Shown here piece by piece: positions 1 through 64,000 of a stretch of DNA of 64,000 bases. The DNA is from Minisyncoccia bacterium (lineage in GTDB: Bacteria; Patescibacteriota; Minisyncoccia; Phycocordibacterales; Phycocordibacteraceae). The notes under the pieces are model-generated. The model worked only from the letters and a program-made list of their open reading frames with translations. It was not told where the DNA came from and made no database searches. The stretch is from contig JBEKII010000002.1 of assembly GCA_050011835.1 (NCBI GenBank), positions 8,086-72,085 on the forward strand. The letters run 5' to 3'. Numbering within the stretch: the first letter of the stretch is position 1; each line of letters starts with the position of its first letter. The translations under genes were made by a program, and so were the position numbers.

Positions 1-1077
1 GAGGAAATCAAGGCGGGCAAATATAGCGGCATACTCACATGGGCACCGGATCGCATTTCTCGCAATGCAGGTGACTTGGGCAGAATCGTAGACCTGATGG
101 ATCAAGGCCGTCTGCACGATATTCGCACATACGGTCAGCGATTCACAAACAATCCGAATGAGAAGTTCTTGTTGATGATACTGGGGAGTCAGGCAAAATT
201 GGAGAACGACAACAAGCGCATCAACGTGAAGCGTGGATTACGCGCCAGAGTAGAGATGGGACTCTGGCCAGGAATAGCACCGACCGGATACTTGAACGAC
301 AGCCGGAAAGATCACAAATGTGAGATACTCGTCGATCCCATCCGCTCCCCCATCATCAGACAGGTCTTCGAGAAAATCGGCAACGAACGATGGAGCGGTC
401 GCAAGGTACACGCATGGCTCAAGTCGGACATCCGATTCATCTCTCGTTTTGGCAAAAGCATGAACCTGAGTACGCTATACAAAATGCTCAAGAATCCCTT
501 CTATTGCGGCGTCTTCGAATATCCGCGCGGCTCGGGAAATTGGTACACAGGAAAACATGCTCCGTTGATCACACAGGAATTATTTCAAGCGGTGCAGGAG
601 AAAATCGCTGAAGAGAATCGCCCCAAGACACGCTTCAAGGAATGGAACTTCACCAAACTCCTCCTCTGCGGATACTGTGGTTCCGGCATCACGGCGCAGG
701 AAAGAGCCAAAATATTGAGCACGGGCGAGCCCGTCTCCTATATCTATTATTCCTGCTCTCGCGCCAAGGACGTGAATTGCAAGAATCCGTATCTACGCGA
801 GGAGAAAGTGATCGAGCAACTCGCCGGTCTTATTGACCGCGTCTCCCTCGATGAAATCGGCGCGCGCCATCTCATTGAATGCGAGGTATCGCGATACAAC
901 AAGTTGCGGGCGGAAGTGGAAGGGAAAAGTGAAACAATCAAGGCGAAGGAGATGGATATTCGCAAGTACGCAAAGTATCTGCTGAAGAATGGATCGAGAG
1001 AGGAGAAACGCGAGTTGCTGGAACATCTGCGCGACCGCCTGATCTTAAATGACCGTATTATTACACCAGCTGATTAA
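1..1077 (+). CDS. Large serine recombinase / phage-type serine integrase. It is 5'-partial: the resolvase catalytic domain runs off the window start.
   Basis: In-frame translation from nt 1 gives [26 protein letters not shown], a resolvase-type catalytic-domain motif, continuous with the 76..1077 track ORF. Downstream are a recombinase domain, a Cys-rich zinc-ribbon region (CGYCGSG...YYSCS) and a coiled-coil C-terminus. Confidence 0.8.
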
Positions 1078-1181
1078 CACAAAAGAGCGGCACTCGTTGC
1101 GCTTTTTTGTGCAGGAATGGCCCTAGCGGTTGCGAACTGAAATCTAGGCCTCGCGGTCTGAAAACCGCGTGCTGACCGCTG

Positions 1182-1252
1182 TGCGGATAGGGAGAATCGG
1201 ACTCCCGCCTCGTCCTTGGCAAGGACGCGTTCTACCACTAAACCATATCCGC
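1182..1252 (-). tRNA. tRNA-Gly (anticodon GCC), no encoded CCA
   Basis: The reverse complement folds as a cloverleaf: acceptor GCGGATA/TATCCGC, D-arm GGTTTAGTGGTAGAAC, anticodon stem CGTCC/GGACG with loop TTGCCAA, and T-arm GGGAG-TCCGATT-CTCCC. The 3' end faces the recombinase gene. Confidence 0.8.
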
Positions 1253-1311
1253 TTATTTCTCAATAATCTCATACACCTTTGCGATAAACAAGAACTTTCC
1301 CCTCCGTAATC

Positions 1312-2115
1312 TTATTCCGGCCGTTTGAAATAGAAATTTCGGGCGAGTATTTTCTTTAGTTTTTTCGCCTTTATTGAATTATTCTCAAGTATAAATCGAA
1401 TCTTGCCGGGTTTCCGGCAAATATTTACGATTTCCGGCAATATGTCCTTTATGCCCCGCCCCGATACATAGAGCTTGTTGATATGCTCGGCCATCCCCTT
1501 GGCAAGCCGTACCGTAATAATGAAAGAACCGAGTATAGTTATGTGGTCGGTTCTTCGAAAAAATCCAATGTTTCTCAGGTCTATTTGCAAATGCTGACCC
1601 TGATACTGCCTTTTAAATTCCACATCCGCAGGAGAATCCCCTCCTATTGTGAAGAATCCGTAGTGTTTTGTGTCAGAGAAATGCCGATAATAGGCATCTT
1701 CGCTTTGCTTTCGAGCCGGCACATATGCCCAAAAATTGTGAGGATTGTAGAAAAAGATTTCGCGAGTCGCAGTTAAGTTTTCCAACGGGAGCATAACTGT
1801 TTTCCAAAATGCGTCCAGATGTTCTACGGAAACGAATGTGTAGACAGCCCGCTCTTTGTTTGAAAGAAGCGGAGCTGGCGTGGAGCTTAACGTTTCTTGA
1901 ACGCGCCTTGCCCACTCCTGGTCAACGATAACTTGCTTCCCCGCTTTTAGAATCACTCCAGCGTCAATGAGTTTATGAACCGCCTTGTATACCGCCCGTA
2001 ACGACCAACTTTCTTCTTTGTTAAGTTCTGCATGAAGAGATTTAATGGTCATTCCCGTATTCGCAAGCGATTTTACGATTCGGTCTTCTAGGTTGTCCTT
2101 ATTGCTATACAGCAT
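1312..2115 (-). CDS. Hypothetical protein with an N-terminal winged-helix-like segment, in an AT-rich region
   Basis: 267-aa ORF. The N-terminus (IKSLHAELNKE...AVYKAVHKLIDAGVIL) resembles a wHTH DNA-binding fold. No recognisable catalytic motifs. It has a divergent AT-rich promoter region shared with the 2242 ORF. Confidence 0.5.
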   Translation of the reverse strand: MLYSNKDNLEDRIVKSLANTGMTIKSLHAELNKEESWSLRAVYKAVHKLIDAGVILKAGKQVIVDQEWARRVQETLSSTPAPLLSNKERAVYTFVSVEHLDAFWKTVMLPLENLTATREIFFYNPHNFWAYVPARKQSEDAYYRHFSDTKHYGFFTIGGDSPADVEFKRQYQGQHLQIDLRNIGFFRRTDHITILGSFIITVRLAKGMAEHINKLYVSGRGIKDILPEIVNICRKPGKIRFILENNSIKAKKLKKILARNFYFKRPE

Positions 2116-2241
2116 GCTTTTAAAATATCATTTTTGAATAAAAAGTACAAATTTGTGATAAAAATGCTACGTTTTTTGCATCTATTTAGCTATTTTTAAT
2201 ATATTGCTCCTGGAATAAAATAAAAGAATAGGGAGGTTGCT

Positions 2242-2448
2242 ATGCCACCAAGTGGTTGGGACGAGAAGACCAAGTGGTTTTTACTTGGTTTCGTGCGGGG
2301 TAACTATAAAAATTTGTTGGACACCGTTCGCTCCGGTAAATTCAAAACTTACGAAGAGGCGATTGAATACGAAATCGCGCAAACCGGAAAGGCGATGGAC
2401 AGCATGCATATCAATAAGAAAGGGCGACTTGTCAACCGTAGGCACTAA
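2242..2448 (+). CDS. Small hypothetical protein (68 aa)
   Basis: A strong SD (GGGAGG) lies 7 nt upstream of the ATG, and the ORF is followed directly by an intrinsic terminator. No homology recognised. Confidence 0.45.
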   Translation: MPPSGWDEKTKWFLLGFVRGNYKNLLDTVRSGKFKTYEEAIEYEIAQTGKAMDSMHINKKGRLVNRRH

Positions 2449-2458
2449 CATACCCTTT

Positions 2459-2487
2459 GGGGCGGCCAAATTGCCGCCCCCCTTTTT
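2459..2487 (+). terminator. Rho-independent terminator
   Basis: GGGGCGGCC-aaatt-GCCGCCCCCC stem-loop followed by TTTTT. Confidence 0.6.
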
Positions 2488-2489
2488 AG

Positions 2490-2561
2490 TGCCCCGACCA
2501 GGATTTGAACCCAGAATTCGACGTCCGAAGCGTCGCGTGATATCCATTTCACCATCGGGGC
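2490..2561 (-). tRNA. tRNA-Arg (anticodon TCG), no encoded CCA
   Basis: Reverse complement: acceptor GCCCCGA/TCGGGGC, D-arm GTGAAATGGATATCAC, anticodon stem CGACG/CGTCG with loop CTTCGGA, T-arm CTGGG-TTCAAAT-CCTGG, discriminator A. Confidence 0.8.
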
Positions 2562-2602
2562 GTGCCTTTATTCTACGTTAAGAATGACAAAAAACCAGCT
2601 GT

Positions 2603-4084
2603 GTGTGGTACGATTTGCCGATGGAGTATCGGATTCCAAAAGAGGTTTCCACGGTTTCTGAAGGATTGCGAAAAGCCGGTTTCGAGGCTTATCTTGTCGG
2701 AGGATGTGTTCGCGATCTTCTTGTCGGGAAAGAACCGAAGGATTGGGACATAACCACCAACGCGACACCTGATCAAATCCAGGCCGTATTTCCTGACTCT
2801 TTTTACGAAAACGATTACGGCACCGTTGGCGTAAAGACGGGCAGTACCGATGAACGGCTTGCCATCATAGAAGTGACTCCTTATCGTATTGAATCGATAT
2901 ATTCCGATAAGCGCCGGCCGGATAAGGTAAAATTCGGCACTTCCCTTCTGGAGGACCTTGCACGTCGTGACTTCACCATAAACGCCGTTGCTCTGGATGA
3001 TTCTAAAGGACAAATTATTGATCCATATGATGGTCAAAAGGACATAAAGGACAAAATAGTGCGCGCCGTTGGTAATGCGCGGGAACGCTTTGATGAAGAT
3101 GCTTTGCGTATGTTGCGCGCCGTTCGTCTAGTTGCAGAACTTGGCTTCGGCATAGACGGCGATACCGCTACTGCGATAAACGAAAATAGCAAGCATTTAA
3201 AACACATTTCATGTGAAAGGATTAGGGATGAATTCGTGAGAATACTAAATTCAAGCCAGCCGATGAATGCGCTTGTCTTGGCGCAACGACTCGGTATTTT
3301 GAAATTCATTACTCCAGAACTCGTTTACTCTGTTGGCGTTGAACAAAATCAAGCCCATAGTTACGACGTTTTTGAGCACATTGTACGCAGCGTACAACAC
3401 GCTGCCGATAAAAATTTTAACCTAGAAGTACGCCTAGCTTGTTTATTTCATGACATATCAAAAACAGAAACACGTCGCCGTTCAGATAAAAAAGATGACT
3501 GGAGCTTCCACGGGCATGAGGTGGTTGGTTCACGTGTAACAGGGAAAATTCTTGAAAATTTGCGCTTTCCACGCGAAACGATAGATAAAGTCGTAAAGCT
3601 TGTTCGTTGGCATATGTTCTTTTCGGATCCGGAGCAGATTACCCTCTCCGCCGTGCGTCGAATGATAAAGAACGTCGGCGAAGAGAACATCTGGGATTTG
3701 CTCAATCTTCGTATCTGTGACCGTATCGGGACCGGCAGGCCTAAGGAACAGCCATTTCGATTTCGTAAGTATAAGGCAATGGTTGAACAGGCACTTCGCG
3801 ACCCAATTTCCGTTTCTATGCTTAAAACAAACGGCGACCATATTATAGAGAAGTTCCATGAGAAACCAGGACCGAGGATCGGTCTCGTTTTGAACGCTCT
3901 TCTTGAAGAAGTTCTTGATGAGTCGGATTTAAATACCGCTGAATATCTTGACAAAAGAACTGACGAGCTTCTTAAAATGCCTGAAAATGAGCTACAAAAG
4001 TTAGGAGAAGCTGGGAAACTACGTCGTGAGGCCGCAGAAGATGAGGAAGTAAAGCATATAATGGAGAAGCATCACGTAAATTAG
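2603..4084 (+). CDS. cca: CCA-adding tRNA nucleotidyltransferase with C-terminal HD domain
   Basis: N-terminal GFEAYLVGGCVRDLLVG...DWDITT polymerase-beta nucleotidyltransferase motif, then an HD-domain region (HSYDVFEH...LFHDISK). The true start may be the second Met (MEYRIPKEV, nt 2621). Confidence 0.85.
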   Translation: MWYDLPMEYRIPKEVSTVSEGLRKAGFEAYLVGGCVRDLLVGKEPKDWDITTNATPDQIQAVFPDSFYENDYGTVGVKTGSTDERLAIIEVTPYRIESIYSDKRRPDKVKFGTSLLEDLARRDFTINAVALDDSKGQIIDPYDGQKDIKDKIVRAVGNARERFDEDALRMLRAVRLVAELGFGIDGDTATAINENSKHLKHISCERIRDEFVRILNSSQPMNALVLAQRLGILKFITPELVYSVGVEQNQAHSYDVFEHIVRSVQHAADKNFNLEVRLACLFHDISKTETRRRSDKKDDWSFHGHEVVGSRVTGKILENLRFPRETIDKVVKLVRWHMFFSDPEQITLSAVRRMIKNVGEENIWDLLNLRICDRIGTGRPKEQPFRFRKYKAMVEQALRDPISVSMLKTNGDHIIEKFHEKPGPRIGLVLNALLEEVLDESDLNTAEYLDKRTDELLKMPENELQKLGEAGKLRREAAEDEEVKHIMEKHHVN

Positions 4085-4451
4085 TTATATGTGAAATTGT
4101 CTCACGCGAAACAAAAAACCACCCAAGTGATGGCCAGAAGTAAAAATAAGGAGTGAGGCGTAAATGAAATGGTGCTTCCAGCCCGAGAAAATTGGGCGGT
4201 TCTTGTTTTTTGGTGCTTTCGCTTGTTCTCGTGCCCAATAGCTTAATGCGAATCGTCGCAGGCGCAGGCAGAAACTCTTGCGATAGCGCTCTGATGCTTG
4301 GAAAGATCAAGAAAGAACAACCGCCGGAAGCAATTCCTCATCATCGAAGTAGCGAATCACCTCCTCTAAGGCGAAGCTTAGCCCGATAAAGGACATTGTA
4401 AAGGATACCCTGTGGACAACTTGTCCCGAGTAAGTCGAAGGGTAATGTCCT

Positions 4452-5231
4452 TTATAGAGTTATACTGATAGGGCAGTGGTCGGAGCCGTAGATGTCTGAA
4501 TGGATTTCAGCTTTCTTGATGTGCTTCATAAATTCCTGTGCGATAAAAAAATAATCGATGCGCCAACCGTCATTTCGGTCGCGCGCGTGAGTAAATAAAT
4601 CCCAGTAGGAATAAGCATCTTTCGTATGAGAATGAAAATGGCGGAAGGAGTCAACGTAACCGGCGCTCACGACTTCATCAATCCATGCACGTTCTTGCGG
4701 CAAAAAGCCAGTATTTTCCTCATTTTCTTTCGGCCGCGCGAGGTCCATCTCTTCATGAGCGGTGTTCACATCGCCGCAAAAAATAATTGGTTTCTGTTTC
4801 CGTAATTTCTCTGCGAAGGCGAGAAAAGCATCATAGAAACGCATTTTATAATCCAGTCGTTCAGGACCTTGGCCGCCATTGGGAAAGTAGGCATTCAAGA
4901 GCCAAAAATCTTCATATTCTGCTCCGATGAAGCGTCCTTCTTGGTCAAACTCCTTTTCTCCCATACCGTAAATAACCGACAACGGCTCAATCTTTGAGTA
5001 AATGGCAACGCCACTGTAACCCTTTTTCACTTGCGAGGATGAAAAAAAAGAAGAAAAGCCGGCAACATCGCGCAACTCATCTGGCACTTGTTCTGGGCTC
5101 GCCTTGGTTTCTTGCAGACAGAAAATATCGGGTTTCGTACCTCTCAAAAATGATTCCCAATAGCCATTTTTTGCGAGCGACCGCAATCCGTTCACATTCC
5201 ACGAGACAATTTTCATACAGTCATTGTACAT
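4452..5231 (-). CDS. xth: Exodeoxyribonuclease III / AP endonuclease
   Basis: The canonical MKIVSWNVNGLR start is present, along with CLQETK, the NTAHEEMD motif and a C-terminal SDHCP. The first Met of the track ORF is probably 5 codons too early. Confidence 0.85.
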   Translation of the reverse strand: MYNDCMKIVSWNVNGLRSLAKNGYWESFLRGTKPDIFCLQETKASPEQVPDELRDVAGFSSFFSSSQVKKGYSGVAIYSKIEPLSVIYGMGEKEFDQEGRFIGAEYEDFWLLNAYFPNGGQGPERLDYKMRFYDAFLAFAEKLRKQKPIIFCGDVNTAHEEMDLARPKENEENTGFLPQERAWIDEVVSAGYVDSFRHFHSHTKDAYSYWDLFTHARDRNDGWRIDYFFIAQEFMKHIKKAEIHSDIYGSDHCPISITL

Positions 5232-5264
5232 CTCATTTATGGTATACGTATAATAATTTTAAAT

Positions 5265-5927
5265 ATGAAACCGATCGTTTGTATATTTGCTCATCCGGAC
5301 GATGAGGCGTTTGGACCTGGGGGAACTATCGCAAAACTCGCACGTACTCGCGAGGTCTACATTATCTGCGCAACGAAAGGGGAGACGGGCGGACATCGAG
5401 GGAAGGGAGAAGAAAAAAGTATGGGAAGGATACGAGCCAAGGAATTGCGCCGGTCGGCCAAGACTCTCGGAGTGAAGAGAGTATTTTTCTTAGGATTCTT
5501 AGATGGAACGCTTTGCAATAATCTGTATCACCACATTGCTCGGAAAGCGGGAAATATTCTTAAAAAATTAAAGCCGGATACCATCCTTTCTTATGAACCG
5601 CGCGGTGTTTCGGGCCACACTGACCACGTAACAATAGCGATGGTTTCCAGTTATTTGTTTGGGCGGTTGCCATTCATTAAAAAGCACATGCAATTTTGTG
5701 TGCGCGATACTCCCGAACGGAGAAAAGAAAAATACTTTATTTACCGGCCGCCGGGCTATAAAAAATCGGAGATAGATTTCGTATCCGATGTACGGGACGT
5801 TTGGGATACGAAAGTGCAAGCAATAGCACAGCACACATCGCAGGTTTATGACATTAAAAGGATTTTGAAGAGGTATAAAAAATTTCCCAAGGTGGAAAAC
5901 TTCTTGGTGCGGATGAAGAAGAACTAA
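5265..5927 (+). CDS. PIG-L/LmbE-family N-acetylglucosaminyl deacetylase
   Basis: AHPDDE metal-binding motif at the N-terminus, with a conserved HxDH later (SGHTDHV). Confidence 0.75.
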   Translation: MKPIVCIFAHPDDEAFGPGGTIAKLARTREVYIICATKGETGGHRGKGEEKSMGRIRAKELRRSAKTLGVKRVFFLGFLDGTLCNNLYHHIARKAGNILKKLKPDTILSYEPRGVSGHTDHVTIAMVSSYLFGRLPFIKKHMQFCVRDTPERRKEKYFIYRPPGYKKSEIDFVSDVRDVWDTKVQAIAQHTSQVYDIKRILKRYKKFPKVENFLVRMKKN

Positions 5928-6823
5928 TTACGACTTCTGTCGTGATACTTTTTGTGTACTTCGCGTAGATGCGCGTCAGTGATATGCGTATAAATTTGAG
6001 TTGTGTTGATGGAGGCGTGGCCGAGGAGCTGTTGGACAGAGCGAATGTCGGCGCCATTGTTAAGAAGATCGGTGGCGAAGACGTGCCGCAAGACATGCGG
6101 TGTCATTTTTTTCGTAATGCCGGCTTTGATAGCGCACTTTTTAATAATCCGTTCAACGGAACGGGGCGTGAGACGCGAAGGAATTTCTTTGCCAGCTCTC
6201 ACGTTGACGAAGAGCGCATCGGCCATATCTTTCCGCGCCTTGAGATATGCCGCAACGGCACTTTTGGCGGCGCTTGAGAGGAAGACCACGCGCACCTTCT
6301 CGCCCTTGCCGCGCACGGAGAAAGAGTCTTGCGAGAGGTCAAGGTCATTATTGAGCGAGCAGAGCTCGGAAACGCGAAGTCCGGTGGAGAAGAAGAGCTC
6401 AAGAATCGCCCGGTCGCGTATGTCTTTTTCTTCAGTTCCATCGGCAGCTTGCATAAGGCGTCCAAGTTCGGCGGGGGTGATGAGGTCCAATTCACGCTCC
6501 GGCAGTTTCGCGAGTTCAATGCGTTCGGGCGATACACATTCAATCTCACGCTTTCGCAGGAATTTAAGGAATGCGCGAAGCGCGATCATATAGTAATTCT
6601 GGGTGCGGCGCTTCATTGAAGCATTATTCGTGCCGGGTTGGCGGTTCAGCCACAGGCGAAACTCACGGATATTCAGTTCGTTGATGTCGCTGACCCTTTT
6701 TATGCCCATCTGTACGAAGTAACGTGTGAGATATTGATTATAATTTTCAACCGTCTTCACCGCGCGCCCGCGCTCAATCTCAATATATTCAAGGAATTGC
6801 CGCTTCGCCGTCTCTGCTTCCAT
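5924..6823 (-). CDS. Tyrosine site-specific recombinase, XerC/XerD type
   Basis: N-terminal SAM-like core-binding domain, and a C-terminal catalytic R...HxxR...Y pattern (LRHVFATDLL...GHASINTTQIYTH). Confidence 0.85.
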   Translation of the reverse strand: MEAETAKRQFLEYIEIERGRAVKTVENYNQYLTRYFVQMGIKRVSDINELNIREFRLWLNRQPGTNNASMKRRTQNYYMIALRAFLKFLRKREIECVSPERIELAKLPERELDLITPAELGRLMQAADGTEEKDIRDRAILELFFSTGLRVSELCSLNNDLDLSQDSFSVRGKGEKVRVVFLSSAAKSAVAAYLKARKDMADALFVNVRAGKEIPSRLTPRSVERIIKKCAIKAGITKKMTPHVLRHVFATDLLNNGADIRSVQQLLGHASINTTQIYTHITDAHLREVHKKYHDRSRN

Positions 6824-6896
6824 CGCTTCATTTTAGCATCAATATTGTGCGACACTGTTGCATAATTATGCCAAGCGTGGTAAGGTAGCGATATCC

Positions 6897-7163
6897 ATGC
6901 TTACCACTAGGAAAAAGGCAGCGGTTATAAAAAAAACCGCCCGGCACGACACGGACACCGGTTCGCCGGATGTTCAGGTTGCGCTTCTTTCCAAGCAGAT
7001 TGACGAGCTTGCCAGGCACCTTAAGAAAAACCCGAAGGATTTTCATTCCCGCCGCGGACTTCTCCAGATGGTTGCCAATCGCCGTTCGCATTTGCATTAT
7101 CTTGAAACTTCAGACAAGCGTCGCTACAACACGCTTATCAAAAAACTTGGCTTGAAAAAATAG
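6897..7163 (+). CDS. rpsO: 30S ribosomal protein S15
   Basis: ALLSKQIDELARHLKKNPKDFHSRRGLLQMVANRRSHLHYL is a diagnostic S15 sequence. The start was placed at the internal Met (MLTTRKK) of the longer track ORF. Confidence 0.9.
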   Translation: MLTTRKKAAVIKKTARHDTDTGSPDVQVALLSKQIDELARHLKKNPKDFHSRRGLLQMVANRRSHLHYLETSDKRRYNTLIKKLGLKK

Positions 7164-7237
7164 TTTTTCTAAGTGGTAGTATGGAGAAGTAGCTTTCGCT
7201 ACATTTTATTATCTTGTTTACATAAGTATTTATTTTT

Positions 7238-7753
7238 ATGGCAGTTATCAAACATCCGGCGCAACGCGTGGGGGTTTTTATTGACACTCAAAATCTCTAT
7301 CACAGCGCCAAGCATCTATATAAAGCACGCGTGAACTTCGGTAAAGTTCTTGAAGAAGCCGTGGGCGGCCGTATTCTCGTGCGCGCTATCGCCTATGTCA
7401 TCTCAACGGAGACCGGCGAAGAGAAAAATTTCTTTGAGGCGCTCACGAAGATGGGTATTGAAACGAAGGTAAAGGATTTACAGGTCTTCGCTGACGGCGT
7501 GAAGAAAGCCGACTGGGACGTTGGTTTGGCGATTGATGCGGTGAAACTTGCTCCCAAACTGGACACCGTCATCCTCGCCACCGGCGACGGCGATTTCGTG
7601 CCGCTTATTCAATATCTTGATATGAACGAGGGATGCCAAGTGGAAATCATTTCGTTCGGGAAATCCTCGTCAAGCAAACTCAAGGAGGCAGCGCATGCAT
7701 TTACCGATATGTGCGATGACCCGCACAAGTTTACTATTTCTTCGCGCGGATAA
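7238..7753 (+). CDS. NYN-domain (LabA/DUF88-like, PIN-fold) protein, a predicted RNase
   Basis: VFIDTQNLYHSA...ILATGDGDFVPL pattern: N-terminal acidic Asp plus a GDGDF motif, typical of NYN/LabA proteins. Confidence 0.7.
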   Translation: MAVIKHPAQRVGVFIDTQNLYHSAKHLYKARVNFGKVLEEAVGGRILVRAIAYVISTETGEEKNFFEALTKMGIETKVKDLQVFADGVKKADWDVGLAIDAVKLAPKLDTVILATGDGDFVPLIQYLDMNEGCQVEIISFGKSSSSKLKEAAHAFTDMCDDPHKFTISSRG

Positions 7754-7794
7754 CACATTTTATATCGCGCGAGATGCGCTACTATAGATGGTGA

Positions 7795-9039
7795 ATGGAT
7801 ACGAATGTAACAACGCCACAATCTGCGGCGCCTGCCGCTCCTCCTTTGCCAGAGGCTATGGAAGAACGCGGTGAACAGCCGAAAAGATATATTCGCACGT
7901 TCGCGGGCGATATGGCGATTTTGAAAAGCGGCGGCGTTCCCGATCTTGTCCCGCTCAAGGAATCGAAACCCTCGCCTATCGAGCGGCTCGTTGCGCCCTC
8001 ACCGATAGCATCTCCGATGACGAGCGAGCCAATCCCAGTTCCGGAGCCAGTGCCATCGCCTGTTCTACAACCGATTCAGCCCCCCGAGCCGATCGCTGTG
8101 TCGCCGATTGAAACGTACGCAAGCGATTTCTCCGAAAAAATGAAGAAGGAGGATGCGTCAACGGCAACGGTGCTCGCCGCCGAACAAGATGCGACATCGC
8201 AAAGGAGTCAACCGAAGCAAAGTTCTTCACGCGGCAACCTTCTATATGTTTTAGCCGGTTTGATACTTCTTATTGCAGGCGGCTGTGGCGCGTACATCGC
8301 TTATCTGCGCTACTCAACTTCGCTCGCGCCAGTCACACTCACTCCAACCGTTTCTGCGCCGATTTTTGTTGACGAACGCGAACAGATTTCCGGCACAGGC
8401 GTTGTTTTATTTCAGGCAATTGAACAGTCAATAAGCCGTCCACTCGCTTCCGGAGCGGTACGACTCCTCTACACCGAAGGCGCAACGACCACGGACAACA
8501 GCATCTTTTCTGCGCTCCAAACATCAGCGCCTGGCATTCTTCTCCGTAATGTAAACGCCGAAGGCAGTATGGCGGGGATTATAAATGTTGGCGGCACTCA
8601 AAGCCCGTTTTTCATACTTTCCGTCGCTTCGTATAGCGATACTTTTTCCGGCATGCTCTCGTGGGAGCCGCTAATGCCAAATGATCTCGCGGCGCTTTTC
8701 CCACCGTATCCGACGCCGATTTCAAATGTTTCAATAGCGACTTCAACTTCCGCGACTATGACAACAAAAACCGTAACAAAAACTATTAAAAAGACCACGA
8801 CGAGGACCGTGGCGAAAATCGCGACCACTACCGTGGCGATACCACCTGCTCCTGTGTTTATTGCCGGCTTTTATGATGAAGTCGTCAATAATCATGATGT
8901 GCGCGTTTATCGCGATGCCGAGAACCGAAGCGTTCTTCTTTACGGCTACTGGAATCAGACAACGCTTATTATCGCGCGCGACTCGGTAGCGTTTGCTGAA
9001 ATACTACAGCGGCTTGCAACCTCGCATACGCAGCAATAA
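7795..9039 (+). CDS. Proline-rich membrane-anchored hypothetical protein
   Basis: Pro-rich N-terminal region (PIPVPEPVPSPVLQPIQPPEP), a single TM helix (LLYVLAGLILLIAGGCGAYIAYL), then a large Thr/Ala-rich domain. Confidence 0.5.
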   Translation: MDTNVTTPQSAAPAAPPLPEAMEERGEQPKRYIRTFAGDMAILKSGGVPDLVPLKESKPSPIERLVAPSPIASPMTSEPIPVPEPVPSPVLQPIQPPEPIAVSPIETYASDFSEKMKKEDASTATVLAAEQDATSQRSQPKQSSSRGNLLYVLAGLILLIAGGCGAYIAYLRYSTSLAPVTLTPTVSAPIFVDEREQISGTGVVLFQAIEQSISRPLASGAVRLLYTEGATTTDNSIFSALQTSAPGILLRNVNAEGSMAGIINVGGTQSPFFILSVASYSDTFSGMLSWEPLMPNDLAALFPPYPTPISNVSIATSTSATMTTKTVTKTIKKTTTRTVAKIATTTVAIPPAPVFIAGFYDEVVNNHDVRVYRDAENRSVLLYGYWNQTTLIIARDSVAFAEILQRLATSHTQQ

Positions 9040-9084
9040 TCGCCCGGCAGGTGATTCTTCTGAATCATCTGCTATCATCTCTGA

Positions 9085-9432
9085 ATGAAAATTGAACATT
9101 TTAGGAAAAAACTGGAAGAAGCGAAAATGAAGTTGGAATCCGAAATGGGAAATATCGGCCGCCGGAATCCAATGGTCCCGGATGACTGGGAGCCTGTACC
9201 TCTGGAGACAAGTGCGGAATCGGATCCTGTTGACCAGGCAGATGTCATCATGAATCAGGAAAATGACGCGGCAATTCTCGCCGACCTTGAAGCGCGATAT
9301 GACGGCATTCTCGCCGCACTTCTAAGGATTGAGAAGAAAACATATGGGAAATGCGAAGTGTGCGGCGAGATTATCGGAGAGACGCGCCTTGAAGCCGATC
9401 CCGCCGCGACAACGTGCGTTAAGCATTTGTAA
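9085..9432 (+). CDS. DksA/TraR-family C4 zinc-finger protein
   Basis: A coiled-coil N-terminal half, then a C-terminal CxxC...C zinc finger (GKCEVCGEIIGETRLEADPAATTCVKH). Confidence 0.75.
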   Translation: MKIEHFRKKLEEAKMKLESEMGNIGRRNPMVPDDWEPVPLETSAESDPVDQADVIMNQENDAAILADLEARYDGILAALLRIEKKTYGKCEVCGEIIGETRLEADPAATTCVKHL

Positions 9433-9471
9433 TGTCAACTTTCGCGACGCTGCAAGGGAAAACGCAATTAG

Positions 9472-9735
9472 AACTGCGATTCCAAAGCACGGATACGCAA
9501 AGACGCTTGTCGCGCAACCAGCCGGCAACTTGATGAAAAGAACGATTTCAACGCTGCCACGAAAGGAACGCTTACGAATGCCGCCGCACGTTTAAATCTC
9601 TCGTCGCACAGCTACCATCGCACGATGCGCGTCGCGCGCATCATCGCCGACCTCGCCGACGCCGATTCCGTCACGTCGGCTTTTATTCACAAAGCGCTCC
9701 AGTATCGTCCGCGCGGATTATTTGGGTTTGAGTAA
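9472..9735 (+). pseudogene. 3' remnant of a comM/yifB (Mg-chelatase-like AAA+ ATPase) gene. Only the last ~85 codons remain and there is no start codon.
   Basis: Frame translation gives ...[51 protein letters not shown]. This matches the conserved C-terminus of ComM/YifB proteins (LS.RAYHRILKVARTIADL....HL.EA.QYR). The upstream part is missing, and the DksA-like gene ends only ~40 nt upstream. Confidence 0.55.
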
Positions 9736-10069
9736 TCCCCAAGATTCTAATTTGTGAAACGATACAGTGATATTCTAAAGAAAGATAAGCAATCCGATCT
9801 TTAGCAAGAAGGGAGGTGTGCCATATGCGACAACTAGCCGCCCGCTAAAAATCCGGCTTCATAAACCCACACACGGAGACTCTGCGGGCAATAAAAAACT
9901 CTGTGCGGCTGTGGGTGCTGTTCTTCTGGGAAGTAGTGTTTTGTGCGGATCCCTTCAAACCGGTAGGTATAGAAGCACAAGAAGGTATCACTACTTTTTA
10001 GGGATTGTTGTCCTCAGAAGAATAGGTTATGGATTGGCGTTGCAAAAAAGGAGGTCCTTCCTCTGACAA

Positions 10070-10102
10070 GGGCGCACGACCAAAAGAGAGTGCGCCTTTT
10101 AT
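10070..10102 (+). terminator. Rho-independent terminator, possibly bidirectional
   Basis: GGCGCAC-gaccaaaagaga-GTGCGCC followed by TTTTAT. It sits between the 3' ends of the convergent region. Confidence 0.55.
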
Positions 10103-10123
10103 ATGAAACACCTAAAGATATTT

Positions 10124-11461
10124 TTATTGCGGCTCGCACACAGAACCGGTGGGGCAATCGCGAAATGGATTTGCCGCGCCACGAACTTCAAAGTGGAGGT
10201 GCGGACCGGTGGACTCGCCGGTTGAGCCGACATAGCCAATGATTTGGCCGGACAAAACCGGCTGCCCGGGCGAGACGATTGAGTGAGTCATATGCGCGTA
10301 GAGCGTTTGCGTGCCGTTGTCGTGCGTGATGACGACATAATTGCCGTAGCCGCCGTTCCATGCGCCGTTATTGCGTGCGACGATAATCGTGCCGTCCGCG
10401 GCGGCGTGTATCGGCGTGCCGCGCGCGGCGCCGAGGTCCACCGCGTTCCAGCCGTGGAGGCCTTGCGTGAGGATAGCGCCCGGCACCGGATTGCTGTAGT
10501 AGCTCGCCTGTTCAGGACCGCTACCGCCCAAATATGGTTCGCGCGCAGCGCGCGAAGAGCGCGAGCTCGGCGCGGGAATGGAGAGTTCTCCGCCCGGAAT
10601 GATGATGGTTGAACCAACGGCGAGCGGCGCGGACGAGTCGAGGCCGTTAAATTGCGCAATTTCATTTGCATCAGCGCCGTATTTCTTCGCAATGGATTTC
10701 AGGGTATCGCCTTTTGCTACGATGCGTTCGGTACCTGAAACGGGCAGGATGATAAGCGTGTCGCCTGAGTGCACATCGTTTGCGCCACTCAAATTATTCG
10801 CCCAAATAATGGTATTTATTGAAACGCCAAACATGTCCGCAATTTCCGAAAGCGTGTCGCCCGAGCGAACTACATAGACCGAGATGCGGCCGGGCGGAGC
10901 TGAACTCGCGACGTCGGCAATCGTGCCGTCAGGGCCGCTGAAGGGAACGAGCGCCGAATCGTCAGAGGTGGAGAGTGCTATGGGTGCGTCCGCGTTTGGG
11001 TTGCTATTTAAAGTTGCTTGCAGTGTCGGAGTTGAAGAACTCGGAATAGAAGTATCGATTGCCGCATCGGCATTTGTGGAAAACGGCCAGAACGCATTCG
11101 CGCAGCTCGGCAGGAGCGTTATGGTGGCGACTGCGAGAGTCGCGAACCCTGCTATTATAAGAAATTGTTGTTTAAGTTTAATAGGTGGCAAGGGGGAGCG
11201 GTGGGTCTGTACATACAAGAATGGCTTACATACTCTCGTATATAAGCCATTCCTTGGATAACTTTCTATCAGTCGATAGAAGAAGTATAGCCGAGCGAAA
11301 CCGGTAGTCAACCGCTCCAGCGAGTGCCTGTGGAGAGTGCTTTGTGCGCTATATTCTGATAGTGAGATACCTTGAAGGATTGAATGACGCACAAAAGCGC
11401 GCCGTACTCGCCACCGACGGTCCGATTTTAGTCCTCGCGGGCGCCGGAAGCGGTAAAACAC
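10124..11461 (-). CDS. Secreted LysM-domain M23 metallopeptidase (peptidoglycan hydrolase)
   Basis: Two LysM repeats (YVVRSGDTLSEIA..., IVAKGDTLKSIAKKYG...) and a C-terminal M23 domain (HxxxD... GYVGSTGESTGPHLHFEV). The track ORF probably over-extends at the 5' end. The true start is likely near nt 11176-11191, just before the signal peptide KLKQQFLIIAGFATLAVA. Confidence 0.8.
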   Translation of the reverse strand: MFYRFRRPRGLKSDRRWRVRRAFVRHSILQGISLSEYSAQSTLHRHSLERLTTGFARLYFFYRLIESYPRNGLYTRVCKPFLYVQTHRSPLPPIKLKQQFLIIAGFATLAVATITLLPSCANAFWPFSTNADAAIDTSIPSSSTPTLQATLNSNPNADAPIALSTSDDSALVPFSGPDGTIADVASSAPPGRISVYVVRSGDTLSEIADMFGVSINTIIWANNLSGANDVHSGDTLIILPVSGTERIVAKGDTLKSIAKKYGADANEIAQFNGLDSSAPLAVGSTIIIPGGELSIPAPSSRSSRAAREPYLGGSGPEQASYYSNPVPGAILTQGLHGWNAVDLGAARGTPIHAAADGTIIVARNNGAWNGGYGNYVVITHDNGTQTLYAHMTHSIVSPGQPVLSGQIIGYVGSTGESTGPHLHFEVRGAANPFRDCPTGSVCEPQ

Positions 11462-13290
11462 GCGTTCTCACGACGCGGATTTATCACCTTATTCGCGAAG
11501 GAGTTCCCGCGGATCATATTCTCGCTGTCACGTTTACCAACAAGGCGGCGCGCGAGATGCGCGAGCGGGTGCGCGTCATGCTGGGAAATGACGGACCGCT
11601 CCCGTTCGTCGCCACCTTTCATGGTCTTGGTCGTGAAATTCTTGAAAGTTACGGAGGGGCGGCTGGAATCCCGCGTTTCTTCAGTATCTATGACCGCGCC
11701 GATTCGGAAAAGGCGATTGCCACGGCGCTTAAAACACTTGATGTTGGAGCGAAAGAGTTCTCGCCCCGCATGATATTGAGCCGTATCTCGCGTTTGAAGG
11801 GCGAAGGGATACGCGCGCAGGAGTTTTATGAGAAACGCGAACGCAGAGGTTTTAGCGCCCGCATTACTGCAGAGACATGGCTTCTCTATGAACAGATACT
11901 GCAAAAGGAGAAGGCACTTGACTTTGATGACCTTATCGCTTTGCCTGTCCAGCTACTTGAAGAAAACGACGATATTCGTGCGCGCATACAGGATCGCTGG
12001 CGCTATATTCACATTGACGAGTATCAAGATACGAATGAGTTGCAGGAACGATTCGCGGGTCTTCTCGTAGAGAAACACAGGAATCTTTTTGTTGTCGGCG
12101 ACGGAGACCAGGCAATATACGGATGGCGCGGGGCGAAAATGGAAAATATTTTGAATTTTGAAAAAAAATATCCCGAGGTGCAGACGATTATCCTTGAGCG
12201 TAACTATCGTTCAACGAAAAATTTGGTTGATGCGGCGAATGCGGTTATTGAGAAAAATAAAAATCGCAAAGAAAAATATTCAACAACCGAGCATTCGGCC
12301 GGCGAACCAATAATCGTTCATATGGCGATAAATGCCGAGGATGAAGCGCGGTGGATTGCGATGAAAATACGATGGTTGATGAAGGGCGGCATTGCTCCGG
12401 AAGAGATTGCAATACTTTTCCGTACTAATTTCCAATCGCGCGCGCTTGAAGAGGGATTGCTTACCGCCGGCGTGCCATATAAATTGCTCGGTACGCATTT
12501 CTTCGCGCGCAAAGAGGTGAAAGATGCGCTCGCATGGATGCACCTCGCACTGGATCCGTCGCGAGAGGCGGACAAGATTCGCGCGGCGGCTGCGCCGCCG
12601 CGCGGTATTGGCAAGATCACACTCGGTAAATTGGCGGCAGGACAGCGCGCGCACTTGCGCGCCGGCGAACTCGCGAAAGTTAAGCAATTTGAGAGTGTCA
12701 TCGCCGAACTCGAAAATGCTGCCCTTACGCTTGTACCGTCTGAATTCGTCAAACTCGTCATTGAAAAAAGTGGAATGCGTGATTATTATTTAGGACGAGG
12801 CCTGCTTGCTGGCAGGCAGGGAAGCGAGGAAGACCGGGAACGTTTTGAAAATGTTGAGGAGCTCGCCTCTGTTGCTGTGCGGCATGACAATGTCGCCGGT
12901 AAAGAGGGTATCGCTGCGTTTCTCGCCGAAGCCGCGCTCGCGAGCGACCAGGATGAAATGGACCGGGATGCAAAAACAGGAGTAATGCTGATGACCGTTC
13001 ATGCGGCAAAAGGGCTTGAATTCAATACCGTTTTCGTGAGCGGCATGGAAGAAGGTCTTTTCCCGCATGAAGGTTCGGGCGATGAGGACGACCGCGACGA
13101 AGAAGAGGAACGGCGCCTTTTTTATGTTGCGATGACGCGCGCGAAGGCGCGCCTTTACCTGACGTTCGCGCGCGTTCGCAAAATTTATGGCAGTGATTAC
13201 CTTACCGAGCCGTCTTCTTTTCTCGCCGATATTGATAATTCGTTAATGCTTTATGATGAAACTAATGGAGAAGAAATTATTCAGGCCTGA
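11344..13290 (+). CDS. UvrD/PcrA/Rep-family SF1 DNA helicase
   Basis: Walker A (AGAGSGKTRVL), motifs Ia-VI (TFTNKAAREM, DEYQDTN, VVGDGDQAIYGWRGA, VMLMTVHAAKGLEFNTVFV). Confidence 0.85.
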   Translation: MRYILIVRYLEGLNDAQKRAVLATDGPILVLAGAGSGKTRVLTTRIYHLIREGVPADHILAVTFTNKAAREMRERVRVMLGNDGPLPFVATFHGLGREILESYGGAAGIPRFFSIYDRADSEKAIATALKTLDVGAKEFSPRMILSRISRLKGEGIRAQEFYEKRERRGFSARITAETWLLYEQILQKEKALDFDDLIALPVQLLEENDDIRARIQDRWRYIHIDEYQDTNELQERFAGLLVEKHRNLFVVGDGDQAIYGWRGAKMENILNFEKKYPEVQTIILERNYRSTKNLVDAANAVIEKNKNRKEKYSTTEHSAGEPIIVHMAINAEDEARWIAMKIRWLMKGGIAPEEIAILFRTNFQSRALEEGLLTAGVPYKLLGTHFFARKEVKDALAWMHLALDPSREADKIRAAAAPPRGIGKITLGKLAAGQRAHLRAGELAKVKQFESVIAELENAALTLVPSEFVKLVIEKSGMRDYYLGRGLLAGRQGSEEDRERFENVEELASVAVRHDNVAGKEGIAAFLAEAALASDQDEMDRDAKTGVMLMTVHAAKGLEFNTVFVSGMEEGLFPHEGSGDEDDRDEEEERRLFYVAMTRAKARLYLTFARVRKIYGSDYLTEPSSFLADIDNSLMLYDETNGEEIIQA

Positions 13291-14137
13291 CGCTCGCCGA
13301 CAGGCCAAAAAGAGAGCGCTCCGGCCGCTAGGACAATTCAATTCTCTTTTTAACCTGTCAGCTTCGCGTCCAAAAAAATCGTTGGGACAAAATTTTTTGA
13401 TGCACGCGCGCATCGCGGAACGCATTGCAGATGCCGCGAAACTTTCACGAGACGCAACGGTGTTTGAAATCGGTCCCGGAACCGGCGTGCTCACCCGCGC
13501 GCTTCTAGAGCGCGCGGGCAAAGTAATCGCGGTTGAAGCGGACCGCGAACTTTTTGAAAAATTGCAATTTGATTTTGCAAACGAGATTACCGCCGGCCGA
13601 CTGAAACTCTTATATGGTGACGTGCGCTCGCTTGACATCGCCACTCTTCCAAAAGGTTACACGCTCGTTGCAAATATTCCATATTATTTGACCGGTGAAA
13701 TTTTCCGGAAGTTTCTTGAGTCAAAGAATCAGCCGAGCGCGATGACACTCCTCGTACAAAAAGAAGTCGCCGAACGCATCGCTCGCTCAAAAAAAGAAAG
13801 CATCCTTTCACTCTCTGTGAAGGCATACGGCACGCCGAAATACGAGTTCACTGTTCCGCGCGGAGCATTCAAACCCGCGCCGAAAGTGGATTCCGCAGTA
13901 CTCACTATTCAAAATATTTCACGAAAAAATTTTGCATTACGCTCGGGAGAGGAATTATTTTTCGCTCTGTTGCATGCAGGATTCGCACACAAGCGTAAGT
14001 TCGCGCGAAAGAATTTAGCTGATGCGGGATTTTCTGCCGAAAATATTCCAGAAAAAGCCCGCGCTGAAGACATCCCGATTGATCAATGGTTAGCCATCAC
14101 TCCTCTGGAGTCGGGGAAGAGCCTACCATCGGTGTAA
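13253..14137 (+). CDS. rsmA: 16S rRNA (adenine1518/1519-N6)-dimethyltransferase
   Basis: KSLGQNFL motif, SAM-binding FEIGPGTGVLT and NIPY motif. The 5' end overlaps the helicase 3' end, so the true start may lie a few codons downstream. Confidence 0.85.
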   Translation: MMKLMEKKLFRPDARRQAKKRALRPLGQFNSLFNLSASRPKKSLGQNFLMHARIAERIADAAKLSRDATVFEIGPGTGVLTRALLERAGKVIAVEADRELFEKLQFDFANEITAGRLKLLYGDVRSLDIATLPKGYTLVANIPYYLTGEIFRKFLESKNQPSAMTLLVQKEVAERIARSKKESILSLSVKAYGTPKYEFTVPRGAFKPAPKVDSAVLTIQNISRKNFALRSGEELFFALLHAGFAHKRKFARKNLADAGFSAENIPEKARAEDIPIDQWLAITPLESGKSLPSV

Positions 14138-15122
14138 TTGTGCCATCGGCAGGGACTACTACGCAAGTATAGCCGCTATAGGTCCAACACGATTGGATGC
14201 TCGGTATGTAGGTTCCAACCGCGGCGATGTCTTCTTCGGGTATGTTGTACCAAGAGAATGCTTCTGTATCGTCTACATAATCCAAGAGAAGGTTTGTAAC
14301 TAACGGATTCACATCCGGCAACACATCCGGCAATGCGACGAAGATTTGCGTTATTCCAGGAGAACAGTCACAAATTTCGGGGTTCACATATACAATAAAT
14401 CCGCCAAACGGTACTGTTAGTGGTGCCGCACGTGCTTTTCCTGCAGAAAAAGTTTCACCAACGAAGGAAAGTATCTTTTCAAGAAACGCCGCCATGGGTG
14501 ATGGGGGAATATCCCACGAAACTTTCTTCTCGTACGCCGCCCTTTGCTCATCGAAAAATTGTTGGCGGAAGTCGGTGGTCGTCGCAGCCTCTTTTCTTAT
14601 TTTGTCTTCGAGAAATAACAATTTATCTTGCGGAAAGCCTCCCTTGAGTGCGTCTTTTTTTACTGCGGCGAGATAGAGGTCGAGATTTTTTTGGTTAGGG
14701 TTCTGGGGAGTGGTTGCTGAAGCTGCGGACGTGGAAGAGGAAACATTCCCTACATTCATTGTTACCGCGGAAAGCACATTGAGTGTAGCTCTTGTATACG
14801 ATCCGACGTATCCGTTCCCTTGCGTGAGCCCGGCAGGCGCCAAAATTTCGCTCGCGTACTTTTCTTGGAATCGCACAACCGCCGCTTTTGTAAGAGGTCC
14901 AAAATAATTCGTCTCGTTTCCGGGAGAGCCCGGACCCACGCTTGCAATGCGCGTATCGGGGTCATGGTTGAGAATCTGTTGAAGTGCGATAACCTGCATT
15001 CCCGAAGAGCCGAGTGAGAGATTCGCTGTGAATATATTTGAAGTACTCGTCTGTGCACTCACGTAAGTTCCATACGAGAGCATAAGAAAAACGGTTACGA
15101 GAGAGAAGAACGAAACGCGCAT
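14097..15122 (-). CDS. Secreted protein with a peptidoglycan-binding-like domain and a Cys-containing C-terminal domain
   Basis: Signal peptide (VSFFSLVTVFLMLSYGTYVSA), a PG_binding_1-like segment (GMQVIALQQILNHD...YFGPLTKAAVVRFQEKY), and a C-terminal CDC...C region. Confidence 0.55.
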   Translation of the reverse strand: MRVSFFSLVTVFLMLSYGTYVSAQTSTSNIFTANLSLGSSGMQVIALQQILNHDPDTRIASVGPGSPGNETNYFGPLTKAAVVRFQEKYASEILAPAGLTQGNGYVGSYTRATLNVLSAVTMNVGNVSSSTSAASATTPQNPNQKNLDLYLAAVKKDALKGGFPQDKLLFLEDKIRKEAATTTDFRQQFFDEQRAAYEKKVSWDIPPSPMAAFLEKILSFVGETFSAGKARAAPLTVPFGGFIVYVNPEICDCSPGITQIFVALPDVLPDVNPLVTNLLLDYVDDTEAFSWYNIPEEDIAAVGTYIPSIQSCWTYSGYTCVVVPADGTITPMVGSSPTPEE

Positions 15123-15204
15123 GATTAAACAATAGCATAATGCACTTTTATGCAGTTGCAGTCATTATTTTCTTGTTGCGGCTGGTATACTTTAAAGCGA
15201 TACC

Positions 15205-16206
15205 ATGGGAAGGATTCTCGAACATTGGCGCGTACCTATCGCAGTGTTTTTTTCGGCGGCGCTTATTGTCGGCGCATATGTGCTTGCGCGCGGTGTCGGG
15301 TCGCCTTCCATTGCACAGGCCTCGACCGAGACGGCGCTTCTCCAGGCAATCGCGACGCGCGATTCAAATGGTGATGGCCTTCCCGATTGGGAGAAGGTGC
15401 TGTACGGCATCCCGATAAACGCTACTACAACGGATTATTTTCATCTCGGAATGACCGACGGCGAAGCGGTTGCGAAAGGGCTTGTTGTGCCCAAGGCGGT
15501 TGCCGATGTGCCTGTCGCAACATCAACCGCTGCGGTAAACGTCCCGGCCGAGGGCACGCTCACCGACACCTTCGCGAAAAATTTCTTTACGCTCTACATC
15601 ACAGCGAAAGAAGCGAATGGCGGCGATGACCTTACTGATGACCAGGTAAATGCGCTCGCCGACCAAGCGATGAATCAATTTTTGCAAACGGTCACATCGC
15701 CGCCTGATTTCAAAACCATAACGGACCTCAACGTTTCTGGGACAGGACCCGATGCATTACGTGCTTTCGCTATTGCAGCCGAGGGTGTGTTCAAGAAGAA
15801 TATGGGCAGTGCGACGACAAGCGAACTGCAATCTCTCCAAGATGCGGTGCTGAATAATGACGCAACGGCGCTCTCGCAACTTGCCGCGGCGTCTCAGATT
15901 TATCAAAACTATGCCGTTGGCCTTGCGGCGCTCCCGGTGCCGCAAGATCTCGCGGCAGACGACCTCGCGCTCATCAACGCGATGATGCTTAGAAGCGAGG
16001 CTGATGACAATCTTGCGCATGTGAATACCGACCCTTTAACGGCAATAGTTGCTCTTCAGCAATTCTCGCAAACGGAGAGTTCATTCTGGAATGCATTTGC
16101 CGATATTGGCGCTATCTATGCTTCCGCCGGTGTCGTGCTTCCTAACGGTACGCCGGGTTCGTCCCTTGTGAATGTCATCGCCAACGCGAGAGAAACAAGT
16201 CCATGA
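15205..16206 (+). CDS. Secreted/membrane-anchored hypothetical protein
   Basis: N-terminal signal/anchor (IAVFFSAALIVGAYVLA) and an Ala/Thr/Asp-rich mature region. No recognisable domain. Confidence 0.5.
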   Translation: MGRILEHWRVPIAVFFSAALIVGAYVLARGVGSPSIAQASTETALLQAIATRDSNGDGLPDWEKVLYGIPINATTTDYFHLGMTDGEAVAKGLVVPKAVADVPVATSTAAVNVPAEGTLTDTFAKNFFTLYITAKEANGGDDLTDDQVNALADQAMNQFLQTVTSPPDFKTITDLNVSGTGPDALRAFAIAAEGVFKKNMGSATTSELQSLQDAVLNNDATALSQLAAASQIYQNYAVGLAALPVPQDLAADDLALINAMMLRSEADDNLAHVNTDPLTAIVALQQFSQTESSFWNAFADIGAIYASAGVVLPNGTPGSSLVNVIANARETSP

Positions 16207-17816
16207 GTAAGAAAACTTTCGCCAGTGCGCTCGCGATACTGCTTATCATCGCGCTTACTGTACCCGCAATATTTTTTATTGCGCCACAGAGAGCATCTGC
16301 ACAATCTGTTGGCAGTTGTATCGTGGGTTTAGCAGCCGGTCTTGGATTGGTCACCGCGAATCATGTAGTTGCTGTTCCTACTGCGGACGCAGCGGGCGGA
16401 ACGGGCAGCTGGACCACAGCTGGCTCAACGGTGGGGAATTGTTTATATAGCGTGATAGTCGTGCCCATCCTGCGAGCGATGATACGAGCGATTCTGCAAG
16501 CCATTACCCAAAGCACCATCAATTGGATCAACGGCGCCAACGGTACGGGCCAACCCTCCTTTGTGCAGAATCTCGCTGTGCATCTGCAGAGCGTCGGGGA
16601 TGTCGCCGCGCTTTCCCTCATCGCCCAAATTGGCCAGAATACGGCCGCGTTCAACTCGCCCTTCGGCGCCGCGATCGCGTTAGCGCTCCAGAGCCGTTAT
16701 GCCCAACAAACGAGCTTAGCCGGCTTTTATGCGGCGAATCAATGCACGCTTGCCAAATCATCGCCGAATGTAGCGGGATTTCTTGGAGGCGAGTGGTCAC
16801 AGGGCGGGGCGGCCGCATGGTTCGCGCTCACCACCCAGAATCAAAATAATCCCTACACGCTCTATCTGGCGGCGCAGAGCCAGCTGGGCAGTAATGTGAG
16901 CCAAGTGCAAACCAATCGAAAACAGGACCTGATGCAGTCGGGAGGATTTCTCTCGTGGTGTCCTCCCGGCGCAACGGCCAATACCACCTCATCAAGCGTG
17001 GGCGTCAAGCCGCAAGCCCCTTGCACCAACGCGAACGGCACGCCGGCTATGGCCCAGACACCAGGGTCAACCATCAAATCCTACCTAGATACAAATCTTG
17101 GCTCGGGCATTGGCCAGTTAGTCAGCGCTCAAGACCTTGATGCCGCACTCGGCGCGATTGTGACGGCGCTCGGGAACAGAGTTATCGGTAGTACCGGTCT
17201 CTTCGGGTCCTCGCAACCTTCGGGTAGCCGTAACATAACAGTAGTCGCTCCTGCGCCAAGTAGTTCAGCCGCATCCGCCATTTCACTTGCACAATCGACG
17301 CTTACACAGCTCGCAACCTATACGAGCGCGTGGAACACCATTAGTGCTGCGGCGAATACGGCGTCAATGAGCGTTACAGCTCTCTTGAACTCCTGTTCCG
17401 CTCAACAGACAATCGCGCAGACCGCTCTCACAAATGAGATTGCGCCGATGCTCGTGCAGGCGCAGGCGGCACTCAATTCCGCCGCAACCACTCAAGCACT
17501 TGCGCTTCAAGTCCAAGCCGAGGCCTCGGCAGTTCCCATCGCAGACCCGGTTCAGTTAAGTACTGATGTGACGTCGCTCTCATCAATGCCTCCCGCGGCA
17601 GGCGATGTTGTTAATGCGCAATTGAGCGCGGCTGTAACCGGCGCCGCCACCGCGAACCCCGCGGGCTCGCTCACGGTCTCTGGCGGCACGTTTGTCGACC
17701 AGATGAATCTCATCAGTACGAATGCCGCGGCGCTCGAAACATCCTCATGCGCCACACCATCTGCTCCAGCCGTATCGTCCCCAACAACAATCTACAACGC
17801 GGGCGTCGGCGGATAA
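16203..17816 (+). CDS. Large secreted Ala/Ser/Thr/Gln-rich hypothetical protein
   Basis: Signal peptide (ASALAILLIIALTVPAIFFIAPQRASA). It is translationally coupled to the upstream gene by a 4-nt overlap. Composition is low-complexity and surface-protein-like. Confidence 0.5.
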   Translation: MSKKTFASALAILLIIALTVPAIFFIAPQRASAQSVGSCIVGLAAGLGLVTANHVVAVPTADAAGGTGSWTTAGSTVGNCLYSVIVVPILRAMIRAILQAITQSTINWINGANGTGQPSFVQNLAVHLQSVGDVAALSLIAQIGQNTAAFNSPFGAAIALALQSRYAQQTSLAGFYAANQCTLAKSSPNVAGFLGGEWSQGGAAAWFALTTQNQNNPYTLYLAAQSQLGSNVSQVQTNRKQDLMQSGGFLSWCPPGATANTTSSSVGVKPQAPCTNANGTPAMAQTPGSTIKSYLDTNLGSGIGQLVSAQDLDAALGAIVTALGNRVIGSTGLFGSSQPSGSRNITVVAPAPSSSAASAISLAQSTLTQLATYTSAWNTISAAANTASMSVTALLNSCSAQQTIAQTALTNEIAPMLVQAQAALNSAATTQALALQVQAEASAVPIADPVQLSTDVTSLSSMPPAAGDVVNAQLSAAVTGAATANPAGSLTVSGGTFVDQMNLISTNAAALETSSCATPSAPAVSSPTTIYNAGVGG

Positions 17817-17820
17817 TAAT

Positions 17821-20034
17821 ATGCCACGCACCCTCATCACTTCGTTCGCCGCTCTCATTCTTGTCATAGGCGCGGCGGGCGCGTTCGCGCCTGCCGCACA
17901 TGCCGCTCCACCCGCCAACTGTAATACCGGGAACAGGAGCTTGGGACAACTATGTTGTAGCAATGATTACTGTGATTCCACCTCTGGTTTGACTTGTAAC
18001 ACAACCAGTTACACCTGTGTCAACAGCACCGGCAACGCTGGCCCGAGCGTCACCAACCCGACCAGTCCCGCCGCTCAAGGGACACCGATATTATCGAGTG
18101 ACCTGGATTCTGGGTACAACCTCATCATGGTCAAAATTATGGGCCTCTTTGCGTGGCTCGTCGGCGTCTCGGCGATTACGCTTGACAACGTTGTGTATTA
18201 CACCGTTGTCGTAATGGGGAACTATGTAAAAGGTCTCACGGCTGTAGGCGTCACCTGGCGCATTTTGCGCGACCTGGCCAACATCGGGCTTATATTCGGC
18301 TTTATCGGGGCAGGTATCGCAACGATACTTGATGTTGAGAAATATGGGTGGGGTACGAAAATGCTTCCGATGCTTTTGGTCGCCGCGGTCGTCCTTAATT
18401 TTTCACTTTTTATTTCTGAAGCAATGATTGACGCCACCAATCTCTTTGCGACCGAATTCTATACGCAAATTAACGGTGGCGTGCCGGCAGGAACACAAGA
18501 ATTGAACTTTGATAACATCAAAAACGCTCAAAATAATGGCATTGCAAACAAGATTATGGGGCAGTTAGGTCTTCAGACCATCTATGGCAATGCGATAACG
18601 AATCCACAAATTTTCCAGGGCGCTAATCCGTGGTTCGTCGGCTTTATGGGCGTTATACTTTTTCTCGTCACCGCATTTGTGATGTTTTCGCTCGCATTTA
18701 TACTCATTATACGTTTCGTCGCGCTCATTTTCCTCATTCTTCTCTCCCCGGTCGGTTTTATGGGACTCGCGATACCCCAGCTAAAGTATCGAGCAGGTCA
18801 GTGGTGGACTAATTTCCTTGAGCAAATTGTCGTCGCGCCGGTCCTGCTGCTCTTGCTCTACGTGGCTCTTGCGGTTATCACTGATGCACAGTTTCTCACC
18901 GGTTTTGGCGCGACTAAAAACCCCAACGCATGGACTGGTTGGGCCGCTTCCGGAGGTCTCACCGGCTTCGCAGGCCTATTACTCTCTTTCCTCGTTGCGA
19001 TTGGGCTCCTTCTGGTGGTTGTTATCAAGGCAAAAAGCATGTCTGCCGCCGGCGCCAACTGGGCGACGAAGACCGCGGGAAAACTCACTTTCGGGGTAAC
19101 GGCATCAGTTGGACGCCGCACTGTTGGTCGCGCATCTAATTATACTGCGCGCAAGATTCGTTCCAGTGAGTGGGGCCAGCATAGCGAGCTGGGCCGGATG
19201 TTTGCCGGACTTGCCGACCGCGGAGCGAAAGCGAGTTTTGATGTGCGCGGTGCCGTAGGCGGTAGTTTGAAGAGTTATGTTGACGTTGGAGCCGCGCAAA
19301 AGGGCGGCTATCGAGCGCGAGAAGAAGAATTAATTAACGCCAGGACCGAATATGCCAAGTCGCTACGCCAATCGCCGGAACAAATAAAAATGGTTGAAGA
19401 TGCCACTGATGCGAAAAAGAAAGCAGGAGAGGAATATAAGAAAAATATGGCTCCACTCGAGGCGGAAGAGCAAAAACAACTCAAAATAACAAAAGAGATT
19501 GTTGACGCAAGCAATGAAGAGCTTAAACTTGAACGGAAAAAACTCGAAGAAGCGCGTCAGTCGTCGCCTTCTATGAACCCATACCGTGATTATCAGATTA
19601 AAACATACGAAGCGGCATATAATGAGAAATTACTTGCGCACCAAAAGCTCCAGGAAGAAGAAAGCAAGAAACTAGATCCAATCCGCACGAAAATTGAGGA
19701 TGAGAAGAAACACTATACAGGCGTAATCACCAAGCAACAAGAAATTATTGATAAGAATACAAAGGGAGGTATTCAAAAGGAGTACGCAGAATCGCTACAG
19801 GAAAAAACACTTCTTGGAATTCCGCGTGCGCCGTATGACTGGACAACAGCGGTCGGTTCGGCTCGGCACGAAGCGGCTGGTAAAATTCTTGGCGAGTTAA
19901 AGAAGGACCCAACCCAAATAGCCGTGGAAAAGCTTCAAGCTGCAGTAGAAAAAGCGGAGAAAGTAACAGGCCCACGCAGTGAGGAAAAGAAGGGGGGAAG
20001 TAAACCAGAAAATACGGAAAAGAAACCCACATAA
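17821..20034 (+). CDS. Polytopic membrane protein with VirB6/TrbL-like architecture. It has a signal peptide, a Cys-rich ectodomain, ~6 TM helices and a long K/E-rich coiled-coil tail.
   Basis: Start refined to the Met before the signal peptide (MPRTLITSFAALILVIGAAGAFAPAAHA). There is a Cys-rich segment (CNTGNRSLGQLCCSNDYCDSTSGLTCNTTSYTC) and multiple long hydrophobic helices. The C-terminal ~330 aa are charged coiled-coil. The topology resembles TrbL/VirB6 conjugal-transfer proteins. This is a structural inference, not a motif match. Confidence 0.5.
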   Translation: MPRTLITSFAALILVIGAAGAFAPAAHAAPPANCNTGNRSLGQLCCSNDYCDSTSGLTCNTTSYTCVNSTGNAGPSVTNPTSPAAQGTPILSSDLDSGYNLIMVKIMGLFAWLVGVSAITLDNVVYYTVVVMGNYVKGLTAVGVTWRILRDLANIGLIFGFIGAGIATILDVEKYGWGTKMLPMLLVAAVVLNFSLFISEAMIDATNLFATEFYTQINGGVPAGTQELNFDNIKNAQNNGIANKIMGQLGLQTIYGNAITNPQIFQGANPWFVGFMGVILFLVTAFVMFSLAFILIIRFVALIFLILLSPVGFMGLAIPQLKYRAGQWWTNFLEQIVVAPVLLLLLYVALAVITDAQFLTGFGATKNPNAWTGWAASGGLTGFAGLLLSFLVAIGLLLVVVIKAKSMSAAGANWATKTAGKLTFGVTASVGRRTVGRASNYTARKIRSSEWGQHSELGRMFAGLADRGAKASFDVRGAVGGSLKSYVDVGAAQKGGYRAREEELINARTEYAKSLRQSPEQIKMVEDATDAKKKAGEEYKKNMAPLEAEEQKQLKITKEIVDASNEELKLERKKLEEARQSSPSMNPYRDYQIKTYEAAYNEKLLAHQKLQEEESKKLDPIRTKIEDEKKHYTGVITKQQEIIDKNTKGGIQKEYAESLQEKTLLGIPRAPYDWTTAVGSARHEAAGKILGELKKDPTQIAVEKLQAAVEKAEKVTGPRSEEKKGGSKPENTEKKPT

Positions 20035-20039
20035 TAACT

Positions 20040-20870
20040 ATGGCTGAACTCACTTTAGAAGAAAGCATTCAACAGATATTTCCAACGCTCCCGTTGCCAC
20101 TCCAGAAATTTTTTGAACAACGTGGGCCTAGCGAAACCGCGCATCTCCTTATGGAACGATATGCGCTCCACGTAGACCAAGGAACGATTCTTGAACAAGA
20201 ACTCATGTTTCTTCTTCTCGGTCTTAGGAGTCCGGATGAATTTGCGGAAGAACTATATGCGCAGTTACCCATATCGAGACAAACCGTTCTGGATATAATC
20301 ACCGACGTTAATCAAGAAGTTTTCGTTCCGTTGCGGGAAGAAGAAATGAAAAGTGGCGGGGCGAGGATGGAGCAGCAAGTAAAATCCGCGGCGGCGTCTG
20401 CGCCGCCGCGACCAATGAACATACCAGTGCCAAACTATGCGCCACGCCCGCCCGAAGTCAGCAAACCACCGGGCGTAATGGAACCGCCCCCGCAATCCCC
20501 GACATATTTTCACTCGGAGGATAGAATCGTTTCACAACCCATCATCTCCGTAATCCGCCCGCCGGCAGGCGGGAGCGAAAGAAGACCTCCTCGTCCTGTT
20601 GTAACGGCACCCGCTCGTCCTTTGCCGAGAGTTACGGATGACGCAGCGAAGCCGATGCCTGATGAAAAGCTTCTTGAAGATCATGAAGAGGCACATATTA
20701 ATTTTGATAAAACATCAGTACCGCCGAATCTTCCGGGAGTACTACCGTCTATCCAGCCGAAACCTACTCCTCCCGTTGCTTCCATTCCTTCTGCCCCTCC
20801 TCCTATCTCATCAAAACCTTATTCCGTTGACCCGTACCGCGAGCCGATTGATGAAAATAGCAATGCGTAG
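20040..20870 (+). CDS. Proline-rich hypothetical protein
   Basis: Globular N-terminal 100 aa, then a PxxP-rich disordered region. No TM. It follows the VirB6-like gene after 5 nt. Confidence 0.5.
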   Translation: MAELTLEESIQQIFPTLPLPLQKFFEQRGPSETAHLLMERYALHVDQGTILEQELMFLLLGLRSPDEFAEELYAQLPISRQTVLDIITDVNQEVFVPLREEEMKSGGARMEQQVKSAAASAPPRPMNIPVPNYAPRPPEVSKPPGVMEPPPQSPTYFHSEDRIVSQPIISVIRPPAGGSERRPPRPVVTAPARPLPRVTDDAAKPMPDEKLLEDHEEAHINFDKTSVPPNLPGVLPSIQPKPTPPVASIPSAPPPISSKPYSVDPYREPIDENSNA

Positions 20871-20911
20871 TTGCATTCCGTGCGCCATTCCTTTATATTA
20901 TTGCTGACCCT

Positions 20912-20946
20912 CGCGCCTGCCTGCGCAGGCAGGGGTCTTCTTTTTC
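20912..20946 (+). terminator. Rho-independent terminator upstream of rpsL
   Basis: CCTGCCTGC-GCAGGCAGG hairpin followed by a GGTCTTCTTTTTCTC U-tract. Confidence 0.5.
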
Positions 20947-20948
20947 TC

Positions 20949-21365
20949 ATGGCCACTATCAATCAACTCTCTAAGAGAGGTCGCAAGAATAAATCGTCTA
21001 AGACGAGCGTGCTCGCTCTTGCGCGCGGTTTTAATACGCTGAAGAATCGCCCGACGTTTTATCCGTCGCCTTTTAAGCGGGGCGTCTGCACGAAAGTGAC
21101 AACGAAAACTCCTCGGAAGCCGAACTCCGCTATTCGGAAAATCGCCCGTGTCCGTCTCACAAATGGAATGGAAGTCACCGCCTACATCCCGGGCATAGGG
21201 CATAATCTTCAGGAGCACTCGGTCGTGCTGCTTCGCGGCGGTCGCGTGAAGGATATTGGCGTGCAATACACTATTGTGCGCGGGAAGCTTGACACGAGCG
21301 GCGTTGAGAAACGCCACCGCGCCCGTTCGCGCTATGGCGCGAAGCGCCCGCGAGATAATACATAA
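20949..21365 (+). CDS. rpsL: 30S ribosomal protein S12
   Basis: MATINQL start. PNSA(I/L)RK and the conserved KKPNSALRK-like region ([21 protein letters not shown]). Confidence 0.95.
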
Positions 21366-21369
21366 GAAT

Positions 21370-21834
21370 ATGCGCCGACCCCTGAAGAAAAAACGCGTGT
21401 GGCGTCCGGACCTCAAGTACGGTTCGGAGATGCTTTCTCGTTTTATTAATGCACTTATGTGGAATGGGAAAAAAGATACTGCACGTAGAGTTGTCTATGA
21501 TGCGCTCGCCACAATAGAGAAAGATGGTGCGAATCCTCTGGAAACATTTGAAGCGGCGCTACGTAACGTTTCACCTTTGATGGAAGTCCGTTCGCGCCGC
21601 GTCGGCGGAGCGAATTATCAAGTTCCGCGCGAAGTTCCGCAGAGTCGTCGTCTCGCACTCGCGTTTCGCTGGATCATCACTTCTGCCCGTTCAAAAAAAG
21701 GGAAACCGATGGCGGACAAGCTCGCTACAGAGCTCCTTCTCGCCTCCAAAAACGAAGGAGATGCGGTCAAGAAGAAAGAGGAGATGCATCGCATGGCAGA
21801 GGCCAACAAGGCCTTCGCTCACTTTGCATGGTAA
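21370..21834 (+). CDS. rpsG: 30S ribosomal protein S7
   Basis: MRRPLKKKRV...SRFINALMWNGKKDTARRVVYDAL is the typical S7 N-terminus. Confidence 0.95.
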   Translation: MRRPLKKKRVWRPDLKYGSEMLSRFINALMWNGKKDTARRVVYDALATIEKDGANPLETFEAALRNVSPLMEVRSRRVGGANYQVPREVPQSRRLALAFRWIITSARSKKGKPMADKLATELLLASKNEGDAVKKKEEMHRMAEANKAFAHFAW

Positions 21835-21884
21835 TTTTACGAAGTAAAATTATCCCGAGCTTGTCGAGGGATTACTTTTAAATT

Positions 21885-24032
21885 ATGAACCGCGATTATC
21901 CGCTTGAGAGAGTGCGCAATTTTGGCATCATCGCCCACATTGATGCGGGGAAGACGACCGCGAGCGAGCGCATCCTTTTTTATACGGGGAGCCAACACAA
22001 AATCGGCGAGGTGCACGAGGGCGAGACGACAACCGACTGGATGGAGCAGGAACGCGAGCGCGGCATCACCATTACCGCCGCCGCTATCACGTGTTTCTGG
22101 ACGAAAACTGATGAACCGAACAAAAAAGATACCGTAAAAAAATATCGTTTCAATATTATTGATACGCCGGGACACATTGATTTCACCGCCGAGGTAAAGC
22201 GTTCCATGCGCGTTTTGGACGGCGCGATTGTCGTTTTTGACGGAGTCGCGGGCGTTGAACCGCAGTCGGAGACCAACTGGCGCTATGCCGACGAAGTACA
22301 GGTGCCGCGCGTCTGCTTCATCAACAAGCTCGACCGCACAGGTGCGTCATTCGAGGATTCTTACGCAAGCATTCTCAATCGGCTCTCGCCGAAGGCGATA
22401 CGCATGCAAGTTCCTATCGGCGAAGAGACTGCGCACGAGGGTTCTATCGATCTGCTTACAATGAAGGCTTACACTTTTGCTGGTGAGAAAGGAGAAGAAG
22501 TGATTGAAGGAGAAATCCCGTCAACGCTTCTCGCGGATGCGAAAAAATATCGCGCCGAGCTTGTTGAACGCATCGTTGAGCAAAATGATGCGGCAATGAA
22601 TGCCTATCTTGAAGGTAAAGAGCCCTCGCTTGCAGAATTGAAAAAAATTCTCCGCGCTGCAGTTATTACAAACGAAATCTTTCCCGTCTATTGCGGAAGC
22701 GCGCTCAAGAACAAAGGCGTCCAGCTTGTTCTGGACGCCGTCGTTGATTTCTTGCCGTCGCCTCTTGACCTTCCCCCCGCAATTGGCACGAATCCAAAAA
22801 CAGGCGAACCGATTGAACGCCACGCGTCAGATGATGAGCCGTTTTGCGCGCTCGCCTTTAAACTTCAGACCGACCCGTTTGTCGGCGCGTTGACTTTCTT
22901 CCGCGTGTATTCGGGCACGCTTTCTGCCGGTTCGTATGTCTACAATTCAACGACGGAAACCAAAGAGCGCGTCGGGCGCATCGTGCGCCTGCAAGCCGAC
23001 AAGCGCGAAGAAGTTGAAAAGGTTTTCGCGGGAGAAATCGCCGCCGCTGTCGGCTTGAAAGATACGAAAACGTCGCACACGCTCTGTGATGAAGCGAATC
23101 CGATTGTCCTTGAGCAAATTAAATTTCCCGAACCGGTCGTGTCGCTTCGCATTGAACCGAAAACGAAAGCGGACCAAGAAAAAATGGGCATCGCGCTCCG
23201 CAAACTTTCGGACGAAGACCCGACGTTCCGCGTGACGACCGATGATGAAACCGGCGAAACCATTATTTCAGGAATGGGCGAACTGCATTTGGAAATTCTC
23301 GTTGAACGCATGAAGCGCGAATTCGGCGTCGTCGCGGATGTCGGGAAGCCGCAGGTGGCGTATCGCGAAACGGTTCTTGGCGCCGCGGAGGCCGAAGGGA
23401 AATATATCAGGCAGACCGGCGGCCGCGGCCAGTATGGTCATGTGAAAATTCGCATAAAGAAAATGGTGCCGGTCGTAGAAGGCGCGAAAATTTCCAAGAA
23501 CACCACGCGCGAAGACCATTTTGAATTTATCAACAACATCAAGGGCGGCGTCGTTCCGCAGGAATATATTCCGGCGGTGGAGAAGGGAATCCGCGAAGCG
23601 ATGGCGCGCGGCTTCCTCGCCGGCTTCCCGATGGTTGACATTTCTATTGACCTTTACGACGGCTCGTATCACGAAGTTGACTCTTCGGAAATCGCGTTCA
23701 AGATCGCGGCGTCAATGGCGTTTCAAGAAGCTGCGGGAAAGGCGAAAGCGGTTATTCTAGAGCCGATTATGCGCATTGAAGTCATCGTGCCGGAACAATT
23801 TATGGGCGACATCACCGGCAATCTCTCGGGAAAGCGCGGTCAGATAGAAGGCACGGAAGAACGCGGCATGAACAAAGTCGTGAAGGCAAAAGTGCCGCTC
23901 TCCGAAATGTTCGGCTATACCACGACGCTTCGCTCCATGACCGAAGGCCGCGGAAGCATGACGATGGAATTTGACCACTACGACACGGTCCCGAACAACA
24001 TCGCGCAGGAGATTATCGCGAGTAGGAAATAA
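21885..24032 (+). CDS. fusA: Elongation factor G
   Basis: [15 protein letters not shown]1 motif, [13 protein letters not shown]. 715 aa with the full domain set. Confidence 0.95.
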
Positions 24033-24110
24033 AGCGTAGATTTCTACAAGGTTGAGCCTCATTTCGTTTTGTGTTATTCTAAATTTAGATTAAGCAGAAA
24101 GGAGGAAGTC

Positions 24111-24302
24111 ATGAATGAGTTAATGCAGTTTTGTTTTAAGACAAAGGGACGATTCCTCATTACACTCGGCTGTACACTGTTGGTTCTTTCCTTCGTAGCT
24201 CCGGTTCCGGAAGGAAACGTGATGTTGGTAATGGGACTTTTATCTTCTTGCATTGGAGTCATCGTCGCTTTGTGGAACATGGATTGTTGGAATGACAATT
24301 GA
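24111..24302 (+). CDS. Small two-TM membrane protein (63 aa) inserted between fusA and tuf
   Basis: SD AAAGGAGGAAG 5 nt before ATG (MNELMQF...), two hydrophobic helices, and a strong terminator immediately downstream. Confidence 0.5.
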   Translation: MNELMQFCFKTKGRFLITLGCTLLVLSFVAPVPEGNVMLVMGLLSSCIGVIVALWNMDCWNDN

Positions 24303-24304
24303 TC

Positions 24305-24354
24305 GAGGCCTGCAATTCGGTTGCTACAATCGAATTGCAGGCCTCAGCTTTTTA
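24305..24354 (+). terminator. Rho-independent terminator
   Basis: GAGGCCTGCAATTCG-gttgctacaat-CGAATTGCAGGCCTC perfect 15-bp stem followed by AGCTTTTTAT. Confidence 0.6.
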
Positions 24355-24464
24355 TCCCCGCGACGAGTTGCATTTCAATTTGTATTTGCGTATAGTATCT
24401 ACAACGCATTGAGGCGTCGTTTTTTTGCTGATTTATTAATTATCTTAATAATAACCCATTCGCT

Positions 24465-25661
24465 ATGGAATTTAATCGCAGCAAGCCGCACATGAACGTA
24501 GGCACCATCGGCCACGTGGACCACGGCAAGACGACTTTGACCGCGGGCATCCTTCATGTCCTTTCGATGTTGAAGGCGCAGGGCTACGATGCGCGTGTTG
24601 AGGGCGTTGACAAAATTGATAACGCACCGGAGGAAAAGGCGCGCGGCATCACTATTGCGCTTCACCATTCGGAATACGAAACCCCGAATCGCCATTACGC
24701 GCATATTGACGCGCCCGGACACGCTGACTATATCAAGAACATGATTACCGGTGCCGCACAGATGGACGGTGCCATTCTTGTGGTCGCCGCAACTGACGGC
24801 GTCATGCCGCAGACGCGCGAACACATCCTTCTCGCGAAGCAAGTGGGCCTTAAGAAGCTCATTGTCTTTCTCAATAAGGTGGACCTCGTATCCGAGGCAG
24901 ACCTCATTGACCTCGTTGAGGAGGAAGTACGCGAACTCCTCACAAAACAGGGCTACGACGGCGTTAATACGCCGATTATTCGTGGCTCGGGACTCAAGGC
25001 GCTTGACGCCAAAGACGCGAACGACAAATGGGCGGTGGACATGAAAACGCTCGTTGACACGATGGATACGTACTTTGACCTGCCGGAGCGCGAAACCAAG
25101 AAGCCATTCCTTATGCCGATTGAAGATATCTTTTCCATTGAAGGCCGCGGCACGGTGGTTACCGGTCGTATTGAACGTGGAGTCGTGAAAGTCGGGGAGG
25201 AGGTGGAAATTGTTGGTATAAAGCCAACGGCGAAGTCAACTGTCACTGGCATTGAAATGTTCAACAAGCAACTCCAAGAGGGAATTGCCGGAGACAATGC
25301 GGGCATTCTTCTGCGCGGCACGAAGAAAGAAGACGTGCATCGCGGACAAGTCCTCGCGAAGCCCGGCTCGGTTACGCCTCATACTGAATTTGATGCCGAG
25401 GTTTACATCTTGGGCAAGGATGAAGGCGGCCGCCATACGCCATTCTTCTCCGGCTACAAGCCGCAATTCTACATTCGCACGACGGATGTGACGGGCGAAG
25501 TCGTTCTCGCAGAAGGGAAGGAAATGGTCATGCCGGGTGATACGGTCACTTTCAAGGTGAAGCTCGTTGCGCCGGTCGCGCTTGAAGAGCAGCAACACTT
25601 TGCCATCCGTGAAGGTGGAAAAACAGTTGGCGCGGGAGTGGTAACAAAGATTACGGCATAA
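24465..25661 (+). CDS. tuf: Elongation factor Tu
   Basis: [37 protein letters not shown]. 398 aa. Confidence 0.95.
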
Positions 25662-25683
25662 TTTCTGACTGCTGACTGATAAC

Positions 25684-26109
25684 ATGCCAACGAAAACGGC
25701 AACGAAGCCAAAAGTAAAGCGCGTAACGAAACGTGCTGCTACGCCCGCGAAATCTGTCGCTAAGCGAGTGAAAAAAATAGTTGCACCTGCCGTCGCTCCA
25801 GTGGAGCACAAGCTTCGCATTCGCGTGCGCGCGTATGAGCATAAGATTCTGGATCTCTCGGTGAAGCAAATCATGGACACCGCCGCGCGTTTTGACGCCG
25901 TCGTCGTTGGTCCCGTGCCGCTCCCGACCGAGATTAAGCGCTGGACGGTGAATCGCTCCACCTTCGTTCACAAAGACGCGCGCGAACAATTTGAGATGCG
26001 CATCCACAAACGCCTCATAGATATCATGAATCCCTCGCCGAAAGTGATTGAGGCCCTCACAAATCTCAATCTCCCTTCCGGTGTGACGATTGATGTAAAG
26101 ATGGTGTAA
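25684..26109 (+). CDS. rpsJ: 30S ribosomal protein S10, with a ~40-aa Lys/Ala-rich N-terminal extension
   Basis: Core LRIRVRAYEHKILDLSVKQIM...GPVPLPT is S10. Residues 1-40 are KxxK-rich and not found in typical S10. Confidence 0.9.
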   Translation: MPTKTATKPKVKRVTKRAATPAKSVAKRVKKIVAPAVAPVEHKLRIRVRAYEHKILDLSVKQIMDTAARFDAVVVGPVPLPTEIKRWTVNRSTFVHKDAREQFEMRIHKRLIDIMNPSPKVIEALTNLNLPSGVTIDVKMV

Positions 26110-26269
26110 ATCAATGGGCGTACTCGCGACTACGATTTACACCAATCCGCCACACGTCCGCGTGTGTTGGATGGTTTAAAAATCTCCAGAAGATTTTTCG
26201 CAAAACCGCCTGCATAGACGGTTTTGCATTTTCTTGATTTTCACATTCTGTATGTTAGCAAGACCTTCT

Positions 26270-26303
26270 CGGAGCCCCTAGTGTATCGGGGGCTCCTGTT
26301 TTT
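26270..26303 (+). terminator. Intrinsic terminator / attenuator in the rpsJ-rplC leader
   Basis: GGAGCCCC-tagtgtatc-GGGGGCTCC followed by TGTTTTTCTT. Confidence 0.5.
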
Positions 26304-26427
26304 CTTGCATCTTTTAGGCAAGTTGTGTAGAGTACCTTTAACGCTACGAACGTTCGCCAGTTGGCGAACGATCCTATGGCAAAGGGTTGCATAACCCAGC
26401 GCCATCGTTGGCGCATTTATTTTTTCA

Positions 26428-27042
26428 ATGAAATTCATTCTCGCAAAGAAAGAAGGAATGACCCGCGTGTTCGCGGAGGATGGCCGTGTGCGCGCTGGGA
26501 CGGTTCTTTCTGCGGACCCCGTTATCGTGACACAAGTGAAAACGAAAGATGGTAGGGACAAATATGCCGCCGTGCAAGTCGGCTTCGGCGTGCGCAAGGC
26601 GAAAAATATCAGCAAAGCTGTTTTGGGTCACACGAAAGGGAAAGGTTACACGGCGATTCGTGAATTCAAAACCGACGATGCGGCGAAAGTTGGCGACACA
26701 ATTGACACGTCCATTTTTGCCGTTGGTGACACCGTACGTGTCTCGGGCCTTTCCAAAGGAAAGGGCTTTGCTGGAGTGGTAAAGCGCCATGGATTTCATG
26801 GCGGGTCGCGCACACACGGCCAAAAACATTCCGAACACGAGCCGGGCGCTATCGGCGGCTCGGGCGGCCGCGCGGGCGGTCGTGTCGCTAAAGGTATTCG
26901 TATGGCCGGTCGCATGGGCCACGAGCGCGTGACAATCCAAAATCTCAAAGTGCTTGCCGTTGACGCGGCAGCAGGTAAAATAATCGTTTCGGGTGCAGTA
27001 CCGGGCGCGCGCGGCACACTTCTTGAGATTGTTTCTGACTAA
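26428..27042 (+). CDS. rplC: 50S ribosomal protein L3
   Basis: MKFILAKKEGMTRVF...VTQVKT is the typical L3 sequence. Confidence 0.95.
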   Translation: MKFILAKKEGMTRVFAEDGRVRAGTVLSADPVIVTQVKTKDGRDKYAAVQVGFGVRKAKNISKAVLGHTKGKGYTAIREFKTDDAAKVGDTIDTSIFAVGDTVRVSGLSKGKGFAGVVKRHGFHGGSRTHGQKHSEHEPGAIGGSGGRAGGRVAKGIRMAGRMGHERVTIQNLKVLAVDAAAGKIIVSGAVPGARGTLLEIVSD

Positions 27043-27052
27043 TTTGAATACT

Positions 27053-27778
27053 ATGGCAACCGCGAAAAAAATAATAACGAAAGCAGTGCGAGCGAAGAAA
27101 GCGACGACTTCTGCAAATGAAATGAAAATTTACTCAATGCAAGGGAAAGAAGTTGGCACTATCGCGCTCCCGAAGGAGATTTTCGGCATGCCATGGCGCA
27201 ATGATCTTGTGCATCAGGTAACGACGGCAATGCAGGCAAACGCGCGTCAGAATCGCGCGAGCACGAAAGACCGCTCCGAGGTCTCGGGCGGAGGGAAAAA
27301 GCCGTGGAAGCAGAAAGGGACCGGCCAGGCCCGTCACGGCTCAATTCGTTCACCGCTATGGCGCCATGGCGGCGTGACTTTCGGTCCGCGCTCGGAGCGC
27401 GACTATAGCGAAAAGATAAATCGCAAAATGCGTATCGGCGCGCTTGTCTCGGTACTTTCTCGGAAAGTTAAAGATGGAGAAGTCATCCTCGTTGACCAAT
27501 TTCTATTCGCCGCACCGAAAACAAAAGACGCGCTCAATGTGCTCGCAGCACTTTCAAAAGGGGCAAAGGTAGATTTGCTTTCGAGCAAAGGATCGAAGTT
27601 TATCGCACTCGCGTCATACAATCAGAACGCGATCAAGAGTTTCAATAATCTCCAATGTGTTGAAACTGGGGAGATTCGTAATTTGAATCCAGTAACCCTT
27701 CTTACGCACAAATATCTCATTATTGAGAATCCAGAAACGGCCTTCGCCGTGTTCTTGGTACGCGTCAAAGCCGCATAA
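27053..27778 (+). CDS. rplD: 50S ribosomal protein L4
   Basis: Start refined to MATAKK. Conserved GGGKKPWKQKGTGQARHGS motif. Confidence 0.93.
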   Translation: MATAKKIITKAVRAKKATTSANEMKIYSMQGKEVGTIALPKEIFGMPWRNDLVHQVTTAMQANARQNRASTKDRSEVSGGGKKPWKQKGTGQARHGSIRSPLWRHGGVTFGPRSERDYSEKINRKMRIGALVSVLSRKVKDGEVILVDQFLFAAPKTKDALNVLAALSKGAKVDLLSSKGSKFIALASYNQNAIKSFNNLQCVETGEIRNLNPVTLLTHKYLIIENPETAFAVFLVRVKAA

Positions 27779-27788
27779 TTAATTTCGT

Positions 27789-28172
27789 ATGGCACTATTC
27801 GGCAATAAGAAAGTGGAGAAGAAGGAAAAGAAAACGAAAAAGGAAAAGACCGTACGCGTTCGTCATGCGCGCGCCACAAAATTGAATGATGGCGTCGCGC
27901 ATGAAATCATTCGCGCGCCGTGGTTCTCCGAGAAGGCGCTCATCGTGACCGAAGAAGGCGTATATACCTTTGTCGTGCCGAAGCGAGCAACGAAGGCCGA
28001 GATTGCAGGCGCCATTAAAGAAATTTATAAAGTTGAACCGCGAGCGGTACGCATTGTGAATCTCTCCGGCAAGCGTAAGGCGTTACGCATGCGCCGCGGC
28101 GTGGGTCAACGTGCCGCGCGCCGCAAGGCCTATGTGTACCTAAATAAAGGGGACACTATACAATTTACTTAA
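27789..28172 (+). CDS. rplW: 50S ribosomal protein L23, with a Lys-rich N-terminal extension
   Basis: IIRAPWFSEKA...FVVPKRATKAEIAGAIKEIYKV is the L23 core. Confidence 0.9.
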   Translation: MALFGNKKVEKKEKKTKKEKTVRVRHARATKLNDGVAHEIIRAPWFSEKALIVTEEGVYTFVVPKRATKAEIAGAIKEIYKVEPRAVRIVNLSGKRKALRMRRGVGQRAARRKAYVYLNKGDTIQFT

Positions 28173-28174
28173 TT

Positions 28175-29026
28175 ATGAAAACATACAAGCCCGTTACCAA
28201 AAGCCGCCGCTTTATGACCACATTGCCGTACCGAGAACTCCTCTCGGGCGATGCCCCGCACAAGTCGTTGCTGAAGAAGAGCAAGAGTCACAGCGGCAGA
28301 AATGCTTTCGGACGCATTACCACGCGCCATCAGGGCGGCGGGCACAAGCGCCGTTTCCGCGCCATCGATTTTTCTTACGATAAGAAAAATATTCCTGCGA
28401 AGATTGAAACCGTTGAATATGACCCGTTTCGTTCCGCCTTCATCGGGCTTGCGCTCTATAGGGATGGCGAGCGTCGCTATGTCATTGTGCCTAAAGAAAT
28501 GAAAGTCGGAAGTTCATTTATCGTCGGGGAGAACGCGCCGCTCACTCCGGGCAATCGTCTTCCGTTCGGTAAAATTCCAGTCGGTATGTTTGTGTATAAT
28601 ATTGAACTTTTTCCTGGAGCGGGCGCAGCGCTTGTCCGCGGCGCGGGCGATTTCGCCGAAGTGGTCGCGCATGATGCCGGCTACGCGCACGTGCGGCTTC
28701 CTTCAACCGAGATTCGCAAGGTATCCGACCTCTGCTACGCATCTATCGGCGCCGTCGGCAACGAGGAATATAACCTCGTTGTTGTCGGAAAAGCCGGACG
28801 CAGTCGTTGGCTCGGTATTCGTCCGACAGTCCGCGGCACGGCAATGAACCCTGTTGACCATCCGTATGGAGGTGGCGAAGGCAAACAAGGTCGCGGCATC
28901 AAGCGCGCCAAGACCGCATGGGGCAAGCCCTCCGGTAAAGGACAGAAAACACGCACGCCGAAGAAATATTCCAACGTCTTCATCGTCTCCCGCCGCAAGG
29001 TGGGCAGCAAGCGCAAGAGCGCATAG
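28175..29026 (+). CDS. rplB: 50S ribosomal protein L2
   Basis: GRNAFGRITTRHQGGGHKRRFR; C-terminal GGGEGKQG... Confidence 0.95.
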   Translation: MKTYKPVTKSRRFMTTLPYRELLSGDAPHKSLLKKSKSHSGRNAFGRITTRHQGGGHKRRFRAIDFSYDKKNIPAKIETVEYDPFRSAFIGLALYRDGERRYVIVPKEMKVGSSFIVGENAPLTPGNRLPFGKIPVGMFVYNIELFPGAGAALVRGAGDFAEVVAHDAGYAHVRLPSTEIRKVSDLCYASIGAVGNEEYNLVVVGKAGRSRWLGIRPTVRGTAMNPVDHPYGGGEGKQGRGIKRAKTAWGKPSGKGQKTRTPKKYSNVFIVSRRKVGSKRKSA

Positions 29027-29096
29027 TTTTATTGACGATTGATTACTATTACTGTACATTTCACTTATCCCGCAGCGCGGGCTTTTCATTGCTTAC

Positions 29097-29447
29097 ATGT
29101 CACGCTCACTTAAGAAAGGACCCTTCGTGGACGCCAAGCTCTTGAAGAAGGTCTTAAGAAAGAAACCGACGTCGGCCGGAGCGATAAACACGTGGGCGCG
29201 CCGCAGTCAGATAAGCCCGGAAATGATCGGTTTTACCTTTGGTGTTCATAACGGCAAACAGCATCTGGAAGTTCTCGTTTCCGAAGAAATGGTGGGACAT
29301 CGCCTTGGCGAATTCTCTCCTACCAAGAAATTCATCCGTCACGGCGGTAGGATGCAAAAAGAGATGGAAATGAAGAAACAGGAAGCCGAGATTGCCGCCG
29401 CGCAATCCGCGAAAGCGCCTGTTGCCGCCGCGCCCGATAAGAAATAA
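29097..29447 (+). CDS. rpsS: 30S ribosomal protein S19, with a ~25-aa C-terminal extension
   Basis: [18 protein letters not shown]...[10 protein letters not shown]. Confidence 0.95.
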
Positions 29448-29449
29448 TT

Positions 29450-29770
29450 ATGTCGCGGGCAATTCTCAAAAGTCATAATCAGACGCCGCGCAAACTTCGC
29501 TTGGTCGCTAACCTTGTAAAAGGAAAGAAAATTCCGACCGCACTCGCGGCGCTCCAGTTCCTCCCTAAACGCGCCGCGGAGCCCGTTGCGAAACTCATTA
29601 AAAGCGCGGCGGCTAATGCAAAAGGGCGTGGCGAGAATGTTGATGACCTGATTGTGCGGTCGATTACTGTGGAAAGCGCCGGGATGACAAAACGCTATAT
29701 GCCGCGCGCCTTCGGCCGTGCGGCGCCCATTCGTCGTCGGAAGAGTCGTATAAAAGTGACGCTTGCATAA
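29450..29770 (+). CDS. rplV: 50S ribosomal protein L22
   Basis: Position in the operon and the typical L22 basic composition (KLRLVANLVKGKKIPTALAALQF). Confidence 0.9.
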   Translation: MSRAILKSHNQTPRKLRLVANLVKGKKIPTALAALQFLPKRAAEPVAKLIKSAAANAKGRGENVDDLIVRSITVESAGMTKRYMPRAFGRAAPIRRRKSRIKVTLA

Positions 29771-29775
29771 ATGCT

Positions 29776-30474
29776 ATGACTCATACCGTACATCCGTATG
29801 CGCATCGTCTCGGTATCATTCGGGACTGGAAAAGTCGTTGGTTCGCCGGCGACAAAAAAAGCTACCGCGAAAATATTAAAGTTGACGAAACAATTCGTCG
29901 TTTCCTCGCCAAGCGCCTGCGCGGCACGTATACGAGCGGCATTGAAATTGAACGTTCGGCGAGCACGCTCCGCGTTGTCCTCGCGACTGCGCGCCCGGGA
30001 GTCGTCATCGGGCGTTCCGGCGAGAACGCGGCGAAGTTGCGCAAGGAACTTTCTGAAACGATACGCGCCGTAGCACCCGACGACCGCCGCGCGCTCAAGT
30101 TTGACATCGTAGAAATGCGCCAGCCAGAAACGAACGCATCCGTCGTCGCGTATATGGTCGCGGAAGGGCTTGAAAAGCGAATGCCGTTCCGTCGCGTGCT
30201 GAAACAGACGGTTGAAAAAGTCATCGCGGCGCGCGAAGTTGAAGGCGTGCGCATCACAATTTCTGGTCGCCTCGGCGGCGCAGAAATGAGTCGCAAGGAA
30301 GAGCTCAAAAAAGGTCGCATTCCACTCCAGACGTTCCGCGCGGATATTGACTTCGCGCAGGAGGAGGCGCACTTGCCGTATGGCGTTATCGGCATCAAGG
30401 TGTGGATTTTCCGAGGGAATGTCTATCAGGATAAGAAGACGCCCGTACGCCTCTCTGCACAGGCAGGCGGCTAA
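29776..30474 (+). CDS. rpsC: 30S ribosomal protein S3
   Basis: VHPYAHRLGIIRDWKSRWF start, KH domain, and C-terminal GRLGGAEMSR. Confidence 0.95.
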   Translation: MTHTVHPYAHRLGIIRDWKSRWFAGDKKSYRENIKVDETIRRFLAKRLRGTYTSGIEIERSASTLRVVLATARPGVVIGRSGENAAKLRKELSETIRAVAPDDRRALKFDIVEMRQPETNASVVAYMVAEGLEKRMPFRRVLKQTVEKVIAAREVEGVRITISGRLGGAEMSRKEELKKGRIPLQTFRADIDFAQEEAHLPYGVIGIKVWIFRGNVYQDKKTPVRLSAQAGG

Positions 30475-30484
30475 TATTTTATAT

Positions 30485-30907
30485 ATGTTGTTCCCCAAAA
30501 AAGTAAAACATCGCAAGTGGCAGACCGGACGCAAGAGCGAAGAGCGTCGCGCACGGCCGGATACGCGCGGCACTACTATCGTATTCGGTTCCGTAGCGCT
30601 CAAGGCGCTTTCAAGTGCACGGATGACAAGCAATCAAATAGAAGCCGCGCGCAAAGTGCTTACTCGCGCAACGACGAAAACAGGGAAGCTCTGGATACGC
30701 ATTTTCCCTGACCGTCCGGTGACCGCTAAGCCAGCTGAACTGGGCATGGGGGGAGGCAAGGGTGACCCGAAACATTATGTCTTTGAAGTGCGCCCGGGCC
30801 GCATACTCTTTGAGTATGATGGTGTGCCTAAAGATATTGCGCGCGCATATCTGCGACAGGCGGGAATGAAACTGCCAGTCAAGACATCGGTCGTTACGAG
30901 TCGTTAA
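30485..30907 (+). CDS. rplP: 50S ribosomal protein L16
   Basis: Start refined to MLFPKKVKHRKWQTGR, the canonical L16 N-terminus. Confidence 0.93.
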   Translation: MLFPKKVKHRKWQTGRKSEERRARPDTRGTTIVFGSVALKALSSARMTSNQIEAARKVLTRATTKTGKLWIRIFPDRPVTAKPAELGMGGGKGDPKHYVFEVRPGRILFEYDGVPKDIARAYLRQAGMKLPVKTSVVTSR

Positions 30908-30931
30908 ACTGTCCACTTCTTATTCTTTCTT

Positions 30932-31147
30932 ATGACAAAAAAAGATACGATGACGACGAAGACCGATTCGGAGCTCACAAAGCTCCTCGCTGATACGCGC
31001 GCGGCGCTACGTACCGAGCGTTTTGCCGCTGCCGGCGCACGTCCTAAGGAATCAAATGCCCCGCGGAAATTTCGCGCGACGATTGCACGTATACTTACCG
31101 AGCAATCTGCCAGAAGCAGGTCCGCCTCCGGCGGGCATGCTGCATAG
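30932..31147 (+). CDS. rpmC: 50S ribosomal protein L29
   Basis: Small helical protein at the canonical position (ELTKLLADTRAALRTERF). Confidence 0.85.
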   Translation: MTKKDTMTTKTDSELTKLLADTRAALRTERFAAAGARPKESNAPRKFRATIARILTEQSARSRSASGGHAA

Positions 31148-31150
31148 CAT

Positions 31151-31423
31151 ATGAAACAGAACATTTACCATCCTCAAACATTTATCGGCGTCGTTATGAA
31201 AACGGCGATGAAAGATACCGCCACGGTTCGTGTCGACCGTTATGTGAAGAATGCAAAATATAAAAAGTATTTCATACGTTCAAAAAAATATCTCGTGCAT
31301 GACCTTGGAAACACTGCAAAAGTTGGTGACACAGTTACTATTATGGCTACGCGTCCAATTTCGAAGCAGAAACATTTTAAGATCGTGTCGTCCGCAGTTC
31401 GGAGTCCGGAGTCTGGAACCTAG
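31151..31423 (+). CDS. rpsQ: 30S ribosomal protein S17
   Basis: GVVMKTAMKDTATVRVDRYVKNAKYKKY... Confidence 0.93.
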   Translation: MKQNIYHPQTFIGVVMKTAMKDTATVRVDRYVKNAKYKKYFIRSKKYLVHDLGNTAKVGDTVTIMATRPISKQKHFKIVSSAVRSPESGT

Positions 31424-31427
31424 AGTT

Positions 31428-31805
31428 ATGTTACAGCCCCGATCCATCGTAATGATTGCAGATAATTCCGGCGGCAAGGTCGCGCGGATTTTTAAAGTGC
31501 TTGGCGGTTCGCGTCGTCGGTATGCGCGCATTGGCGATATTGTCGTCATTTCCGTCCAAACCGCCGAGCCGCGCAAGGCGGTAAAAAAGAAGGATATTTA
31601 CCGCGCGGTCGTAGTGCGTCAGACCAAACCCTTTGCGCGCAGGGATGGCTCTCACATTCGTTTTGACGAGAACGCGGTTGTGCTCATTGAAAAGCAGGGG
31701 AAAGAAATGGTCCCAAAAGGAAATCGCATTTTCGGCCCCGTGCCGCGGGAACTCTCTGAACGCGGATGGCATTCTATCGTGTCACTTGCGCCCGAAGTCG
31801 TGTAA
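31428..31805 (+). CDS. rplN: 50S ribosomal protein L14
   Basis: Start refined to MLQPRSIVMIADNSGGKVARI, the canonical L14 sequence. Confidence 0.93.
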   Translation: MLQPRSIVMIADNSGGKVARIFKVLGGSRRRYARIGDIVVISVQTAEPRKAVKKKDIYRAVVVRQTKPFARRDGSHIRFDENAVVLIEKQGKEMVPKGNRIFGPVPRELSERGWHSIVSLAPEVV

Positions 31806-31814
31806 TTTTTCTAT

Positions 31815-32072
31815 ATGAAAATAAAAAAAGGAGACAAGGTGACGGTAATTTCAGGCAAGGACAAAGGGAAATCTGGCGTCGTAGTACGCGCCTTGCCCCG
31901 AGAGAATGCGGTTATTGTTGAAGGAGTTGCGCTTTATAAGCGACATTTAAAAGGTAAGGCAGGGAAGGTCGGACGCATCATTGAGCGTTCGCGGTCGATA
32001 GATGTTTCAAATGTGAAGCACGTAGAGTCCGCCGAATCCACGAAGAAAGAATCCCTTTTCAACGTAAAATAA
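31815..32072 (+). CDS. rplX: 50S ribosomal protein L24
   Basis: [24 protein letters not shown] motif. Confidence 0.93.
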
Positions 32073-32074
32073 AT

Positions 32075-32626
32075 ATGTCCATTACCAAACAAAAACAGCA
32101 GACCGCTTATCTCGCGCTCTTAGAGACGTTTGGCTACACGAGTCCGATGCAGAGTCCGCGTATTGAGAAAGTCATTGTCTCTTCGGGCGTCGGCAAGAAA
32201 CGCGATAAAAAACAATTGGAACTCATTGAAGACCGTCTCGCGAGAATCACTGGGCAGAAACCAGCGCCGCGTGCCGCAAAAATCTCCATCGCCTCGTTTA
32301 AGGTACGCGCAGGCGATACAGTTGGCCTCCAAGTAACGCTACGCGGCGCGCGCATGTTTGATTTCTTGGACAAGCTTATTCATATCGCGCTCCCTCGCAC
32401 ACGCGACTTTCGCGGTGTCCCTGCAAAAGCAATTGACGATATGGGGAATCTCACTATCGGTATCCGCGAGCACACCATTTTCCCCGAGACATCCGATGAA
32501 GATTTGAAAGATGTGTTCGGCCTTGCGATCACTATCGTCACCACGGCGAAAACCCACGTCGAAGCCGAGGCGTTCTTCCGTCATATCGGCATGCCGCTTA
32601 TCGTTGACTCAGGCGTAAAACATTGA
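32075..32626 (+). CDS. rplE: 50S ribosomal protein L5
   Basis: Operon position; conserved GMPLIVD... and [14 protein letters not shown]. Confidence 0.93.
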
Positions 32627-32664
32627 TACTCTGGAAATACGCTCTTCGGAGCCATTATTTTTTC

Positions 32665-32934
32665 ATGGCAAAAAAATCCCAGTTAGCGAGATATGCGAAG
32701 AAGCAGAAACTCGTGAAAAAGTACGCGGCCAAGCGTGCGGCCTTGAAGCTGGCCGGCGACTCCGAAGGCCTCCAAAAACTCCCGAGAAATTCTTCACCGG
32801 TGCGGCTGAAGAATCGTTGCGCCATTACTGGCCGCTCGCGCGGCTATATGCGTACCTTCGGTCTCTCACGCATCCAGTTCAGAGAGCTCGCGCTTGAAGG
32901 GAAGATTCCGGGCGTTAAGAAAGCTTCATGGTAA
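32665..32934 (+). CDS. rpsN: 30S ribosomal protein S14
   Basis: Start refined to [10 protein letters not shown]-terminal [26 protein letters not shown]. No CxxC zinc motif, so this is the long, non-Zn type. Confidence 0.9.
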
Positions 32935-33332
32935 CTGACCGCGTCGGCGATTTCATTATTCGTCTTCAGAATGCCGCGCTCATCGGTAAGTGCGAAGTAG
33001 TGATGCCGTATTCGGCGCATCTCGTCGCCATCGCGAAAAAACTCAAAGAACTCGGTTTCGTTTCCGCGATAGAAGTGCAAACAAAAGAAGAAAATGACGT
33101 CAAAAAGACTATCGTTGTGACACTTTCCTACGACGAGCACGGGCAGGCGCGTTTGCGCGGTGTGAAGCGCGTCAGCAAGCCCGGTCGACGGCTCTACGCT
33201 CCGCATACTGCCGCGCATCGGGTAAAAGGCGGCACAGGTGCGCGCATTTTGTCGTCCTCGTTCGGCATCATCTCGGATGCAGAAGCACGCCAGAAACGGG
33301 TCGGCGGCGAAGAGCTTTTTGAAATTTGGTAG
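32928..33332 (+). CDS. rpsH: 30S ribosomal protein S8
   Basis: [13 protein letters not shown]... canonical S8. Confidence 0.93.
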
Positions 33333-33355
33333 CTCAATATAATAAATATCTCACC

Positions 33356-33886
33356 ATGAGCCGACTCGCAGGAAAACCGATAGCAGTGGGAAAGACCGAT
33401 GTCTCGGTTGCAAACGGTACGTTGACCGTGAAGGGCACGAAGGGCACGCTCACGAAGCGCATACACCCTTCTATCACGATAACAATGAATAAGGATGGTG
33501 CCATGATTGCGCCGAAAGACCGTTCCCGTCTCGCGAAGGCGCTTACGGGCACGTTCGCATCGCACGTGAGAAATATGGTACGAGGTGTTGAAACCCCATA
33601 TATAATCAAACTTATCTTGGAAGGCGTCGGCTACCGTGTTGAAGTCAAAGGGAGTGAGGTCGTCCTCACGGTCGGCTTCTCGCACACCGTTCCGCTCGCG
33701 ATACCGAAGGACGTTTCTGTGAAAACAGAGAAGAACGTCATCATGCTTGAGAGCGCGAACAAAGAATCGGTCGGACAGTTCGCGGCAAACATTCGGCGCA
33801 TAAAACCACCGGAGCCGTACCTTGGCAAGGGCATCCGCTATGAGGGCGAAGTCGTTCGTCGCAAACAGGGCAAAAAAGCCATTTAA
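33356..33886 (+). CDS. rplF: 50S ribosomal protein L6
   Basis: Start refined to MSRLAGKPIAV. Two-domain L6 (KGTKGTL..., EGVGYRVEVKG). Confidence 0.93.
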   Translation: MSRLAGKPIAVGKTDVSVANGTLTVKGTKGTLTKRIHPSITITMNKDGAMIAPKDRSRLAKALTGTFASHVRNMVRGVETPYIIKLILEGVGYRVEVKGSEVVLTVGFSHTVPLAIPKDVSVKTEKNVIMLESANKESVGQFAANIRRIKPPEPYLGKGIRYEGEVVRRKQGKKAI

Positions 33887-33892
33887 TCATCT

Positions 33893-34243
33893 ATGAACCA
33901 TAAACCTGTAACAAACAAAGAACTTCGTGAACGCCGCCACCAGCGTGTCAGGGCTATTGTGAAAGGCACGGCGTTGCGTCCGCGCCTCACCGTTTACAGG
34001 AGCAATCGTTTTGTTTCCGCGCAACTTGTTGACGATATCGCAGGGAAAACAATTGCCTCTGCACACGGACGTGAGTTCAAGGGACCACAATCAACGCAGG
34101 CGAAAGCTGTCGGCGAAGCGATTGCGAAGGCGGCCAAGACGGCCGGAATTACCTCAATTGTCTTTGACCGTGGCGGCTACCGCTACGGCGGGCAAGTGAA
34201 AACGCTCGCGGACGCGGCGCGCGAGGGCGGTCTCATTTTTTAA
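33893..34243 (+). CDS. rplR: 50S ribosomal protein L18
   Basis: RLTVYRSNRFVSAQLVDD...FDRGGYRYGG. Confidence 0.93.
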   Translation: MNHKPVTNKELRERRHQRVRAIVKGTALRPRLTVYRSNRFVSAQLVDDIAGKTIASAHGREFKGPQSTQAKAVGEAIAKAAKTAGITSIVFDRGGYRYGGQVKTLADAAREGGLIF

Positions 34244-34248
34244 ATATT

Positions 34249-34893
34249 ATGGCTGTACCGAAGGGACCGGAAATCATACAAGAAGAGGAGAGCGTTGCGC
34301 CCGAGCTTGTTGAGATTGAACCGGCGGGAACGGCAGCTACTGTGCGTGTTCCGAATGCGCGCACCGGCGGCCGCAGCTCGCGTGGGCGTGGTTCGCGCTC
34401 TGGCGGCCGCGCGCGACCGCCGCGCGAGCGCGGGGAGTTTGACCAAGTCACGATTGATGCGCGGCGCGTCGCGCGTGTGATGGCGGGCGGGCGACGCTTC
34501 AACTTTAGTTTGGTGGTTGTTATCGGCGATCGGAAGGGCCGCGTGGGCGTCGGTCTGGGGAAGGGCGCTGATACCGCGCTTGCCATAGACAAAGCGACGC
34601 GAGACGCGAAAAGGCATCTCTTTACCGTTCCGCGCACTTCTTCTCATTCAATTCCGCACAACGTCGCGGCAAAATATGCTTCTTCAATGGTTGAGATTAT
34701 CCCTTCTCCGGGTCGCGGTCTCGTTGCCGGTTCGGCAGTACGAACCGTGCTTGACCTCGCGGGCGTGACTGACGTCGTGACTAAAATTCATACGCGTTCA
34801 AAGAATAAACTCACCATTGCGCGTGCGACGGTCGCGGCCCTGAAGCAATTGTCTGCCGGAGACAAGCCCGTCTCTGGCGAGCGTTCGCAATAA
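34249..34893 (+). CDS. rpsE: 30S ribosomal protein S5, with a ~55-aa Arg/Gly-rich N-terminal extension
   Basis: RVMAGGRRFNFSLVVVIGDRKGRVGVGLGKGAD is the dsRBD of S5. rplO follows directly with no rpmD in between. Confidence 0.93.
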   Translation: MAVPKGPEIIQEEESVAPELVEIEPAGTAATVRVPNARTGGRSSRGRGSRSGGRARPPRERGEFDQVTIDARRVARVMAGGRRFNFSLVVVIGDRKGRVGVGLGKGADTALAIDKATRDAKRHLFTVPRTSSHSIPHNVAAKYASSMVEIIPSPGRGLVAGSAVRTVLDLAGVTDVVTKIHTRSKNKLTIARATVAALKQLSAGDKPVSGERSQ

Positions 34894-34900
34894 TACTCGT

Positions 34901-35353
34901 ATGCAACTTAACTCACTTGCGCCTCGCATAAAAAATAGGAAGCCCGAACCGGTCGGACGCGGCGGGAAGCGCGGCAAAACCAGCGGCCGCGGCAATAAAG
35001 GGCAATCCTCTCGCGCAGGGCATAAAATTCGTCCGGGAATGCGCGACATTATCAAGAAACTTCCGAAACTCCGCGGTCGCGGTAAGAATCGGGCGCGTTC
35101 CGTCCGAACAAATCGCTTTGCTGTTTCTGCAGTGAATCTTTCCGCGCTTGAAGCGGCATATAAAAACGGGGAGATGGTCTCGCCCGCATCGCTTACTGCA
35201 AAAGGACTTGTGCGTCGCGCGAAGGGGCGCCCGCCCGCCGTGAAGATTCTCGGTTCAGGACCTGTCGGCAGAGCGTTTCTCATTAAGGGCTGTGCGATTT
35301 CTGTCGCCGCGCGCAAGGCGCTTCTCGCCGCCGGCGGTACTATCCATGCTTAA
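34901..35353 (+). CDS. rplO: 50S ribosomal protein L15
   Basis: MQLNSLAPRIKNRKPEPVGRGGKRGKTSGRGNKGQ. Confidence 0.93.
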   Translation: MQLNSLAPRIKNRKPEPVGRGGKRGKTSGRGNKGQSSRAGHKIRPGMRDIIKKLPKLRGRGKNRARSVRTNRFAVSAVNLSALEAAYKNGEMVSPASLTAKGLVRRAKGRPPAVKILGSGPVGRAFLIKGCAISVAARKALLAAGGTIHA

Positions 35354-36620
35354 TTCTTTTATTCGCAAGGTCAAACTTTCTTTCGGAGATTCCGAGATTC
35401 GGTTTCGTATTCTTTTCCTCATGGGCGCGCTTGCGCTCTTTCGCCTTCTCGCGGCAGTTCCGATCCCAGGAGTCGACCGCGCCGCGCTCGCGTCTTTTTT
35501 CGCCAATAATCAGTTCTTCGGTCTCTTGAACATCTTTTCGGGAGGCGGGCTCTCGCGGCTCTCGATCGTGATGCTCGGCGTGGGCCCTTACATCACTTCT
35601 TCAATCATTATGCAGCTCGGCACCATCATCTTTCCGCAGGTGAAACAGGCGTACTTTGAAGAAGGCGAAGCCGGCCGCGCCAAGTTTATTCAGTGGAGTC
35701 GTCTCTTTACTATCCCGATTGCCATCTTGCAGTCCCTTGGTTTTCTGCTTTTGCTTCAGAGCCAGGGCGTTATTGCCCATCTGGGCGCGGCGGCATTCAT
35801 CACGAATATCGCGCTCGTCGCCGCAGGGTCAATGCTCCTTATGTGGCTCGGCGAGCTTGTGACTGAATTCGGTATCGGCAACGGTGTTTCGCTCATCATT
35901 CTCGCAGGCATTCTCGCTCGCATACCTTCAGGCATCTCAGAAACTCTCTTCTCCGCTACCGCAGCGAACATCCCAACCTACCTCGTCTTTATCGTTCTCG
36001 CACTTCTTATGGTCTATGCAGTTGTTGTCGTCTCTGATGCCGAACGTTCCATACCGATTGCCTATGCGCGAGCGGTGCGCGGTGCGGCGATGTCTCAAGG
36101 TGCGGCGACGTACCTCCCGATTCGCCTCCTGCAGGCGGGCGTCATTCCGATTATTTTTGCGCTTTCACTTTTGCTCTTGCCGCAAATGGCGCTCTCAATG
36201 CTTGCAGCGGCGCATATCTCTTTCGCTTCTAGCATAGCGGTGTGGTATACAACATTTCTCTCTAATCCGTGGAAGTATGGCTCGGTTTATTTCGTTCTTG
36301 TTATCCTTTTTACCTATTTCTATACCGCGGTTACTTTTGAGCCGCATCGAGTCGCAGAAAATCTTCAAAAGACAGGAGCATTCGTCCCCGGCGTGCGCCC
36401 CGGCCGCGAAACGGAAGAATACATTCACAACATCGTGAACCGCGTTACACTTCCTGGCGCCTGTTTCCTCGGCTTCCTCGCGGTCGCGCCGTCAATCATT
36501 CAAGGCCTCACCGGCATCACGACACTTGTTCTCGGCGGCACCGCCCTCCTCATCGCTGTGCAAGTCGCCCTCGATCTCGCGCAAAAAATCGATGCACAGG
36601 TTTCCCTTCGGGAATACTGA
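35346..36620 (+). CDS. secY: Preprotein translocase subunit SecY
   Basis: Start refined to MLNSFIRK. Ten TM segments, including the conserved GVGPYITSSIIMQL. Confidence 0.93.
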   Translation: MLNSFIRKVKLSFGDSEIRFRILFLMGALALFRLLAAVPIPGVDRAALASFFANNQFFGLLNIFSGGGLSRLSIVMLGVGPYITSSIIMQLGTIIFPQVKQAYFEEGEAGRAKFIQWSRLFTIPIAILQSLGFLLLLQSQGVIAHLGAAAFITNIALVAAGSMLLMWLGELVTEFGIGNGVSLIILAGILARIPSGISETLFSATAANIPTYLVFIVLALLMVYAVVVVSDAERSIPIAYARAVRGAAMSQGAATYLPIRLLQAGVIPIIFALSLLLLPQMALSMLAAAHISFASSIAVWYTTFLSNPWKYGSVYFVLVILFTYFYTAVTFEPHRVAENLQKTGAFVPGVRPGRETEEYIHNIVNRVTLPGACFLGFLAVAPSIIQGLTGITTLVLGGTALLIAVQVALDLAQKIDAQVSLREY

Positions 36621-36681
36621 CATTTGTATAAGGGTGGTATACTCTTCCCGGACGTATAAAAAAGGAAGGAGGGAAAAGGGG

Positions 36682-37029
36682 ATGGAAAAGAAAACGATAC
36701 TGGTTGTTGACGATTCTGTCGAAGTGGGAGAATTTCTTAAGGCGTCTCTTGAGGACTTCGGGTTTAAGGTAATTTTTTGTGAAGAAGGTGAACATGCCAT
36801 TGTATATCTCGCTGGAGCCGACGCACTCATCACCGACTTCAGGATGGGCGGAATGAGTGGGGTGGAACTGGCAAGGAAGGCGAAGCTTCAGAGAGAAAGT
36901 TTGCCGGTACTCATAATGACCGCCGGCAGTCTCGATGATATCCCGAAAGACCATCTTGCGAACAAAATAATCTCAAAGACATTTGATGTGGGTCCAATCC
37001 TCTTGTGGCTTCGGGAAGTAGCATCTTGA
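36682..37029 (+). CDS. Orphan single-domain response regulator (CheY-like receiver, 115 aa)
   Basis: SD AAGGAAGGAGGG upstream of ATG. Receiver signature ILVVDDS...ALITDFRMGGMSG...VLIMTAGS...K. Confidence 0.75.
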   Translation: MEKKTILVVDDSVEVGEFLKASLEDFGFKVIFCEEGEHAIVYLAGADALITDFRMGGMSGVELARKAKLQRESLPVLIMTAGSLDDIPKDHLANKIISKTFDVGPILLWLREVAS

Positions 37030-37030
37030 C

Positions 37031-37085
37031 CCTCCGGGTTCTCGCGTACATGTGTTCGTGTCACGGGAACCCGGAGGATTTTCGT
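37031..37085 (+). terminator. Long hairpin / terminator after the receiver gene
   Basis: CCTCCGGGTTC-(25 nt loop)-GAACCCGGAGG 11-bp perfect stem followed by ATTTTCGTTG. Confidence 0.5.
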
Positions 37086-37119
37086 TGCGCGGGTTTCTTT
37101 TTTGGATTAAAGTAAACAA

Positions 37120-37686
37120 ATGGAACCACACACGATATTTTTTATCGGGAAGCCGGGCTGCGGGAAGGGCGATCAAGCAAAATTGCTTTCAGAGAAAACC
37201 GGCTGGCTCGTGCTTTCATCGGGAGAACTTTTCCGCAAGATTGCAGAGGGAAACACACCGGTAGGGCATAAAGTGAAGGAAGAAAATTATACTGGAATCC
37301 TACAACCATACTGGTTCGCCACCTACCTCTTTCTAAAAGAACTTTTTTCGCTCTCAAGTGATACAAGTGTCATTTTTGACGGGTTTGCTCGCAAGATTCC
37401 CGAAGCGGAACTGGTTATTGATTCGCTTCGATGGCTCGCACGACCGTTTTCTGTTTTACACCTGAAAGTATCTGATGAAGAAATCTTGCACCGTCTCGCT
37501 CTTCGAAAAGAGATTGAGGGTCGTGCCGATGACGCGTTCGTTAATAAACGTCTTGAAGAATATCGTATGCATACTGAACCAGTGATAGAAATGTTCCGCA
37601 AGGCGGGCATGCTTTTTGAAATAGATGGTGAGCGAACGCGAGAAGCGATTGCGGAAGATATTCGCAAAGTGCTTTCTATCGAATGA
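37120..37686 (+). CDS. adk: Adenylate kinase (short form without a Zn lid)
   Basis: GKPGCGKGDQA P-loop; ...DGFARK..., LID region reduced. Confidence 0.9.
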   Translation: MEPHTIFFIGKPGCGKGDQAKLLSEKTGWLVLSSGELFRKIAEGNTPVGHKVKEENYTGILQPYWFATYLFLKELFSLSSDTSVIFDGFARKIPEAELVIDSLRWLARPFSVLHLKVSDEEILHRLALRKEIEGRADDAFVNKRLEEYRMHTEPVIEMFRKAGMLFEIDGERTREAIAEDIRKVLSIE

Positions 37687-38447
37687 TTATTACGACTGAA
37701 AAGGAGCGGGCGAATCTCATTGAAGCAGGAAAGCGCCTCGCGCACGTGCTTGCGATTCTCCGTACGAAAGTCACGCCAGGCGTGACGTCCGAAGAACTTG
37801 ATGATATGGCGGAACGGCTCATTCGCGAGAATGGCGATTCCCCGGCGTTCCTCGGCTACACGCCTGAGGGCGCGCAACGGCCGTATCCGGCAACGCTTTG
37901 CGTCTCAATAAACGATGAAGTTGTGCATGGCATTCCGAATGAATCGCCGAAAATTTTGAAAAAGGGCGATATCGTCGGACTTGATTTCGGGCTTCGGCAT
38001 GAAGGCATTATCGTTGATGCGGCTATTACCGTGCCAGTCGGGAAAGTTAATGAAAAAATGAAAAAATTGCTTCGTGCAACCGAAAATGCGCTCGCCGCAG
38101 GTATCGCACAAGCAATTCCGGGGAATCATATGGGCGATATCTCGTATGCTATTCAAAAAGAAATTGAAAACGCGGGATTCTCGGTGGTGAAATCGCTCGG
38201 CGGGCATGGCGTGGGCGACCTTGTCCACGAAGAACCATTCATTCCTAATTTCGGCCGCCCTGGCGCTGGAATATTGCTTTCCGAGGGCATGGTGCTCGCG
38301 CTTGAGCCGATATCCGCCGAGAGGAAAGGAACAGTCATTCTCGCTCCCGATGGTTATACGTATCGCACTAAAGACAGTTCACGTTCTGCCCACTTTGAAC
38401 ACACCATCTTGATTGAAAAGGGCGGAGCGCGTATTATAACCGCATAA
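37683..38447 (+). CDS. map: Methionine aminopeptidase type I
   Basis: Pita-bread fold motifs (DIVGLDFG, HGVGDLVHEEP, LEP..., FEHTIL). Confidence 0.9.
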   Translation: MIITTEKERANLIEAGKRLAHVLAILRTKVTPGVTSEELDDMAERLIRENGDSPAFLGYTPEGAQRPYPATLCVSINDEVVHGIPNESPKILKKGDIVGLDFGLRHEGIIVDAAITVPVGKVNEKMKKLLRATENALAAGIAQAIPGNHMGDISYAIQKEIENAGFSVVKSLGGHGVGDLVHEEPFIPNFGRPGAGILLSEGMVLALEPISAERKGTVILAPDGYTYRTKDSSRSAHFEHTILIEKGGARIITA

Positions 38448-38497
38448 TCACATAACCACTGTTGACGTCCGCCAGCTGACGGATTATTTTTCAAACT

Positions 38498-39082
38498 ATG
38501 GCACAAAAAAATCCAAAGGAAGAACGGACGTTTGTGATGGTAAAGCCCGACGGCGTAAAAAAGGGTCTCATTGGAGAAATTATTAAACGCTTTGAACGGC
38601 GCGATTTGAAGATTGTCGCTCTTGAAATGTTTCAACCGACCTTTGAACAAGTTGATAATCATTACCCGAGGGATGCGGCATGGATTAAGCGCCTCGGCGA
38701 AAAAACACTCTCAACCTATAAGAAGTACGAGTATGATGCGATGAAGGATTTTGGCACTACAGATCCGGAAAAGATCGGTCTGGAAATCCGAAAATGGCTT
38801 ACGGACTATTTGCTTTCGGCTCCTGTGGTGAAAATGGTAGTAGAGGGGGTACATGCGATTGATATGGTGCGAAAAATTTGCGGTTCAACGCTTCCGTATC
38901 AGGCGGAAATGGGCACTATTCGCGGGGACTTCTCAAATGATTCCCCGGCACTCGCCAATGCCGAGAAGCGCGCCGTAGCGAATATCGTCCACGGTTCTGA
39001 AACGCCTGAAGAAGCCGCACATGAAATGGAACTTTGGTTCAGGAATGGGAAAATGCAGGACTATAAGCGCCACGGCGAATAA
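38498..39082 (+). CDS. ndk: Nucleoside diphosphate kinase, with a ~40-aa insertion
   Basis: ERTFVMVKPDGV...GSTLP...NIVHGSE (catalytic His). Confidence 0.85.
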   Translation: MAQKNPKEERTFVMVKPDGVKKGLIGEIIKRFERRDLKIVALEMFQPTFEQVDNHYPRDAAWIKRLGEKTLSTYKKYEYDAMKDFGTTDPEKIGLEIRKWLTDYLLSAPVVKMVVEGVHAIDMVRKICGSTLPYQAEMGTIRGDFSNDSPALANAEKRAVANIVHGSETPEEAAHEMELWFRNGKMQDYKRHGE

Positions 39083-39095
39083 TAAAGGAAGCCGC

Positions 39096-39312
39096 TTGAC
39101 ATTAGAGGTATAATAGAAGTTGGAGCCGTTCTTAAAAACGCAACTTGCTATAAGTTCGGGAGCTTTGCATTGAGGCGAGCTTGGTGAATCCTCCGTCAGT
39201 TGGCGTGTGGAATCCGATAGCCGCCGTTGCTGCACCCACCTAGCAAGATAAAGTTGCTTAAGAGGATGGCTCCGCGAAAAACCGCTCTGCAAAGAGCAGT
39301 TTTTCGCGTACT
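39096..39312 (+). ncRNA. Candidate structured leader / small RNA (class unknown) ending in an intrinsic terminator
   Basis: TATAAT box at about 39109. Long-range complementary segments (GGAGCCG...CAACTTGCTA / TAGCAAG..GTTG...TGGCTCC). Terminal palindrome CGCGAAAAACCGCTCTGC-aaa-GAGCAGTTTTTCGCG with a U-tract, 8 nt before the ATG of the next gene. Confidence 0.35.
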
Positions 39313-39320
39313 ATGAAGGA

Positions 39321-40709
39321 ATGAAACTCTCATTTTATGGCGGAGCAGGAAAAGTAACTGGTTCAAATTTTTTAATTTCCGCCAGTGGAGGGAAAGTGCT
39401 CGTTGACTGTGGTATAGAACAAGGCGTTGATTTTAGCGAAGCGGATACTTACGGGCCATTTCCGTACGATGCGAAAACAGTTGACGCGCTTGTTCTCACG
39501 CATGCGCATCTTGACCATGTCGGCCGTATTCCGAAACTCGTGCGGGATGGTTTCCGCGGGAAAATTTTTATGACACCGCCGACGCGCGACCTCGCCGAGC
39601 TCATCTTGCGCGATTCAGTCGGCATTCTCGGCGAAGAAGCCGCTCGGCTCGGCGAAACGCCGCTCTATGAGGGAAAAGATATTGATGCAATGTTCTCTCT
39701 CGTTCAAGCGCTTGAGTATCATACCGAAAAGGAAGTCGCGCCCGGGCTTTCCGTCTATCTACGCAACACGGGCCACATCCTCGGCTCGGCGAGCGTGCGG
39801 ATTAAAAATGAGAAAGATGATGCGGTCGCACTCACGGGCGACATCGGCAATTCTCCCTCGCCCTTGTTGCCCGATTGGGAGCCGGTCACTGACGCGGACG
39901 TGCTCGTGATGGAAAGTACGTATGGAGACAGAGTTCATCCGGCGCAGCAGCGCCGTATCGAGGCCTTGGCCGAGACACTGAAAAAAGCAATTGCGCGTGG
40001 CGGCGCCATTCTTATTCCCGCCTTTTCGCTGGAACGCACCCAGCTCATGCTTTACGAACTTTCCAATTTTTTCTCTGCGGGCGAACTTCCCCGTGTTCCC
40101 GTTTTTCTTGACTCGCCGCTCGCGATAAAAATAACGGCAGTATATGAAAAATGGGGTCCAACGTACTTTAAACCCGAAGCGGAAGATGAGATGAAACGCG
40201 AGGGGAGCATTTTTGAATTTCCATTCCTGAAAAAAACGCTTTCGCGCGAAGAATCAGTAGCGATAAGAAAGATGCCGAACCCGAAAATCATCATTGCTGG
40301 TGCGGGAATGAGCCATGGCGGCCGCATCGGCCGCTCTGAAGCGCGTTATCTGCCCGATTCTTCCACCACGCTTATTATGGTCGGCTATCAGGCGCCTGGA
40401 AGTCCGGGACGGCGCATATCTGAAGGCGCATCAAGTGTGCGTCTTAATGGAAACGAGGTATACATCAACGCCAAAGTTGAAGTGCTTGACGGATGGTCGG
40501 CGCATGCCGACCGTGACGGACTCCTGAAATTTGCGGAAGCATCGCTAGCTGATAAACGCATCAAAACCATTTTCACCGCGCTCGGTGAACCTTCCGCTGA
40601 ACGCTTCCTTGCCCAGCGCATCCACGATTATCTCAACACCCGCGCTATCGTCCCCGAATATAGACAAACATGGGAGATTACGAAAGATTTCGTGAAAAAA
40701 GTTCAATGA
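39321..40709 (+). CDS. MBL-fold beta-CASP RNA-metabolising hydrolase (RNase J-like paralog)
   Basis: HxHxDH motif (LTHAHLDHVGRIP), beta-CASP motifs, and a C-terminal RNA-specificity region. 462 aa, shorter than RNase J. Confidence 0.8.
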   Translation: MKLSFYGGAGKVTGSNFLISASGGKVLVDCGIEQGVDFSEADTYGPFPYDAKTVDALVLTHAHLDHVGRIPKLVRDGFRGKIFMTPPTRDLAELILRDSVGILGEEAARLGETPLYEGKDIDAMFSLVQALEYHTEKEVAPGLSVYLRNTGHILGSASVRIKNEKDDAVALTGDIGNSPSPLLPDWEPVTDADVLVMESTYGDRVHPAQQRRIEALAETLKKAIARGGAILIPAFSLERTQLMLYELSNFFSAGELPRVPVFLDSPLAIKITAVYEKWGPTYFKPEAEDEMKREGSIFEFPFLKKTLSREESVAIRKMPNPKIIIAGAGMSHGGRIGRSEARYLPDSSTTLIMVGYQAPGSPGRRISEGASSVRLNGNEVYINAKVEVLDGWSAHADRDGLLKFAEASLADKRIKTIFTALGEPSAERFLAQRIHDYLNTRAIVPEYRQTWEITKDFVKKVQ

Positions 40710-40725
40710 TATATTTATTTGAATT

Positions 40726-40947
40726 ATGGATTTGAAACTCGGTGTGTACGAACACTACAAAGGCAAGAAATATCGTGTGCTCGGCGTAGCGAAACACAGC
40801 GAGACCTTGGAAGATTTGGTCGTATATGAAGCGCTCTACGAAAACAAGACGTCAAAACTTTGGGTTAGACCTCTCAAAATGTTTCTTGAAGAAGTTGAGG
40901 TCAACAGTAAACGAGCGCCGCGATTCAGATATTTAAGTGAAGAATAA
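40726..40947 (+). CDS. DUF1653-like small protein
   Basis: YEHYKGKKYRVLGVAKHSETLE is a DUF1653 signature. Confidence 0.6.
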   Translation: MDLKLGVYEHYKGKKYRVLGVAKHSETLEDLVVYEALYENKTSKLWVRPLKMFLEEVEVNSKRAPRFRYLSEE

Positions 40948-41001
40948 AAACGGAAACCGACCGAATCAGAAGCCACTCGGTTTCCGATTCGGTCGGGGAA
41001 G

Positions 41002-41469
41002 CTAATCAAAAGGGAGGACTGTCACCTTTGGGAAGTTCTTGAACTTCTCAACTTTTTCATCTCGCCGGTCGGCGGTAGTGATTACATAAAGCTCCTCAAA
41101 CCTGGTATACCCTTCCTGTATCGCCAGATCCCCATCAATGGGACAAAGTACACCCCCGATACTCCGAAACGGGACATCAACATGAACGAAAATACCTTGC
41201 TCAGCAAGCGTGTCTTCAAGGTCTGCCCCGTTCGCTTCTAAGACGTCTCTAGCAACCTGGAGTTCTTGGAGATTCCCAGGTTCGCGGCCGGCTGGACCTT
41301 TCTTCCTAACCGGAAGCCCGCGCCGCTTAAATTCTTCGTTTATTTGTGTTCCTCCACCAACGGTGATTACGGTGTAGGCCCTCTTGGATAAAGACGAAAC
41401 CCATTCCAAAAATTTTGGATTTTTAAATTTGTCTCCGCTGACTTTCACAAGTACGTTTTTACGAGTCAT
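41002..41469 (-). CDS. Small amino-acid-kinase-fold-like protein (155 aa), hypothetical
   Basis: Start refined to MTRKNVLVKVSGDKF with a perfect SD (GGGAGG). VLVKVSGD...VITVGGGTQINEEF resembles the N-terminal lobe of UMP kinase / AAK-fold proteins (LKLSGEAL...VIGGGNIFRG), but the protein is half the usual length. Confidence 0.5.
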   Translation of the reverse strand: MTRKNVLVKVSGDKFKNPKFLEWVSSLSKRAYTVITVGGGTQINEEFKRRGLPVRKKGPAGREPGNLQELQVARDVLEANGADLEDTLAEQGIFVHVDVPFRSIGGVLCPIDGDLAIQEGYTRFEELYVITTADRRDEKVEKFKNFPKVTVLPFD

Positions 41470-41526
41470 TCTTACCTCCCTTGATATTGTAGTTAGCCAA
41501 TGAGCCGATCTTTTCTGATTATACAA

Positions 41527-41874
41527 TTAAACGACTTTCTTCGCAATTCGGGTGAAAATTTCGGGATGGTCGGAGGCAAATTGTGCGAGGACTTTGCGGT
41601 CAAGAGCAAAGCCGTTCTTTTTTAATCTAGCGATGAAGGTGCTGTAGGATTTATGATCGCTGTCGCGGACGGCGGCGTTAAGGCGGACGATCCAGAGCTG
41701 GCGGAAGTCGGTCTTCTTGTCGCGGCGGTGGGCGAAGGCGTAGCGGCCCGCGCGCATAAGCGCTTCATGTGCATAACGTTCTTTCTTAGAGCGCAGACCG
41801 CGGTAGCCCTTGGCTCGCTTCAGAACATTCTTGCGGCGCTTCTGCGCCATGACGCCTCCTTTGATACGTGTCAT
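41527..41874 (-). CDS. rplT: 50S ribosomal protein L20
   Basis: MTRIKGGV..KRRKNVLKRAKGYRGLRS. Confidence 0.93.
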   Translation of the reverse strand: MTRIKGGVMAQKRRKNVLKRAKGYRGLRSKKERYAHEALMRAGRYAFAHRRDKKTDFRQLWIVRLNAAVRDSDHKSYSTFIARLKKNGFALDRKVLAQFASDHPEIFTRIAKKVV

Positions 41875-41920
41875 AAAATTAGTTGTTAGCCGCTAGGGAA
41901 TAGAGTTTAGTAAATACAGC

Positions 41921-42106
41921 TTAAGAGCCGGGAAGGAAACGGCGACGCGTCTTCGCGTTTAGAGAAAGAGTAATCGGACGGCGTTTCCGCGAGCGCTCCG
42001 AGCCGCTCTGCTTCGCATTGAAATGGTCCTGGCCGCGGCTTCGCGCTATCAGCTTTCCTGTGCGTGTTACGCGAATTCTTTTCAGATAAGATTTATTCGT
42101 TTTCAT
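41921..42106 (-). CDS. rpmI: 50S ribosomal protein L35
   Basis: MKTNKSYLKRIRVTRTGKL. Confidence 0.9.
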   Translation of the reverse strand: MKTNKSYLKRIRVTRTGKLIARSRGQDHFNAKQSGSERSRKRRPITLSLNAKTRRRFLPGS

Positions 42107-42671
42107 TTTTTGATTTGGATTTCACTCGTTTTTGTTGAGCCGCGAGGTCACGTTCAATGACGCCCGCGAAGCCCTTCGGGCTTCTCTCAATAGGCTCAGC
42201 GACCTTATAGGCATACGGAATGCGTACAAGGAACTTCTCAAGGCGATCCTTAAGAAATGCTTCGTCCATGCCTTTGTAGCGGCCTTTGAGGAAAAGTTCG
42301 GCGCGTACGCGATGTCCTTCAGCGAGCCACTGCGCGGCTTTTTTCGCCTTAAGAAGCATATCGTTCTCGCCGGTACCCACCTTAATCTGGACTTCCTTGG
42401 TCTCCGATATCTTGACCTTGGATTTCGCTACTTTCTCCTTCTTGCTTCGCTCGTATTCAAATTTACCATAATCCGTAATCTTCGCAACGGGCGGAACGGC
42501 CGAGGGCGAAATTTCAATAAGGTCAAGTCCCGCAACCTTCGCCGCCGCAAGCGCGTCAGCGAGCGGGAGAACGCCGAGATTTTCTCCTGTTGCGGCAATA
42601 ACGCGCAACTCTTGCGCGCGAATTTCGTTATTTATGCGAAGTCGTTCGGTAGCCACTGGAAGTAGGGGCAC
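42093..42671 (-). CDS. infC: Translation initiation factor IF-3
   Basis: INNEIRAQELRVI..., C-terminal domain VKISETKEVQIK. The true start is probably a non-ATG codon (AUU/AUA-type, as is usual for infC) some codons inside the track ORF. Confidence 0.88.
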   Translation of the reverse strand: MPLLPVATERLRINNEIRAQELRVIAATGENLGVLPLADALAAAKVAGLDLIEISPSAVPPVAKITDYGKFEYERSKKEKVAKSKVKISETKEVQIKVGTGENDMLLKAKKAAQWLAEGHRVRAELFLKGRYKGMDEAFLKDRLEKFLVRIPYAYKVAEPIERSPKGFAGVIERDLAAQQKRVKSKSKNENE

Positions 42672-42812
42672 TATAGCATAAAAGGGGAAGTGAATGCAAG
42701 TAAAAAAAGAAATTGCTCGATATCATACTTTCGCAACAACCGCGAGAGCTATCGCCGCGCCCGCACGAATTATTTTTTGATCCATATATTTATTTAGATA
42801 ACAAAACTTCTT

Positions 42813-43421
42813 TTAGTTATTGCAGTTCTCTTGCACCCTATTCTTTCTCGCGCGATACGCGAGGAGATTATGCCGAGCGATAAGGAAAAGAACAAGGAGA
42901 AAGATGAGCGCGATACTCCAACGCACCGGGCCAATCCATGCGGAAGTAAAGCTGCCGAACCAGTAGGAAACAGAGAAAAGGAATGTCGTCCAGATTGACG
43001 CCGCAGTGATTATCGTGAGCACGAAAGAAAGAAACGGCAAGCGGAAGAATCCGCATGCGGTAAAAGTCGGAAGCCGCAACCCCGGGACGAAACGGGCAGA
43101 GAAAACGGTAAGCACAAAACGGCTCTCGAGCCATACGCGGAAAGGCGCGACAAGGTCGTGATCAACGTAGCGTCCGAGGCGCGGATGAATGCTCGCTAGC
43201 CATCCGAGAAAATAAAGTCCGAAATCGCCGACGATGATACCCGTATAAAGAGATAGAAGCGCAACAGGAATTGAAATAATGCCGTCAGCCGCAAGCACTC
43301 CTACGATGACCGTTGTCGGGTCTTCAAAAATGAAGACGCCGAGGATAATCGTGAGCGAAAGAATCGCCGTATTGTTAATCACGCCGCCGAGAAGGTGGGA
43401 AAGAAAAAAGAAAGGAAACAT
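42813..43421 (-). CDS. DedA/VTT-domain membrane protein
   Basis: FVPGLRLPTFTACG motif and multiple TM helices. Confidence 0.75.
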   Translation of the reverse strand: MFPFFFLSHLLGGVINNTAILSLTIILGVFIFEDPTTVIVGVLAADGIISIPVALLSLYTGIIVGDFGLYFLGWLASIHPRLGRYVDHDLVAPFRVWLESRFVLTVFSARFVPGLRLPTFTACGFFRLPFLSFVLTIITAASIWTTFLFSVSYWFGSFTSAWIGPVRWSIALIFLLVLFLIARHNLLAYRARKNRVQENCNN

Positions 43422-43453
43422 GTGAATCGTCCCATTCTAACAAATTTTCTGCG

Positions 43454-44098
43454 ATGTGGCGCGTAGTATACTTAAGCGCCATGCTGCTTCAGACACGCTC
43501 TCAACAGAGTGATGACGCATCAGATGAGGAGATTGTTCACCGGGCACTTCTCGATAAGGAAGCATTCGCGCTCATCATCGAACGCTATGAAGCGAAACTT
43601 GCGCGCTATCTTGAGCGACTTGGTGTCGGCGTTCTTGAAGACCGCGAAGATATTCTGCAAAATGCGTTCGTTAAAGCATACAAAAACCTTAATAGCTTTG
43701 ACCCGACGCTCGCGTTTTCTTCGTGGATGTATCGCATTGCGCACAATGAAGCGATGAGTTTCTTCCGCGCGAAACACGCTCGACCGCAGGTTGTTTTAAG
43801 CGAGGAAGGTGAAGCGCTCATTACGGAATTGGAAGACGAGGATACCGACACCTCTCGTGTTGCGGAAGCTCGGCTTTCTCAGGAAGAGCTCGCAAAAGCC
43901 TTTGCGAAACTTTCTCAAGCATATCGTGATGTTCTTACCCTGCGTTTTTTTGAGAATCGTTCATATACCGAAATGTCTGATATTCTGGAATTGCCGGTGG
44001 GGACGATTTCTACGCTCCTCTATCGCGCCAAACGTGCTTTGCGCGCCGCAATGCCGAACTCATTTTATCATGATGACACACAACGACCACAACAATGA
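43454..44098 (+). CDS. ECF-type sigma-70 family sigma factor
   Basis: Region 2 (ILQNAFVKAYKNLNSFD...FSSWMYRIAHNEA) and region 4 HTH (LTLRFFENRSYTEMSDILELPVGTISTLLYRAKRAL). Confidence 0.85.
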   Translation: MWRVVYLSAMLLQTRSQQSDDASDEEIVHRALLDKEAFALIIERYEAKLARYLERLGVGVLEDREDILQNAFVKAYKNLNSFDPTLAFSSWMYRIAHNEAMSFFRAKHARPQVVLSEEGEALITELEDEDTDTSRVAEARLSQEELAKAFAKLSQAYRDVLTLRFFENRSYTEMSDILELPVGTISTLLYRAKRALRAAMPNSFYHDDTQRPQQ

Positions 44099-44954
44099 CC
44101 CTCTCTCGCAGCGTGTGTTTCAGCGCATTGCAGGCGAGCACCTTGTCCCGCGCCCGCGCTGGGAGTTTAGAATAAAGAACTATTTTTTCTGGACGCTTGG
44201 AGCGTGCGCGGTCGTACTCGGCGCGCTCGCATTCTCGGCAACGCTCTTTGAGATTACGAATGTTGATTGGCGCCTTTCAGTCGCAACGCACCCGAGCTTC
44301 TTTTCCTTTTTTCTCGCCGCCGCGCCCTTCCTCTGGGTGTTCGCGCTCGCATTTTTTATCGCCGTTGGATATGTAAATATTCGCCAAACCAACCACGGTT
44401 ATCGCTATTCGCTCGCAATCATCGCGCTGGGCGCGGTGCTTATGTCGCTTACTCTCGGCAGCGGTCTTTATGTTGCCGGTCTCGGCGGCGTCATTGAAGA
44501 ATCCATCGGTGACCATCCGCCATTTTATCGCCCCATTCTTCTTGAGGAGCGCTCGTGGTGGTTGGCGCCGGAAAGGGGGCTTTTGGTGGGGGATGTGATG
44601 AACGTTGCGCCCGACATCACTTCATTCGTTCTTCGTGATTTCTCGGGGCGATTCTGGGAAGTTGAGGGAAGCGACTTGCATAATCCTGACCTCGCCGCCG
44701 TCGCGCGCGGCGGAGTCGTGCGCGTCGTTGGTGTGCCAGCACAGGAAGGTGCGTCCGCTTCAACGACAATGTCCTTTCATGCTTGTTTCGTATTTCCTTG
44801 GGAGGCAGAGAGGCCCAGAAATAAACCGCTTCCGCTACCTCTCGCGGCGATCGCTTCTTCTAGTGAAAGGAGTGCGACGACAACGTCCAGTGAGGAATGT
44901 AGAAACATTCGTCCTTATCGGCAGCTTCGTAGCATTGATGATGCGGGTTTCTAA
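44070..44954 (+). CDS. Putative anti-sigma factor / membrane protein
   Basis: Start refined to MMTHNDH, overlapping the sigma-factor stop by 29 nt as is typical for sigma/anti-sigma pairs. Four TM helices, then an extracytoplasmic domain. Confidence 0.55.
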   Translation: MMTHNDHNNDPLSQRVFQRIAGEHLVPRPRWEFRIKNYFFWTLGACAVVLGALAFSATLFEITNVDWRLSVATHPSFFSFFLAAAPFLWVFALAFFIAVGYVNIRQTNHGYRYSLAIIALGAVLMSLTLGSGLYVAGLGGVIEESIGDHPPFYRPILLEERSWWLAPERGLLVGDVMNVAPDITSFVLRDFSGRFWEVEGSDLHNPDLAAVARGGVVRVVGVPAQEGASASTTMSFHACFVFPWEAERPRNKPLPLPLAAIASSSERSATTTSSEECRNIRPYRQLRSIDDAGF

Positions 44955-44969
44955 CTTTATTATAGTGAA

Positions 44970-45335
44970 ATGACGACTATCATTCTCGGTGTTATTTTGG
45001 CGCTTCTCGGGCTCCTCGGATTCATTTCAAATCCGCTCATCGGTGCGAATGCACTGTTTGGCGCTAACGCGGCGCATAACCTTATTCATATTGTTCTCGG
45101 AGCAATTCTTCTCATTGTCGCCTTCCGGTTCAACAAGAGTTCCGCACTATGGCTTAAGATTATCGGCGCGATAATGTTCTTTCTCGGTCTCATCGGCGTT
45201 CTTACCGTTCCGTCTGCCGGCGGAATGGTGCTTGGTTTTGTTGCCGCGAACGGCGCCTCCAATTGGCTCAATTTCGTTGCCGGCATCGTTATTTTTATTG
45301 CCGGAATGCAGGGGAAGGGAGATGCGGGGGCATAA
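44970..45335 (+). CDS. DUF4383-like small membrane protein
   Basis: Four TM helices with GxxG-rich composition (LGLLGFISNPL...HNLIHIVLG). Confidence 0.6.
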   Translation: MTTIILGVILALLGLLGFISNPLIGANALFGANAAHNLIHIVLGAILLIVAFRFNKSSALWLKIIGAIMFFLGLIGVLTVPSAGGMVLGFVAANGASNWLNFVAGIVIFIAGMQGKGDAGA

Positions 45336-45371
45336 TTGCATAGAGCGAATAAAGCGCGTATCCTAGGCACC

Positions 45372-45866
45372 ATGAAACGTACTGGTGTTGTACTCATTAT
45401 GGTACTTGCATTTTGCGGTCTTTCCGATTCGGTCTATATCGCACAAAATGAGACGAGTCATACACCGCTCCTCTGTAATGTTAATAATCTTTCCGGATGC
45501 AACATCGTCGCTTCAAGTCAGTACGCGCACCTCTTCGGGATTCCGCTCGCCGAGTACGGCGCGCTCTTCTACGCCCTCATTTTTATTATTGCCGCTTTGG
45601 AAATCATCGTCTTTGACCAATTGCTTCGCCGCGTACTTCAAGGACTTTCACTCGTCGGCATTCTCATATCCCTTTACCTCACTTTCCTTGAGATATTCGT
45701 CATACGCGCGTTATGCATTTATTGCCTCGTGTCTGCTTGTATTGCGCTTCTCATCTTCGTCCTCGCCTGTCTCATAGAGCCGATACGACCAATCAAAGGA
45801 TGGTCCGCCTCCGGCGAAAAAAAGACAGAAACACCGCCGCCGCACCTTTCAATGCCGCCTGTCTAG
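45372..45866 (+). CDS. Vitamin K epoxide reductase (VKOR) family protein
   Basis: CNVNNLSGCNIVASSQYAHLFGIP (loop cysteine pair) and the active-site CIYC in a TM helix. Confidence 0.75.
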   Translation: MKRTGVVLIMVLAFCGLSDSVYIAQNETSHTPLLCNVNNLSGCNIVASSQYAHLFGIPLAEYGALFYALIFIIAALEIIVFDQLLRRVLQGLSLVGILISLYLTFLEIFVIRALCIYCLVSACIALLIFVLACLIEPIRPIKGWSASGEKKTETPPPHLSMPPV

Positions 45867-45874
45867 CAATTATT

Positions 45875-47041
45875 ATGAATCGCCATTCTTTCATCTTGCT
45901 CGTTTTGGTTCTTCTCCCCGCGAGCGCTTTTGCGGCGCACGCACCCGCGTCTTTCTCGGCGGCGCGTTCGCTTCTCGCCGCGAGCTCCTCGCCCGGGAAC
46001 GCCTATGTTGCCGGTTTCTCGGTTGTAACTACCGCGCCGGTTTCTGGTGACCTTTCAGCTATCGGCGGCAGTATCGTCATCGCCGCGCCGGTTTCTGGCG
46101 ATGAACTTCTCTTCGCTGGTTCTTTGAGTTCGCGCGCGCCGGTTTCTGGTGATTTTCGGGCGGCGGGCGGAAACATCACTGTTGAGAAACCAATCGCAGG
46201 AGACCTCATTGCTTTCGGCCTCTCCGTGAATGACTCTGGCCGTGCCGGCGGAAGTATTTTCATTGCTGCCCTGAATGCCGCTTTGATTGATGGCGCATCA
46301 GGCCCGGTTACCATTTATGGCAATAATGTTTCGCTCGCCGGCGATTTTTCAGGCAATATAGATGTCGTTACAAGTGGCCGTCTGACACTTGCGCCAGGCA
46401 CCACAATCCACGGCATTCTCTCTTATGAAGCACCCGAAGCGGCGTTCATTCCCGCATCCGCGGCGATAATCGGCGGAATTGACTACAGAAATGTCTCTTA
46501 TCTGCCGAATGCCGGGACATCGCGAGCACTCGCATTCGTGAGCGTCGGATTTTTCCTTTTCGTTCGCATTCTTGGGGCTCTCGTTCTCGCTGGTCTTCTC
46601 GCTGGTCTTTTCCCGCGGCTTGCGGAAATGATTACCGACTACGCGTACACAGCGCGTCCGCGCGGCATTCTGCTTACGATGCTGCTTGGCTTCGCGATAC
46701 TTGTCGCGACGCCGATTCTTTCCGTTGTACTTCTCCTGACATTCGTCGGTGTCGGCATCGCGCTTCTCGTTTTTATTCTCTACGCCTTGTTGGTATTTCT
46801 TTCTCTTATGTACGCGGGAATTCTTCTTGGCGGCATACTCGCGCGCCGTTACGCGCGGCGCGAGACCGTTCTGTGGCACGATGGCGTGCTCGGCATGTTC
46901 ATACTCTCGCTTATCGCGCTGGTGCCGTTTGTCGGTTTTTTTGCAGTGCTTCTTCTCACCATTTTTTCTACAGGGGCTCTTTCATCCATATTTTTTGATT
47001 TTGCTTTTCCACACGAAGAGCAAACGCCCGAGTTGTTATGA
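45875..47041 (+). CDS. Secreted repeat protein (bactofilin/polymer-forming-like APVSGD repeats) with a C-terminal polytopic membrane domain
   Basis: Signal peptide, then four APVSGD(L/E/F) repeats, then ~6 TM helices. Confidence 0.55.
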   Translation: MNRHSFILLVLVLLPASAFAAHAPASFSAARSLLAASSSPGNAYVAGFSVVTTAPVSGDLSAIGGSIVIAAPVSGDELLFAGSLSSRAPVSGDFRAAGGNITVEKPIAGDLIAFGLSVNDSGRAGGSIFIAALNAALIDGASGPVTIYGNNVSLAGDFSGNIDVVTSGRLTLAPGTTIHGILSYEAPEAAFIPASAAIIGGIDYRNVSYLPNAGTSRALAFVSVGFFLFVRILGALVLAGLLAGLFPRLAEMITDYAYTARPRGILLTMLLGFAILVATPILSVVLLLTFVGVGIALLVFILYALLVFLSLMYAGILLGGILARRYARRETVLWHDGVLGMFILSLIALVPFVGFFAVLLLTIFSTGALSSIFFDFAFPHEEQTPELL

Positions 47042-47697
47042 GCCGCGAAGAACGCGCATCGCGTGCAAAGAACATAGTTGCATATCTGAAAAAAACGTAT
47101 CCAGAACCAGCGAGCGAGCTTGCATACACGACACCATTTCAGTTTGTTGCCGCGGTTATTCTCTCGGCGCAGTGCACAGATAAAAAAGTGAATGAACGTA
47201 CCGCAACGCTTTTCAAGAAGTATAAAACAGTGAATGATTTCGCAACCGCCGACCTGAAAACTTTTACGGAAGAGATTTCCTCCATTCCGTTTTTTCGCAA
47301 CAAGGCGAAAGCAATTATCAACGCGGCAAAAGAAATACAAACGCGGCACGGCGGAGCCGTGCCGCGCACGGAATCGGAGCTTGTCGCCCTCAAGGGCATC
47401 GGCTATAAAACCGCGCATGTCATCCTTGGCGAGCTTTATAATATTTGGGAAGGTATTGCGACCGATACGCATGTAAAACGCTTCGTTAAACGTTTTGATT
47501 TAAGTGACAACAATAACCCAACGAAAATCTCAAAAGATTTAGAAGCGCTTATTCCGAAAAAGGATTGGAAGTATGTGAACAACGGCCTCGTTCACTACGG
47601 TCGTTACGTGTGCCCCGCGCGCCCGCATGATTGTACGAGGCATCCGCTCACCAAACTCTGGCCGCCTGCGGCTCACCGCTGGCCGAAAGCGAAATGA
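47038..47697 (+). CDS. nth: Endonuclease III-like HhH-GPD DNA glycosylase. The C-terminal Fe-S cysteine motif is incomplete.
   Basis: HhH-GPD core (LVALKGIGYKTAHVILGE...ATDTHVKR) and catalytic K/D. The C-terminus has only CPARPHDC instead of the C-x6-C-x2-C-x5-C motif. Confidence 0.8.
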   Translation: MSREERASRAKNIVAYLKKTYPEPASELAYTTPFQFVAAVILSAQCTDKKVNERTATLFKKYKTVNDFATADLKTFTEEISSIPFFRNKAKAIINAAKEIQTRHGGAVPRTESELVALKGIGYKTAHVILGELYNIWEGIATDTHVKRFVKRFDLSDNNNPTKISKDLEALIPKKDWKYVNNGLVHYGRYVCPARPHDCTRHPLTKLWPPAAHRWPKAK

Positions 47698-48491
47698 ATA
47701 TATCGCGTTTTCGTAAAACCGTTTGGGCATATTACAAAAAATCCGGTCGGCATAATTTACCATGGAGGAAAACAAAAAATCCCTACCGGATTCTCGTTTC
47801 GGAAGTAATGCTCCAGCAGACACAAGTGGAGCGGGTCGTATCGTTTTATAAAAAATTCATCAAAAAATTTCCGACGACAAAAAAACTCGCCACCGTGCCA
47901 CTTTCTGAAGTTTTGAAAACGTGGCAGGGGCTTGGCTACAATCGCCGGGCTAAGCAACTGAAAATTGCCGCCCAAGCGCTCACGGTAAAAAAGGTTTACA
48001 CGATTGAGGAATTAGAGGCATTGTCAGGCGTCGGCTCATCTACGGCGCGCGCGATCGTCGCGTTTGCATACAATAAAGATGTCATTTTTGTAGAGACGAA
48101 CATTCGCACGGCCGTTACTTATCATTTTTTCTTGAACAGACAAAAAATTTCAGATAAAGAAATTGAAAAAATTCTCACGGCCGCGCTCCCGCGCGGCCGT
48201 GCACGTGAATGGTACAGCGCACTGATGGATTACGGCGCGTATCTGAAAAAATCTGGTATCAGATTAAATTCAAAACACACACATTACGTCAAACAAAAAA
48301 AGTTCACCGGTTCCAGCAGGGAAGCGCGCGGCGCTATTCTGCGTGAACTCGCCAAAGGCGAGTTCACGCTTCCGCATCTGACTAATTCTCTCGGCACCTC
48401 TCGTCGCGCGCAGCTCCGCGCGGCGCTTGTCGCACTCGAGGTAGAAGGATTAATCAAGAAAATCGGCAGAATTTACTCCCTCGCAAATTAA
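47694..48491 (+). CDS. MutY/Nth-like HhH-GPD glycosylase paralog
   Basis: Start refined to MNISRF. ILVSEVMLQQTQVERV...WQGLGYNRRAKQL resembles the MutY N-terminal HhH-GPD domain. No Fe-S loop. Confidence 0.7.
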   Translation: MNISRFRKTVWAYYKKSGRHNLPWRKTKNPYRILVSEVMLQQTQVERVVSFYKKFIKKFPTTKKLATVPLSEVLKTWQGLGYNRRAKQLKIAAQALTVKKVYTIEELEALSGVGSSTARAIVAFAYNKDVIFVETNIRTAVTYHFFLNRQKISDKEIEKILTAALPRGRAREWYSALMDYGAYLKKSGIRLNSKHTHYVKQKKFTGSSREARGAILRELAKGEFTLPHLTNSLGTSRRAQLRAALVALEVEGLIKKIGRIYSLAN

Positions 48492-48560
48492 TTGACAGGT
48501 TTTACTAAGTGGGCTAACCTTAAAGCAGATAAATATTCTCTATGGGAGGAGGTGTTTATT

Positions 48561-48701
48561 ATGGGGTGCTTTATGCCTTCTATAAAAAACCCGATCAAAC
48601 TCATTGAGAAGAACAAAAAGCGACTAAAGAAGCAGAATAGGAAAGGAAAAGCCGAAACGGGGAAGAAAGCCCTTAAAGCTTTTCTTGATCTGATTGATTA
48701 A
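48561..48701 (+). CDS. Small Lys-rich protein (46 aa), hypothetical
   Basis: SD GGGAGGAGGTG 8 nt upstream of ATG (MGCFMPSIKNP...), followed by a terminator hairpin (AATTCGGGG...CCCCGAATT plus T-run). Confidence 0.4.
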   Translation: MGCFMPSIKNPIKLIEKNKKRLKKQNRKGKAETGKKALKAFLDLID

Positions 48702-48756
48702 GTCCCCTAATTCGGGGTTATTCGCAGTGCGGATAGCCCCGAATTCTTTTTATGTG

Positions 48757-50697
48757 CTACATCCCAATCAGCACAGGGATGACCATCGGGGCTTTGTTGG
48801 TGCGGGCGAAGAGGTAGCTGGCCATCACGTCGGCGAGATTATTCTTCACATAATCCAAATCAATCGGATTCATATTGCGCGTGGAATCTTCAACGGTCTT
48901 TTTGATAAGGATGCGCGCTTCGTTCAACAAATTCTGCGATTCGCGCAGGTAAATAAAGCCGCGGCTGATGATGTCAGGCGACTTGCGCAATTTGCCGGTC
49001 TTGAGGGCGACGCTGGCGATGATGACGAACATACCGTCCTTCGCGAGTGACTGTCGATCGCGAATCACCACCTCCTGTATATCGCCGATGTTGAATCCAT
49101 CAACCACCATCGGCGCGGAAGGCACTTTCTGCTTGTGCACTATCATCCGTTCACCGTTTTCAATGTCAATGACCATCCCGTTGTCGGGGACGATGATATT
49201 CTCTTTAGGGAAACCCGATTGCTCAACGGCCTTCGCGTGGCAACGGAGCATCGAATGGTAGCCATACGACGGCATAAAGAATTTCGCGCCGACCTGCTTG
49301 TTGATCCAGACGAGTTCGCCCGTATTGCCGTGGCCGGTGGAGTGAACATCGCTGGAACGGTAATGAATAAGCGTAACATCGTGGCGATACAAATTGTCTT
49401 TTAATTTCTGCACATTGAGTTCGTTGCCGGGAATAACCGAAGATGAGAGCACAATCGTATCGCGCGGAGAAAGCGTGATGTACTTATGTTGTTTCGTTGC
49501 GATGCGCATCAGGGCGGCGAATTCTTCTCCCTGCGCGCCAGTAGAAAGGATGACAATCTTGTCGGGCGGATAATTGCCGATATCTTGCGCAGGGATAATG
49601 GTGCTCTTGTCTATTTTGAGCAAGCCGGTTTTCTCGGCTATTTCAATGTTTGTTTTTATAGACCGACCTTCAGTAACGACTTTTTTATTCAATTTTTCTG
49701 CTATTTCAATAATGCGGACCATGCGCTCAAATTGGGAAGCAAAGGTGCCGATAATGAGGCGGCCGGAGACCGTCTTCATAATATCCTCCAGCGTTTGAAT
49801 GACGCGTTTTTCGGGGATGGAAAAGCCGTCCTTTTCCGCGTTTGTTGAGTCAGCGATGAAAAAAATGTTTTTGTCCTTGCCGATGGCGCCCCATATTTCC
49901 ATCTCACGGTCGGAGGGGATGCCGTCATTATGTTCAAGCTTCAAATCGCCGGTAATGACGACGTTGCCCTGCGGCGTCTCTATAGAGACGCCCATTGAGT
50001 CGGGGATTGAATGCGTGACCGGGAAAAATTTCACATGCGTTCCTCCGATGAGTATCGACTGGCCGGTCTCAACGATGACCATTTCCGGTTTCGGCACGTC
50101 TGGATATTCCTCTTGGCGCTTCTGAATCATGATGGACGTGAGATTTTGCGTGTAGATGGGCGGCATGCCGAAGCGCGGCAGAGTAAAAGGAATGCCGCCA
50201 ATGTGGTCGAGGTGTCCGTGAGTAATGATGACGCCTTTCACTCGGTTTACGTTCTTCTCAAGATATTTGGTGTTGGGAAGTATGTAATCAACGCCGGGCG
50301 ACACGTCTTCAGAAACGAATTGGAAGCCGGCGTCAAAGACGAGAATATCGCCGGTTGCGCCCACTTCAATTGCGATCATGTTACGACCTACTTCCTCCAC
50401 GCCGCCGAGCGGGATAATGCGCACCGTGGTCGCACCAGCCGGTTCGGGGAAGTAATCGACATTTTTCACTTGTCGAATAGGATTTGCCGATGGACGACGA
50501 AGTATCCGCTGGATGCGACGCGAAGCGCTTCCCGGACGCGGTATTCCCTGCCTGCCGACAGGCAGGCGCGAGCCAAACGGACGAGTTCCGCGTCCGAAGC
50601 GTCTTCTTTGGTGTGCGGGAATCGGCCGCTCTTCACGCAGGGAATTTGATTTTGGACTTGGTGCGGGTGCAGGAGCTGAATTCATAAATAAGTGCAA
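48757..50697 (-). CDS. rnj: Ribonuclease J
   Basis: VRIIPLGGVEEVGRNM, HGHLDHIGGIP, and the beta-CASP and C-terminal domain. The track ORF carries a ~95-aa Arg-rich N-terminal extension that may or may not be translated. Confidence 0.88.
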   Translation of the reverse strand: MHLFMNSAPAPAPSPKSNSLREERPIPAHQRRRFGRGTRPFGSRLPVGRQGIPRPGSASRRIQRILRRPSANPIRQVKNVDYFPEPAGATTVRIIPLGGVEEVGRNMIAIEVGATGDILVFDAGFQFVSEDVSPGVDYILPNTKYLEKNVNRVKGVIITHGHLDHIGGIPFTLPRFGMPPIYTQNLTSIMIQKRQEEYPDVPKPEMVIVETGQSILIGGTHVKFFPVTHSIPDSMGVSIETPQGNVVITGDLKLEHNDGIPSDREMEIWGAIGKDKNIFFIADSTNAEKDGFSIPEKRVIQTLEDIMKTVSGRLIIGTFASQFERMVRIIEIAEKLNKKVVTEGRSIKTNIEIAEKTGLLKIDKSTIIPAQDIGNYPPDKIVILSTGAQGEEFAALMRIATKQHKYITLSPRDTIVLSSSVIPGNELNVQKLKDNLYRHDVTLIHYRSSDVHSTGHGNTGELVWINKQVGAKFFMPSYGYHSMLRCHAKAVEQSGFPKENIIVPDNGMVIDIENGERMIVHKQKVPSAPMVVDGFNIGDIQEVVIRDRQSLAKDGMFVIIASVALKTGKLRKSPDIISRGFIYLRESQNLLNEARILIKKTVEDSTRNMNPIDLDYVKNNLADVMASYLFARTNKAPMVIPVLIGM

Positions 50698-50701
50698 TTA
50701 A

Positions 50702-52498
50702 TTATTTTCTATTCGCTAAAAATGGCCAGACCGAATCGGTTGAGCGATACCACGATGCGATTGTCGCGAAACGGTCGGCAGGAGTTGTGATTTGAGGAAG
50801 AAGGACTCCCTTGAGGTCCTTGGGTACGGTGTAGATGAAGTCCGGCGCATAGAGAAACGCAGCTGGATAATCCGCGGCAACATCATCTTCAATTTTTTGG
50901 AGATCAGACGCGCGCGTTCCAGGGTCGGCGGAACCGCGCGCATCTTCAAGGAGCGCATCAACGGTCTTGTTCGCATACAACGCGATGTTGAGGCCGGGAT
51001 CGTTGCGTTCCTGCGAATCCCAGAAAGCGTAGAGGTCCTGGTCGCGGCCAATAACTTCGCCATAAAGGAGCGCCTCGTACTTACGCGGACGAATAACATT
51101 TTGTGAAAGGTCGCCCGGCTCGTAGAGTTCAATGCTCACCGGTATGCCGAGTTGTTCCCAATCCGCTTTTACCGCACTCGCAACATTTTTTAATTCCGAC
51201 ACGTTTGATGTGCGTATCGTAATACTGTCAAGCGTCTGTTTCCCGCCTGGAGATGCCCCTCCGGCAGGCGCCTTCCAGACGCGTAGCAATCCATCATAAG
51301 TCCATCCTGCCGACTCAAGCACTTGTGCCGCCGCCGCTATTGGATTTTCCGATTGTGGGATGCGCACCTGCTGCACCGTTCCGCCGGGCGGTACCGGACC
51401 CATAATCGCGGTCGCGTAGCCGCCAAGTACAGTATTAACAATGGCTTGTCGGTTTATCGCAAGTGAGAGCGCCTCGCGCACTTCTGCACGAGCGTAAATT
51501 TGGTTTTCACTGGGGTTCCAGAACACACCGAAGACGCGAGCATAGGGAGCAGTGAGCGCCCCCGTCGTTCCTACGTCATACGCGCTTTCAATAACACCGC
51601 TCGCAAGAGCGCTCGCGAGATCTTCGGTGCGCGAATAGAAAATAAAGCGGATGCCATCAAGATACGGACGGCCAGGTGCGTAATAGGGGTTCTCGACAAG
51701 CGACATGCTCTGTATGAGCCCAGATGTGTCGCGTGAAATACTCGTTATTTTAAACGGGCCGGCGCCTACTGGATTTGTTTCAAGGTTGGAAAAAGGGAAT
51801 TGCTCATCTGATATTTCTTGCCAGAGATGGGCCGGGAGAATGCCCAAGGTCGTGAGACCAAGAAAGGGCGCATATGGCTTTGGGAGTGTGAAGCGTACGG
51901 TATGCGAGTCAATCGCTTCAGCATCGACACCGGACCACGCCGCATACTCAGGACTCTTAAGGGCAGAATCCTGTGCCTTTTCTATTGTAAAAACGACGTC
52001 ATCTGCGGTCACGTTGGTACCGTCTGAAAATCTTGCGTTCGGGCGTATGATAAAAGTATATGTTTTGCCGTCAGTAGACACGGTATAACTTTCTGCGAGC
52101 ACTGGTACGAGCGTACCGGAGCCCGAAAGACCCATGAGTCCGGCGTACGTAAGCGCCGAAATGTCGCGGTCGGCGTCACTTATCGTTAAAAGCGGATTTA
52201 TGAATTCGGGACTTCCCACTTCTCCCTCGGTGAGAATGCCTCCGTATGCCGGCACGCGCTCAAGAAGCGACTGTTCAAGCGCGTAGAGACTTGCCAGAGA
52301 AGCGATACTGACTAGAATCGCGCATGCATAAAACAGAATCCGATCTCCCGGCGAGAAGGCACGAATGCGCCCATTCAGTCGGTCAAGTATAGAAATATTA
52401 CACGAGCGCACGAAATGTTTTTGCCACCATTGGCTTAGCTGTTCGCGCCTGTCGGAGACAGGTTCTCCCCCGGAGGAAGGCCACTGTTCATTGGTCAT
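50702..52498 (-). CDS. ABC transporter substrate-binding protein, family 5 (peptide/nickel type), membrane-anchored
   Basis: N-terminal TM anchor, 598-aa SBP_bac_5-like composition. No permease or ATPase genes are adjacent. Confidence 0.7.
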   Translation of the reverse strand: MTNEQWPSSGGEPVSDRREQLSQWWQKHFVRSCNISILDRLNGRIRAFSPGDRILFYACAILVSIASLASLYALEQSLLERVPAYGGILTEGEVGSPEFINPLLTISDADRDISALTYAGLMGLSGSGTLVPVLAESYTVSTDGKTYTFIIRPNARFSDGTNVTADDVVFTIEKAQDSALKSPEYAAWSGVDAEAIDSHTVRFTLPKPYAPFLGLTTLGILPAHLWQEISDEQFPFSNLETNPVGAGPFKITSISRDTSGLIQSMSLVENPYYAPGRPYLDGIRFIFYSRTEDLASALASGVIESAYDVGTTGALTAPYARVFGVFWNPSENQIYARAEVREALSLAINRQAIVNTVLGGYATAIMGPVPPGGTVQQVRIPQSENPIAAAAQVLESAGWTYDGLLRVWKAPAGGASPGGKQTLDSITIRTSNVSELKNVASAVKADWEQLGIPVSIELYEPGDLSQNVIRPRKYEALLYGEVIGRDQDLYAFWDSQERNDPGLNIALYANKTVDALLEDARGSADPGTRASDLQKIEDDVAADYPAAFLYAPDFIYTVPKDLKGVLLPQITTPADRFATIASWYRSTDSVWPFLANRK

Positions 52499-52746
52499 GA
52501 CCCCGCCAGAAGAAAGTTCGTTATTGCCGCGAGTACGAGTAGTACTGCGATAACAATTGTCGCATTGAATAGAAATTTTTCGGCGCCTCTGCGCTTATAA
52601 AACGTCGACGCGAAATTATCGCCTCCGAAAGCTCCGCCCAAGGTCGCGCCGCGCTGCTGGAGCACGATGCCGACAATGAGGAGGATTGAGAGGATGATTT
52701 CCACGTACGGCAATGCCGATACGAATGCCTCCATCTGTAGGTCCAT
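52495..52746 (-). CDS. secG: Preprotein translocase subunit SecG
   Basis: Two TM helices flanking the conserved QQRGATLGGAFGG motif. Confidence 0.8.
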   Translation of the reverse strand: MDLQMEAFVSALPYVEIILSILLIVGIVLQQRGATLGGAFGGDNFASTFYKRRGAEKFLFNATIVIAVLLVLAAITNFLLAGS

Positions 52747-53291
52747 CTTATCACGAAGTGTGTGAGTGGCGCAAGCAAGCGAGCAGGATAGCCGTATTGT
52801 GAGGTGGATAAAGGTGTTTCAGGAAAAACGAAAGAAAATCAGAATCATCAATCGTATTCACGAAGTATCAGTTTTATTCAACTTTTATCACTTTTTGGGC
52901 AACCCGTGGGCAATCGATTTTCATCGATTCTCTCGGCTTTATCAGAAAGAACAGTACAGGAAAAAAGCGATAAAGATCTCAAACACCACTGGATGGTGGC
53001 TTTTGAGTATAGAAAGTGATTCATGTTTTCAGGTCCTATACTAAATGTCCATCTTGAGCCGATTTAGTACCGTTTCGAATATGCTAAAGTTTGTGAGTGT
53101 GAGCGGCCTAAACCGCATGACTTTCGAGTCGTGAGGCATGGTCAAAAACCAGTCAAGAGCAAAGACCCCACCATAGGGATTGCCTTGACTGGTCCTGCAG
53201 GGAAACTTGCAGTGGATGGCCCTAAAAAGCTGTCACCCTGTGGTGGGATCTTTGCTATCCACCCGGGATTACCAGCAATCAATCCCGCCTT

Positions 53292-53522
53292 ATGATGCAA
53301 ATAGTAGTTTGGATTCTAGGTGCCATCGCCGCGTATCGTTTGTGGGATCACTATATGTGGCTGTCCATTATTGTGATTCTTGCAGCACTTAGTTTTGAGC
53401 TTGGTCCAGCCGAGAAACGCGAACAATCCGCGACTGGATTGAATCCTGACGCCGCGGCGCATCGTTTCTTTTGGTCCACTTTGATTGTGATAGGCATTTT
53501 CATATATTCCTTGTTCGTTTGA
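53292..53522 (+). CDS. Small two-TM membrane protein, hypothetical
   Basis: Hydrophobic helices. First gene of the AT-rich segment. Confidence 0.4.
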   Translation: MMQIVVWILGAIAAYRLWDHYMWLSIIVILAALSFELGPAEKREQSATGLNPDAAAHRFFWSTLIVIGIFIYSLFV

Positions 53523-53529
53523 TGATTCC

Positions 53530-53901
53530 ATGATTCGTAAAACTAAAATCATTATGCTGTGGTCTGTTATCGGACTAGCAATAATCGCGACTGTAGCGTA
53601 TGGAGCAATAAAGCTGTACACGCCAACTCCGCGGATATCTGCAACAAGCGATCAACAGGAAATTTTAGTTGCTCAAAAAGTTTGTGAACGAGTAAACAAG
53701 CTCACAAAAGGACTGTCCGTTGAAGGATCTCCCGTGAATTTAGCGGAATGCATCAAGATGGATAAGAGTTGTGAGCAAAAATGGGGACTGCATTCAGTGT
53801 GGTCAGGAACGAGCGATGCAAAAGATGTTCCTGTTTGCTTTTGCGATGATGGGTATCAGTGGGCTAGCGATGGATCGGGGAAATGTGTAGCAAAGATCTA
53901 A
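53530..53901 (+). CDS. Membrane-anchored Cys-rich secreted protein, hypothetical
   Basis: N-terminal anchor, six Cys in the C-terminal half (CFCDDGYQW...GKC). Confidence 0.45.
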   Translation: MIRKTKIIMLWSVIGLAIIATVAYGAIKLYTPTPRISATSDQQEILVAQKVCERVNKLTKGLSVEGSPVNLAECIKMDKSCEQKWGLHSVWSGTSDAKDVPVCFCDDGYQWASDGSGKCVAKI

Positions 53902-53964
53902 TGAAATTTGGATACACCACCAAATAACATATGAGACAGGACCCTTTGAAAATAGGACGAAATA

Positions 53965-55746
53965 ATGCGACCATATAGGTATATGGGAGAATTTGAAAGC
54001 AAACTGAATGCCCTCATAAAGACCGACGCTCGGTTCCTAGACCAAGATGGAGAAGTTCTGAGAGCTAGTGTGGTAGATGCTGCATACAAGGGCGACTCAG
54101 CTCTCGTGGAGCTTCTTCTTGGATTTGACGAAGCAAAGATAAAATTCTTTTCTGATGTAAAAGGTGTACTCGCGTTTAAAACAGCCGATTTCGTTGCATA
54201 CATAGAAGACAAGAACTTTCTAAACGATTCATATACACGGTTCAAAAATAAAATCGGTCTTACGATAGATGGCAAATTTTTCGGCGAGCGGGGCGAGGTC
54301 GCTCTCACATGGCCATTCAAGGATTGCGTGCTTGAAGGTGGTATGACCAAAGAAGATCAGAAGCGTAAGGAGATTTTCTTCAATGAAATTCTCGCGCAGG
54401 ATGAAATAGATAAACTCTTCACGCCAAAGGTGCTAACTAATTGGAAGCGTTACACCGCAAAAGGTGAAGAAAAGATCAACAAACTCAAACGCGATGAGAG
54501 TGGTCTTATTAAAGAGAACTTAGTCATCAAAGGCAACAACCTTCTAGCTCTTCATACACTCAAACAACAATTCGCTGAGAAAGTGAAGTTGATTTATATA
54601 GACCCACCCTTCAATACCGGAACAGATTCTTTCTTATATAACGATGGATTTTCTCACTCGACCTGGCTTACTTTTATGAAGAATCGGCTAGAGATAGCGA
54701 AGCAACTTTTGACCAGAGATGGGAATGTTTTCATTCATATAGATGTAAACGAGTCACATTACTTGAAGATTCTTTGTGATGAAGTGTTTGGACGCGAGAA
54801 CTTCGTAGAAGAAATTACATGGGCCTATGGTTCCGCATCGGGTGGCCGTGCAGCAGGCGCAAAGCCCGTTAACATTCACGATTATATTCTGCACTATGCG
54901 CGCGAATACAGTTCCCGCAAGCAAAATAAAATCCATACGCCTTACACAGATAAGTATGTTGAGGATTGGTTCAAATATACTGACAAAGATGGACGACGAT
55001 ACCGCAGACGAATGCGCGAACGGAATGAAAAAGGAGAAGTAGTTTGGGAAAAACAATATCTAGACGAGAGCAAGGGCGTACCCCTCACAACAGTTTGGAC
55101 TGACATTCGGCAAGTCTATGCGGACCCGCGAGCATACAAAGAGAACCAGCGTGAACACACCGAGCTTATGGATGGTTTTTCAACACAGAAGCCTGAACGG
55201 CTCATGCAACGCATTCTTGAGATGGCCACTGACCCAGGCGATATAGTGCTGGATTATCATTTGGGGAGTGGGACTACTGCTGCCGTTGCACATAAAATGG
55301 GCCGTCAGTATATCGGAACAGAACAATTGCATTACGAACACAACGGTTCTGTGCCACGTTTACAGAAGGTGATCAAGGGCGATACAGCAGGCATCTCAAA
55401 AGAAGTTGGCTGGAAAGGTGGCGGCGATTTCGTCTACGCGGAACTTATGCGATATAACGAATTGTTCATAGGAGATATAGAGACCGCGAAAGACACAAAT
55501 GCTCTTCTTAAGATTTGGCAGCGCATGAAAGAAGAAGCATTCTTTAAGTTCAGTGTGGAGATGCAAGCGTTTGAGAATAGCATTGATACCTTTAAGACTT
55601 TGCCACTCGATAAGCAAAAGAAGATACTTTGCGGCGTTCTCGACAAGAATCAACTCTATGTGAACCTGTCCGAGATAGACGATGCAGAATTTAAAATCGC
55701 CAAGGCCGATCAACAGGCGACCAAAGAATTTTACGATGGTCGATAA
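53965..55746 (+). CDS. Type III restriction-modification system methyltransferase (Mod), beta-class N6-adenine/N4-cytosine MTase with an extra ~190-aa N-terminal domain
   Basis: Motif IV IYIDPPFNTG precedes motif I (VLDYHLGSGTTAAVAHKMGRQYIGTE). ENLVIKGNNLLAL and FSTQKPERL blocks are typical of Type III Mod. Confidence 0.8.
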   Translation: MRPYRYMGEFESKLNALIKTDARFLDQDGEVLRASVVDAAYKGDSALVELLLGFDEAKIKFFSDVKGVLAFKTADFVAYIEDKNFLNDSYTRFKNKIGLTIDGKFFGERGEVALTWPFKDCVLEGGMTKEDQKRKEIFFNEILAQDEIDKLFTPKVLTNWKRYTAKGEEKINKLKRDESGLIKENLVIKGNNLLALHTLKQQFAEKVKLIYIDPPFNTGTDSFLYNDGFSHSTWLTFMKNRLEIAKQLLTRDGNVFIHIDVNESHYLKILCDEVFGRENFVEEITWAYGSASGGRAAGAKPVNIHDYILHYAREYSSRKQNKIHTPYTDKYVEDWFKYTDKDGRRYRRRMRERNEKGEVVWEKQYLDESKGVPLTTVWTDIRQVYADPRAYKENQREHTELMDGFSTQKPERLMQRILEMATDPGDIVLDYHLGSGTTAAVAHKMGRQYIGTEQLHYEHNGSVPRLQKVIKGDTAGISKEVGWKGGGDFVYAELMRYNELFIGDIETAKDTNALLKIWQRMKEEAFFKFSVEMQAFENSIDTFKTLPLDKQKKILCGVLDKNQLYVNLSEIDDAEFKIAKADQQATKEFYDGR

Positions 55747-55754
55747 TTGCAAAG

Positions 55755-58337
55755 ATGCCACAACAATTTCTCCACGACGAATACGACGTACTCTCTCGAC
55801 AAAATCGAATAGATCGAACGATACCTGATTACCTCGTCTCGAACCTTAATCCCGAGTTTGTTCTACGCCCATATCAAGTCGAAGCATTCGCGCGATTCTT
55901 CGACTATCTCAAAAATTACGAAGGCAAGGAGTATCCGATACACCTACTCTTCAATATGGCCACCGGCTCAGGAAAGACCAACATCATGGCTGGGTTGATG
56001 CTATACCTCTACAAACAGGGGTATCGCAACTTTCTTTTTTTCGTCAACTCAAACACGATCATCAGCAAAACGAAGAATAGTTTTCTCAATGAATCGTCTC
56101 GTAAATACATCTTCAATCCCGCAGGAATCACAATAGATGGTAAACACATTGTTATAAGGCCGGTTTCCAACTTTGAAGATTCAAATGATCACGATATCAA
56201 CATCTGTTTTACCACATTGCAGAAACTACACGGAGATCTCACTATTGAGAAGGAAGGAATGCTTACCTATGAAGACTTCAAAAACAAAAAGGTAGTACTT
56301 CTTTCTGACGAAGCACACCACACACAAAAGCAAACAAAACAAAAGAGTCTCGGAGTTTCTTTAGAAGAGGCGAGTTGGGAGAATACCGTCGAAAAGGTAT
56401 TTCAGCAGAATGTCCACAACTTGCTGCTTGAGTTCACTGCAACGATGGATTTCGCCCATGGAGCTATCGTATCCAAATATCGTAATAAGATTCTCTACCG
56501 TTACGATCTGAAACAGTTCCGCAACGACGGGTATTCAAAGGATCCACAAATTTTATCGAGTGATACTGACAAAAACGGCCGTATGCTTCAGGCAATTATT
56601 GTTAGTCAATACAGACAAGAGGTAGCGACCGCAAATGGTATCTACCTAAAACCAGTAGTACTCTTTAAAGCGCAAAAAACCATTACGCAATCCGAAGAGA
56701 ATAAAGTACTTTTCCATAAATTAATTGGAGATCTTTCAGCCGCAGACATTAAAGAGGCACGGAGATGGAAGAATGAGGTGCTCGAGCGAGCATTTGTCTT
56801 TTTCAAGGAGCAAGGCATCACAGATTCTGTGTTAACGCGTAAACTTAAAGATGGATTTGCCGAGAGCAAATGTCTGAGTGTGAATGATGAGACACAAAAA
56901 GAACAGAACCAAATTCTTCTAAATTCGTTAGAGGATAAAGACAATCAAATACGGGCCATATTTGCCGTACAGAAGCTCAATGAAGGATGGGATGTACTCA
57001 ATCTCTTTGATATCGTCCGTTTATACGAAACACGTGACTCAAGAAACAACAAGCCCGGACCGACAACAATTGCCGAAGCGCAACTCATTGGTCGTGGTGC
57101 TCGTTATTACCCATTTGCTCTATCAAGCGAACAAGATCGCTACACACGCAAATACGACTCAAGTCTGAATAGCGAGTTGCGTATTCTCGAGGAACTTCAT
57201 TACCACTGTCATCCAGGCGATAAATCCCGTTATATAGTCGATATAACAAACGCTCTTATACAAACAGGGCTCCTAGACGAACAGGAGACAGTTCGTGAAT
57301 TACGACTTAAAGAAAGCTTCAGGGAAACTAAGTTCTATAAAAGTGGCGTGGTGTTTGCCAATGAACGCAAAAAGCGTTGTTACAATCATGTCCGATCTTT
57401 CGATCAGCTTGGCGTGAAGCGTAAGAATATTAGTTACACTGTGTTTTCTGGAATGGGAGCAGAAGAAGGAGTCTTTGCCGATAGGAAGACGCCCAAAGCG
57501 ACAGTTGCCATAAGTACAAAAGATGTAAAAGTCGCGGATATTGAACCGCATGTTGTTCGCGCAGCTCTTTCATATAACGACTTTTTTTCCTTTTCCAACT
57601 TTAAACAATACATACCCGGCATTTCCTCGCTGGCAACTTTCGCTACAGATCCCAATTATATTGCCGGCCTTAGTATTACATTTCGAGGTTCTGAACACGA
57701 TCTCGAATTTTTAGACAACAGAACAAAATTTGCGGCTCTAATGGTTCTCCTTGCAGACATAGAAGCACAAATGAAGGAAGCGTTAACAGAATATGAGGGC
57801 ACCGAAAGCTTCTTGCCACAGGCTGTCCGCCTTGTCTTTACTGACAAGAAAGTAAAAGTACGTATACCAAAAGAAACGATTTACGATGAGGGTCGTCGTG
57901 TATTTCTCGAGGACAAACCTTGGTATGTGTTCGAAACACAATACGGAACGAGCGAAGAAGATTCTCTCGTTGATCTCATCGGCCGATATGTAAGTGACTT
58001 TAAGAAAGAATTCCGTGAGGTCTATTTAGTACGCAATGAACGACAGCTGAAAATCTATAACTTTTCTGATGGTCGTGGTTTCGAGCCGGATTATCTCCTC
58101 TTTCTAATCGGTAAAAAAGGGCAAAACTACACTTACCAACTCTTTATTGAGCCAAAAGGCCAACACCTGCGAGAATATGATTTATGGAAGGATCAATTTC
58201 TTGAGGAGATACGAACTCGCTTTAAGGATAAAATCTTCACAGCTGAATCGAAGACCGGATATCGAGTTATAGGAGTACCGTTCTATAACAGCGAAAATGA
58301 AAATGAATTTGTCGAGAAAATGCTCAGTGTTTTGTAG
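55755..58337 (+). CDS. Type III restriction endonuclease Res subunit (SF2 helicase-nuclease)
   Basis: Walker A MATGSGKTN, DEAH box (LLSDEAHH), helicase motif VI (QLIGRGAR). 860 aa, starting 9 nt after mod. Confidence 0.8.
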   Translation: MPQQFLHDEYDVLSRQNRIDRTIPDYLVSNLNPEFVLRPYQVEAFARFFDYLKNYEGKEYPIHLLFNMATGSGKTNIMAGLMLYLYKQGYRNFLFFVNSNTIISKTKNSFLNESSRKYIFNPAGITIDGKHIVIRPVSNFEDSNDHDINICFTTLQKLHGDLTIEKEGMLTYEDFKNKKVVLLSDEAHHTQKQTKQKSLGVSLEEASWENTVEKVFQQNVHNLLLEFTATMDFAHGAIVSKYRNKILYRYDLKQFRNDGYSKDPQILSSDTDKNGRMLQAIIVSQYRQEVATANGIYLKPVVLFKAQKTITQSEENKVLFHKLIGDLSAADIKEARRWKNEVLERAFVFFKEQGITDSVLTRKLKDGFAESKCLSVNDETQKEQNQILLNSLEDKDNQIRAIFAVQKLNEGWDVLNLFDIVRLYETRDSRNNKPGPTTIAEAQLIGRGARYYPFALSSEQDRYTRKYDSSLNSELRILEELHYHCHPGDKSRYIVDITNALIQTGLLDEQETVRELRLKESFRETKFYKSGVVFANERKKRCYNHVRSFDQLGVKRKNISYTVFSGMGAEEGVFADRKTPKATVAISTKDVKVADIEPHVVRAALSYNDFFSFSNFKQYIPGISSLATFATDPNYIAGLSITFRGSEHDLEFLDNRTKFAALMVLLADIEAQMKEALTEYEGTESFLPQAVRLVFTDKKVKVRIPKETIYDEGRRVFLEDKPWYVFETQYGTSEEDSLVDLIGRYVSDFKKEFREVYLVRNERQLKIYNFSDGRGFEPDYLLFLIGKKGQNYTYQLFIEPKGQHLREYDLWKDQFLEEIRTRFKDKIFTAESKTGYRVIGVPFYNSENENEFVEKMLSVL

Positions 58338-58342
58338 ACTTT

Positions 58343-58474
58343 ATGGACGAGGAACTCTTTGAATTAGCAAAAGAAAACGACCTCTCACTTGATGAAGCAC
58401 AAGAGGTTCAAGATCTTGCCGATGAGCTCGGTGTGGATTTAGACGATGCGTTAGAGATTTGGCAGGCGCAATAA
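58343..58474 (+). CDS. Highly acidic 43-aa micro-ORF, translationally coupled to res (not in the ORF track because it is under 60 aa)
   Basis: ATG 6 nt after the res stop. Translation MDEELFELAKENDLSLDEAQEVQDLADELGVDLDDALEIWQAQ, with 17 of 43 residues D/E. Confidence 0.35.
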   Translation: MDEELFELAKENDLSLDEAQEVQDLADELGVDLDDALEIWQAQ

Positions 58475-59061
58475 ATCAAATAATAATGACCACCGCGACC
58501 TCCACAATTTTACTATCCAGTCCTCAATTCAATGCAATCAATGCTTCGTTGCATAGCATTGCCTTCTCGCTTCAAAATCAGTCTTTTTTGAATACGCAGC
58601 TCTTCGCGGCTGTAGTTGGTGCCGCTTTGGGGCTAATGCCTTCATTGTATTTGCTTTACAAAGATAGGCCAAGAATAAAAGTTAAAGTGGGTCACATTCT
58701 GGTCCCAATTCCATCAATCAGTCATATAGACAACGGCTTCTCGGTCGCCATCTCCAATAGTGGCAGAAGGCCGATAACAGTAGAGAGGATATTTCTTCCG
58801 TTTAAAGACGGAGAGTCGCTTGTCTTCACTAGCGAATCAAGTTTTGTAGGTGGTTCCAGCGGGTTGCCTAAAGTACTTGGCGAAGGAAATTCTCATAATG
58901 TCGCGGTTCTGGCAGGAGAGGTAGCGGAGGCCTTCTTAAGGAAACAATCCTATCCCGTCGCGGCTTGTTATGGTGATGCTCTCGGCAATGTCTACAAATG
59001 TAAGACAACACAGGAATTTTGGGACACGATGTTTAGAGTCCAAGCTAGCGATTCTAACTAG
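58459..59061 (+). CDS. Hypothetical membrane protein
   Basis: One TM helix (LFAAVVGAALGLMPSLYLLY). No recognisable domain. The start is uncertain. Confidence 0.4.
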   Translation: MAGAINQIIMTTATSTILLSSPQFNAINASLHSIAFSLQNQSFLNTQLFAAVVGAALGLMPSLYLLYKDRPRIKVKVGHILVPIPSISHIDNGFSVAISNSGRRPITVERIFLPFKDGESLVFTSESSFVGGSSGLPKVLGEGNSHNVAVLAGEVAEAFLRKQSYPVAACYGDALGNVYKCKTTQEFWDTMFRVQASDSN

Positions 59062-59083
59062 GCTCGACTGCTATACTGTTCGC

Positions 59084-59935
59084 ATGAAAGTTAATTTCTC
59101 TTCTCGCCCGGTTCAATACACCATCGTTGGAATCATCCTTATCGTCTGTCTCGGCATCACAGTTTTTGTGACAGGAAAGGAGCTCTTGAAACTTGCCGGA
59201 TCGAATCAAGACTTCACCACAGCCACAGGAGGCAAATGCAACATTGCGATTATTCCATTAGTCGGGCAGATCTTCGCTTCTCAAGCTGATGCCGATGCCC
59301 AGAACGCGTCCGACAACAGTTCAACGGTTTCTGCGGAGTATGTTCTTCAAGAAATAGAACGCGCTCAAAATGACAGATCAATCAAAGGCGTTGTTCTTCG
59401 TGTTGATTCCCCCGGAGGTTCGCCGGTTGGAGGCAGTCTCATAGCAAACGCTCTGAAAAGGTTGAATAAGCCGTCAGTTGCTCTTATTTGGGGGCAAGGC
59501 GACTCCGCTGCATATCTCGCGGCTACAGGTGCAAACACCATCATCGCTTCGCCATCATCGGACATCGGTGACATAGGTGTTACGGATTCGTATCTTGATC
59601 AAAGCGGAAAGGATATACAGGACGGTCAGAAGTTCATACAAATCGCCGCTGGCACATACAAGGACACAGGGAATCCGGACAAACCGCTCTCATCCGATGA
59701 GCAGGCGTTATTGCAACAAGAAGTAAACGAGGTGTATCAAAACTTCGTTCAAGCAGTGGCGAAGAATCGCGGGATGTCGGTTGACGCAGTTAAAGATCTT
59801 GCAGACGGAGAATCGTTTGTTGCTTCAACTGCTACAAGCACAGGTTTGATTGATTCATTGGGCGATTCCGAAACAGCACGCGTCTGGTTTCAACAAAAGT
59901 TAGGTAAATGGTCTGATCCAGTGTTGTGTGAATGA
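59084..59935 (+). CDS. sppA: Signal peptide peptidase SppA (S49 family), membrane-anchored
   Basis: Start refined to MKVNFSS. TM anchor, then an S49 fold with the catalytic Ser context (GQGDSAAYLAA) and Lys. Confidence 0.8.
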   Translation: MKVNFSSRPVQYTIVGIILIVCLGITVFVTGKELLKLAGSNQDFTTATGGKCNIAIIPLVGQIFASQADADAQNASDNSSTVSAEYVLQEIERAQNDRSIKGVVLRVDSPGGSPVGGSLIANALKRLNKPSVALIWGQGDSAAYLAATGANTIIASPSSDIGDIGVTDSYLDQSGKDIQDGQKFIQIAAGTYKDTGNPDKPLSSDEQALLQQEVNEVYQNFVQAVAKNRGMSVDAVKDLADGESFVASTATSTGLIDSLGDSETARVWFQQKLGKWSDPVLCE

Positions 59936-59982
59936 CATAACAGCAAAAACGGCAGGACCAAAATCCTGCCGTCATGCTTTTA

Positions 59983-60606
59983 CTAATTCTTGAATGACTG
60001 AATGGCAGCACTCGCCGCGTCTTTCGTGAGTTCACCTAGTTGTTCTTCCCACTGACGACGCTGACTGTCATCAGTTACTTTGACTTGAATCAGTTGGCGA
60101 AGATACTCCAACTGCTTTTCAGTCGCTGGTTCTGAAGCACTATCTCCGTAAGATTCTTCGGCTCCTGATTTGTCACGGATCAGGTCGAGAACTTTACTTG
60201 CTCGAATTGCGGCGTCAGCTAATGCACTGTTGAATGCACACGCGATAGCTCGTCCGAAGAATTTGTTAGTCGGGCCAATCATTGCGCTACCTCGTCCCTG
60301 CGAAAGCACCCTGCCGTCTTTGGTCATAGTGCAGAGGAACGAAACCAATCCGTCGACGCCCATTAAGTTGAGCGTCTGCAGATCTTCCTCGACAACTGCC
60401 TTGATAGTGTGAGTACCGAGGCACTTATCGATTTCTGATCTGATAGGATTTTCTTTGTCCTGAAGATCGTAGACTTTTGCGCGCATCAACTCAATAGGAT
60501 GCTGTGGTTTTAACTGGAACGGCGATACGACTGACACTGCTGGTTTCCGATAATAGGTCTGATTCATATTTGATGTGTTTAGGTAATAATGGTTTCGATA
60601 TTTCAA
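59983..60606 (-). CDS. Hypothetical protein
   Basis: 207-aa ORF. No recognisable motif. Confidence 0.4.
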   Translation of the reverse strand: MKYRNHYYLNTSNMNQTYYRKPAVSVVSPFQLKPQHPIELMRAKVYDLQDKENPIRSEIDKCLGTHTIKAVVEEDLQTLNLMGVDGLVSFLCTMTKDGRVLSQGRGSAMIGPTNKFFGRAIACAFNSALADAAIRASKVLDLIRDKSGAEESYGDSASEPATEKQLEYLRQLIQVKVTDDSQRRQWEEQLGELTKDAASAAIQSFKN

Positions 60607-60678
60607 TCGGTTTGACGGTTAGTTCTTTGTTAGGGTCGTAGTAACTTAAGTACATCACAAGCTTCACTCCGCTTCCGC

Positions 60679-61166
60679 TCATACCTTGGCTCGTTCAACT
60701 TGTAGGCGATAGAAGAGCAAAACAGTACGAGGTATCTTAATATCTTCTCCACGCTCGTTTTTGGCGTCTATGTAAGTAATGGAGCGTAGAGCTTTCTGAC
60801 CTTTCTTGACAGTGAATCCAAGCTTTAACCACTGCGCAAAAGTTCGGGCATTTTGATACGGATCATATCTTGCTGCCTCCGCTTCTCCCCAGCGTTCACT
60901 AATTTGATTTCTGATCATCGTGCTTGTTAGTTCCGAGCCAGTGAAAGGCGTCGCAACAAGTTCTTCAACAGACTTCATACGCATCTCTTGCGGGGAAGAA
61001 GTATCCTCTTGCACGCTTCACGCATCGCTTCTTCTCGTGATTCGCCCTCTGATAAAACTGTAATTCCATCGTTGGCGATTACTGAATAGCCGTAGATGTC
61101 AGGCAGTTCTTCGACTTCAGAAGTGTGTTCATTCCAAACACGCCGATGAATCGGTTGTATATACAT
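60679..61166 (-). pseudogene. ArdC-N-like ssDNA-binding (antirestriction/conjugation-associated) gene, split into two overlapping frames
   Basis: Track ORFs 60975..61166 and 60679..61014 overlap by 40 nt on the same strand. The downstream part contains YDPYQNARTFAQWLKLGFTVKKGQKAL, similar to the ArdC_N/DUF1738 motif (spyWlTfkQakelGgqVrKGEkg). Confidence 0.45.
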
Positions 61167-61508
61167 AATGCTTATTCTCTTAACTAATAATGACTAACGA
61201 AAACTGAGTGGTATTGAAAAGGTGGGGTGGGGGAGTTATTCACTTTAGAGTTCCAAGGAAATGGACCTCCTCATACAGTACGGTACCGGTCTGCAAGTTT
61301 GAAAAATTCTCATCACGCGATAAACTCTTCGTCTTTTAGGATTACCACCCACCATTTTCAGAATTTCATTGGCGTCTATAAATTTTTTCCAATTTTCTGA
61401 TAATTCGCTCGTCTACGCTTTGACATTTGTCAGATGAGTACTCTAGTAAAGTGAGTAGGTGGTATGAAAAGTACACAAAGTACCGTGCTTAATAGGTTCG
61501 CCCGCAGA

Positions 61509-61558
61509 GGAGTAGCGATCGCTTTCGTACCACACGAACAAGCACCGGTCGCTACTCC
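61509..61558 (+). repeat. 10-bp perfect inverted repeat (GGAGTAGCGA / TCGCTACTCC) with a 30-nt loop, upstream of the PrimPol gene
   Basis: Read directly from the sequence. Candidate ssi/origin or regulatory hairpin. Confidence 0.5.
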
Positions 61559-61581
61559 TTTGCGTTTATTCTTCATTTATT

Positions 61582-62262
61582 GTGGTTATGAATTCATCTA
61601 CAAGTACAGCAGAGATCAAAAAAGATTTAAATGAAAACAAAATCCTAGAATACGGCAAATGGTATGTGGAAGAAGGGCTCACAATTATTCCAATCGGGAG
61701 CGATGGCAAACCGCTTCTCTATTCGTGGAAGAGTTTTGCAAAGAGCGGAACTCGCGCCACGACCGAAGATGTTATTCAGTGGGTTAGACAATGGCCCGAT
61801 TTGAGATGGGGACTGGCTACCGGCAGAGGTATGGGCATTATCGTTATCCATCTGAAGTCAGAAGAAACCATCAATCAATGGCCTTCCACTGTGTGTTCAG
61901 AAACAAGCGACGGGGGTATAGATTTATTCTTCCTTCATCCGGGCATTTTTTTCCGTTCCAATGTGAAAGTCAGAAGCAAAAAAGAATTCATGCCGGACAT
62001 CGATGTCATCGGCGAAGATGACTATGTGATTTTGCCGTTATCGTTGAGTAGCGGAGAACTTCCTTGTGAAGGATGGATCAGCGCGCCCGATGATACTTAT
62101 TACGCCGGAATTCCAGATGATATCCGCTCCTTAATTCTTGAGGATCCGGACTGCATTCTTACGGAAGTGCCGGAAGGTGTTCCGCTTCCTGAAGTGAAAG
62201 GAAGGAACGGCAGCGTTGATAAAAGAATTGCGAGGATAACAGGAACGGAGTATGAGCAATGA
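61582..62262 (+). CDS. Bifunctional DNA primase/polymerase (PrimPol, AEP-fold) N-terminal domain protein
   Basis: LTIIPIGSDGKPLLYSWKSF...WGLATGRGMGIIVIHLKS...GGIDLFFLHPG...IDVIGEDDYVILPLS matches the Prim-Pol (bifunctional primase-polymerase) pattern. Confidence 0.7.
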   Translation: MVMNSSTSTAEIKKDLNENKILEYGKWYVEEGLTIIPIGSDGKPLLYSWKSFAKSGTRATTEDVIQWVRQWPDLRWGLATGRGMGIIVIHLKSEETINQWPSTVCSETSDGGIDLFFLHPGIFFRSNVKVRSKKEFMPDIDVIGEDDYVILPLSLSSGELPCEGWISAPDDTYYAGIPDDIRSLILEDPDCILTEVPEGVPLPEVKGRNGSVDKRIARITGTEYEQ

Positions 62263-63718
62263 ATATAAGCCGAGAGAATCGTCGGCCATAAAGATTGTAA
62301 ACATGGTGCTGGAAAATCCCGGCATCATCCTATTCAGCGATGAGTACGGCGTTGCCCATGTAAAATTTCCGGTCGGCGGTCATTCAGAAATATGGCCGTG
62401 CAAAAGCAGCGCCTTCACTCGTTGGATCAGCGGCGAGTACTACCAATTCACTCACGGGAAAACCATAGCGGGTCGAGAAAGCACAAAAGACGCTTGTAAT
62501 CTTCTTGAAGCGTGGGCTGTCAATAAAGGAAAAGAACACAAGCTCTATAATCGCATCGGAGAAACATCGGATGCGACTTGGTACGACTTAGGCGACGAAG
62601 AATGGCGGGCGGTAAGAATAACAAAAAGCGGCTGGGAAATCGTGACAGATGTTCCAATTCTATTTCGCAGATTCTCGCATCTTGCTCCTCAAGTAGCTCC
62701 AGCGAGAAACGGTTCGGTGAAAGATATTTTGCAGTTCGTAAATGTTACCAGCCCGGAACAGCAGACGCTCTTCCTCGTTCACTTGGTATCCATGTTCATA
62801 CCCGGATGGCCACACCCGGCGCTCTATGTGTATGGTTCACAAGGTTCTGCGAAGTCCACCCTAATCCGTATTGATCGTAAGTTGATCGATCCGTCTAAGA
62901 TTGAAGTGGTGGGGCTGACTCGCCACGAGAAGGAATTGGCTCAGCAGTTAGGCCACCATGCCTTTCTCGCTTTAGACAATGTTTCAGATATGCCTGATTG
63001 GATCGCCGATATTCTCTGTCGTGCAATCACAGGCTCCGGCTTCAGCAAGCGCGAACTTTATTCAGACGATTCCGATATCATTCGTCATGTGATGGCGAAT
63101 ATCGGAATTAACGGAATCAACATCGCGTCCAATCGCGGCGACTTGCTTGAACGCAGTCTTTTACTGAAACTAGAACGCGTAAGCAAAGGGGATAGGAAAC
63201 AGGAACACGAACTTATGGCTGACTTCGAGCTAGCACGCCCGAAGATTCTTGGTGCCATTTTTGATGCTGTGGCGAAAGCAACGGCGATAAGACCATCCAT
63301 CAAAGTGGACGAGCTGCCGCGTATGGCAGATTTCGCTTTGTGGGGTTGCGCCGTCTCCGAAGCATTGGGAATTGGGCAAAAAGCGTTTCTCGACGCGTAC
63401 TTTCGAAATATAGGAAATCAGAGCGAGGAAATGATCAGCGGCAATACTGTCGCAACGATTCTAGTTAGCATCGTTGATTCTCATTACGGAGAATTTCCAT
63501 GCGAGAATCCTACGGAGCTTTTCAAGGCTTTCAAGGATCGCGCCTTTACAGAGCAGATCATGGATCACCGTCTTCCGGCTAATCCAGCGGCTTTTATGCG
63601 TGAACTAAATCGCATCAAAACCCCGCTTGAGGAAATGGGGTATCAAATTCAAACCAATAGCGATCGCAGCATAACCATTCGAAAAATCACAGCGGAACCT
63701 GAAGCGCCGTCGTCGTAA
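62252..63718 (+). CDS. P-loop NTPase of the phage/plasmid primase C-terminal (P4/D5-like SF3 helicase) type
   Basis: Overlaps PrimPol by 11 nt. Walker A YGSQGSAKST, Walker B-like LALDNVSD. The domain order matches PrimPol-helicase replication proteins of mobile elements. Confidence 0.6.
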   Translation: MSNEYKPRESSAIKIVNMVLENPGIILFSDEYGVAHVKFPVGGHSEIWPCKSSAFTRWISGEYYQFTHGKTIAGRESTKDACNLLEAWAVNKGKEHKLYNRIGETSDATWYDLGDEEWRAVRITKSGWEIVTDVPILFRRFSHLAPQVAPARNGSVKDILQFVNVTSPEQQTLFLVHLVSMFIPGWPHPALYVYGSQGSAKSTLIRIDRKLIDPSKIEVVGLTRHEKELAQQLGHHAFLALDNVSDMPDWIADILCRAITGSGFSKRELYSDDSDIIRHVMANIGINGINIASNRGDLLERSLLLKLERVSKGDRKQEHELMADFELARPKILGAIFDAVAKATAIRPSIKVDELPRMADFALWGCAVSEALGIGQKAFLDAYFRNIGNQSEEMISGNTVATILVSIVDSHYGEFPCENPTELFKAFKDRAFTEQIMDHRLPANPAAFMRELNRIKTPLEEMGYQIQTNSDRSITIRKITAEPEAPSS

Positions 63719-63727
63719 GACGCGATA

Positions 63728-63869
63728 CAGCGATTGCAGCCATTTGTGGGCATCTTGCAGGGAACTGCACAACCCATCTGTCCGTTAAGAAGAAGAATTA
63801 AGAGGCACCGGTGATCATCTGTGGTCATTTGCTGCTCGTACGGGTACCCACAAATGGCTGTAATCGCTG
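63728..63869. repeat. 23-bp near-perfect inverted repeat (CAGCGATTGCAGCCATTTGTGGG / CCCACAAATGGCTGTAATCGCTG, 22/23 matching) flanking a 96-bp core
   Basis: Read directly from the sequence. The core contains a TGCAG-GGAA-CTGCA hairpin. It lies immediately after the helicase stop, at the window edge. Confidence 0.6.
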
Positions 63870-64000
63870 CGATAGCAGATAAAACCATTGACAATGAAAA
63901 TCGCAAGAATACAATATGGTCGTGTGGGATGAATCCTGCATTGTTCTAACTAGCACTATTTTTGTACATGTCTTGTATATGTCCCTCTACTGTAATATTG

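Follow-up and report, generated by a model that had tools for sequence, protein, structure and literature searches.

A conserved four-gene unit beside the ribosomal-protein genes of Kaiserbacteria-type Paceibacteria encodes a probable, very divergent VirB6/TrbL-like membrane protein

Four consecutive genes, here called g2, g3, g4 and g5 (positions 15205-20870), form a conserved unit directly upstream of ribosomal-protein genes in the window, i.e., the whole stretch of 64,000 nucleotides of contig JBEKII010000002.1 that was analysed. Profile comparisons and a structure model identify the product of the third gene, g4, as a probable protein of the VirB6/TrbL superfamily that has diverged strongly and comes nearest to the long Gram-positive Orf15/ConG class. 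We propose that g2-g5 are a chromosomal operon, passed on vertically in Kaiserbacteria-type Paceibacteria (CPR), that encodes the membrane platform of a chromosomal type IV secretion system (T4SS) of Patescibacteria, apart from its ATPase; to this explanation, taken as a whole, we assign a probability of roughly 0.55. An earlier note on this DNA had interpreted the region along VirB6/T4SS lines, and overall this interpretation is partly supported.

The gene order M23/LysM-uvrD-ksgA-[g1]-g2-g3-g4-g5-rpsL-rpsG-fusA is common to the related loci (L001-L084), and the order g2 to g5 between ksgA and rpsL is kept in about 80 species-level genomes. Within the unit, a 4-nt overlap (g2/g3) is followed by gaps of 4 and 5 nt. 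Relatives are encoded in 315 species genomes, and the transmembrane (TM) domain of g4 matches 5,717 representative clusters at E<=1e-10, the 150 best of which are all orthologs and show 47-69% identity to the window protein over this domain. The module is present in one copy per genome, without paralogues in the window or in 86 related loci; no relative was found in the IMG/VR viral contigs scanned, nor did tblastn of the g4 TM domain yield a match among PLSDB plasmids. The GC content of the region is unremarkable, each locus examined has uvrD, ksgA, and rpsL as flanking genes, and no mobile-element genes were seen flanking the module. A conserved LysM/M23 peptidase gene lies three genes upstream, with uvrD and ksgA in between. 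On the other side, a consensus scan found a GC hairpin that resembles a terminator, with a T-rich tail after it (20916..20943, forward strand) between g5 and rpsL (start 20949), which suggests that g2-g5 are transcribed apart from the str operon; the suggestion is a weak one, because the region as a whole has no more such sites than expected from shuffling, and promoter and terminator scans of the region both stayed at chance level.

All five open reading frames listed in the earlier note are present, including a PG-binding protein gene that had been counted as part of the module. This gene, g1 (14097..15122, reverse strand), converges on ksgA, the two 3' ends overlapping by 41 nt. Its predicted product is a secreted protein of 341 aa with an N-terminal hydrophobic, signal-like segment, a PG_binding_1-like region at residues 43-89 (Pfam E 1.5e-4, 22.3 bits versus a cut-off of 23) and a C-terminal domain with four Cys and no known family; among PDB sequences, it matches 1lbu alone, in the part that binds PG. 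Since g1 occurs in just 27 of the 84 related loci, we regard it as an accessory, optional neighbour lying outside the conserved unit, which consists of g2-g5. With regard to a VirB1-like peptidoglycan hydrolase, the locus offers only the PG-binding domain of g1 and, beyond ksgA and uvrD, the LysM/M23 peptidase. Signal peptides and topology of all five proteins are judged here solely from hydropathy and from the helices of AF2 models.

The gene g4 (17821-20034, forward strand, as are all its parts given below) encodes a polytopic membrane protein of 737 aa, one residue shorter than previously given (738 aa), with a three-part layout preceded by a signal segment. Residues 1-27 (17821..17901) form a conserved predicted signal peptide, with the consensus ...GAAGAAPxAHA in the ortholog alignment and a hydrophobic, signal-like segment at residues 5-23. 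The JGI gene call of g4 begins at Met103 and is thus devoid of the signal segment. Residues 28-95 (17902..18105) constitute a small, hypervariable, predicted extracytoplasmic domain of low model confidence (pLDDT <50 at residues 18-47 and 71-93). The Cys-rich ectodomain described in the earlier note is found in the window protein, which has six Cys between residues 34 and 66 (positions 34, 45, 46, 51, 59, and 66), but is not a general property, as the domain is hypervariable in the orthologs and carries 0, 2, 3, 4, 6, 8, or 12 Cys. A VKOR homologue is encoded in the window, making exported disulfide-bonded proteins plausible in this organism.

The VirB6/TrbL-like polytopic domain follows at residues 96-404 (18106..19032), with about seven predicted helices (range 6-8; about six had been suggested before), a hydrophilic loop at residues 200-274, and invariant motifs that include RD..N, NFSLF, RF...P310, and W328/W329. 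Residues 405-737, with the stop codon (19033..20034), make up a predicted cytoplasmic tail of 333 aa, for which 330 aa had been estimated. It starts with a conserved juxtamembrane …GAKASFDVRG…GGY sequence and continues as a long K/E-rich antiparallel helical hairpin, whose long helices (519-580 and 589-646) are modelled by AF2 with pLDDT >95. The tail is positively charged (44 K, 39 E, 19 R, and 12 D among its 333 residues) and gave just insignificant matches of coiled-coil type, e.g., to F-BAR and Vipp1. The predicted layout of g4, which has no fewer than five TM helices, a hydrophilic loop between them, and a C-terminus placed in the cytoplasm, is the one expected of VirB6/TrbL proteins.

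Four independent lines argue for VirB6 homology of g4, namely Pfam TrbL matches, the AF2 model searched with Foldseek, and two hhalign comparisons. The window protein matches Pfam TrbL (PF04610) with an E-value of 0.18 and 12.0 bits versus a cut-off of 25.9, covering profile positions 27-211 of 215. TrbL matches were obtained for 15 of 67 g4 orthologs (best E-value 2.2e-5) and TrbL_4 matches for 3 of 67, while no other Pfam family was matched by more than two of them; the TrbL matches always align the same g4 region, in register, to nearly the whole profile. A search with PF04610 had been suggested as a check on the VirB6/TrbL reading, and it thus returned consistent but sub-threshold matches, no ortholog reaching a gathering score (best TrbL 24.8 versus 25.9, best TrbL_4 26.6 versus 27). 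With the AF2 model of g4 (pLDDT 78.8), the top PDB match in Foldseek is the R388 TrwI/VirB6 chain 8rt9_F (probability 0.98, E-value 0.13, TM-score 0.45), and chains of this protein occupy ranks 1, 2, 3, 5, and 6. When g4 was compared by hhalign to eight Gram-positive Orf15/ConG-like proteins, a probability of 59%, a P-value of 9.1e-5, and a score of 47.4 over 228 collinear columns were obtained, against 29.1 for the best of 11 controls and 49.6 for canonical VirB6 versus Orf15 in the same test. The comparison to 10 canonical VirB6 proteins of the MPF_T type aligned the same TM hairpin (P 1.3e-3, score 36.3; best of 13 controls, 22.9). The hhalign probabilities for g4 range overall from 18 to 59%; g4 outscores each of the 24 controls (reversed or shuffled), and its alignments run collinearly, with the same conserved Pro and Trp at their centre. 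The earlier view of the polytopic protein as VirB6/TrbL-like is therefore upheld by concordant TrbL, Foldseek, and hhalign results, though below the curated Pfam threshold.

Other searches returned little. Pfam and NCBIfam scans of the five window proteins gave only the weak PG_binding_1 and TrbL matches, and the g4 profile found only coiled-coil noise among PDB sequences. By hhalign, the module family profiles were uninformative against single TrwI, TrwJ, and PrgH sequences, and a single Orf15 sequence gave a P-value of 0.015. Run against the complete ORF sets of R388, pCF10/Tn916, and seven plasmid regions from Firmicutes, hmmsearch with the module profiles gave no match, nor did the profile of the g4 TM domain find TrwI, Orf15, or PrgH. 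With these profile-to-sequence searches empty, the relationship is visible to profile-profile methods only.

The Orf15 family is the best profile-profile match of g4, the 228 columns spanning TM1 to TM5. Tn916 Orf15 and its relatives on Bacillus, Paenibacillus, and Staphylococcus plasmids, which we take to be the class of ICEBs1 ConG and pCW3 TcpH, share with g4 a polytopic N-terminal domain combined with an extensive hydrophilic C-terminal region (full length 640 to >1,000 aa), the motif P-[VI]-[GS]-F within the TM hairpin, and, as regards their Gram-positive hosts and the lineage of g4, a monoderm cell envelope. Yet, the Orf15-type genes are found on plasmids and ICEs, directly after a VirB4 gene and a gene for a small protein and mostly before a PG hydrolase gene, whereas g4 is chromosomal and lies between novel genes beside rpsL with no ATPase gene nearby. 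It also differs by its cleavable-looking signal peptide, its variable Cys-rich ectodomain, and its K/E-rich helical-hairpin tail. The top structural match, TrwI of R388 (PDB 8rt9/7o3v; PF04610), has the conserved Pro and Trp of the TM hairpin in common with g4, but is a protein of 342 aa without the long tail, and its gene is flanked by virB5/eex and virB8 within a complete virB operon; two extra helices of g4 (residues 148-199) align to a gap in canonical VirB6. The fusion of a VirB6 core to large hydrophilic domains is also known from "extended" VirB6 proteins, such as the Rickettsiales paralogues (PMC12857230). These belong to diderm intracellular bacteria and have far larger extensions, apparently unrelated in sequence.

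The partners of g4 are candidate new components without known family, as judged by the searches made. The gene g2 (15205..16206, forward strand) encodes a protein of 333 aa with an N-terminal hydrophobic segment, predicted to be either secreted or anchored at its N-terminus. A TSP3-type motif for calcium binding, DSNGDGLPDWEK, precedes a conserved region that is rich in Ala and has no family match; 35 of 54 orthologs contain a TSP3_bac repeat, the only Pfam family to recur in the per-member scan, and the family profile has no relative among PDB sequences. The gene occurs in 74 of the 84 loci, each time immediately before g3, with identities of 40-68%. The start of g3 (16203..17816, forward strand; 79 of 84 loci) overlaps the stop of g2 (ATGA), and its product of 537 aa has an N-terminal hydrophobic segment, is predicted to be exported, and contains conserved Cys. 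Both proteins, each with an Ala content of 17-18%, had been described as of low complexity; the AF2 model of g3, however, is folded, mostly alpha-helical (mean pLDDT 72), and includes a confident helical bundle at residues 354-515 (pLDDT >95). Pilins, adhesins, or secretion substrates had been considered for g2 and g3, and structure prediction of both, to look for a pilin or adhesin fold, had been suggested. Nothing shows such roles: neither protein has a family match, and the fold of g3 has no significant match in PDB or BFVD, where only generic helical bundles were retrieved. Its orthologs contain no recurrent Pfam family, and its profile has no PDB sequence relative.

The last gene of the unit, g5 (20040..20870, forward strand; 76 of 84 loci), encodes a predicted cytoplasmic protein of 276 aa with 17% Pro and no hydrophobic or TM segment. 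An alignment of 60 orthologs shows a domain of some 100 conserved residues at the N-terminus, then a linker rich in Pro and, in the C-terminal part, the invariant peptide Y-x-x-DPYREP (residues 264-269, nt 20829-20846); each locus has a single DPYRE motif, in g5 only. No Pfam or PDB relatives of g5 were found by family profile and per-member scans. As g2 and g3 show no likeness to TrwJ (VirB5) by hhalign (P 0.2-0.5), no VirB5 partner is recognised, and the fold of g3, all-helical rather than NTF2-like in the AF2 model, matches neither VirB5, VirB8, nor pilins. VirB3/PrgI, TrsD, VirB2, and VirB8-like Pfam families are absent from g1-g5 and the orthologs scanned, and neither the sequence searches with g2, g3, and g5 nor the fold search with g3 revealed a resemblance to a known T4SS component.

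In line with the earlier note, no VirB4 or VirD4 family member was detected among the 40 window ORFs scanned with Pfam, which include every ORF of at least 414 aa. The precomputed Pfam annotation of the 10 kb of contig on each side shows no T4SS family either, and VirB4, VirD4, VirB3, TrsD, and pilin genes were found nowhere in 84 kb of this contig; the large ORFs of the window region encode UvrD, EF-G, RNase J, SBP, R-M enzymes, and similar proteins. No T4SS genes lie within 10 kb of the orthologs in the annotated loci L001 and L003, and in the remaining loci representatives of 10 unidentified ORFs of at least 350 aa had no T4SS match, a scan in which small components could be missed. No relaxase, integrase, or coupling protein gene adjoins the module in the loci examined. 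By comparison, virB6 genes usually adjoin virB4. In the chromosomal, MPF_FATA-related T4SS of Patescibacteria, which resemble the module in belonging to the same phylum, in being chromosomal, and in having no relaxase link (PMC12102498, PMC12857230), 304 of the 480 VirB6 genes detected are no more than 20 CDS away from virB4, in the company of TrsD, PrgI/VirB3, and VirB2 pilin arrays (PMC12102498). The module differs from these systems, as none of virB4, TrsD, PrgI/VirB3, and VirB2 arrays is nearby and g2, g3, and g5 are not among the listed components. The T4SS genes of Rickettsia, for their part, are scattered round the genome (PMC12102498).

A reduced system without ATPase, as previously envisaged, is weakened by the scoring of VirB4 as present in 6/6 other module-carrying genomes that could be checked in Table S1 of PMC12102498. 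Because the same table gives VirB4 as present in about 20 of 22 Kaiserbacteria entries examined (~90%), this co-occurrence has no discriminating power. TrbL similarity and VirB4 in module-carrying genomes are thus both found, as far as testable; it was the lack of both that the earlier note had taken to favour an unrelated membrane protein. The survey of the phylum counted 480 VirB6 homologues versus 2,474 VirB4 homologues, and its authors invoked extreme VirB6 divergence for classes with VirB6 scarce or absent (PMC12102498). VirB6 genes that have escaped detection are therefore to be expected, and g4 may be a so far undetected VirB6 part of the secretion machine of this lineage.

In the T4SS platform that we propose, g4 would oligomerise in the cytoplasmic membrane like VirB6, its variable ectodomain would form the outward-facing part together with the exported g2 and g3, and its cytoplasmic helical tail and the Pro-rich putative adaptor g5 would provide links to cytoplasmic partners. 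The complex would represent the VirB6-type platform of a chromosomal, non-conjugative Patescibacteria T4SS, whose VirB4 ATPase would be encoded elsewhere in the genome and which presumably acts in host interaction. For Ca. Southlakia epibionticum, the chromosomal T4SS has been found to be essential, virB6 included (PMC12102498, PMC12857230).

The alternative that survives best, possible but in our view on the unlikely side, is an autonomous envelope complex, in which a VirB6-type scaffold would have been exapted with g2, g3, and g5 and would need no T4SS ATPase, for instance in surface or host-attachment architecture or in envelope organisation. Such a complex would agree with the strict housekeeping site and vertical inheritance beside the str operon in ~80 species, with a single copy per genome and no nearby paralogue, with the finding of T4SS genes near the module in none of the loci examined, with partners that have no T4SS counterparts, and with an operon that has its own cytoplasmic adaptor-like protein, g5, with a tethered C-terminal peptide. 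Against it, all characterised VirB6-family proteins, to our knowledge, work within T4SS (see the review PMC12857230), VirB4 is scored as present in the lineage in Table S1 of PMC12102498, and there is no positive sign of another function. More doubtful still is a VirB4-independent surface machine made of a VirB6-type ring, the exported g2 and g3 families, and the tethered-peptide adaptor g5, which would be a core organelle of Kaiserbacteria for host-cell contact or exchange; g4 would then be the first member of the VirB6 family to function without being part of a T4SS.

That g4 is instead an unrelated transporter-like membrane protein, resembling VirB6 by chance or by convergence of hydrophobic helices, seems improbable: each single-method score is weak (sub-cut-off Pfam matches, a Foldseek E-value of 0.13, hhalign probabilities of 18-59%) and the profile-to-sequence searches are negative, but the four independent methods agree on family and region, all 24 controls score lower, and no transporter family came out of the Pfam, NCBIfam, and PDB searches. 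A decayed integrated conjugative element, stripped of ATPases and relaxase, is hardly credible, for although the Firmicutes Orf15-type genes belong to ICEs and plasmids, between VirB4 and PG-hydrolase genes, and other parts of the window contain recombinases and an integrative element, the module has intact ORFs, an identical position in ~80 species, a conserved TM domain, and uniform conservation rather than patchy presence or pseudogenes, and it has no flanking mobile-element genes, no deviating GC content, and no IMG/VR relative.

T4SS genes are essential for epibiotic growth of the sole genetically tractable Patescibacterium, and, across the phylum, only about one VirB6 has been detected per five VirB4 genes (PMC12102498). 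The conserved, single-copy, and divergent g4 is a concrete candidate for an undetected VirB6 in a large CPR lineage, encoded apart from virB4, with three uncharacterised partners as new candidate components and bearing in addition a hypervariable, predicted exposed domain. Should the module work without VirB4, the known roles of the VirB6 fold would be widened.

The window lies on a JGI metagenome contig (Ga0427919_0000197, 169,847 bp), and a 'Minisyncoccia bacterium' MAG on deposit encodes the product of one of the five envelope genes under study (g3), annotated as hypothetical. The nearest relatives bear the name Candidatus Kaiserbacteria or Paceibacterota; on this basis we assign the organism to the class Paceibacteria of the CPR/Patescibacteria. 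According to ORF and Pfam analyses, genes for a LysM/M23 peptidase (10124-11461, minus strand), uvrD (11344-13290) and ksgA (13253-14137) precede g1 (14097-15122, minus strand), whose product begins with a signal-like segment and matches PG_binding_1 at a score slightly under threshold. The genes g2 (15205-16206) and g3 (16203-17816) overlap by ATGA and encode Ala-rich proteins with an N-terminal hydrophobic segment; g4 (17821-20034, 737 aa) and g5 (20040-20870) follow, the latter encoding a protein with 17% proline and devoid of membrane segments, and rpsL (from 20949), rpsG and fusA lie 3' of it. All elements described in the earlier note are present in the ORFs and their composition, including the coupled g2 and g3 and the Pro-rich g5; its interpretation, a VirB6/TrbL-like channel with surface substrates, is supported in part.

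We mapped the window genes onto g4-relative regions from two metagenome contigs and 80 species-representative genomes. The order M23/LysM-uvrD-ksgA-[g1]-g2-g3-g4-g5-rpsL-rpsG-fusA is constant across the compared loci, with g2 present in 74/84, g3 in 79/84 and g5 in 76/84 (the missing cases fall at contig ends), and the g2/g3 overlap and short g3-g4 and g4-g5 gaps recur in relatives. The PG-binding protein claimed earlier, g1, occurs in only 27/84 loci and is therefore an optional insertion outside the core. In 54/84 loci, the LysM/M23 peptidase gene holds the same relative place, three genes ahead of the module. It is preceded here by a gene for a 414-aa protein (7795-9039, plus strand) with no family match over threshold (DUF5876 scores 18.4 bits, cut-off 25); other loci carry a ComM-like Mg-chelatase gene at that site, represented here by a 36-aa fragment (2381-2491 of L085, the contig stretch before the window start). 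The uvrD ORF reaches ~1,000 aa, versus the usual ~648 aa, in six relatives (L015, L041, L053, L068, L069, L071), and the added length may be an intein insertion.

The g4 protein starts with a signal-like segment and six cysteines within residues 34-66, followed by approximately seven hydrophobic helices (residues 96-404; about six had been claimed) and a K/E-rich tail of 333 aa that AlphaFold models as long helices with pLDDT >95, in agreement with the ~330-aa coiled coil noted before. The polytopic protein thus stands as described, except for its length (737 instead of 738 aa). Across orthologs the N-terminal ectodomain contains 0 to 12 cysteines, as would be expected of an exposed surface part. 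In the JGI annotation, g4 (P0001, 635 aa) begins at the internal Met103, which concerns window positions 17821-18126; since the upstream signal peptide (AAPxAHA) is conserved in g4 orthologs, the deposited version is probably truncated.

The Pfam TrbL/VirB6 profile matches g4 weakly (E 0.18, profile positions 27-211 of 215), and the same in-register match recurs in 15/67 orthologs (best 2.2e-5). TrbL_4 matches 3/67, and no other Pfam family recurs in more than two of the 67. The profile check proposed earlier therefore gave a recurrent signal, of which no TrbL or TrbL_4 match among g4 and its 67 orthologs reached the gathering score. When the AlphaFold model (72 homologues, pLDDT 78.8) was compared to the PDB, TrwI/VirB6 chains of the R388 type IV secretion system (T4SS) took ranks 1, 2, 3, 5 and 6, the top one with a probability of 0.98, yet an E-value of 0.13 and a TM-score of 0.45. 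In hhalign, the g4 family aligned with ten canonical Gram-negative (MPF_T) VirB6 proteins from plasmids on a TM hairpin (P 1.3e-3), in which P310 and W328/W329, invariant in g4, pair with Pro181 and Trp199, likewise invariant in VirB6; the score was 36.3, versus at most 22.9 for 13 reversed or block-shuffled controls. With eight Orf15-type proteins of Gram-positive origin (Orf15 of Tn916 and relatives from Bacillus, Paenibacillus and Staphylococcus plasmids), the alignment extended over 228 collinear columns from TM1 to TM5 (probability 59%, P 9.1e-5, score 47.4; 11 controls scoring at most 29.1). Canonical VirB6 scored 49.6 against the Orf15 type in the same test, and by hhalign score the distance of g4 from the Gram-positive VirB6 class is about equal to that between this class and textbook VirB6. 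It also resembles the Gram-positive 'long' and 'extended' VirB6 types in its long hydrophilic C-terminus, a trait of these types (PMC12857230). When 1.84 billion representative proteins were searched by phmmer with only the TM domain as query, the number of matching clusters rose from 653 at E<=1e-30 to 5,717 at E<=1e-10 and to 12,312 at E<=1e-3; the close g4 family is therefore nested in a very large superfamily. Collectively, g4 very likely belongs to the VirB6 superfamily.

Among the partners, g2 carries a TSP3-type calcium-binding motif straight after its anchor (35/54 orthologs), beyond which neither PDB sequences nor Pfam searches over the orthologs revealed a recognisable family. The g3 model is predominantly helical and includes conserved Cys and, at residues 354-515, a C-terminal bundle of very high confidence; the pilin or adhesin fold considered for it earlier did not emerge, as fold searches of the PDB and BFVD gave no significant match, and g3 showed no similarity to VirB5. 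In g5, a Pro-rich linker connects a conserved N-terminal domain (~100 aa) to the invariant C-terminal Y-x-x-DPYREP, a peptide unique to g5 among the ORFs of every locus; with such a layout, g5 might act as an adaptor in the cytoplasm that bears a binding peptide on a tether. Elsewhere in the window, a VKOR homologue (a DsbB-like disulfide-forming enzyme; 45336-45866, plus strand, E 3.7e-26; noted together with 43454-44098, plus strand) provides a route for the cell to make extracytoplasmic disulfides. Its neighbourhood includes an ECF-type sigma factor and a pair of ORFs lacking annotation (43809-44954, 45713-47041), and AT skew at 44-46 kb is unusually negative (-0.226).

The reported lack of VirB4 and VirD4 holds for a Pfam scan of 40 ORFs in the window (every ORF of at least 414 aa included) and for an extra 10 kb of contig on either side, and no ATPase, VirB3, TrsD or pilin gene was found near the module in the window, the contig flanks and the related loci checked. 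In this g4 differs from the Orf15-type genes of Firmicutes, which come immediately after genes for VirB4 and a small protein and, in most of eight regions, precede a PG hydrolase. The T4SS of Patescibacteria is chromosomal, relaxase-less and related to MPF_FATA; VirB4 was found in 2,417/3,035 genomes and VirB6 homologues number only 480, including 304 near virB4; for classes with little or no VirB6, extreme divergence of this protein is proposed (PMC12102498). The module-carrying genomes listed in Table S1 of that study are VirB4-positive in 6/6 cases, as are ~20 of 22 Kaiserbacteria entries examined, so that the co-occurrence is to be expected and has no discriminating power. An ATPase-independent envelope complex reusing the VirB6 scaffold, the main rival, would suit the gene neighbourhood, and we regard it as possible but less likely in a group with such frequent VirB4. 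That g4 is an unrelated membrane protein is improbable given the TrwI fold ranks and the alignments scoring above their controls, even though profile-to-sequence searches did not find TrwI, Orf15 or PrgH and tblastn against plasmids gave no match.

Module proteins are 30-60% identical across loci, versus ~90% for S12 and 88% for EF-G, and diverge faster than their housekeeping neighbours, a common pattern in envelope proteins. A close g4 relative is encoded in 315 species genomes. Based on the synteny, the lack of any relative found in IMG/VR viral contigs and the lack of paralogues in the window and every fetched locus, the module is a vertically inherited chromosomal operon and not a mobile element; a decayed ICE, for all the VirB6 kinship of g4, is hardly credible. 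Other parts of the contig carry a type III restriction-modification pair (53965-58337, plus strand; a Mod methylase with N6_N4_Mtase and TypeIII_RM_meth, then a Res helicase subunit) and, directly before groES/groEL, a probable integrated element (window 61582-63718 and 12112-13516 of L086, past the window end) with a Prim-Pol protein, a 488-aa ORF without family, an HTH_17 excisionase-like gene and a tyrosine integrase. Before the window start (L085 11039-19944), a 441-aa serine recombinase, part of which occupies window 76-1077, lies beside an RVT_1 reverse transcriptase and bAvd that look like a diversity-generating retroelement, next to an AAA_5/CobT_C (MoxR-vWA-like) pair reaching the contig end.

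The VirB6 family and the T4SS of Patescibacteria are already known; neither PMC12102498 nor PMC12857230 describes the divergent, extended VirB6 variant of g4, its fixed place beside the str operon, the separation of a g4-type VirB6 from virB4, or the three partner families (g2, g3, g5). The vertically inherited operon encodes a membrane protein of the VirB6 superfamily, a pair of exported proteins and a cytoplasmic one. We propose that g4 would oligomerise in the membrane like VirB6, that g2, g3 and the variable g4 ectodomain would jointly form the external part, and that the helical tail of g4, along with g5, would contact cytoplasmic partners. With these roles, and at a probability that we put at roughly 55%, the module would be the VirB6-type platform of this lineage's chromosomal T4SS, the ATPase of which would be encoded elsewhere.

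What the first reader, a model, noticed from the sequence alone, without database searches (positions are those of the whole stretch)
53292..64000. AT-rich defence/replication island: Type III R-M + acidic micro-ORF + ArdC-like + PrimPol-helicase, ending in a 23-bp inverted repeat
The last ~10.7 kb differs in base composition from the ribosomal core. It carries genes typical of mobile elements: mod/res of a Type III R-M system, an ArdC-N-like ssDNA-binding gene of the kind found on conjugative elements, and an AEP PrimPol followed by a P-loop primase-C/SF3-type helicase. It ends with a long inverted repeat right at the window edge. No integrase is visible, so it may lie beyond 64,000, or the element may be plasmid-derived. 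Mobile elements of this kind are poorly catalogued in CPR-like genomes. This one also contains an S49 SppA gene, which is unusual cargo if it is real cargo.
Basis: partly seen in the sequence, partly recalled or inferred. Interest (0 to 1): 0.7.

Follow-up and report, generated by a model that had tools for sequence, protein, structure and literature searches.

The report
Integrated defence island in secG
The AT-rich end of the window is most of a 13-kb mobile element that has inserted into the start of the secG gene of a tiny groundwater-type (CPR) bacterium; it carries a restriction system, its own replication genes and a little-understood structured RNA, so it is a known kind of element, resolved here in unusual detail.

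Summary
GC is 45.1% in the island and 50.7% in the host. Type III mod/res, a 43-aa acidic ORF, an S49 SppA, a small ArdC-N-like protein, a PrimPol-like ORF, a D5/SF3-type helicase and the 23-bp inverted repeat are all present.

The source contig extends past the window and shows an HTH_17 gene and a tyrosine integrase. A perfect 22-bp direct repeat brackets a 13,065-bp element, from window 52,739 to extrapolated 65,803. About 60 related Kaiserbacteria/Paceibacterota genomes have groES and secG adjacent, which is the empty site.

- The element starts 553 bp earlier, at the secG start codon, and supplies a substitute secG promoter.
- The inverted repeat is internal, immediately 3' of the helicase, and recurs in relatives. 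It is probably the replication origin.

Other refinements:
- Paired 26-bp TTGCCCA-N4-TTGCCCA motifs look like integrase arm sites.
- The PrimPol has lost its catalytic residues.
- The "ArdC" is the N-domain only.
- The acidic ORF and SppA recur in related elements.
- An Rfam LOOT RNA heads the cargo operon, here and in relatives.

Verdict: a new member of a known kind (site-specific integrative, plasmid-like defence island) with some new details.

The parts
52717..52738 (.). attL core: 22-bp perfect direct repeat CGATACGAATGCCTCCATCTGT. It covers 4 nt upstream of secG plus the first 18 nt of secG (secG is on the - strand). The second copy (attR) lies outside the window at extrapolated 65,782-65,803, 14 nt after the integrase stop codon.
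   Evidence: D5, 100% identity, spacing 13,065; the same secG 5' sequence is nearly invariant in about 60 relatives.
52745..52774 (-). Element-borne substitute promoter-like sequence for secG (TTGCGC-N15-TGATAAGAT). It replaces the ancestral TTGCAT-N17-TGCTATCCT, which is now stranded next to attR (extrapolated about 65,804-65,846).
   Evidence: The promoter pattern is read from the alignment of relatives; no transcription data exist.
52893..52918 (.). P' arm-type site: 26-bp TTTTGGGCAACCCGTGGGCAATCGAT, which is two TTGCCCA heptamers 11 bp apart on the - strand. An identical copy (P arm) sits inside the 3' end of the integrase gene (extrapolated 65,641-65,666).
   Evidence: The same double heptamer occurs at both arms of an independent element (L050) and once in a remnant (L028), and nowhere else in the 87 loci held at the time of that scan.
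53105..53234 (+). LOOT RNA (Rfam RF03000), 57 nt upstream of the first gene of the cargo operon.
   Evidence: 67.2 bits, gathering score 46.4, full-length 1-121. LOOT holds the same position in relatives L333, L336 and L328.
53292..53522 (+). 76-aa small membrane protein (two hydrophobic helices).
   Evidence: called by JGI. No family assigned.
53530..53901 (+). 123-aa protein with an N-terminal hydrophobic segment and many cysteines. Homologues follow LOOT in other elements.
   Evidence: L217, L286, L331, L328; 31-45% identity.
53965..55746 (+). Type III R-M methyltransferase (Mod).
   Evidence: DPPF motif.
55755..58337 (+). Type III R-M restriction subunit (Res): helicase motifs plus a C-terminal PD-ExK nuclease motif.
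58343..58474 (+). Conserved 43-aa acidic protein (o43).
   Evidence: at least 125 clusters at E<=0.001, nearly all 43 aa; the 120 listed are 68-100% identical; differences are mostly synonymous; it lies at the 3' end of defence operons of different types.
58486..59061 (+). 191-aa protein of unknown function with a hydrophobic segment.
   Evidence: No hits in Pfam, PHROGs, NCBIfam or PADLOC.
59084..59935 (+). Membrane-anchored S49 signal-peptide-peptidase-like protease (SppA, 36K type).
   Evidence: The same o43-SppA pair is in related element L333/L340.
59983..60567 (-). 194-aa protein (o194), conserved partner of the ArdC-N-like gene.
   Evidence: weak DUF3072-like C-terminus in the 175-aa protein at the matching position in L336.
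60491..60682 (-). 63-aa ORF (o63a) in the leftward operon.
   Evidence: A gene of similar size holds the same position in L340.
60679..60978 (-). 99-aa stand-alone ArdC N-domain-like protein (putative ssDNA binding).
   Evidence: about 23 bits in two orthologues, at the cutoff; low-confidence model, but the top three Foldseek hits are R388 ArdC.
60975..61166 (-). 63-aa ORF (o63b), first gene of the leftward operon.
   Evidence: (tblastn match in the L028 remnant).
61503..61564 (.). 19-bp inverted repeat in the divergent intergenic region between the leftward operon and the replication genes. Possible operator.
   Evidence: I8, 89% complementary. Function is inferred only.
61588..62262 (+). PrimPol-like (AEP fold) protein with degenerate catalytic motifs (HxK for DxD/E; D for the motif II His).
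62252..63718 (+). D5/SF3-type replicative helicase with a winged-helix C-terminus. Deviant Walker A GSQGSAKST.
   Evidence: pLDDT 89.7; ASFV PrimPol, SaPI5 primase-helicase, MPXV E5, NrS-1 CTR; probability 1.00.
63728..63869 (.). 142-nt stem-loop (23-bp arms, 96-nt loop) directly 3' of the helicase stop codon. Putative replication origin.
   Evidence: The pRN1 precedent is PMC4234260. The origin function is inferred.
63888..63915 (+). Near-consensus promoter TTGACA-16-TACAAT, conserved in relatives.
63922..64000 (+). Start of a conserved transcript of about 200 nt. It ends beyond the window (about 64,126) in a conserved hairpin plus U-run. Further out of the window: a conserved palindrome, a 49-aa ORF (64,230-64,379), HTH_17 (64,363-64,569), the tyrosine integrase (64,580-65,767), the P arm and attR.

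Best explanation
The region is the first 11.3 kb of a 13,065-bp site-specific integrative element. The host is a Ca. Kaiserbacteria/Paceibacterota (CPR) genome.

Integration. A tyrosine integrase, with an HTH_17 excisionase-like partner, recombined an attP with a 22-bp core that covers the secG start codon.
- After insertion, secG reads from an element-supplied promoter.
- The ancestral promoter is left at attR, next to groES.
- Two 26-bp double-heptamer (TTGCCCA) sites lie about 115 and 154 bp either side of the core in the reconstituted attP. They are the likely arm-type integrase binding sites.

Cargo operon (rightward). It starts with a LOOT RNA and two small membrane or secreted proteins. 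It then carries a complete Type III R-M system, which gives defence and probably stabilises the element. It ends with a conserved 43-aa acidic protein and an SppA-type protease.

Leftward operon. It encodes a stand-alone ArdC-N-like protein and its conserved partners.

Replication module. It consists of a catalytically degenerate PrimPol-like protein, a D5/SF3 helicase and a large stem-loop just 3' of the helicase gene.

Shown: the insertion, its boundaries, the empty sites, the gene identities and the conserved architecture. Inferred: integrase arm binding, origin function, replication after excision, the roles of LOOT, o43 and SppA, and the route of cell-to-cell transfer.
For: - The source contig extends the window and shows HTH_17, then an integrase with Phage_int_SAM_3 and Phage_integrase domains. 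R, HxxR, H and Y can be read in the translation.
- Perfect 22-bp and 26-bp direct repeats occur in nested order.
- Of the 80 related loci fetched, 63 show groES and secG together (60 also groEL). In most the gap is about 100-500 bp; a minority have gaps of 1-5 kb. Here the gap is 13.6 kb.
- The secG 5' sequence and its upstream promoter pattern are nearly invariant in relatives. The ancestral promoter is found right of the attR core.
- An independent element sits at the same site in a complete Kaiserbacteria chromosome (L050). Its integrase fragment is 71% identical, its cargo is umuDC, and it has the same core-plus-double-heptamer geometry. L028 holds a remnant.
- Composition shift.
- Type III R-M.
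- Helicase fold.
- Related elements share the helicase and use varied recombinases and cargo.
- Three of the four related elements compared have a long stem-loop (19-23 bp arms) 3' of the helicase, with arms of different sequence; the fourth (L333) has only a 10-nt repeat. The pRN1 origin is a precedent.
- LOOT lies at the 5' end of the cargo operon in 4 of 4 elements of this helicase family.
Against: - No excised circle or attP junction was seen. The exact attP junction is absent from IMG/VR.
- The three other contigs with identical host genes all carry the element, so current mobility is unproven.
- The PrimPol lacks catalytic residues, so self-priming is doubtful and autonomous replication is not assured.
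- No transfer machinery (capsid, terminase, relaxase, T4SS) was recognised among the ORFs.
- The arm-site and origin assignments rest on conservation and analogy only.
Confidence: 0.88

Rival explanations
1. It is a phage satellite of the PICI/SaPI type. On this view the integrated island has int, an Xis-like HTH, a primase-helicase and an adjacent origin, is induced by a helper phage, and is packaged in the helper's capsids.
For: - The size (13 kb) and the int / HTH / pri-rep / ori layout fit.
- The SaPI5 primase-helicase (7ola) is among the best structural matches of the helicase.
- The S49 protease matches PHROG 53 'head maturation protease' at 2e-50.
- Several ORFs remain unassigned.
Against: - No terS, capsid-size-redirection, portal or capsid genes were detected by Pfam or PHROGs.
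- The S49 protein passes the cellular SppA model TIGR00706 and has an N-terminal membrane anchor.
- No relative was found in IMG/VR with the helicase or the integrase.
Confidence: 0.15
2. It is a decayed prophage remnant that keeps only integration, replication and moron genes.
For: - In the wider sample, LOOT RNAs and o43 often sit in prophage-like contexts with a terminase and a large serine recombinase.
- L050 at the same site is clearly decayed: its integrase is truncated.
Against: - The integrase is full length with its catalytic residues, and both att repeats are perfect.
- The same compact gene set (LOOT, small proteins, R-M, o43, SppA, the o194/ArdC-N block, helicase) recurs without structural genes in L333/L340 and L336. 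This argues for a functional compact element type.
Confidence: 0.07
3. It is an integrated plasmid or integrative mobilisable element that moves by conjugation, as the ArdC-like gene might suggest.
For: - The ArdC-N-like protein is of a type known from conjugative plasmids.
- The replication module is plasmid-like.
Against: - No relaxase, coupling protein, T4SS or oriT-like feature was found in any ORF.
- The ArdC-like protein lacks the protease domain.
Confidence: 0.05
4. It is ordinary chromosomal DNA, or an assembly artefact, with no mobile element.
For: None beyond the fact that the three other contigs with the same host genes also carry the left end.
Against: Empty sites in about 60 relatives, perfect flanking repeats, an integrase, a composition shift, and identical left-junction sequence in assemblies from three other samples.
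Confidence: 0.01

Closest known systems
dusA-associated integrase islands (Farrugia et al. 2015, PMC4482086)
   Same: - Tyrosine-integrase genomic islands that insert in the conserved 5' end of a housekeeping protein gene.
- Cargo is highly variable and the integrase is the common feature.
- The target gene's 5' end is rebuilt by the element.
   Different: - The target is secG, not dusA, and the host phylum is Patescibacteria.
- Integrase relatedness to the dusA integrases was not tested.
- Here the element also seems to supply a promoter, and it has conspicuous 26-bp double-heptamer arm sites.
pRN1-type PrimPol-SF3 helicase replicons, and phages with the same replicase (Berkner et al. 2014, PMC4234260)
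   Same: - A PrimPol-like domain plus an SF3 helicase.
- A stem-loop of 100 nt or more immediately downstream of the replicase gene. In pRN1 this stem-loop is required for replication.
   Different: - PrimPol and helicase are separate overlapping ORFs.
- The PrimPol catalytic residues are replaced.
- The element is integrated and bacterial.
- Origin function is untested.
SaPI/PICI phage satellites
   Same: - Islands of about 13 kb with int, a small HTH, a primase-helicase and an origin next to the rep gene.
- Structural similarity of the helicase to the SaPI5 Pri-Rep (7ola).
   Different: - No packaging or capsid-interference genes were found.
- The cargo is an R-M system and membrane proteins.
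- No helper phage is known.
Defence hotspots of P2/P4-like elements, and R-M-bearing genomic islands reported in Patescibacteria (mSystems 2025, PMC12455944)
   Same: - A mobile element with conserved flanks and a swappable defence system. At the same position between LOOT/small proteins and o43, related elements carry Type III, Type I, or a ResIII plus methyltransferase pair.
- R-M islands in Paceibacteria MAGs have been reported.
   Different: - The published Patescibacteria islands were predicted from composition, and no att sites or integrase mechanics appear in the parts of that paper read here.
- The conserved flanks here (a LOOT RNA and a 43-aa acidic protein) are not those of P2/P4.
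ArdC of plasmid R388 (PDB 6i89/6sna)
   Same: Weak but reproducible sequence and fold similarity to the N-terminal ssDNA-binding domain.
   Different: The protein is only 99 aa. It has no C-terminal metalloprotease domain, so it cannot work as full ArdC does.

Membership tests
Site-specific integrative genomic island (tyrosine recombinase) | Integrase of the tyrosine recombinase family with catalytic residues | tested here: met
   PF14659 and PF00589 on the 395-aa product. R, HxxR (HVLRH), H (LLGH) and Y (RYAHL) are read in the translation. The gene lies outside the window.
Site-specific integrative genomic island (tyrosine recombinase) | Flanking direct repeats (attL/attR) at the junctions | tested here: met
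   22-bp perfect repeat, spacing 13,065 bp.
Site-specific integrative genomic island (tyrosine recombinase) | Unoccupied target site in related genomes | tested here: met
   groES and secG are adjacent in about 60 related MAGs. The reconstructed attB matches their promoter plus secG start.
Site-specific integrative genomic island (tyrosine recombinase) | Excision to a circular form (attP junction) | tested here: inconclusive
   The exact attP junction was not found in IMG/VR. Raw reads are not available to these tools.
Type III restriction-modification system | Mod: N6-adenine methyltransferase of the Type III class, encoded upstream of res | tested here: met
   PF01555 and PF12564; PADLOC MTase_III 607 bits; DPPF motif.
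Type III restriction-modification system | Res: SF2 helicase motifs plus a PD-(D/E)xK nuclease | tested here: met
   PF04851; PADLOC REase_III 471 bits, residues 20-856; GSGKT, DEAH and PD...ExK.
AEP primase-polymerase (Prim-Pol, PF09250) | AEP fold or family signature | tested here: met
   PF09250 36.8 bits against a cutoff of 22.8; PHROG 1156.
AEP primase-polymerase (Prim-Pol, PF09250) | Catalytic motif I DxD/E, motif II His, motif III Asp | tested here: not met
   Alignment with family members. Motif I is HLK where active relatives have D-V-E. Motif II is D where relatives have H. Only motif III Asp is kept. The closest relatives (P0003, P0008, P0013) show the same motif I and II substitutions.
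SF3 / D5-like replicative helicase | D5_N-like domain, SF3 ATPase core and winged helix; P-loop | tested here: met
   AF2 model pLDDT 89.7. Foldseek probability 1.00 to ASFV PrimPol, SaPI5 Pri-Rep, MPXV E5, vaccinia D5 and NrS-1 CTR. G195/G198/K201 are invariant. No Pfam sequence hit.
ArdC anti-restriction protein | N-terminal ssDNA-binding domain (PF08401) | tested here: inconclusive
   23.0 and 22.7 bits in two orthologues against a cutoff of 22.6. The model has pLDDT 63, but its top three Foldseek hits are ArdC, E 4.5e-3.
ArdC anti-restriction protein | C-terminal metalloprotease domain | tested here: not met
   The protein is 99 aa and the whole family is 97-99 aa. There is no room for the domain.
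LOOT RNA (Rfam RF03000) | Covariance-model score above the curated gathering threshold over the full model | tested here: met
   67.2 bits against 46.4, model positions 1-121.
SppA signal peptide peptidase, 36K type (TIGR00706 / S49) | Family model above the curated cutoff | tested here: met
   162.4 bits against 155.45; PF01343 2e-33. The catalytic Ser/Lys dyad was not checked residue by residue.
PICI / SaPI phage satellite | Packaging or capsid-redirection genes (terS, cpm, ppi or own capsid genes) | tested here: not met
   No such hit in Pfam or PHROGs for any ORF. Several ORFs are unassigned, so a divergent version cannot be excluded.
PICI / SaPI phage satellite | Induction and packaging by a helper phage | not testable with these tools
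   Needs experiments or particle-associated sequence data.
ICE / IME | Relaxase, oriT, coupling protein or T4SS | tested here: not met
   None detected.

The most novel reading that the evidence does not exclude
The LOOT RNA has had no known function or host since 2017. It may be the cis-acting 5' leader of the accessory and defence cargo operons of integrated mobile elements of Patescibacteria.

The proposal is that LOOT controls read-through of its own terminal hairpin and U-tract into swappable cargo. In this element family the cargo is closed off by a strongly conserved 43-aa acidic protein, which could be a DNA mimic or a regulator of the adjacent restriction enzymes. The island would then be one example of a CPR-specific 'defence hotspot' with an RNA as one conserved flank.
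Probability: 0.3. Interest if true: 0.7.

Novelty: new member of a known kind. Interest (0 to 1): 0.5.

Why it matters
Mobile elements of the ultra-small CPR/Patescibacteria are mostly known from composition-based predictions. This one has base-pair boundaries, an identified target (the secG start), candidate integrase arm sites, a promoter-replacement solution and a conserved modular plan.

The plan is: LOOT RNA, small envelope proteins, an exchangeable defence system, a 43-aa acidic protein with or without SppA, and a D5-type helicase with a stem-loop origin. Relatives share it while using other recombinases and other defence systems.

It can therefore serve as a template for finding such elements in CPR genomes. 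It gives a genomic context for an orphan Rfam family. It also flags two small conserved parts, o43 and the catalytically dead PrimPol, whose roles can be tested in vitro even though the host is uncultured.

Tried and rejected
- Nested-element idea. I considered that the 26-bp repeat, not the 22-bp one, is the crossover site, giving a nested inner element. I rejected this for three reasons. The 26-mer is a tandem TTGCCCA heptamer. It is conserved but not identical (92%) at both arms of the independent L050 element. The ancestral secG promoter lies directly outside the 22-bp repeat.
- Same-species empty site. Exact-protein look-ups with SecG and the solute-binding protein found only contigs that carry the element's left end. 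Two of them break within about 40 bp of the end of the 123-aa gene, just before mod. That may reflect strain variation in the cargo but proves nothing.
- IMG/VR scans with the helicase, the integrase and the attP junction found nothing.
- The first LOOT pattern (16 fixed bases) gave almost only chance matches in IMG/VR. One locus (L088) was real.
- PDB sequence searches with the helicase, its family profile, o194 and the ArdC-N-like protein gave nothing useful. Only the fold search worked.
- Rfam found no known family in the helicase-to-integrase spacer.
- PADLOC found no known defence protein other than mod/res.
- The 71/92-aa ORF over the P' arm site is probably not a gene. Its 'conservation' in L050 and L028 is DNA conservation of the arm region.
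- The supplementary text of the paper that first described LOOT is not held. I cannot say whether an association with mobile elements was already noted there.

Full report
**Observation.** The last 11 kb of the window differ in composition from the rest. GC is 45.1% over the element and 50.7% in the host 1-kb windows (Mann-Whitney p = 1.6e-5). The tetranucleotide distance to the host profile peaks at 0.27-0.32 between 52.5 and 65 kb, against 0.12-0.20 elsewhere.

- A complete Type III R-M system. Mod has N6_N4_Mtase plus TypeIII_RM_meth and scores 607 bits on PADLOC MTase_III. Res has ResIII, scores 471 bits full-length on REase_III, and carries GSGKT, DEAH and a C-terminal PD...ExK.
- A 43-aa ORF with 16 acidic and 1 basic residue.
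- An S49 protease that passes the SppA model TIGR00706.
- A marginal ArdC-N match.
- A Prim-Pol match.
- A 488-aa protein without any Pfam hit.

The 23-bp inverted repeat at 63728-63750/63847-63869 is real. It is 96% complementary, and its DNA fold is 5 SD better than shuffles.

**Where the sequence comes from and what lies beyond it.** An exact-protein look-up placed the window on a 169,847-bp JGI metagenome contig (3300037993, Ga0427919_0000197) and returned 9.7 kb beyond the window (L001; locus coordinate = window coordinate - 52,251). After the helicase come a 510-bp spacer, a 49-aa ORF, an HTH_17 protein and a 395-aa tyrosine integrase. The integrase shows R, HxxR, H and Y. Then follow a small gene, groES and groEL.

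**Boundaries.** Two perfect direct-repeat pairs are nested.
- A 22-mer (CGATACGAATGCCTCCATCTGT) lies at window 52,717-52,738 and at 65,782-65,803.
- A 26-mer lies at 52,893-52,918 and at 65,641-65,666, inside the 3' end of the integrase gene.

The 22-mer covers the secG start: its reverse complement reads ACAG ATG GAG GCA TTC GTA TCG.

I fetched 80 related loci with the neighbouring solute-binding protein. All are Kaiserbacteria/Paceibacterota-type MAGs. In 63 of them groES and secG appear together (60 also show groEL). They are adjacent and divergent, mostly 100-500 bp apart, against 13.6 kb here. A minority of the loci have gaps of 1-5 kb.

The first ~36 nt of secG and an upstream TTGCnn-N17-TGnTATCCT pattern are almost invariant at the DNA level across these genomes. 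Joining the sequence left of the left 22-mer to the sequence right of the right 22-mer recreates exactly that arrangement, including TTGCAT-N17-TGCTATCCT. Hence the 22-mer is the crossover core, and the element is 13,065 bp (52,739-65,803). The ancestral secG promoter is stranded at attR. secG now reads from an element-borne look-alike (TTGCGC-N15-TGATAAGAT). This promoter reading is inferred from sequence patterns only.

**The 26-mer.** It consists of two TTGCCCA heptamers 11 bp apart. In the 87 loci held at the time of the scan, the double heptamer occurs only in three settings:
- this element (the source contig and the three other assemblies of it);
- both arms of a second, independent insertion at the same secG site in a complete Kaiserbacteria chromosome (L050, OY969413.1), where the integrase fragment is 71% identical, the cargo is umuDC and the two copies are 92% identical;
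- once in a remnant in L028.

In the reconstituted attP the two copies lie about 115 and 154 bp either side of the core. Conservation of a phased repeat, rather than of exact sequence, fits arm-type integrase binding sites. This is an inference.

**The inverted repeat is internal.** It starts 10 nt after the helicase stop codon. Three of the four related helicase-bearing elements compared have one:
- this element: 23-bp arms, 96-nt loop;
- L331: 21-bp arms, 119-nt loop;
- L328: 19-bp arms, 120-nt loop.

In each it sits at the same place, within about 12 nt of the helicase stop codon. L333 has only a 10-nt repeat. The arm sequences differ between elements while complementarity is kept.

For the PrimPol-SF3 helicase plasmid pRN1, a 100-nt stem-loop downstream of the replicase gene is required for replication and tolerates relocation. 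Similar stem-loops were noted in phages with the same replicase (PMC4234260). By analogy the repeat is most likely the origin.

The spacer has further conserved parts:
- a near-consensus promoter, TTGACA-16-TACAAT, at window 63,888-63,915;
- a transcript of about 200 nt that ends, beyond the window, in a conserved hairpin with a U-run (z = -4.2);
- a conserved palindrome in front of the 49-aa ORF.

No Rfam family matches there.

**Replication proteins.** The 488-aa protein has more than 2,100 relatives. Judging by the source names given, they come mainly from Parcubacteria-group and related CPR MAGs. Most are fused to an N-terminal PrimPol/PriCT_1, PF22763, a DnaG zinc finger (PF01807) or Toprim_2 (PF13362). 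An AlphaFold model built on 35 sequences (pLDDT 89.7) matches ASFV PrimPol, the SaPI5 primase-helicase, poxvirus E5/D5 and the NrS-1 C-terminal region with probability 1.00. It is a D5/SF3-type helicase.

The upstream PrimPol ORF overlaps the helicase ORF by 11 nt. Aligned with the family, active-looking members have D-x-E, a motif II His and a motif III Asp. This protein and its closest relatives have H-x-K/R, D/N/Y and mostly Asp. In two other relatives the upstream ORF has lost the AEP domain altogether. The element therefore probably does not prime its own DNA synthesis. What the degenerate domain does is unknown.

**Cargo and backbone.** Related elements found through the helicase use different recombinases: tyrosine integrase in L331/L332, and large serine recombinases next to tRNA genes in L328 and L333. 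They also carry different defence systems: Thoeris-like TIR plus C5 methylase, or Type I R-M.

One of them (L333/L340) has the same block as here. In order: R-M, the 43-aa protein (88% identical), SppA, then four small genes on the opposite strand that include the ArdC-N-like and o194 homologues. L336 has ResIII plus methyltransferase, o43 and then two opposite-strand genes of matching size (175 and 99 aa) at the o194 and ArdC-N-like positions; their homology was not tested. So SppA is recurrent cargo of this element family and not a trapped host gene.

The 43-aa protein:
- It has at least 125 clusters at E<=0.001, nearly all 43 aa; the 120 listed are 68-100% identical to it.
- Differences between copies are mostly synonymous, for example 14 synonymous against 5 non-synonymous codons.
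- In five of the six contexts examined it is the last gene after a defence operon or defence-gene cluster of a different type: Type III, Type I, ResIII plus MTase, an SNF2-PLD plus Eco57I-like pair, and a decayed cluster with a Type I S-subunit fragment. In the sixth it is the first gene of an island.

Its function is unknown. An anti-restriction DNA mimic or a regulator of the neighbouring nuclease are guesses based on charge and position.

The ArdC-like protein is a 99-aa stand-alone N-domain. Pfam scores sit at the cutoff in two orthologues, and a weak model has R388 ArdC as its top three fold matches. It lacks the protease domain.

**LOOT RNA.** Rfam finds a full-length LOOT RNA (RF03000, 67 bits against a gathering score of 46) at 53,105-53,234. 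That is inside the element and 57 nt upstream of the first cargo gene. In the literature I could read, LOOT is described only as a metagenome-derived RNA with about 43 base pairs in six helices (PMC7779021, PMC7657543).

- Within the helicase family, LOOT occupies the same place, 41-60 nt 5' of the cargo operon, in L333, L336 and L328.
- A pattern scan of metagenome contigs returned 120 further loci. All 19 that were tested pass the Rfam threshold.
- With crude ORF calling, 84 of 98 loci have the next downstream ORF on the LOOT strand, usually within about 100 nt.
- The downstream genes are very diverse accessory genes: methylases, Mrr and other nucleases, trypsin-like peptidases, Ltp lipoprotein, patatin and others.
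- 40 of the 59 loci with enough upstream sequence carry a large serine recombinase. Terminases and ParB-methylases are also frequent.
- In 50 of 114 loci a terminator-like hairpin with a T-rich tail was found just after LOOT, and in 46 of these it coincides with the LOOT 3' end. The control rate is 6 of 101.

LOOT therefore looks like an RNA of integrated mobile elements, placed at the head of their cargo operons. Whether it is a separate sRNA or a regulatory leader is open.

**Verdict.** The boundaries, the role of the inverted repeat and the state of two proteins needed correction.

R-M-bearing genomic islands have been reported in Patescibacteria from composition-based predictions (PMC12455944). 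Integration into the 5' end of a housekeeping gene has the dusA islands as a precedent (PMC4482086). The element is thus a new member of a known kind. The parts that go beyond the ordinary are the secG target with promoter replacement, the arm-site pair, the conserved LOOT-to-o43 cargo frame and the inactivated PrimPol.

Noticed in passing
window 53105-53234 (+); also L088 5922-6043, L333 9017-9132(-), L336 1560-1690, L328 9349-9464(-), L339 9941-10063, and the 120 loci returned by the scan (L208 onwards): LOOT RNA (Rfam RF03000, function unknown) appears to belong to integrated mobile elements.
- It is co-oriented with, and usually within about 100 nt upstream of, very diverse accessory or defence genes (84 of 98 loci).
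- It is often within a few kb of a large serine recombinase (40 of 59 loci).
- In 50 of 114 loci a terminator-like hairpin and T-tract follows LOOT (46 of them right at its 3' end), against 6 of 101 controls.
   Followed up: partly
window 58343-58474; L333 258-389(-), L334/L336/L339 8001-8132, L338 8001-8135: The 43-aa acidic ORF is a widespread protein-coding family under purifying selection (at least 125 clusters, nearly all 43 aa). It usually sits as the last gene after defence operons of different types in CPR mobile elements. Its function is unknown.
   Followed up: partly
window 76-1077 (+) and tRNA-Gly 1181-1252 (-): The C-terminal part of a large serine recombinase (Recombinase plus Zn_ribbon_recom), with its start apparently lying left of the window start, sits next to a tRNA-Gly gene. 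The first ~6 kb of the window are also low in GC (about 0.44-0.46). This is probably the edge of a second integrated element lying to the left of the window.
   Followed up: partly
L050 6458-9805 (OY969413.1) and L028 about 6650-9790: The secG 5' end is a recurrent integration site. L050 holds a decayed 3.3-kb element with a truncated integrase and umuD/umuC cargo. L028 holds a remnant with one arm site. About ten other relatives (for example L044, L021, L034, L069, L071) have unexplained 1-5 kb gaps between groES and secG.
   Followed up: partly
L003 (ends at L001 1629) and L007 (ends at L001 1688), i.e. window about 53,880-53,940: Two independent assemblies of the same population break within about 40 bp of the end of the 123-aa gene, just before mod. 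This may reflect strain-level differences in the defence cargo at this position.
   Followed up: no
relatives L008-L087, about 50 nt upstream of secG; window-equivalent 65,804-65,846: secG in this lineage has a strongly conserved TTGCnn-N17-TGnTATCCT promoter-like pattern. It ends about 10 nt before the ATG, which suggests a leaderless or near-leaderless mRNA. The first ~36 nt of the gene are almost invariant at the DNA level, although neighbouring proteins are only about 70% identical.
   Followed up: partly
L331 6777-7029 (-) and L338 14472-14792 (-): Group I introns (Rfam RF00028, 66-70 bits) lie directly next to the recombinase end of two related elements. The attachment sites there may be intron-containing genes.
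   Followed up: no
window 5924-6823 (-): A 299-aa XerC/D-type tyrosine recombinase (Phage_int_SAM_1 plus Phage_integrase). It is probably the host chromosome-dimer resolvase and unrelated to the island.
   Followed up: no

Follow-up and report, generated by a model that had tools for sequence, protein, structure and literature searches.

A candidate regulatory leader RNA upstream of a split Prim-Pol and D5-type helicase gene pair in an integrative element of a Minisyncoccia bacterium

Near the right end of a 64,000-nt stretch of DNA from a Minisyncoccia bacterium (hereafter the window), an inverted repeat lies upstream of two overlapping genes, ORF1 and ORF2, which encode homologues of a Prim-Pol and a helicase. 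A sequence-only reading had suggested that this repeat could be a single-strand initiation site or an operator, and the question that the locus raises is whether the hairpin acts as DNA in this way or belongs to an RNA. We find that it behaves as a helix of a strand-specific leader pseudoknot that is probably transcribed. The evidence against an origin or operator consists of the promoter-like block before the hairpin, the start codon abutting it, its orientation with the gene that follows, a large excess of G-U over A-C and its presence before a recombinase gene in sister elements. On balance we consider it probable that the region is the replication-control end of the element and that the hairpin is helix P2 of a transcribed regulatory 5' leader before the primase/helicase genes.

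An integrative element with a split primase-helicase gene pair

ORF1 and ORF2 are located in an integrative mobile element, identified by its att repeats and integrase and confirming the setting proposed by the sequence-only reading. The element, of about 13.07 kb, is integrated in its Minisyncoccia (CPR) host, with a 22-bp exact direct repeat in secG at both ends (positions 1130 and 14195 of L163, the locus that holds the element; 0 expected by chance). The left copy, attL (CGATACGAATGCCTCCATCTGT, 52717-52738, + strand), is inside the 5' end of secG, and the right copy, attR (L163 14195-14216), is found 2 kb past the window end, directly beyond the integrase gene. On the gene map of the source contig, a tyrosine integrase lies at one end of the element, and an HTH_17 gene is also present. 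Besides ORF1 and ORF2, the cargo comprises the integrase, an Xis-like gene, a type III R-M system and a LOOT RNA (Rfam RF03000; 53105-53234, + strand; 67.2 bits, gathering score 46.4), the last of which was detected in eight of the 12 related loci scanned (the window and seven others).

ORF1 (61588-62262 from an ATG, with an alternative GTG start at 61582; + strand, 224 aa) is a Prim-Pol/AEP homologue. It matches the Prim-Pol profile PF09250 above the gathering score, as the sequence-only reading had anticipated (E 6.6e-9; 36.8 bits, cut-off 22.8; Pfam profile search), and pRN1 ORF904 matches it by sequence (E 1.3e-5). Its structural model (core pLDDT 80-96) matches 1rni in Foldseek (E 9e-8, probability 1.0) and also NrS-1, and according to this model the AEP fold is kept. 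Three of the four catalytic residues are lost (D, E and H replaced by H, K and D). Motif I (hhhDhD/E; D111 and E113 in pRN1) is absent, with ORF1 reading VIHLK, and so is the motif II histidine (pRN1 H145), where ORF1 has GGIDLF instead of GGxHhF; the motif III aspartate is present (IDVIG aligned to TDIRG). The four closest fused homologues read HxK, HxR or QxR at motif I and have lost catalytic residues too, and DxE or DxD is kept in 14 more distant homologues. The self-replication module that had been proposed here therefore survives in part: the Prim-Pol homologue, the helicase homologue and the element are all present, but the loss of motifs I and II makes self-priming doubtful. With three of four catalytic residues gone from ORF1, priming is probably done by another enzyme. 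A PADLOC run made no call for ORF1 or ORF2, leaving a defence-system role unsupported, and we dropped it.

ORF2 (62252-63718, + strand, 488 aa) is a D5-type SF3 helicase homologue. The overlapping PrimPol and P-loop helicase genes of the sequence-only reading are real ORFs, the overlap measuring 11 nt, and the P-loop is present. The helicase families named beforehand for a profile check (Primase_C/D5_N, VirE) did not appear: ORF2 has no family match in Pfam, NCBIfam or PHROGs (AAA_16 only, E 0.13) and belongs to none of the D5_N, Pox_D5, VirE and P4 primase C-terminal-type profiles. A sequence search of the PDB with a 45-sequence ORF2 profile returned generic P-loops only. The structural model of ORF2 (pLDDT 90, pTM 0.87) bears out the SF3 assignment. 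All of its best 50 Foldseek PDB matches are D5/E5, ASFV PrimPol, SaPI5 or NrS-1 proteins (E 2e-8 to 3e-7, TM 0.35-0.57), headed by MPXV E5, ASFV PrimPol, the SaPI5 primase-helicase, NrS-1 and vaccinia D5 (E about 2e-8, probability 1.0), and the modelled fold is that of a D5_N plus SF3 ATPase region. The Walker A motif reads G195-S-Q-G198-S-A200-K201-S202-T, with alanine replacing the glycine that precedes the lysine in GxxxxGK[ST], and Walker B reads F-L-A-L-D242-N243, with D-N instead of D-E/D (consensus hhhhD[DE]). Across 45 homologues G195, G198, K201 and N243 are invariant, and A200 and D242 are each conserved in at least 90%. The catalytic base may lie elsewhere than in Walker B, and ATPase activity is assumed.

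More than 2100 homologues of ORF2 were matched, a large family that is nonetheless invisible to Pfam. Among the 120 listed, most are fused to PF09250 (with or without PF08708), PF22763, PF01807 or PF13362. Since most homologues are fused primase-helicases, we regard ORF1/ORF2 as a naturally split copy; the N-terminal 17 residues of ORF2 are homologous to the linker of the fused relatives. We rejected the idea that a frameshift or a sequencing error had produced the split, because the same Prim-Pol protein with an overlapping ORF2 occurs in contigs from three samples and two further loci (L003 and L167) are independently split. Scanning metagenomes with the single protein gave no matches, and an alignment-based scan added few close relatives.

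The ORF2 model shares the D5_N plus SF3 region with the D5-type SF3 primase-helicases (vaccinia D5/MPXV E5, ASFV C962R, SaPI5 Pri-Rep, NrS-1 gp28 and pRN1 ORF904), ORF1 matches the Prim-Pol domains of pRN1 and NrS-1, and the primase-then-helicase order is common to both, fused in most homologues. Unlike those systems, ORF2 has no Pfam, NCBIfam or PHROG match, carries alanine for the last glycine of Walker A and D-N in Walker B, and belongs to a split gene whose AEP catalytic residues are lost in the clade of ORF1. ORF2 would thus be the replicative or initiator helicase of the element, of the D5/SF3 type, and ORF1 a split-off Prim-Pol domain that retains the fold without three of its four catalytic residues.

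A proposed structured leader between a promoter-like block and ORF1

The perfect 10-bp repeat noted in the sequence-only reading (GGAGTAGCGA, 61509-61518, and TCGCTACTCC, 61549-61558; 23 nt upstream of the ORF1 GTG and 29 nt upstream of its ATG) is present and longer than described. It extends to a 19-bp helix, P2, with arms at 61503-61521 (block c, CGCAGAGGAGTAGCGATCG, which includes GGAGTAGCGA) and 61546-61564 (block c', CGGTCGCTACTCCTTTGCG), both on the + strand, that are 89% Watson-Crick paired, the other two positions being G-T. The hairpin folded as DNA gives -21.5 kcal/mol (z = -6.0, with none of 200 shuffles as stable), and for the 139-nt leader folded as RNA z is -4.5 (+ strand) and -3.0 (- strand). 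A U-rich tract (TTTATTCTTCATTTATT, 61565-61581) follows the 3' arm. As a terminator, P2 has 7 T in 9 in its tail but a 24-nt loop, and a terminator scan made no call. A U-rich tail is found after P2 in about a third to half of the motifs (a comparable tail in 10 of 31), so termination is not a universal read-out.

Upstream of the hairpin lies a promoter-like block (61420-61449, + strand; TTGACA at 61420-61425, then GAGTACTCTAGTAA), whose GTACTCT core is conserved in four related loci (L167, L001, L097 and L166). A sigma-70 scan did not call this block, and as the hexamer spacing is non-canonical we infer the transcription start. The 5' arm of a second helix, P1 (block a, GTGGTATGAAA, 61459-61469, + strand), pairs with 61523-61533 in the P2 loop. 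That loop (61523-61545, + strand) consists of the P1 3' arm (a', 61523-61533) and the 3' arm of a tentative third helix, P3 (b', 61535-61545). The P3 5' arm (block b, 61485-61500, + strand) was read directly from the sequence, with GTGCTT (61485-61490) pairing with 61540-61545 and GTTCG (61496-61500) with 61535-61539; the ungapped score is 6.0 (shuffle p about 0.03), and P3 is stronger in L050, L073 and L013 and weak in many members. Blocks a' and b' are also able to pair together, extending P2 into one long hairpin. A possible leader ORF of 56 codons (61464-61634, + strand) has its ATG (61464) inside the P1 5' arm, extends across the entire structure and stops 47 nt into ORF1.

The tracts to which the sequence-only reading had drawn attention, one G-rich (about 61222) and one C-rich (about 61346), exist, but they fold no better than chance: the region 61170-61420 gives z +0.23, and 113 of 200 shuffles equal or exceed its stability. 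The tract is absent from the closest related leader (L167). Because the region folds like its shuffles, we dropped the tracts as a signal. No iterons were found at 61170-61590.

The same leader architecture is found in about 30 related elements, before either a primase-helicase gene or a serine recombinase gene, and the orientation of the motif is always that of the gene that follows; a recombinase gene is the one preceded in at least 17 of the related elements. In most of 31 curated motifs the start codon comes 0-26 nt after P2, and about half of them, mostly recombinase-gene leaders, have a -10-like hexamer that stops 4-6 nt short of P1. Conservation of the hairpin in homologous elements, on which the sequence-only reading had staked its claim beforehand, is what we observe. 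Among 10 sequences P2 is 91% paired (46-55% in slid controls), nine of its 18 pairs have changed on both sides, and its covariation score of 0.416 (0.264 for shuffles) is reached by none of 500 shuffles. Cognate arms outscore non-cognate arms for P1 (12.5 versus 7.3) as well as P2 (17.3 versus 7.1), and P1 shows a compensatory change relative to L167 (U-A to C-G). On the sense strand G-U exceeds A-C by 95:25 (p = 8e-11), in motif instances that were chosen by a G-U-tolerant helix finder; the instances are also phylogenetically related, so these statistics overstate independence. Judged by these comparisons, the leader has a conserved, strand-specific structure, probably an RNA, whose helices are kept by compensatory change. 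Covariation of this kind is expected equally for same-strand single-stranded DNA.

An Rfam 15 covariance-model search at permissive thresholds gave chance miRNA and snoRNA hairpins only, far below gathering scores, and nothing at the motif in 12 related loci. A degenerate DNA pattern of the leader matched five loci in IMG/VR, none confirmed by covariance model. A same-frame, ATG-started leader ORF is found in eight of 10 close leaders (it is missing from those of L002 and L151), and in L164 and L165 it is an annotated gene call; the sequence of the leader peptide is not conserved.

What we observe are the protein folds, the element borders and the helices, with their conservation, strand specificity and position. 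Together these features point to a cis-regulatory mRNA leader, with transcription start, attenuation, coupling and regulation all inferred. The leader would run from about 61459 to 61564, between the promoter-like block and the start codon, and its P2 loop would pair with the leader 5' end (P1) and tentatively with the second upstream block (P3), giving either a pseudoknot or a two-state fold. P2 and the U-rich tail could then serve as a conditional terminator or initiation barrier, P1/P3 pairing and translation of the leader ORF would decide the passage of RNA polymerase and ribosomes, and the amount of primase/helicase would be set by the leader. It is possibly an attenuator coupled to the leader ORF.

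This logic would resemble that of plasmid rep-gene leaders, which include the leader peptide and activating pseudoknot of IncB/IncI-alpha, the tap-repA coupling of R1 and the attenuation of pT181/pIP501. As in those plasmids, a structured leader stands right before a replication gene, a pseudoknot would form with a hairpin loop, the leader ORF stops at the start of the rep gene or overlaps it, and some members have a terminator-like helix. Unlike the Inc pseudoknots (4-8 bp), P2 has 17-19 bp; no antisense promoter or countertranscript was identified for the leader, and the same motif also precedes recombinase genes, both in contrast to plasmid rep leaders.

More tentatively, and with appreciably less confidence than in a regulatory leader as such, we raise the possibility that the motif is an undescribed leader-RNA class specific to small CPR integrative elements. 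Its three long helices, interleaved in the rare order a-b-c-a'-b'-c' or as an H-type variant, would make up a bistable pseudoknot switch controlling replication and recombination genes together, and LOOT RNA would be the second RNA of this element family. LOOT RNA differs from the leader in structure and has no cognate complementarity to it; as a trans partner of the leader it was rejected (duplex energy -53.6 for cognate and -52.5 for non-cognate pairs).

Alternative roles for the hairpin

A different possibility is that P2 and its U-rich tail form the end of a separate small RNA, about 110 nt long, which would work in trans in immunity or copy control. In satellite phage P4, the CI RNA is processed out of the replication-operon leader and stops transcription by pairing with leader sequences complementary to it (PMC4825925). 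The locus resembles P4 immunity (CI RNA, seqA/seqB/seqC) in being an integrative element with a D5-type helicase and in that the replication genes are preceded by an untranslated leader whose complementary blocks share one strand (PMC4825925). A small RNA would also suit the succession of promoter-like block, structured segment and U-rich tail directly before the helicase gene, and the order a-b-c-a'-b'-c' is awkward for one static fold. Unlike P4, however, no downstream target site was found, there is no similarity to C4/CI-type or any other Rfam family, and the block order is not collinear. The P2 loop scores 6.90 against the cognate 110 nt downstream and 6.82 against non-cognate ones, many members have no U tail, and the start codon follows P2 by only 0-26 nt. 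We therefore think a trans-acting small RNA unlikely. The same scores led us to reject the idea that the P2 loop has a second, P4/P1-c4-like target at the ribosome-binding site further on; with no cognate signal downstream, we treat the likeness of the start region (GTGGTTATGAA) to block a as a coincidence.

Less probable still is the single-strand initiation site or origin of the sequence-only reading, in which a stem-loop in the displaced DNA strand would be recognised by the primase or helicase of the element. In RSF1010, ssiA and ssiB are recognised by the RepB' primase, and the present locus likewise has a stable, strand-specific hairpin near AEP-like primase genes; by covariation alone, moreover, an RNA and a same-strand single-stranded DNA look alike. 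It departs from RSF1010 ssi in position, orientation rule, promoter adjacency and the degenerate primase. The neighbouring Prim-Pol lacks catalytic motifs I and II, and in at least 17 related elements the motif stands before a recombinase gene, always in the orientation of that gene and usually after a -10-like hexamer. It thus has no fixed place in the replicon but moves between primase and recombinase genes. Some non-CPR relatives (L022, L129, L131 and L135) have iteron-like repeats 3' of the helicase gene, and the sequence-conserved inverted repeat of the window is also 3' of the helicase.

This downstream repeat (63728-63869) has 23-nt arms that are 96% complementary, with 96 nt between them. 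The sequence of the core (CATTTGTGG / CCACAAATG) is conserved in L166, L001 and L168 and degenerate in L002 (TCTTGTGGG / CCCACAATG). We regard the repeat as a candidate origin or initiator-binding site, and an origin is more likely here than at the leader hairpin. A near-consensus promoter (63888-63915, + strand; TTGACA-16-TACAAT) would drive a non-coding stretch of about 200 nt ending in a long terminator hairpin (L163 about 12466-12540, past the window), ahead of the Xis-like and integrase genes.

The Streptomyces theta plasmids pFP11, pFP1 and pWTY27 combine rep genes with an iteron/inverted-repeat region. On pFP11 a Prim-Pol gene is followed by an ORF2 homologue (31.5% identity over 85% of the query), and another homologue is carried by the 12-kb Methanothrix plasmid pH6Ac, in agreement with the earlier view of ORF1/ORF2 as plasmid or integrative replication genes. 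Unlike these theta plasmids, the window has no iterons, and downstream there is only a single conserved inverted repeat. In pWTY27, RepB is predicted to be a primase/polymerase, and a hypothetical protein, RepA, binds an inverted repeat in the iteron region (PMC3583192).

That the repeat is a double-stranded operator, at which a dimeric repressor shuts off the replication genes, seems very improbable to us. A palindrome between a promoter-like block and a gene is in the usual place for an operator, but the arm sequences vary freely among relatives while complementarity is kept, the 95:25 ratio of G-U to A-C is a single-strand signature, and 19-nt arms 24-35 nt apart with further interleaved complementary blocks are unlike operators. 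We give hardly any credence to 61464-61634 simply encoding a 56-aa protein with an incidental hairpin: gene finders call it in L164 and L165 and eight of 10 close leaders have the same-frame ORF, but differences between close relatives are mostly non-synonymous (four of four for L003 versus L097, five of eight codons for L097 versus L166), base changes in the helix arms compensate one another in the RNA, and more distant motif members have no such ORF.

Implications for small CPR elements

A regulatory leader RNA thus remains our preferred reading of the hairpin, and taking it as an origin prediction would have misdirected an experiment. The locus defines a recurrent element type that combines primase-helicase, recombinase and defence cargo, with LOOT RNA in eight of 12 loci scanned, and its key genes are fronted by a covarying, predicted RNA structure that was previously uncatalogued and is absent from Rfam. 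The clade-specific loss of Prim-Pol catalytic residues, with the domain kept, offers a clean case for the role of a dead primase domain in a helicase replisome. CPR bacteria have tiny genomes and, to our knowledge, few known mobile elements or regulators. If LOOT RNA is a second RNA component of the element family, this would be the first biological context for LOOT, and if the leader is a switch, excision and replication would be controlled through RNA in organisms that have few protein regulators.

The split primase-helicase gene pair

Read from the sequence alone, the module was a Prim-Pol gene overlapping a helicase gene, and this arrangement was borne out: ORF1, the Prim-Pol homologue (61582 with a GTG start or 61588 with an ATG start, to 62262, + strand), overlaps ORF2, the helicase homologue (62252-63718, + strand), by 11 nt. 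ORF1 exceeded the gathering score of the Pfam Prim-Pol profile (E 6.6e-9) and matched the prim-pol domain of pRN1 ORF904 in sequence (E 1.3e-5), and its AlphaFold model (core pLDDT 80-96) matched 1rni (E 9e-8) and also NrS-1. In the catalytic site, H-L-K replaces D111-x-E113 of pRN1 and a D stands at the position of H145, leaving the third aspartate as the sole catalytic residue kept. A 19-sequence alignment indicated that this loss is shared by P0003, P0004, P0006 and P0008, the closest four among the fused homologues, and that DxE/D, H and D are kept in 14 more distant Prim-Pol homologues. Several equally close relatives, such as the 595-aa protein of locus L001, have no Prim-Pol Pfam match at all. 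The lost residues, together with these relatives, suggest that primase activity is being lost in this clade and the helicase retained.

The profile check held for ORF1 only, as ORF2 had no match in Pfam, NCBIfam, PHROGs or PADLOC and was placed by fold. The top 50 PDB matches of its model (pLDDT 90, pTM 0.87, from a 45-sequence alignment) were all D5-type SF3 primase-helicases (E about 2e-8), among them MPXV E5, vaccinia D5, ASFV PrimPol, SaPI5 and NrS-1. With a variant Walker A (GSQGSAKST) and a D-N Walker B, both family-conserved in the 45-sequence alignment, membership of the D5-type SF3 group is assigned from predicted fold and domain context, not from motif identity. More than 2100 homologues of ORF2 were found; most of the 120 listed are fused proteins of ~700-840 aa, with PF09250 (with or without PriCT_1), PF22763, a DnaG zinc finger or Toprim as N-terminal partner. 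Alignments to fused homologues span the ORF1/ORF2 junction and ORF2 residues 7-17 (PRESSAIKIVN) match their linker GPSQSTRLVN, which argues for a natural split inside the linker of a fused primase-helicase. An identical Prim-Pol protein followed by an overlapping ORF2 occurs on contigs of three samples, and loci L003 and L167 are likewise split between Prim-Pol and helicase. The protein module is a further member of a known primase-helicase kind, its novelty lying in the presumably dead Prim-Pol and in a large helicase family without a profile.

Among the matches listed, the closest ORF2 homologue belongs to a Minisyncoccia MAG and is 100% identical. The family is patchy over CPR phyla, Chloroflexi, Acidobacteria and archaea, a spread typical of mobile DNA. 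It is also present in 16 IMG/VR contigs, one Microbacterium phage and 29 plasmids, including Methanothrix pH6Ac (12 kb) and Streptomyces pFP11; in the latter the homologue comes after a Prim-Pol gene.

The 13-kb integrative element

Downstream of the helicase, the source contig (L163) carries an HTH_17 gene, a tyrosine integrase and then groES/groEL. An exact 22-bp direct repeat at window 52717-52738 (the 5' end of secG) and L163 14195-14216 (just past the integrase) delimits a 13.07-kb element, and with the integrase it upholds the proposal of an integrative element. Insertion was into a protein-coding gene, secG; many related elements adjoin tRNA genes instead. Cargo inside the window comprises a LOOT RNA, a type III R-M system (mod and res, 53965-58337), an S49/ClpP-like peptidase (58970-59935) and a small ArdC-N-like ORF (60679-61014), whose domain is of an anti-restriction type. 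In related elements the cargo is type I and II R-M systems, AAA_15 or HEPN genes. Judged by gene content, this element and its relatives may behave as small defence islands.

The LOOT RNA (Rfam RF03000; 53105-53234, + strand) is an orphan motif. Of 12 related primase-helicase loci, 8 have it, mostly just 5' of the primase-helicase gene and divergent from it, and it thus appears to be one of the components of this mobile-element family. In relatives it lies on the - strand (L001 5214-5340, L002 4572-4687, L012 3562-3681, L036 4160-4285, L050 4724-4850, L073 4403-4525 and L104 1509-1624). We found no cognate base-pairing between LOOT and the leader discussed below. Past the window end, L163 has a 91-nt match to a tRNA (18881-18971) immediately beside a same-strand LAGLIDADG_3 gene (18980-19981); this tRNA locus may be intron-containing or otherwise unusual.

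A covarying structure in the leader

The perfect 10-bp hairpin reported ahead of ORF1 is present (61509-61518/61549-61558) and grows to 19-nt arms (61503-61521/61546-61564). Folded as DNA it reached -21.5 kcal/mol (z = -6.0); as RNA, the 139-nt leader had z = -4.5 in sense versus -3.0 in antisense. The G- and C-rich tracts noted upstream can also be seen, but 61170-61420 is no more stable than its shuffles when folded (z +0.23) and the closest leader lacks them.

The search for the hairpin in related elements was rewarded. The closest loci have hairpins of differing sequence at the corresponding site, and a leader alignment identified this helix, P2 (block c with c'), as homologous from locus to locus and revealed pairing of its loop with an upstream block, P1 (a with a'; in the window 61459-61469 with 61523-61533). 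A P2 covariance model detected similar structures in more distant loci, 3' of the helicase and directly 5' of a large serine recombinase gene. A helix search across all fetched loci yielded 31 curated instances, with a primase-helicase as next gene in 9 and a serine recombinase in at least 17. The start codon lies 0-26 nt past P2 in most of them. About half, chiefly leaders of recombinase genes, have a TAnnnT hexamer whose end is 4-6 nt ahead of P1.

In a 10-sequence alignment P2 was paired at 91%, versus 83% in shuffles and 46-55% with a slid partner, and 9 of its 18 pairs were altered on both sides. The covariation score was 0.416 versus 0.264, with none of 500 shuffles as high. Cognate arms outscored non-cognate arms for both P1 (12.5 vs 7.3) and P2 (17.3 vs 7.1). 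Under symmetric scoring, G-U exceeded A-C on the gene's strand (95 vs 25, p = 8e-11). The window and L167, its nearest relative, are separated by compensatory changes in P2 (GCG/CGC to GTG/CAC) and P1 (U-A to C-G). All p-values here are upper bounds on real support, because the instances came from a G-U-tolerant finder and are kin by descent.

A third pairing, P3 (61485-61490 with 61540-61545; 61496-61500 with 61535-61539), is tentative because it is statistically weak in many members. The block order a-b-c-a'-b'-c' in the window, L013, L029, L050 and L073 makes the three helices mutually crossing; ten other members are plain H-type, a long 5' hairpin with c in its apical loop. In the window a' also pairs with b', lengthening P2 into one long hairpin, the minimum-free-energy fold. 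On geometric grounds, since linkers are 0-1 nt, P2 and P3 could hardly both form fully together, which suggests alternative states, not one static fold.

An asymmetric, U-rich internal loop, UUUUUUAUUG, is conserved within the 5' strand of their long hairpin in six H-type leaders (L011, L012, L103, L104, L142 6400-6539 and L069); the akin UUUUAUU comes after P2 in many members. A third leader type, upstream of intact primase-helicase genes (L050 5125-5212, L109 2742-2828 and L142 2506-2593), forms a pseudoknot of order a-c-a'-c', in which a helix of 24-27 bp starts AAAGTCC/AATAAGCC and ends GGATTTT/GGCTTATT; it is perhaps homologous to the window's motif.

Eight of 10 close leaders contain an ATG-started ORF of 38-58 codons (61464-61634, + strand, in the window). 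In seven it starts at a conserved TATG/CATG that lies inside block a or at its edge, and in L128 just past the arm. Always in the same frame, the ORF crosses the structure, and its stop lies from 15 nt before to 47 nt after the main ATG. Differences among close relatives are mostly non-synonymous; should the ORF be translated, what counts would be translation itself and not its product.

Origin candidates and the proposed role of the leader

The sequence-only reading had offered the hairpin as an origin, single-strand initiation site or operator. This is disfavoured, as the motif shifts between genes across relatives, is always co-oriented with its gene and shows a G-U bias in its helices, and the adjoining primase is presumably dead. 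A better candidate for an origin or initiator-binding site is the inverted repeat directly past the helicase stop codon (63728-63750/63847-63869). Its core is kept by sequence, not covariation, in four related elements (CATTTGTGG/CCACAAATG in L166, L001 and L168; degenerate TCTTGTGGG/CCCACAATG in L002), with varying inter-arm spacing. It occupies the position where some non-CPR relatives have short direct and inverted repeats packed just 3' of the helicase, with units such as GCGTCACT and TATCGTCA; those in L022 (4583-4745), L129 (5442-5544), L131 (4651-4761) and L135 (4546-4705) look like iteron origins. Beyond it, a near-consensus promoter (TTGACA-16-TACAAT) and ~200 nt without an ORF run from 63888 past the window end at 64000, which cuts this stretch, to about L163 12540. 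The stretch, partly conserved in relatives (e.g. CGTGCGGGAC), closes with a long-stem terminator and U7 run 5' of the Xis-like and integrase genes, and may be another non-coding RNA.

The strand-specific covarying structure has a promoter-like block on one side and the start codon on the other, and it stands ahead of the two genes over which an integrative element needs control; we infer that it is a cis-acting mRNA leader. Among satellites with a D5-type helicase, the P4 CI RNA system (PMC4825925) comes nearest, but its hallmark, a downstream target, is missing here. Helix P2 and the U-rich tail behind it (7 T in 9 in the window) could act as a conditional terminator or initiation barrier, its formation being set by P1/P3 and by leader-ORF translation. 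Plasmid rep leaders include the IncB/IncI pseudoknot with its leader peptide, R1 tap-repA coupling and pT181 attenuation, and the proposed mechanism would resemble these. The leader had no Rfam match and is not described in the searched literature on CPR mobile elements and LOOT. It is a new motif inside the known category of structured leaders, with a putative regulatory function.
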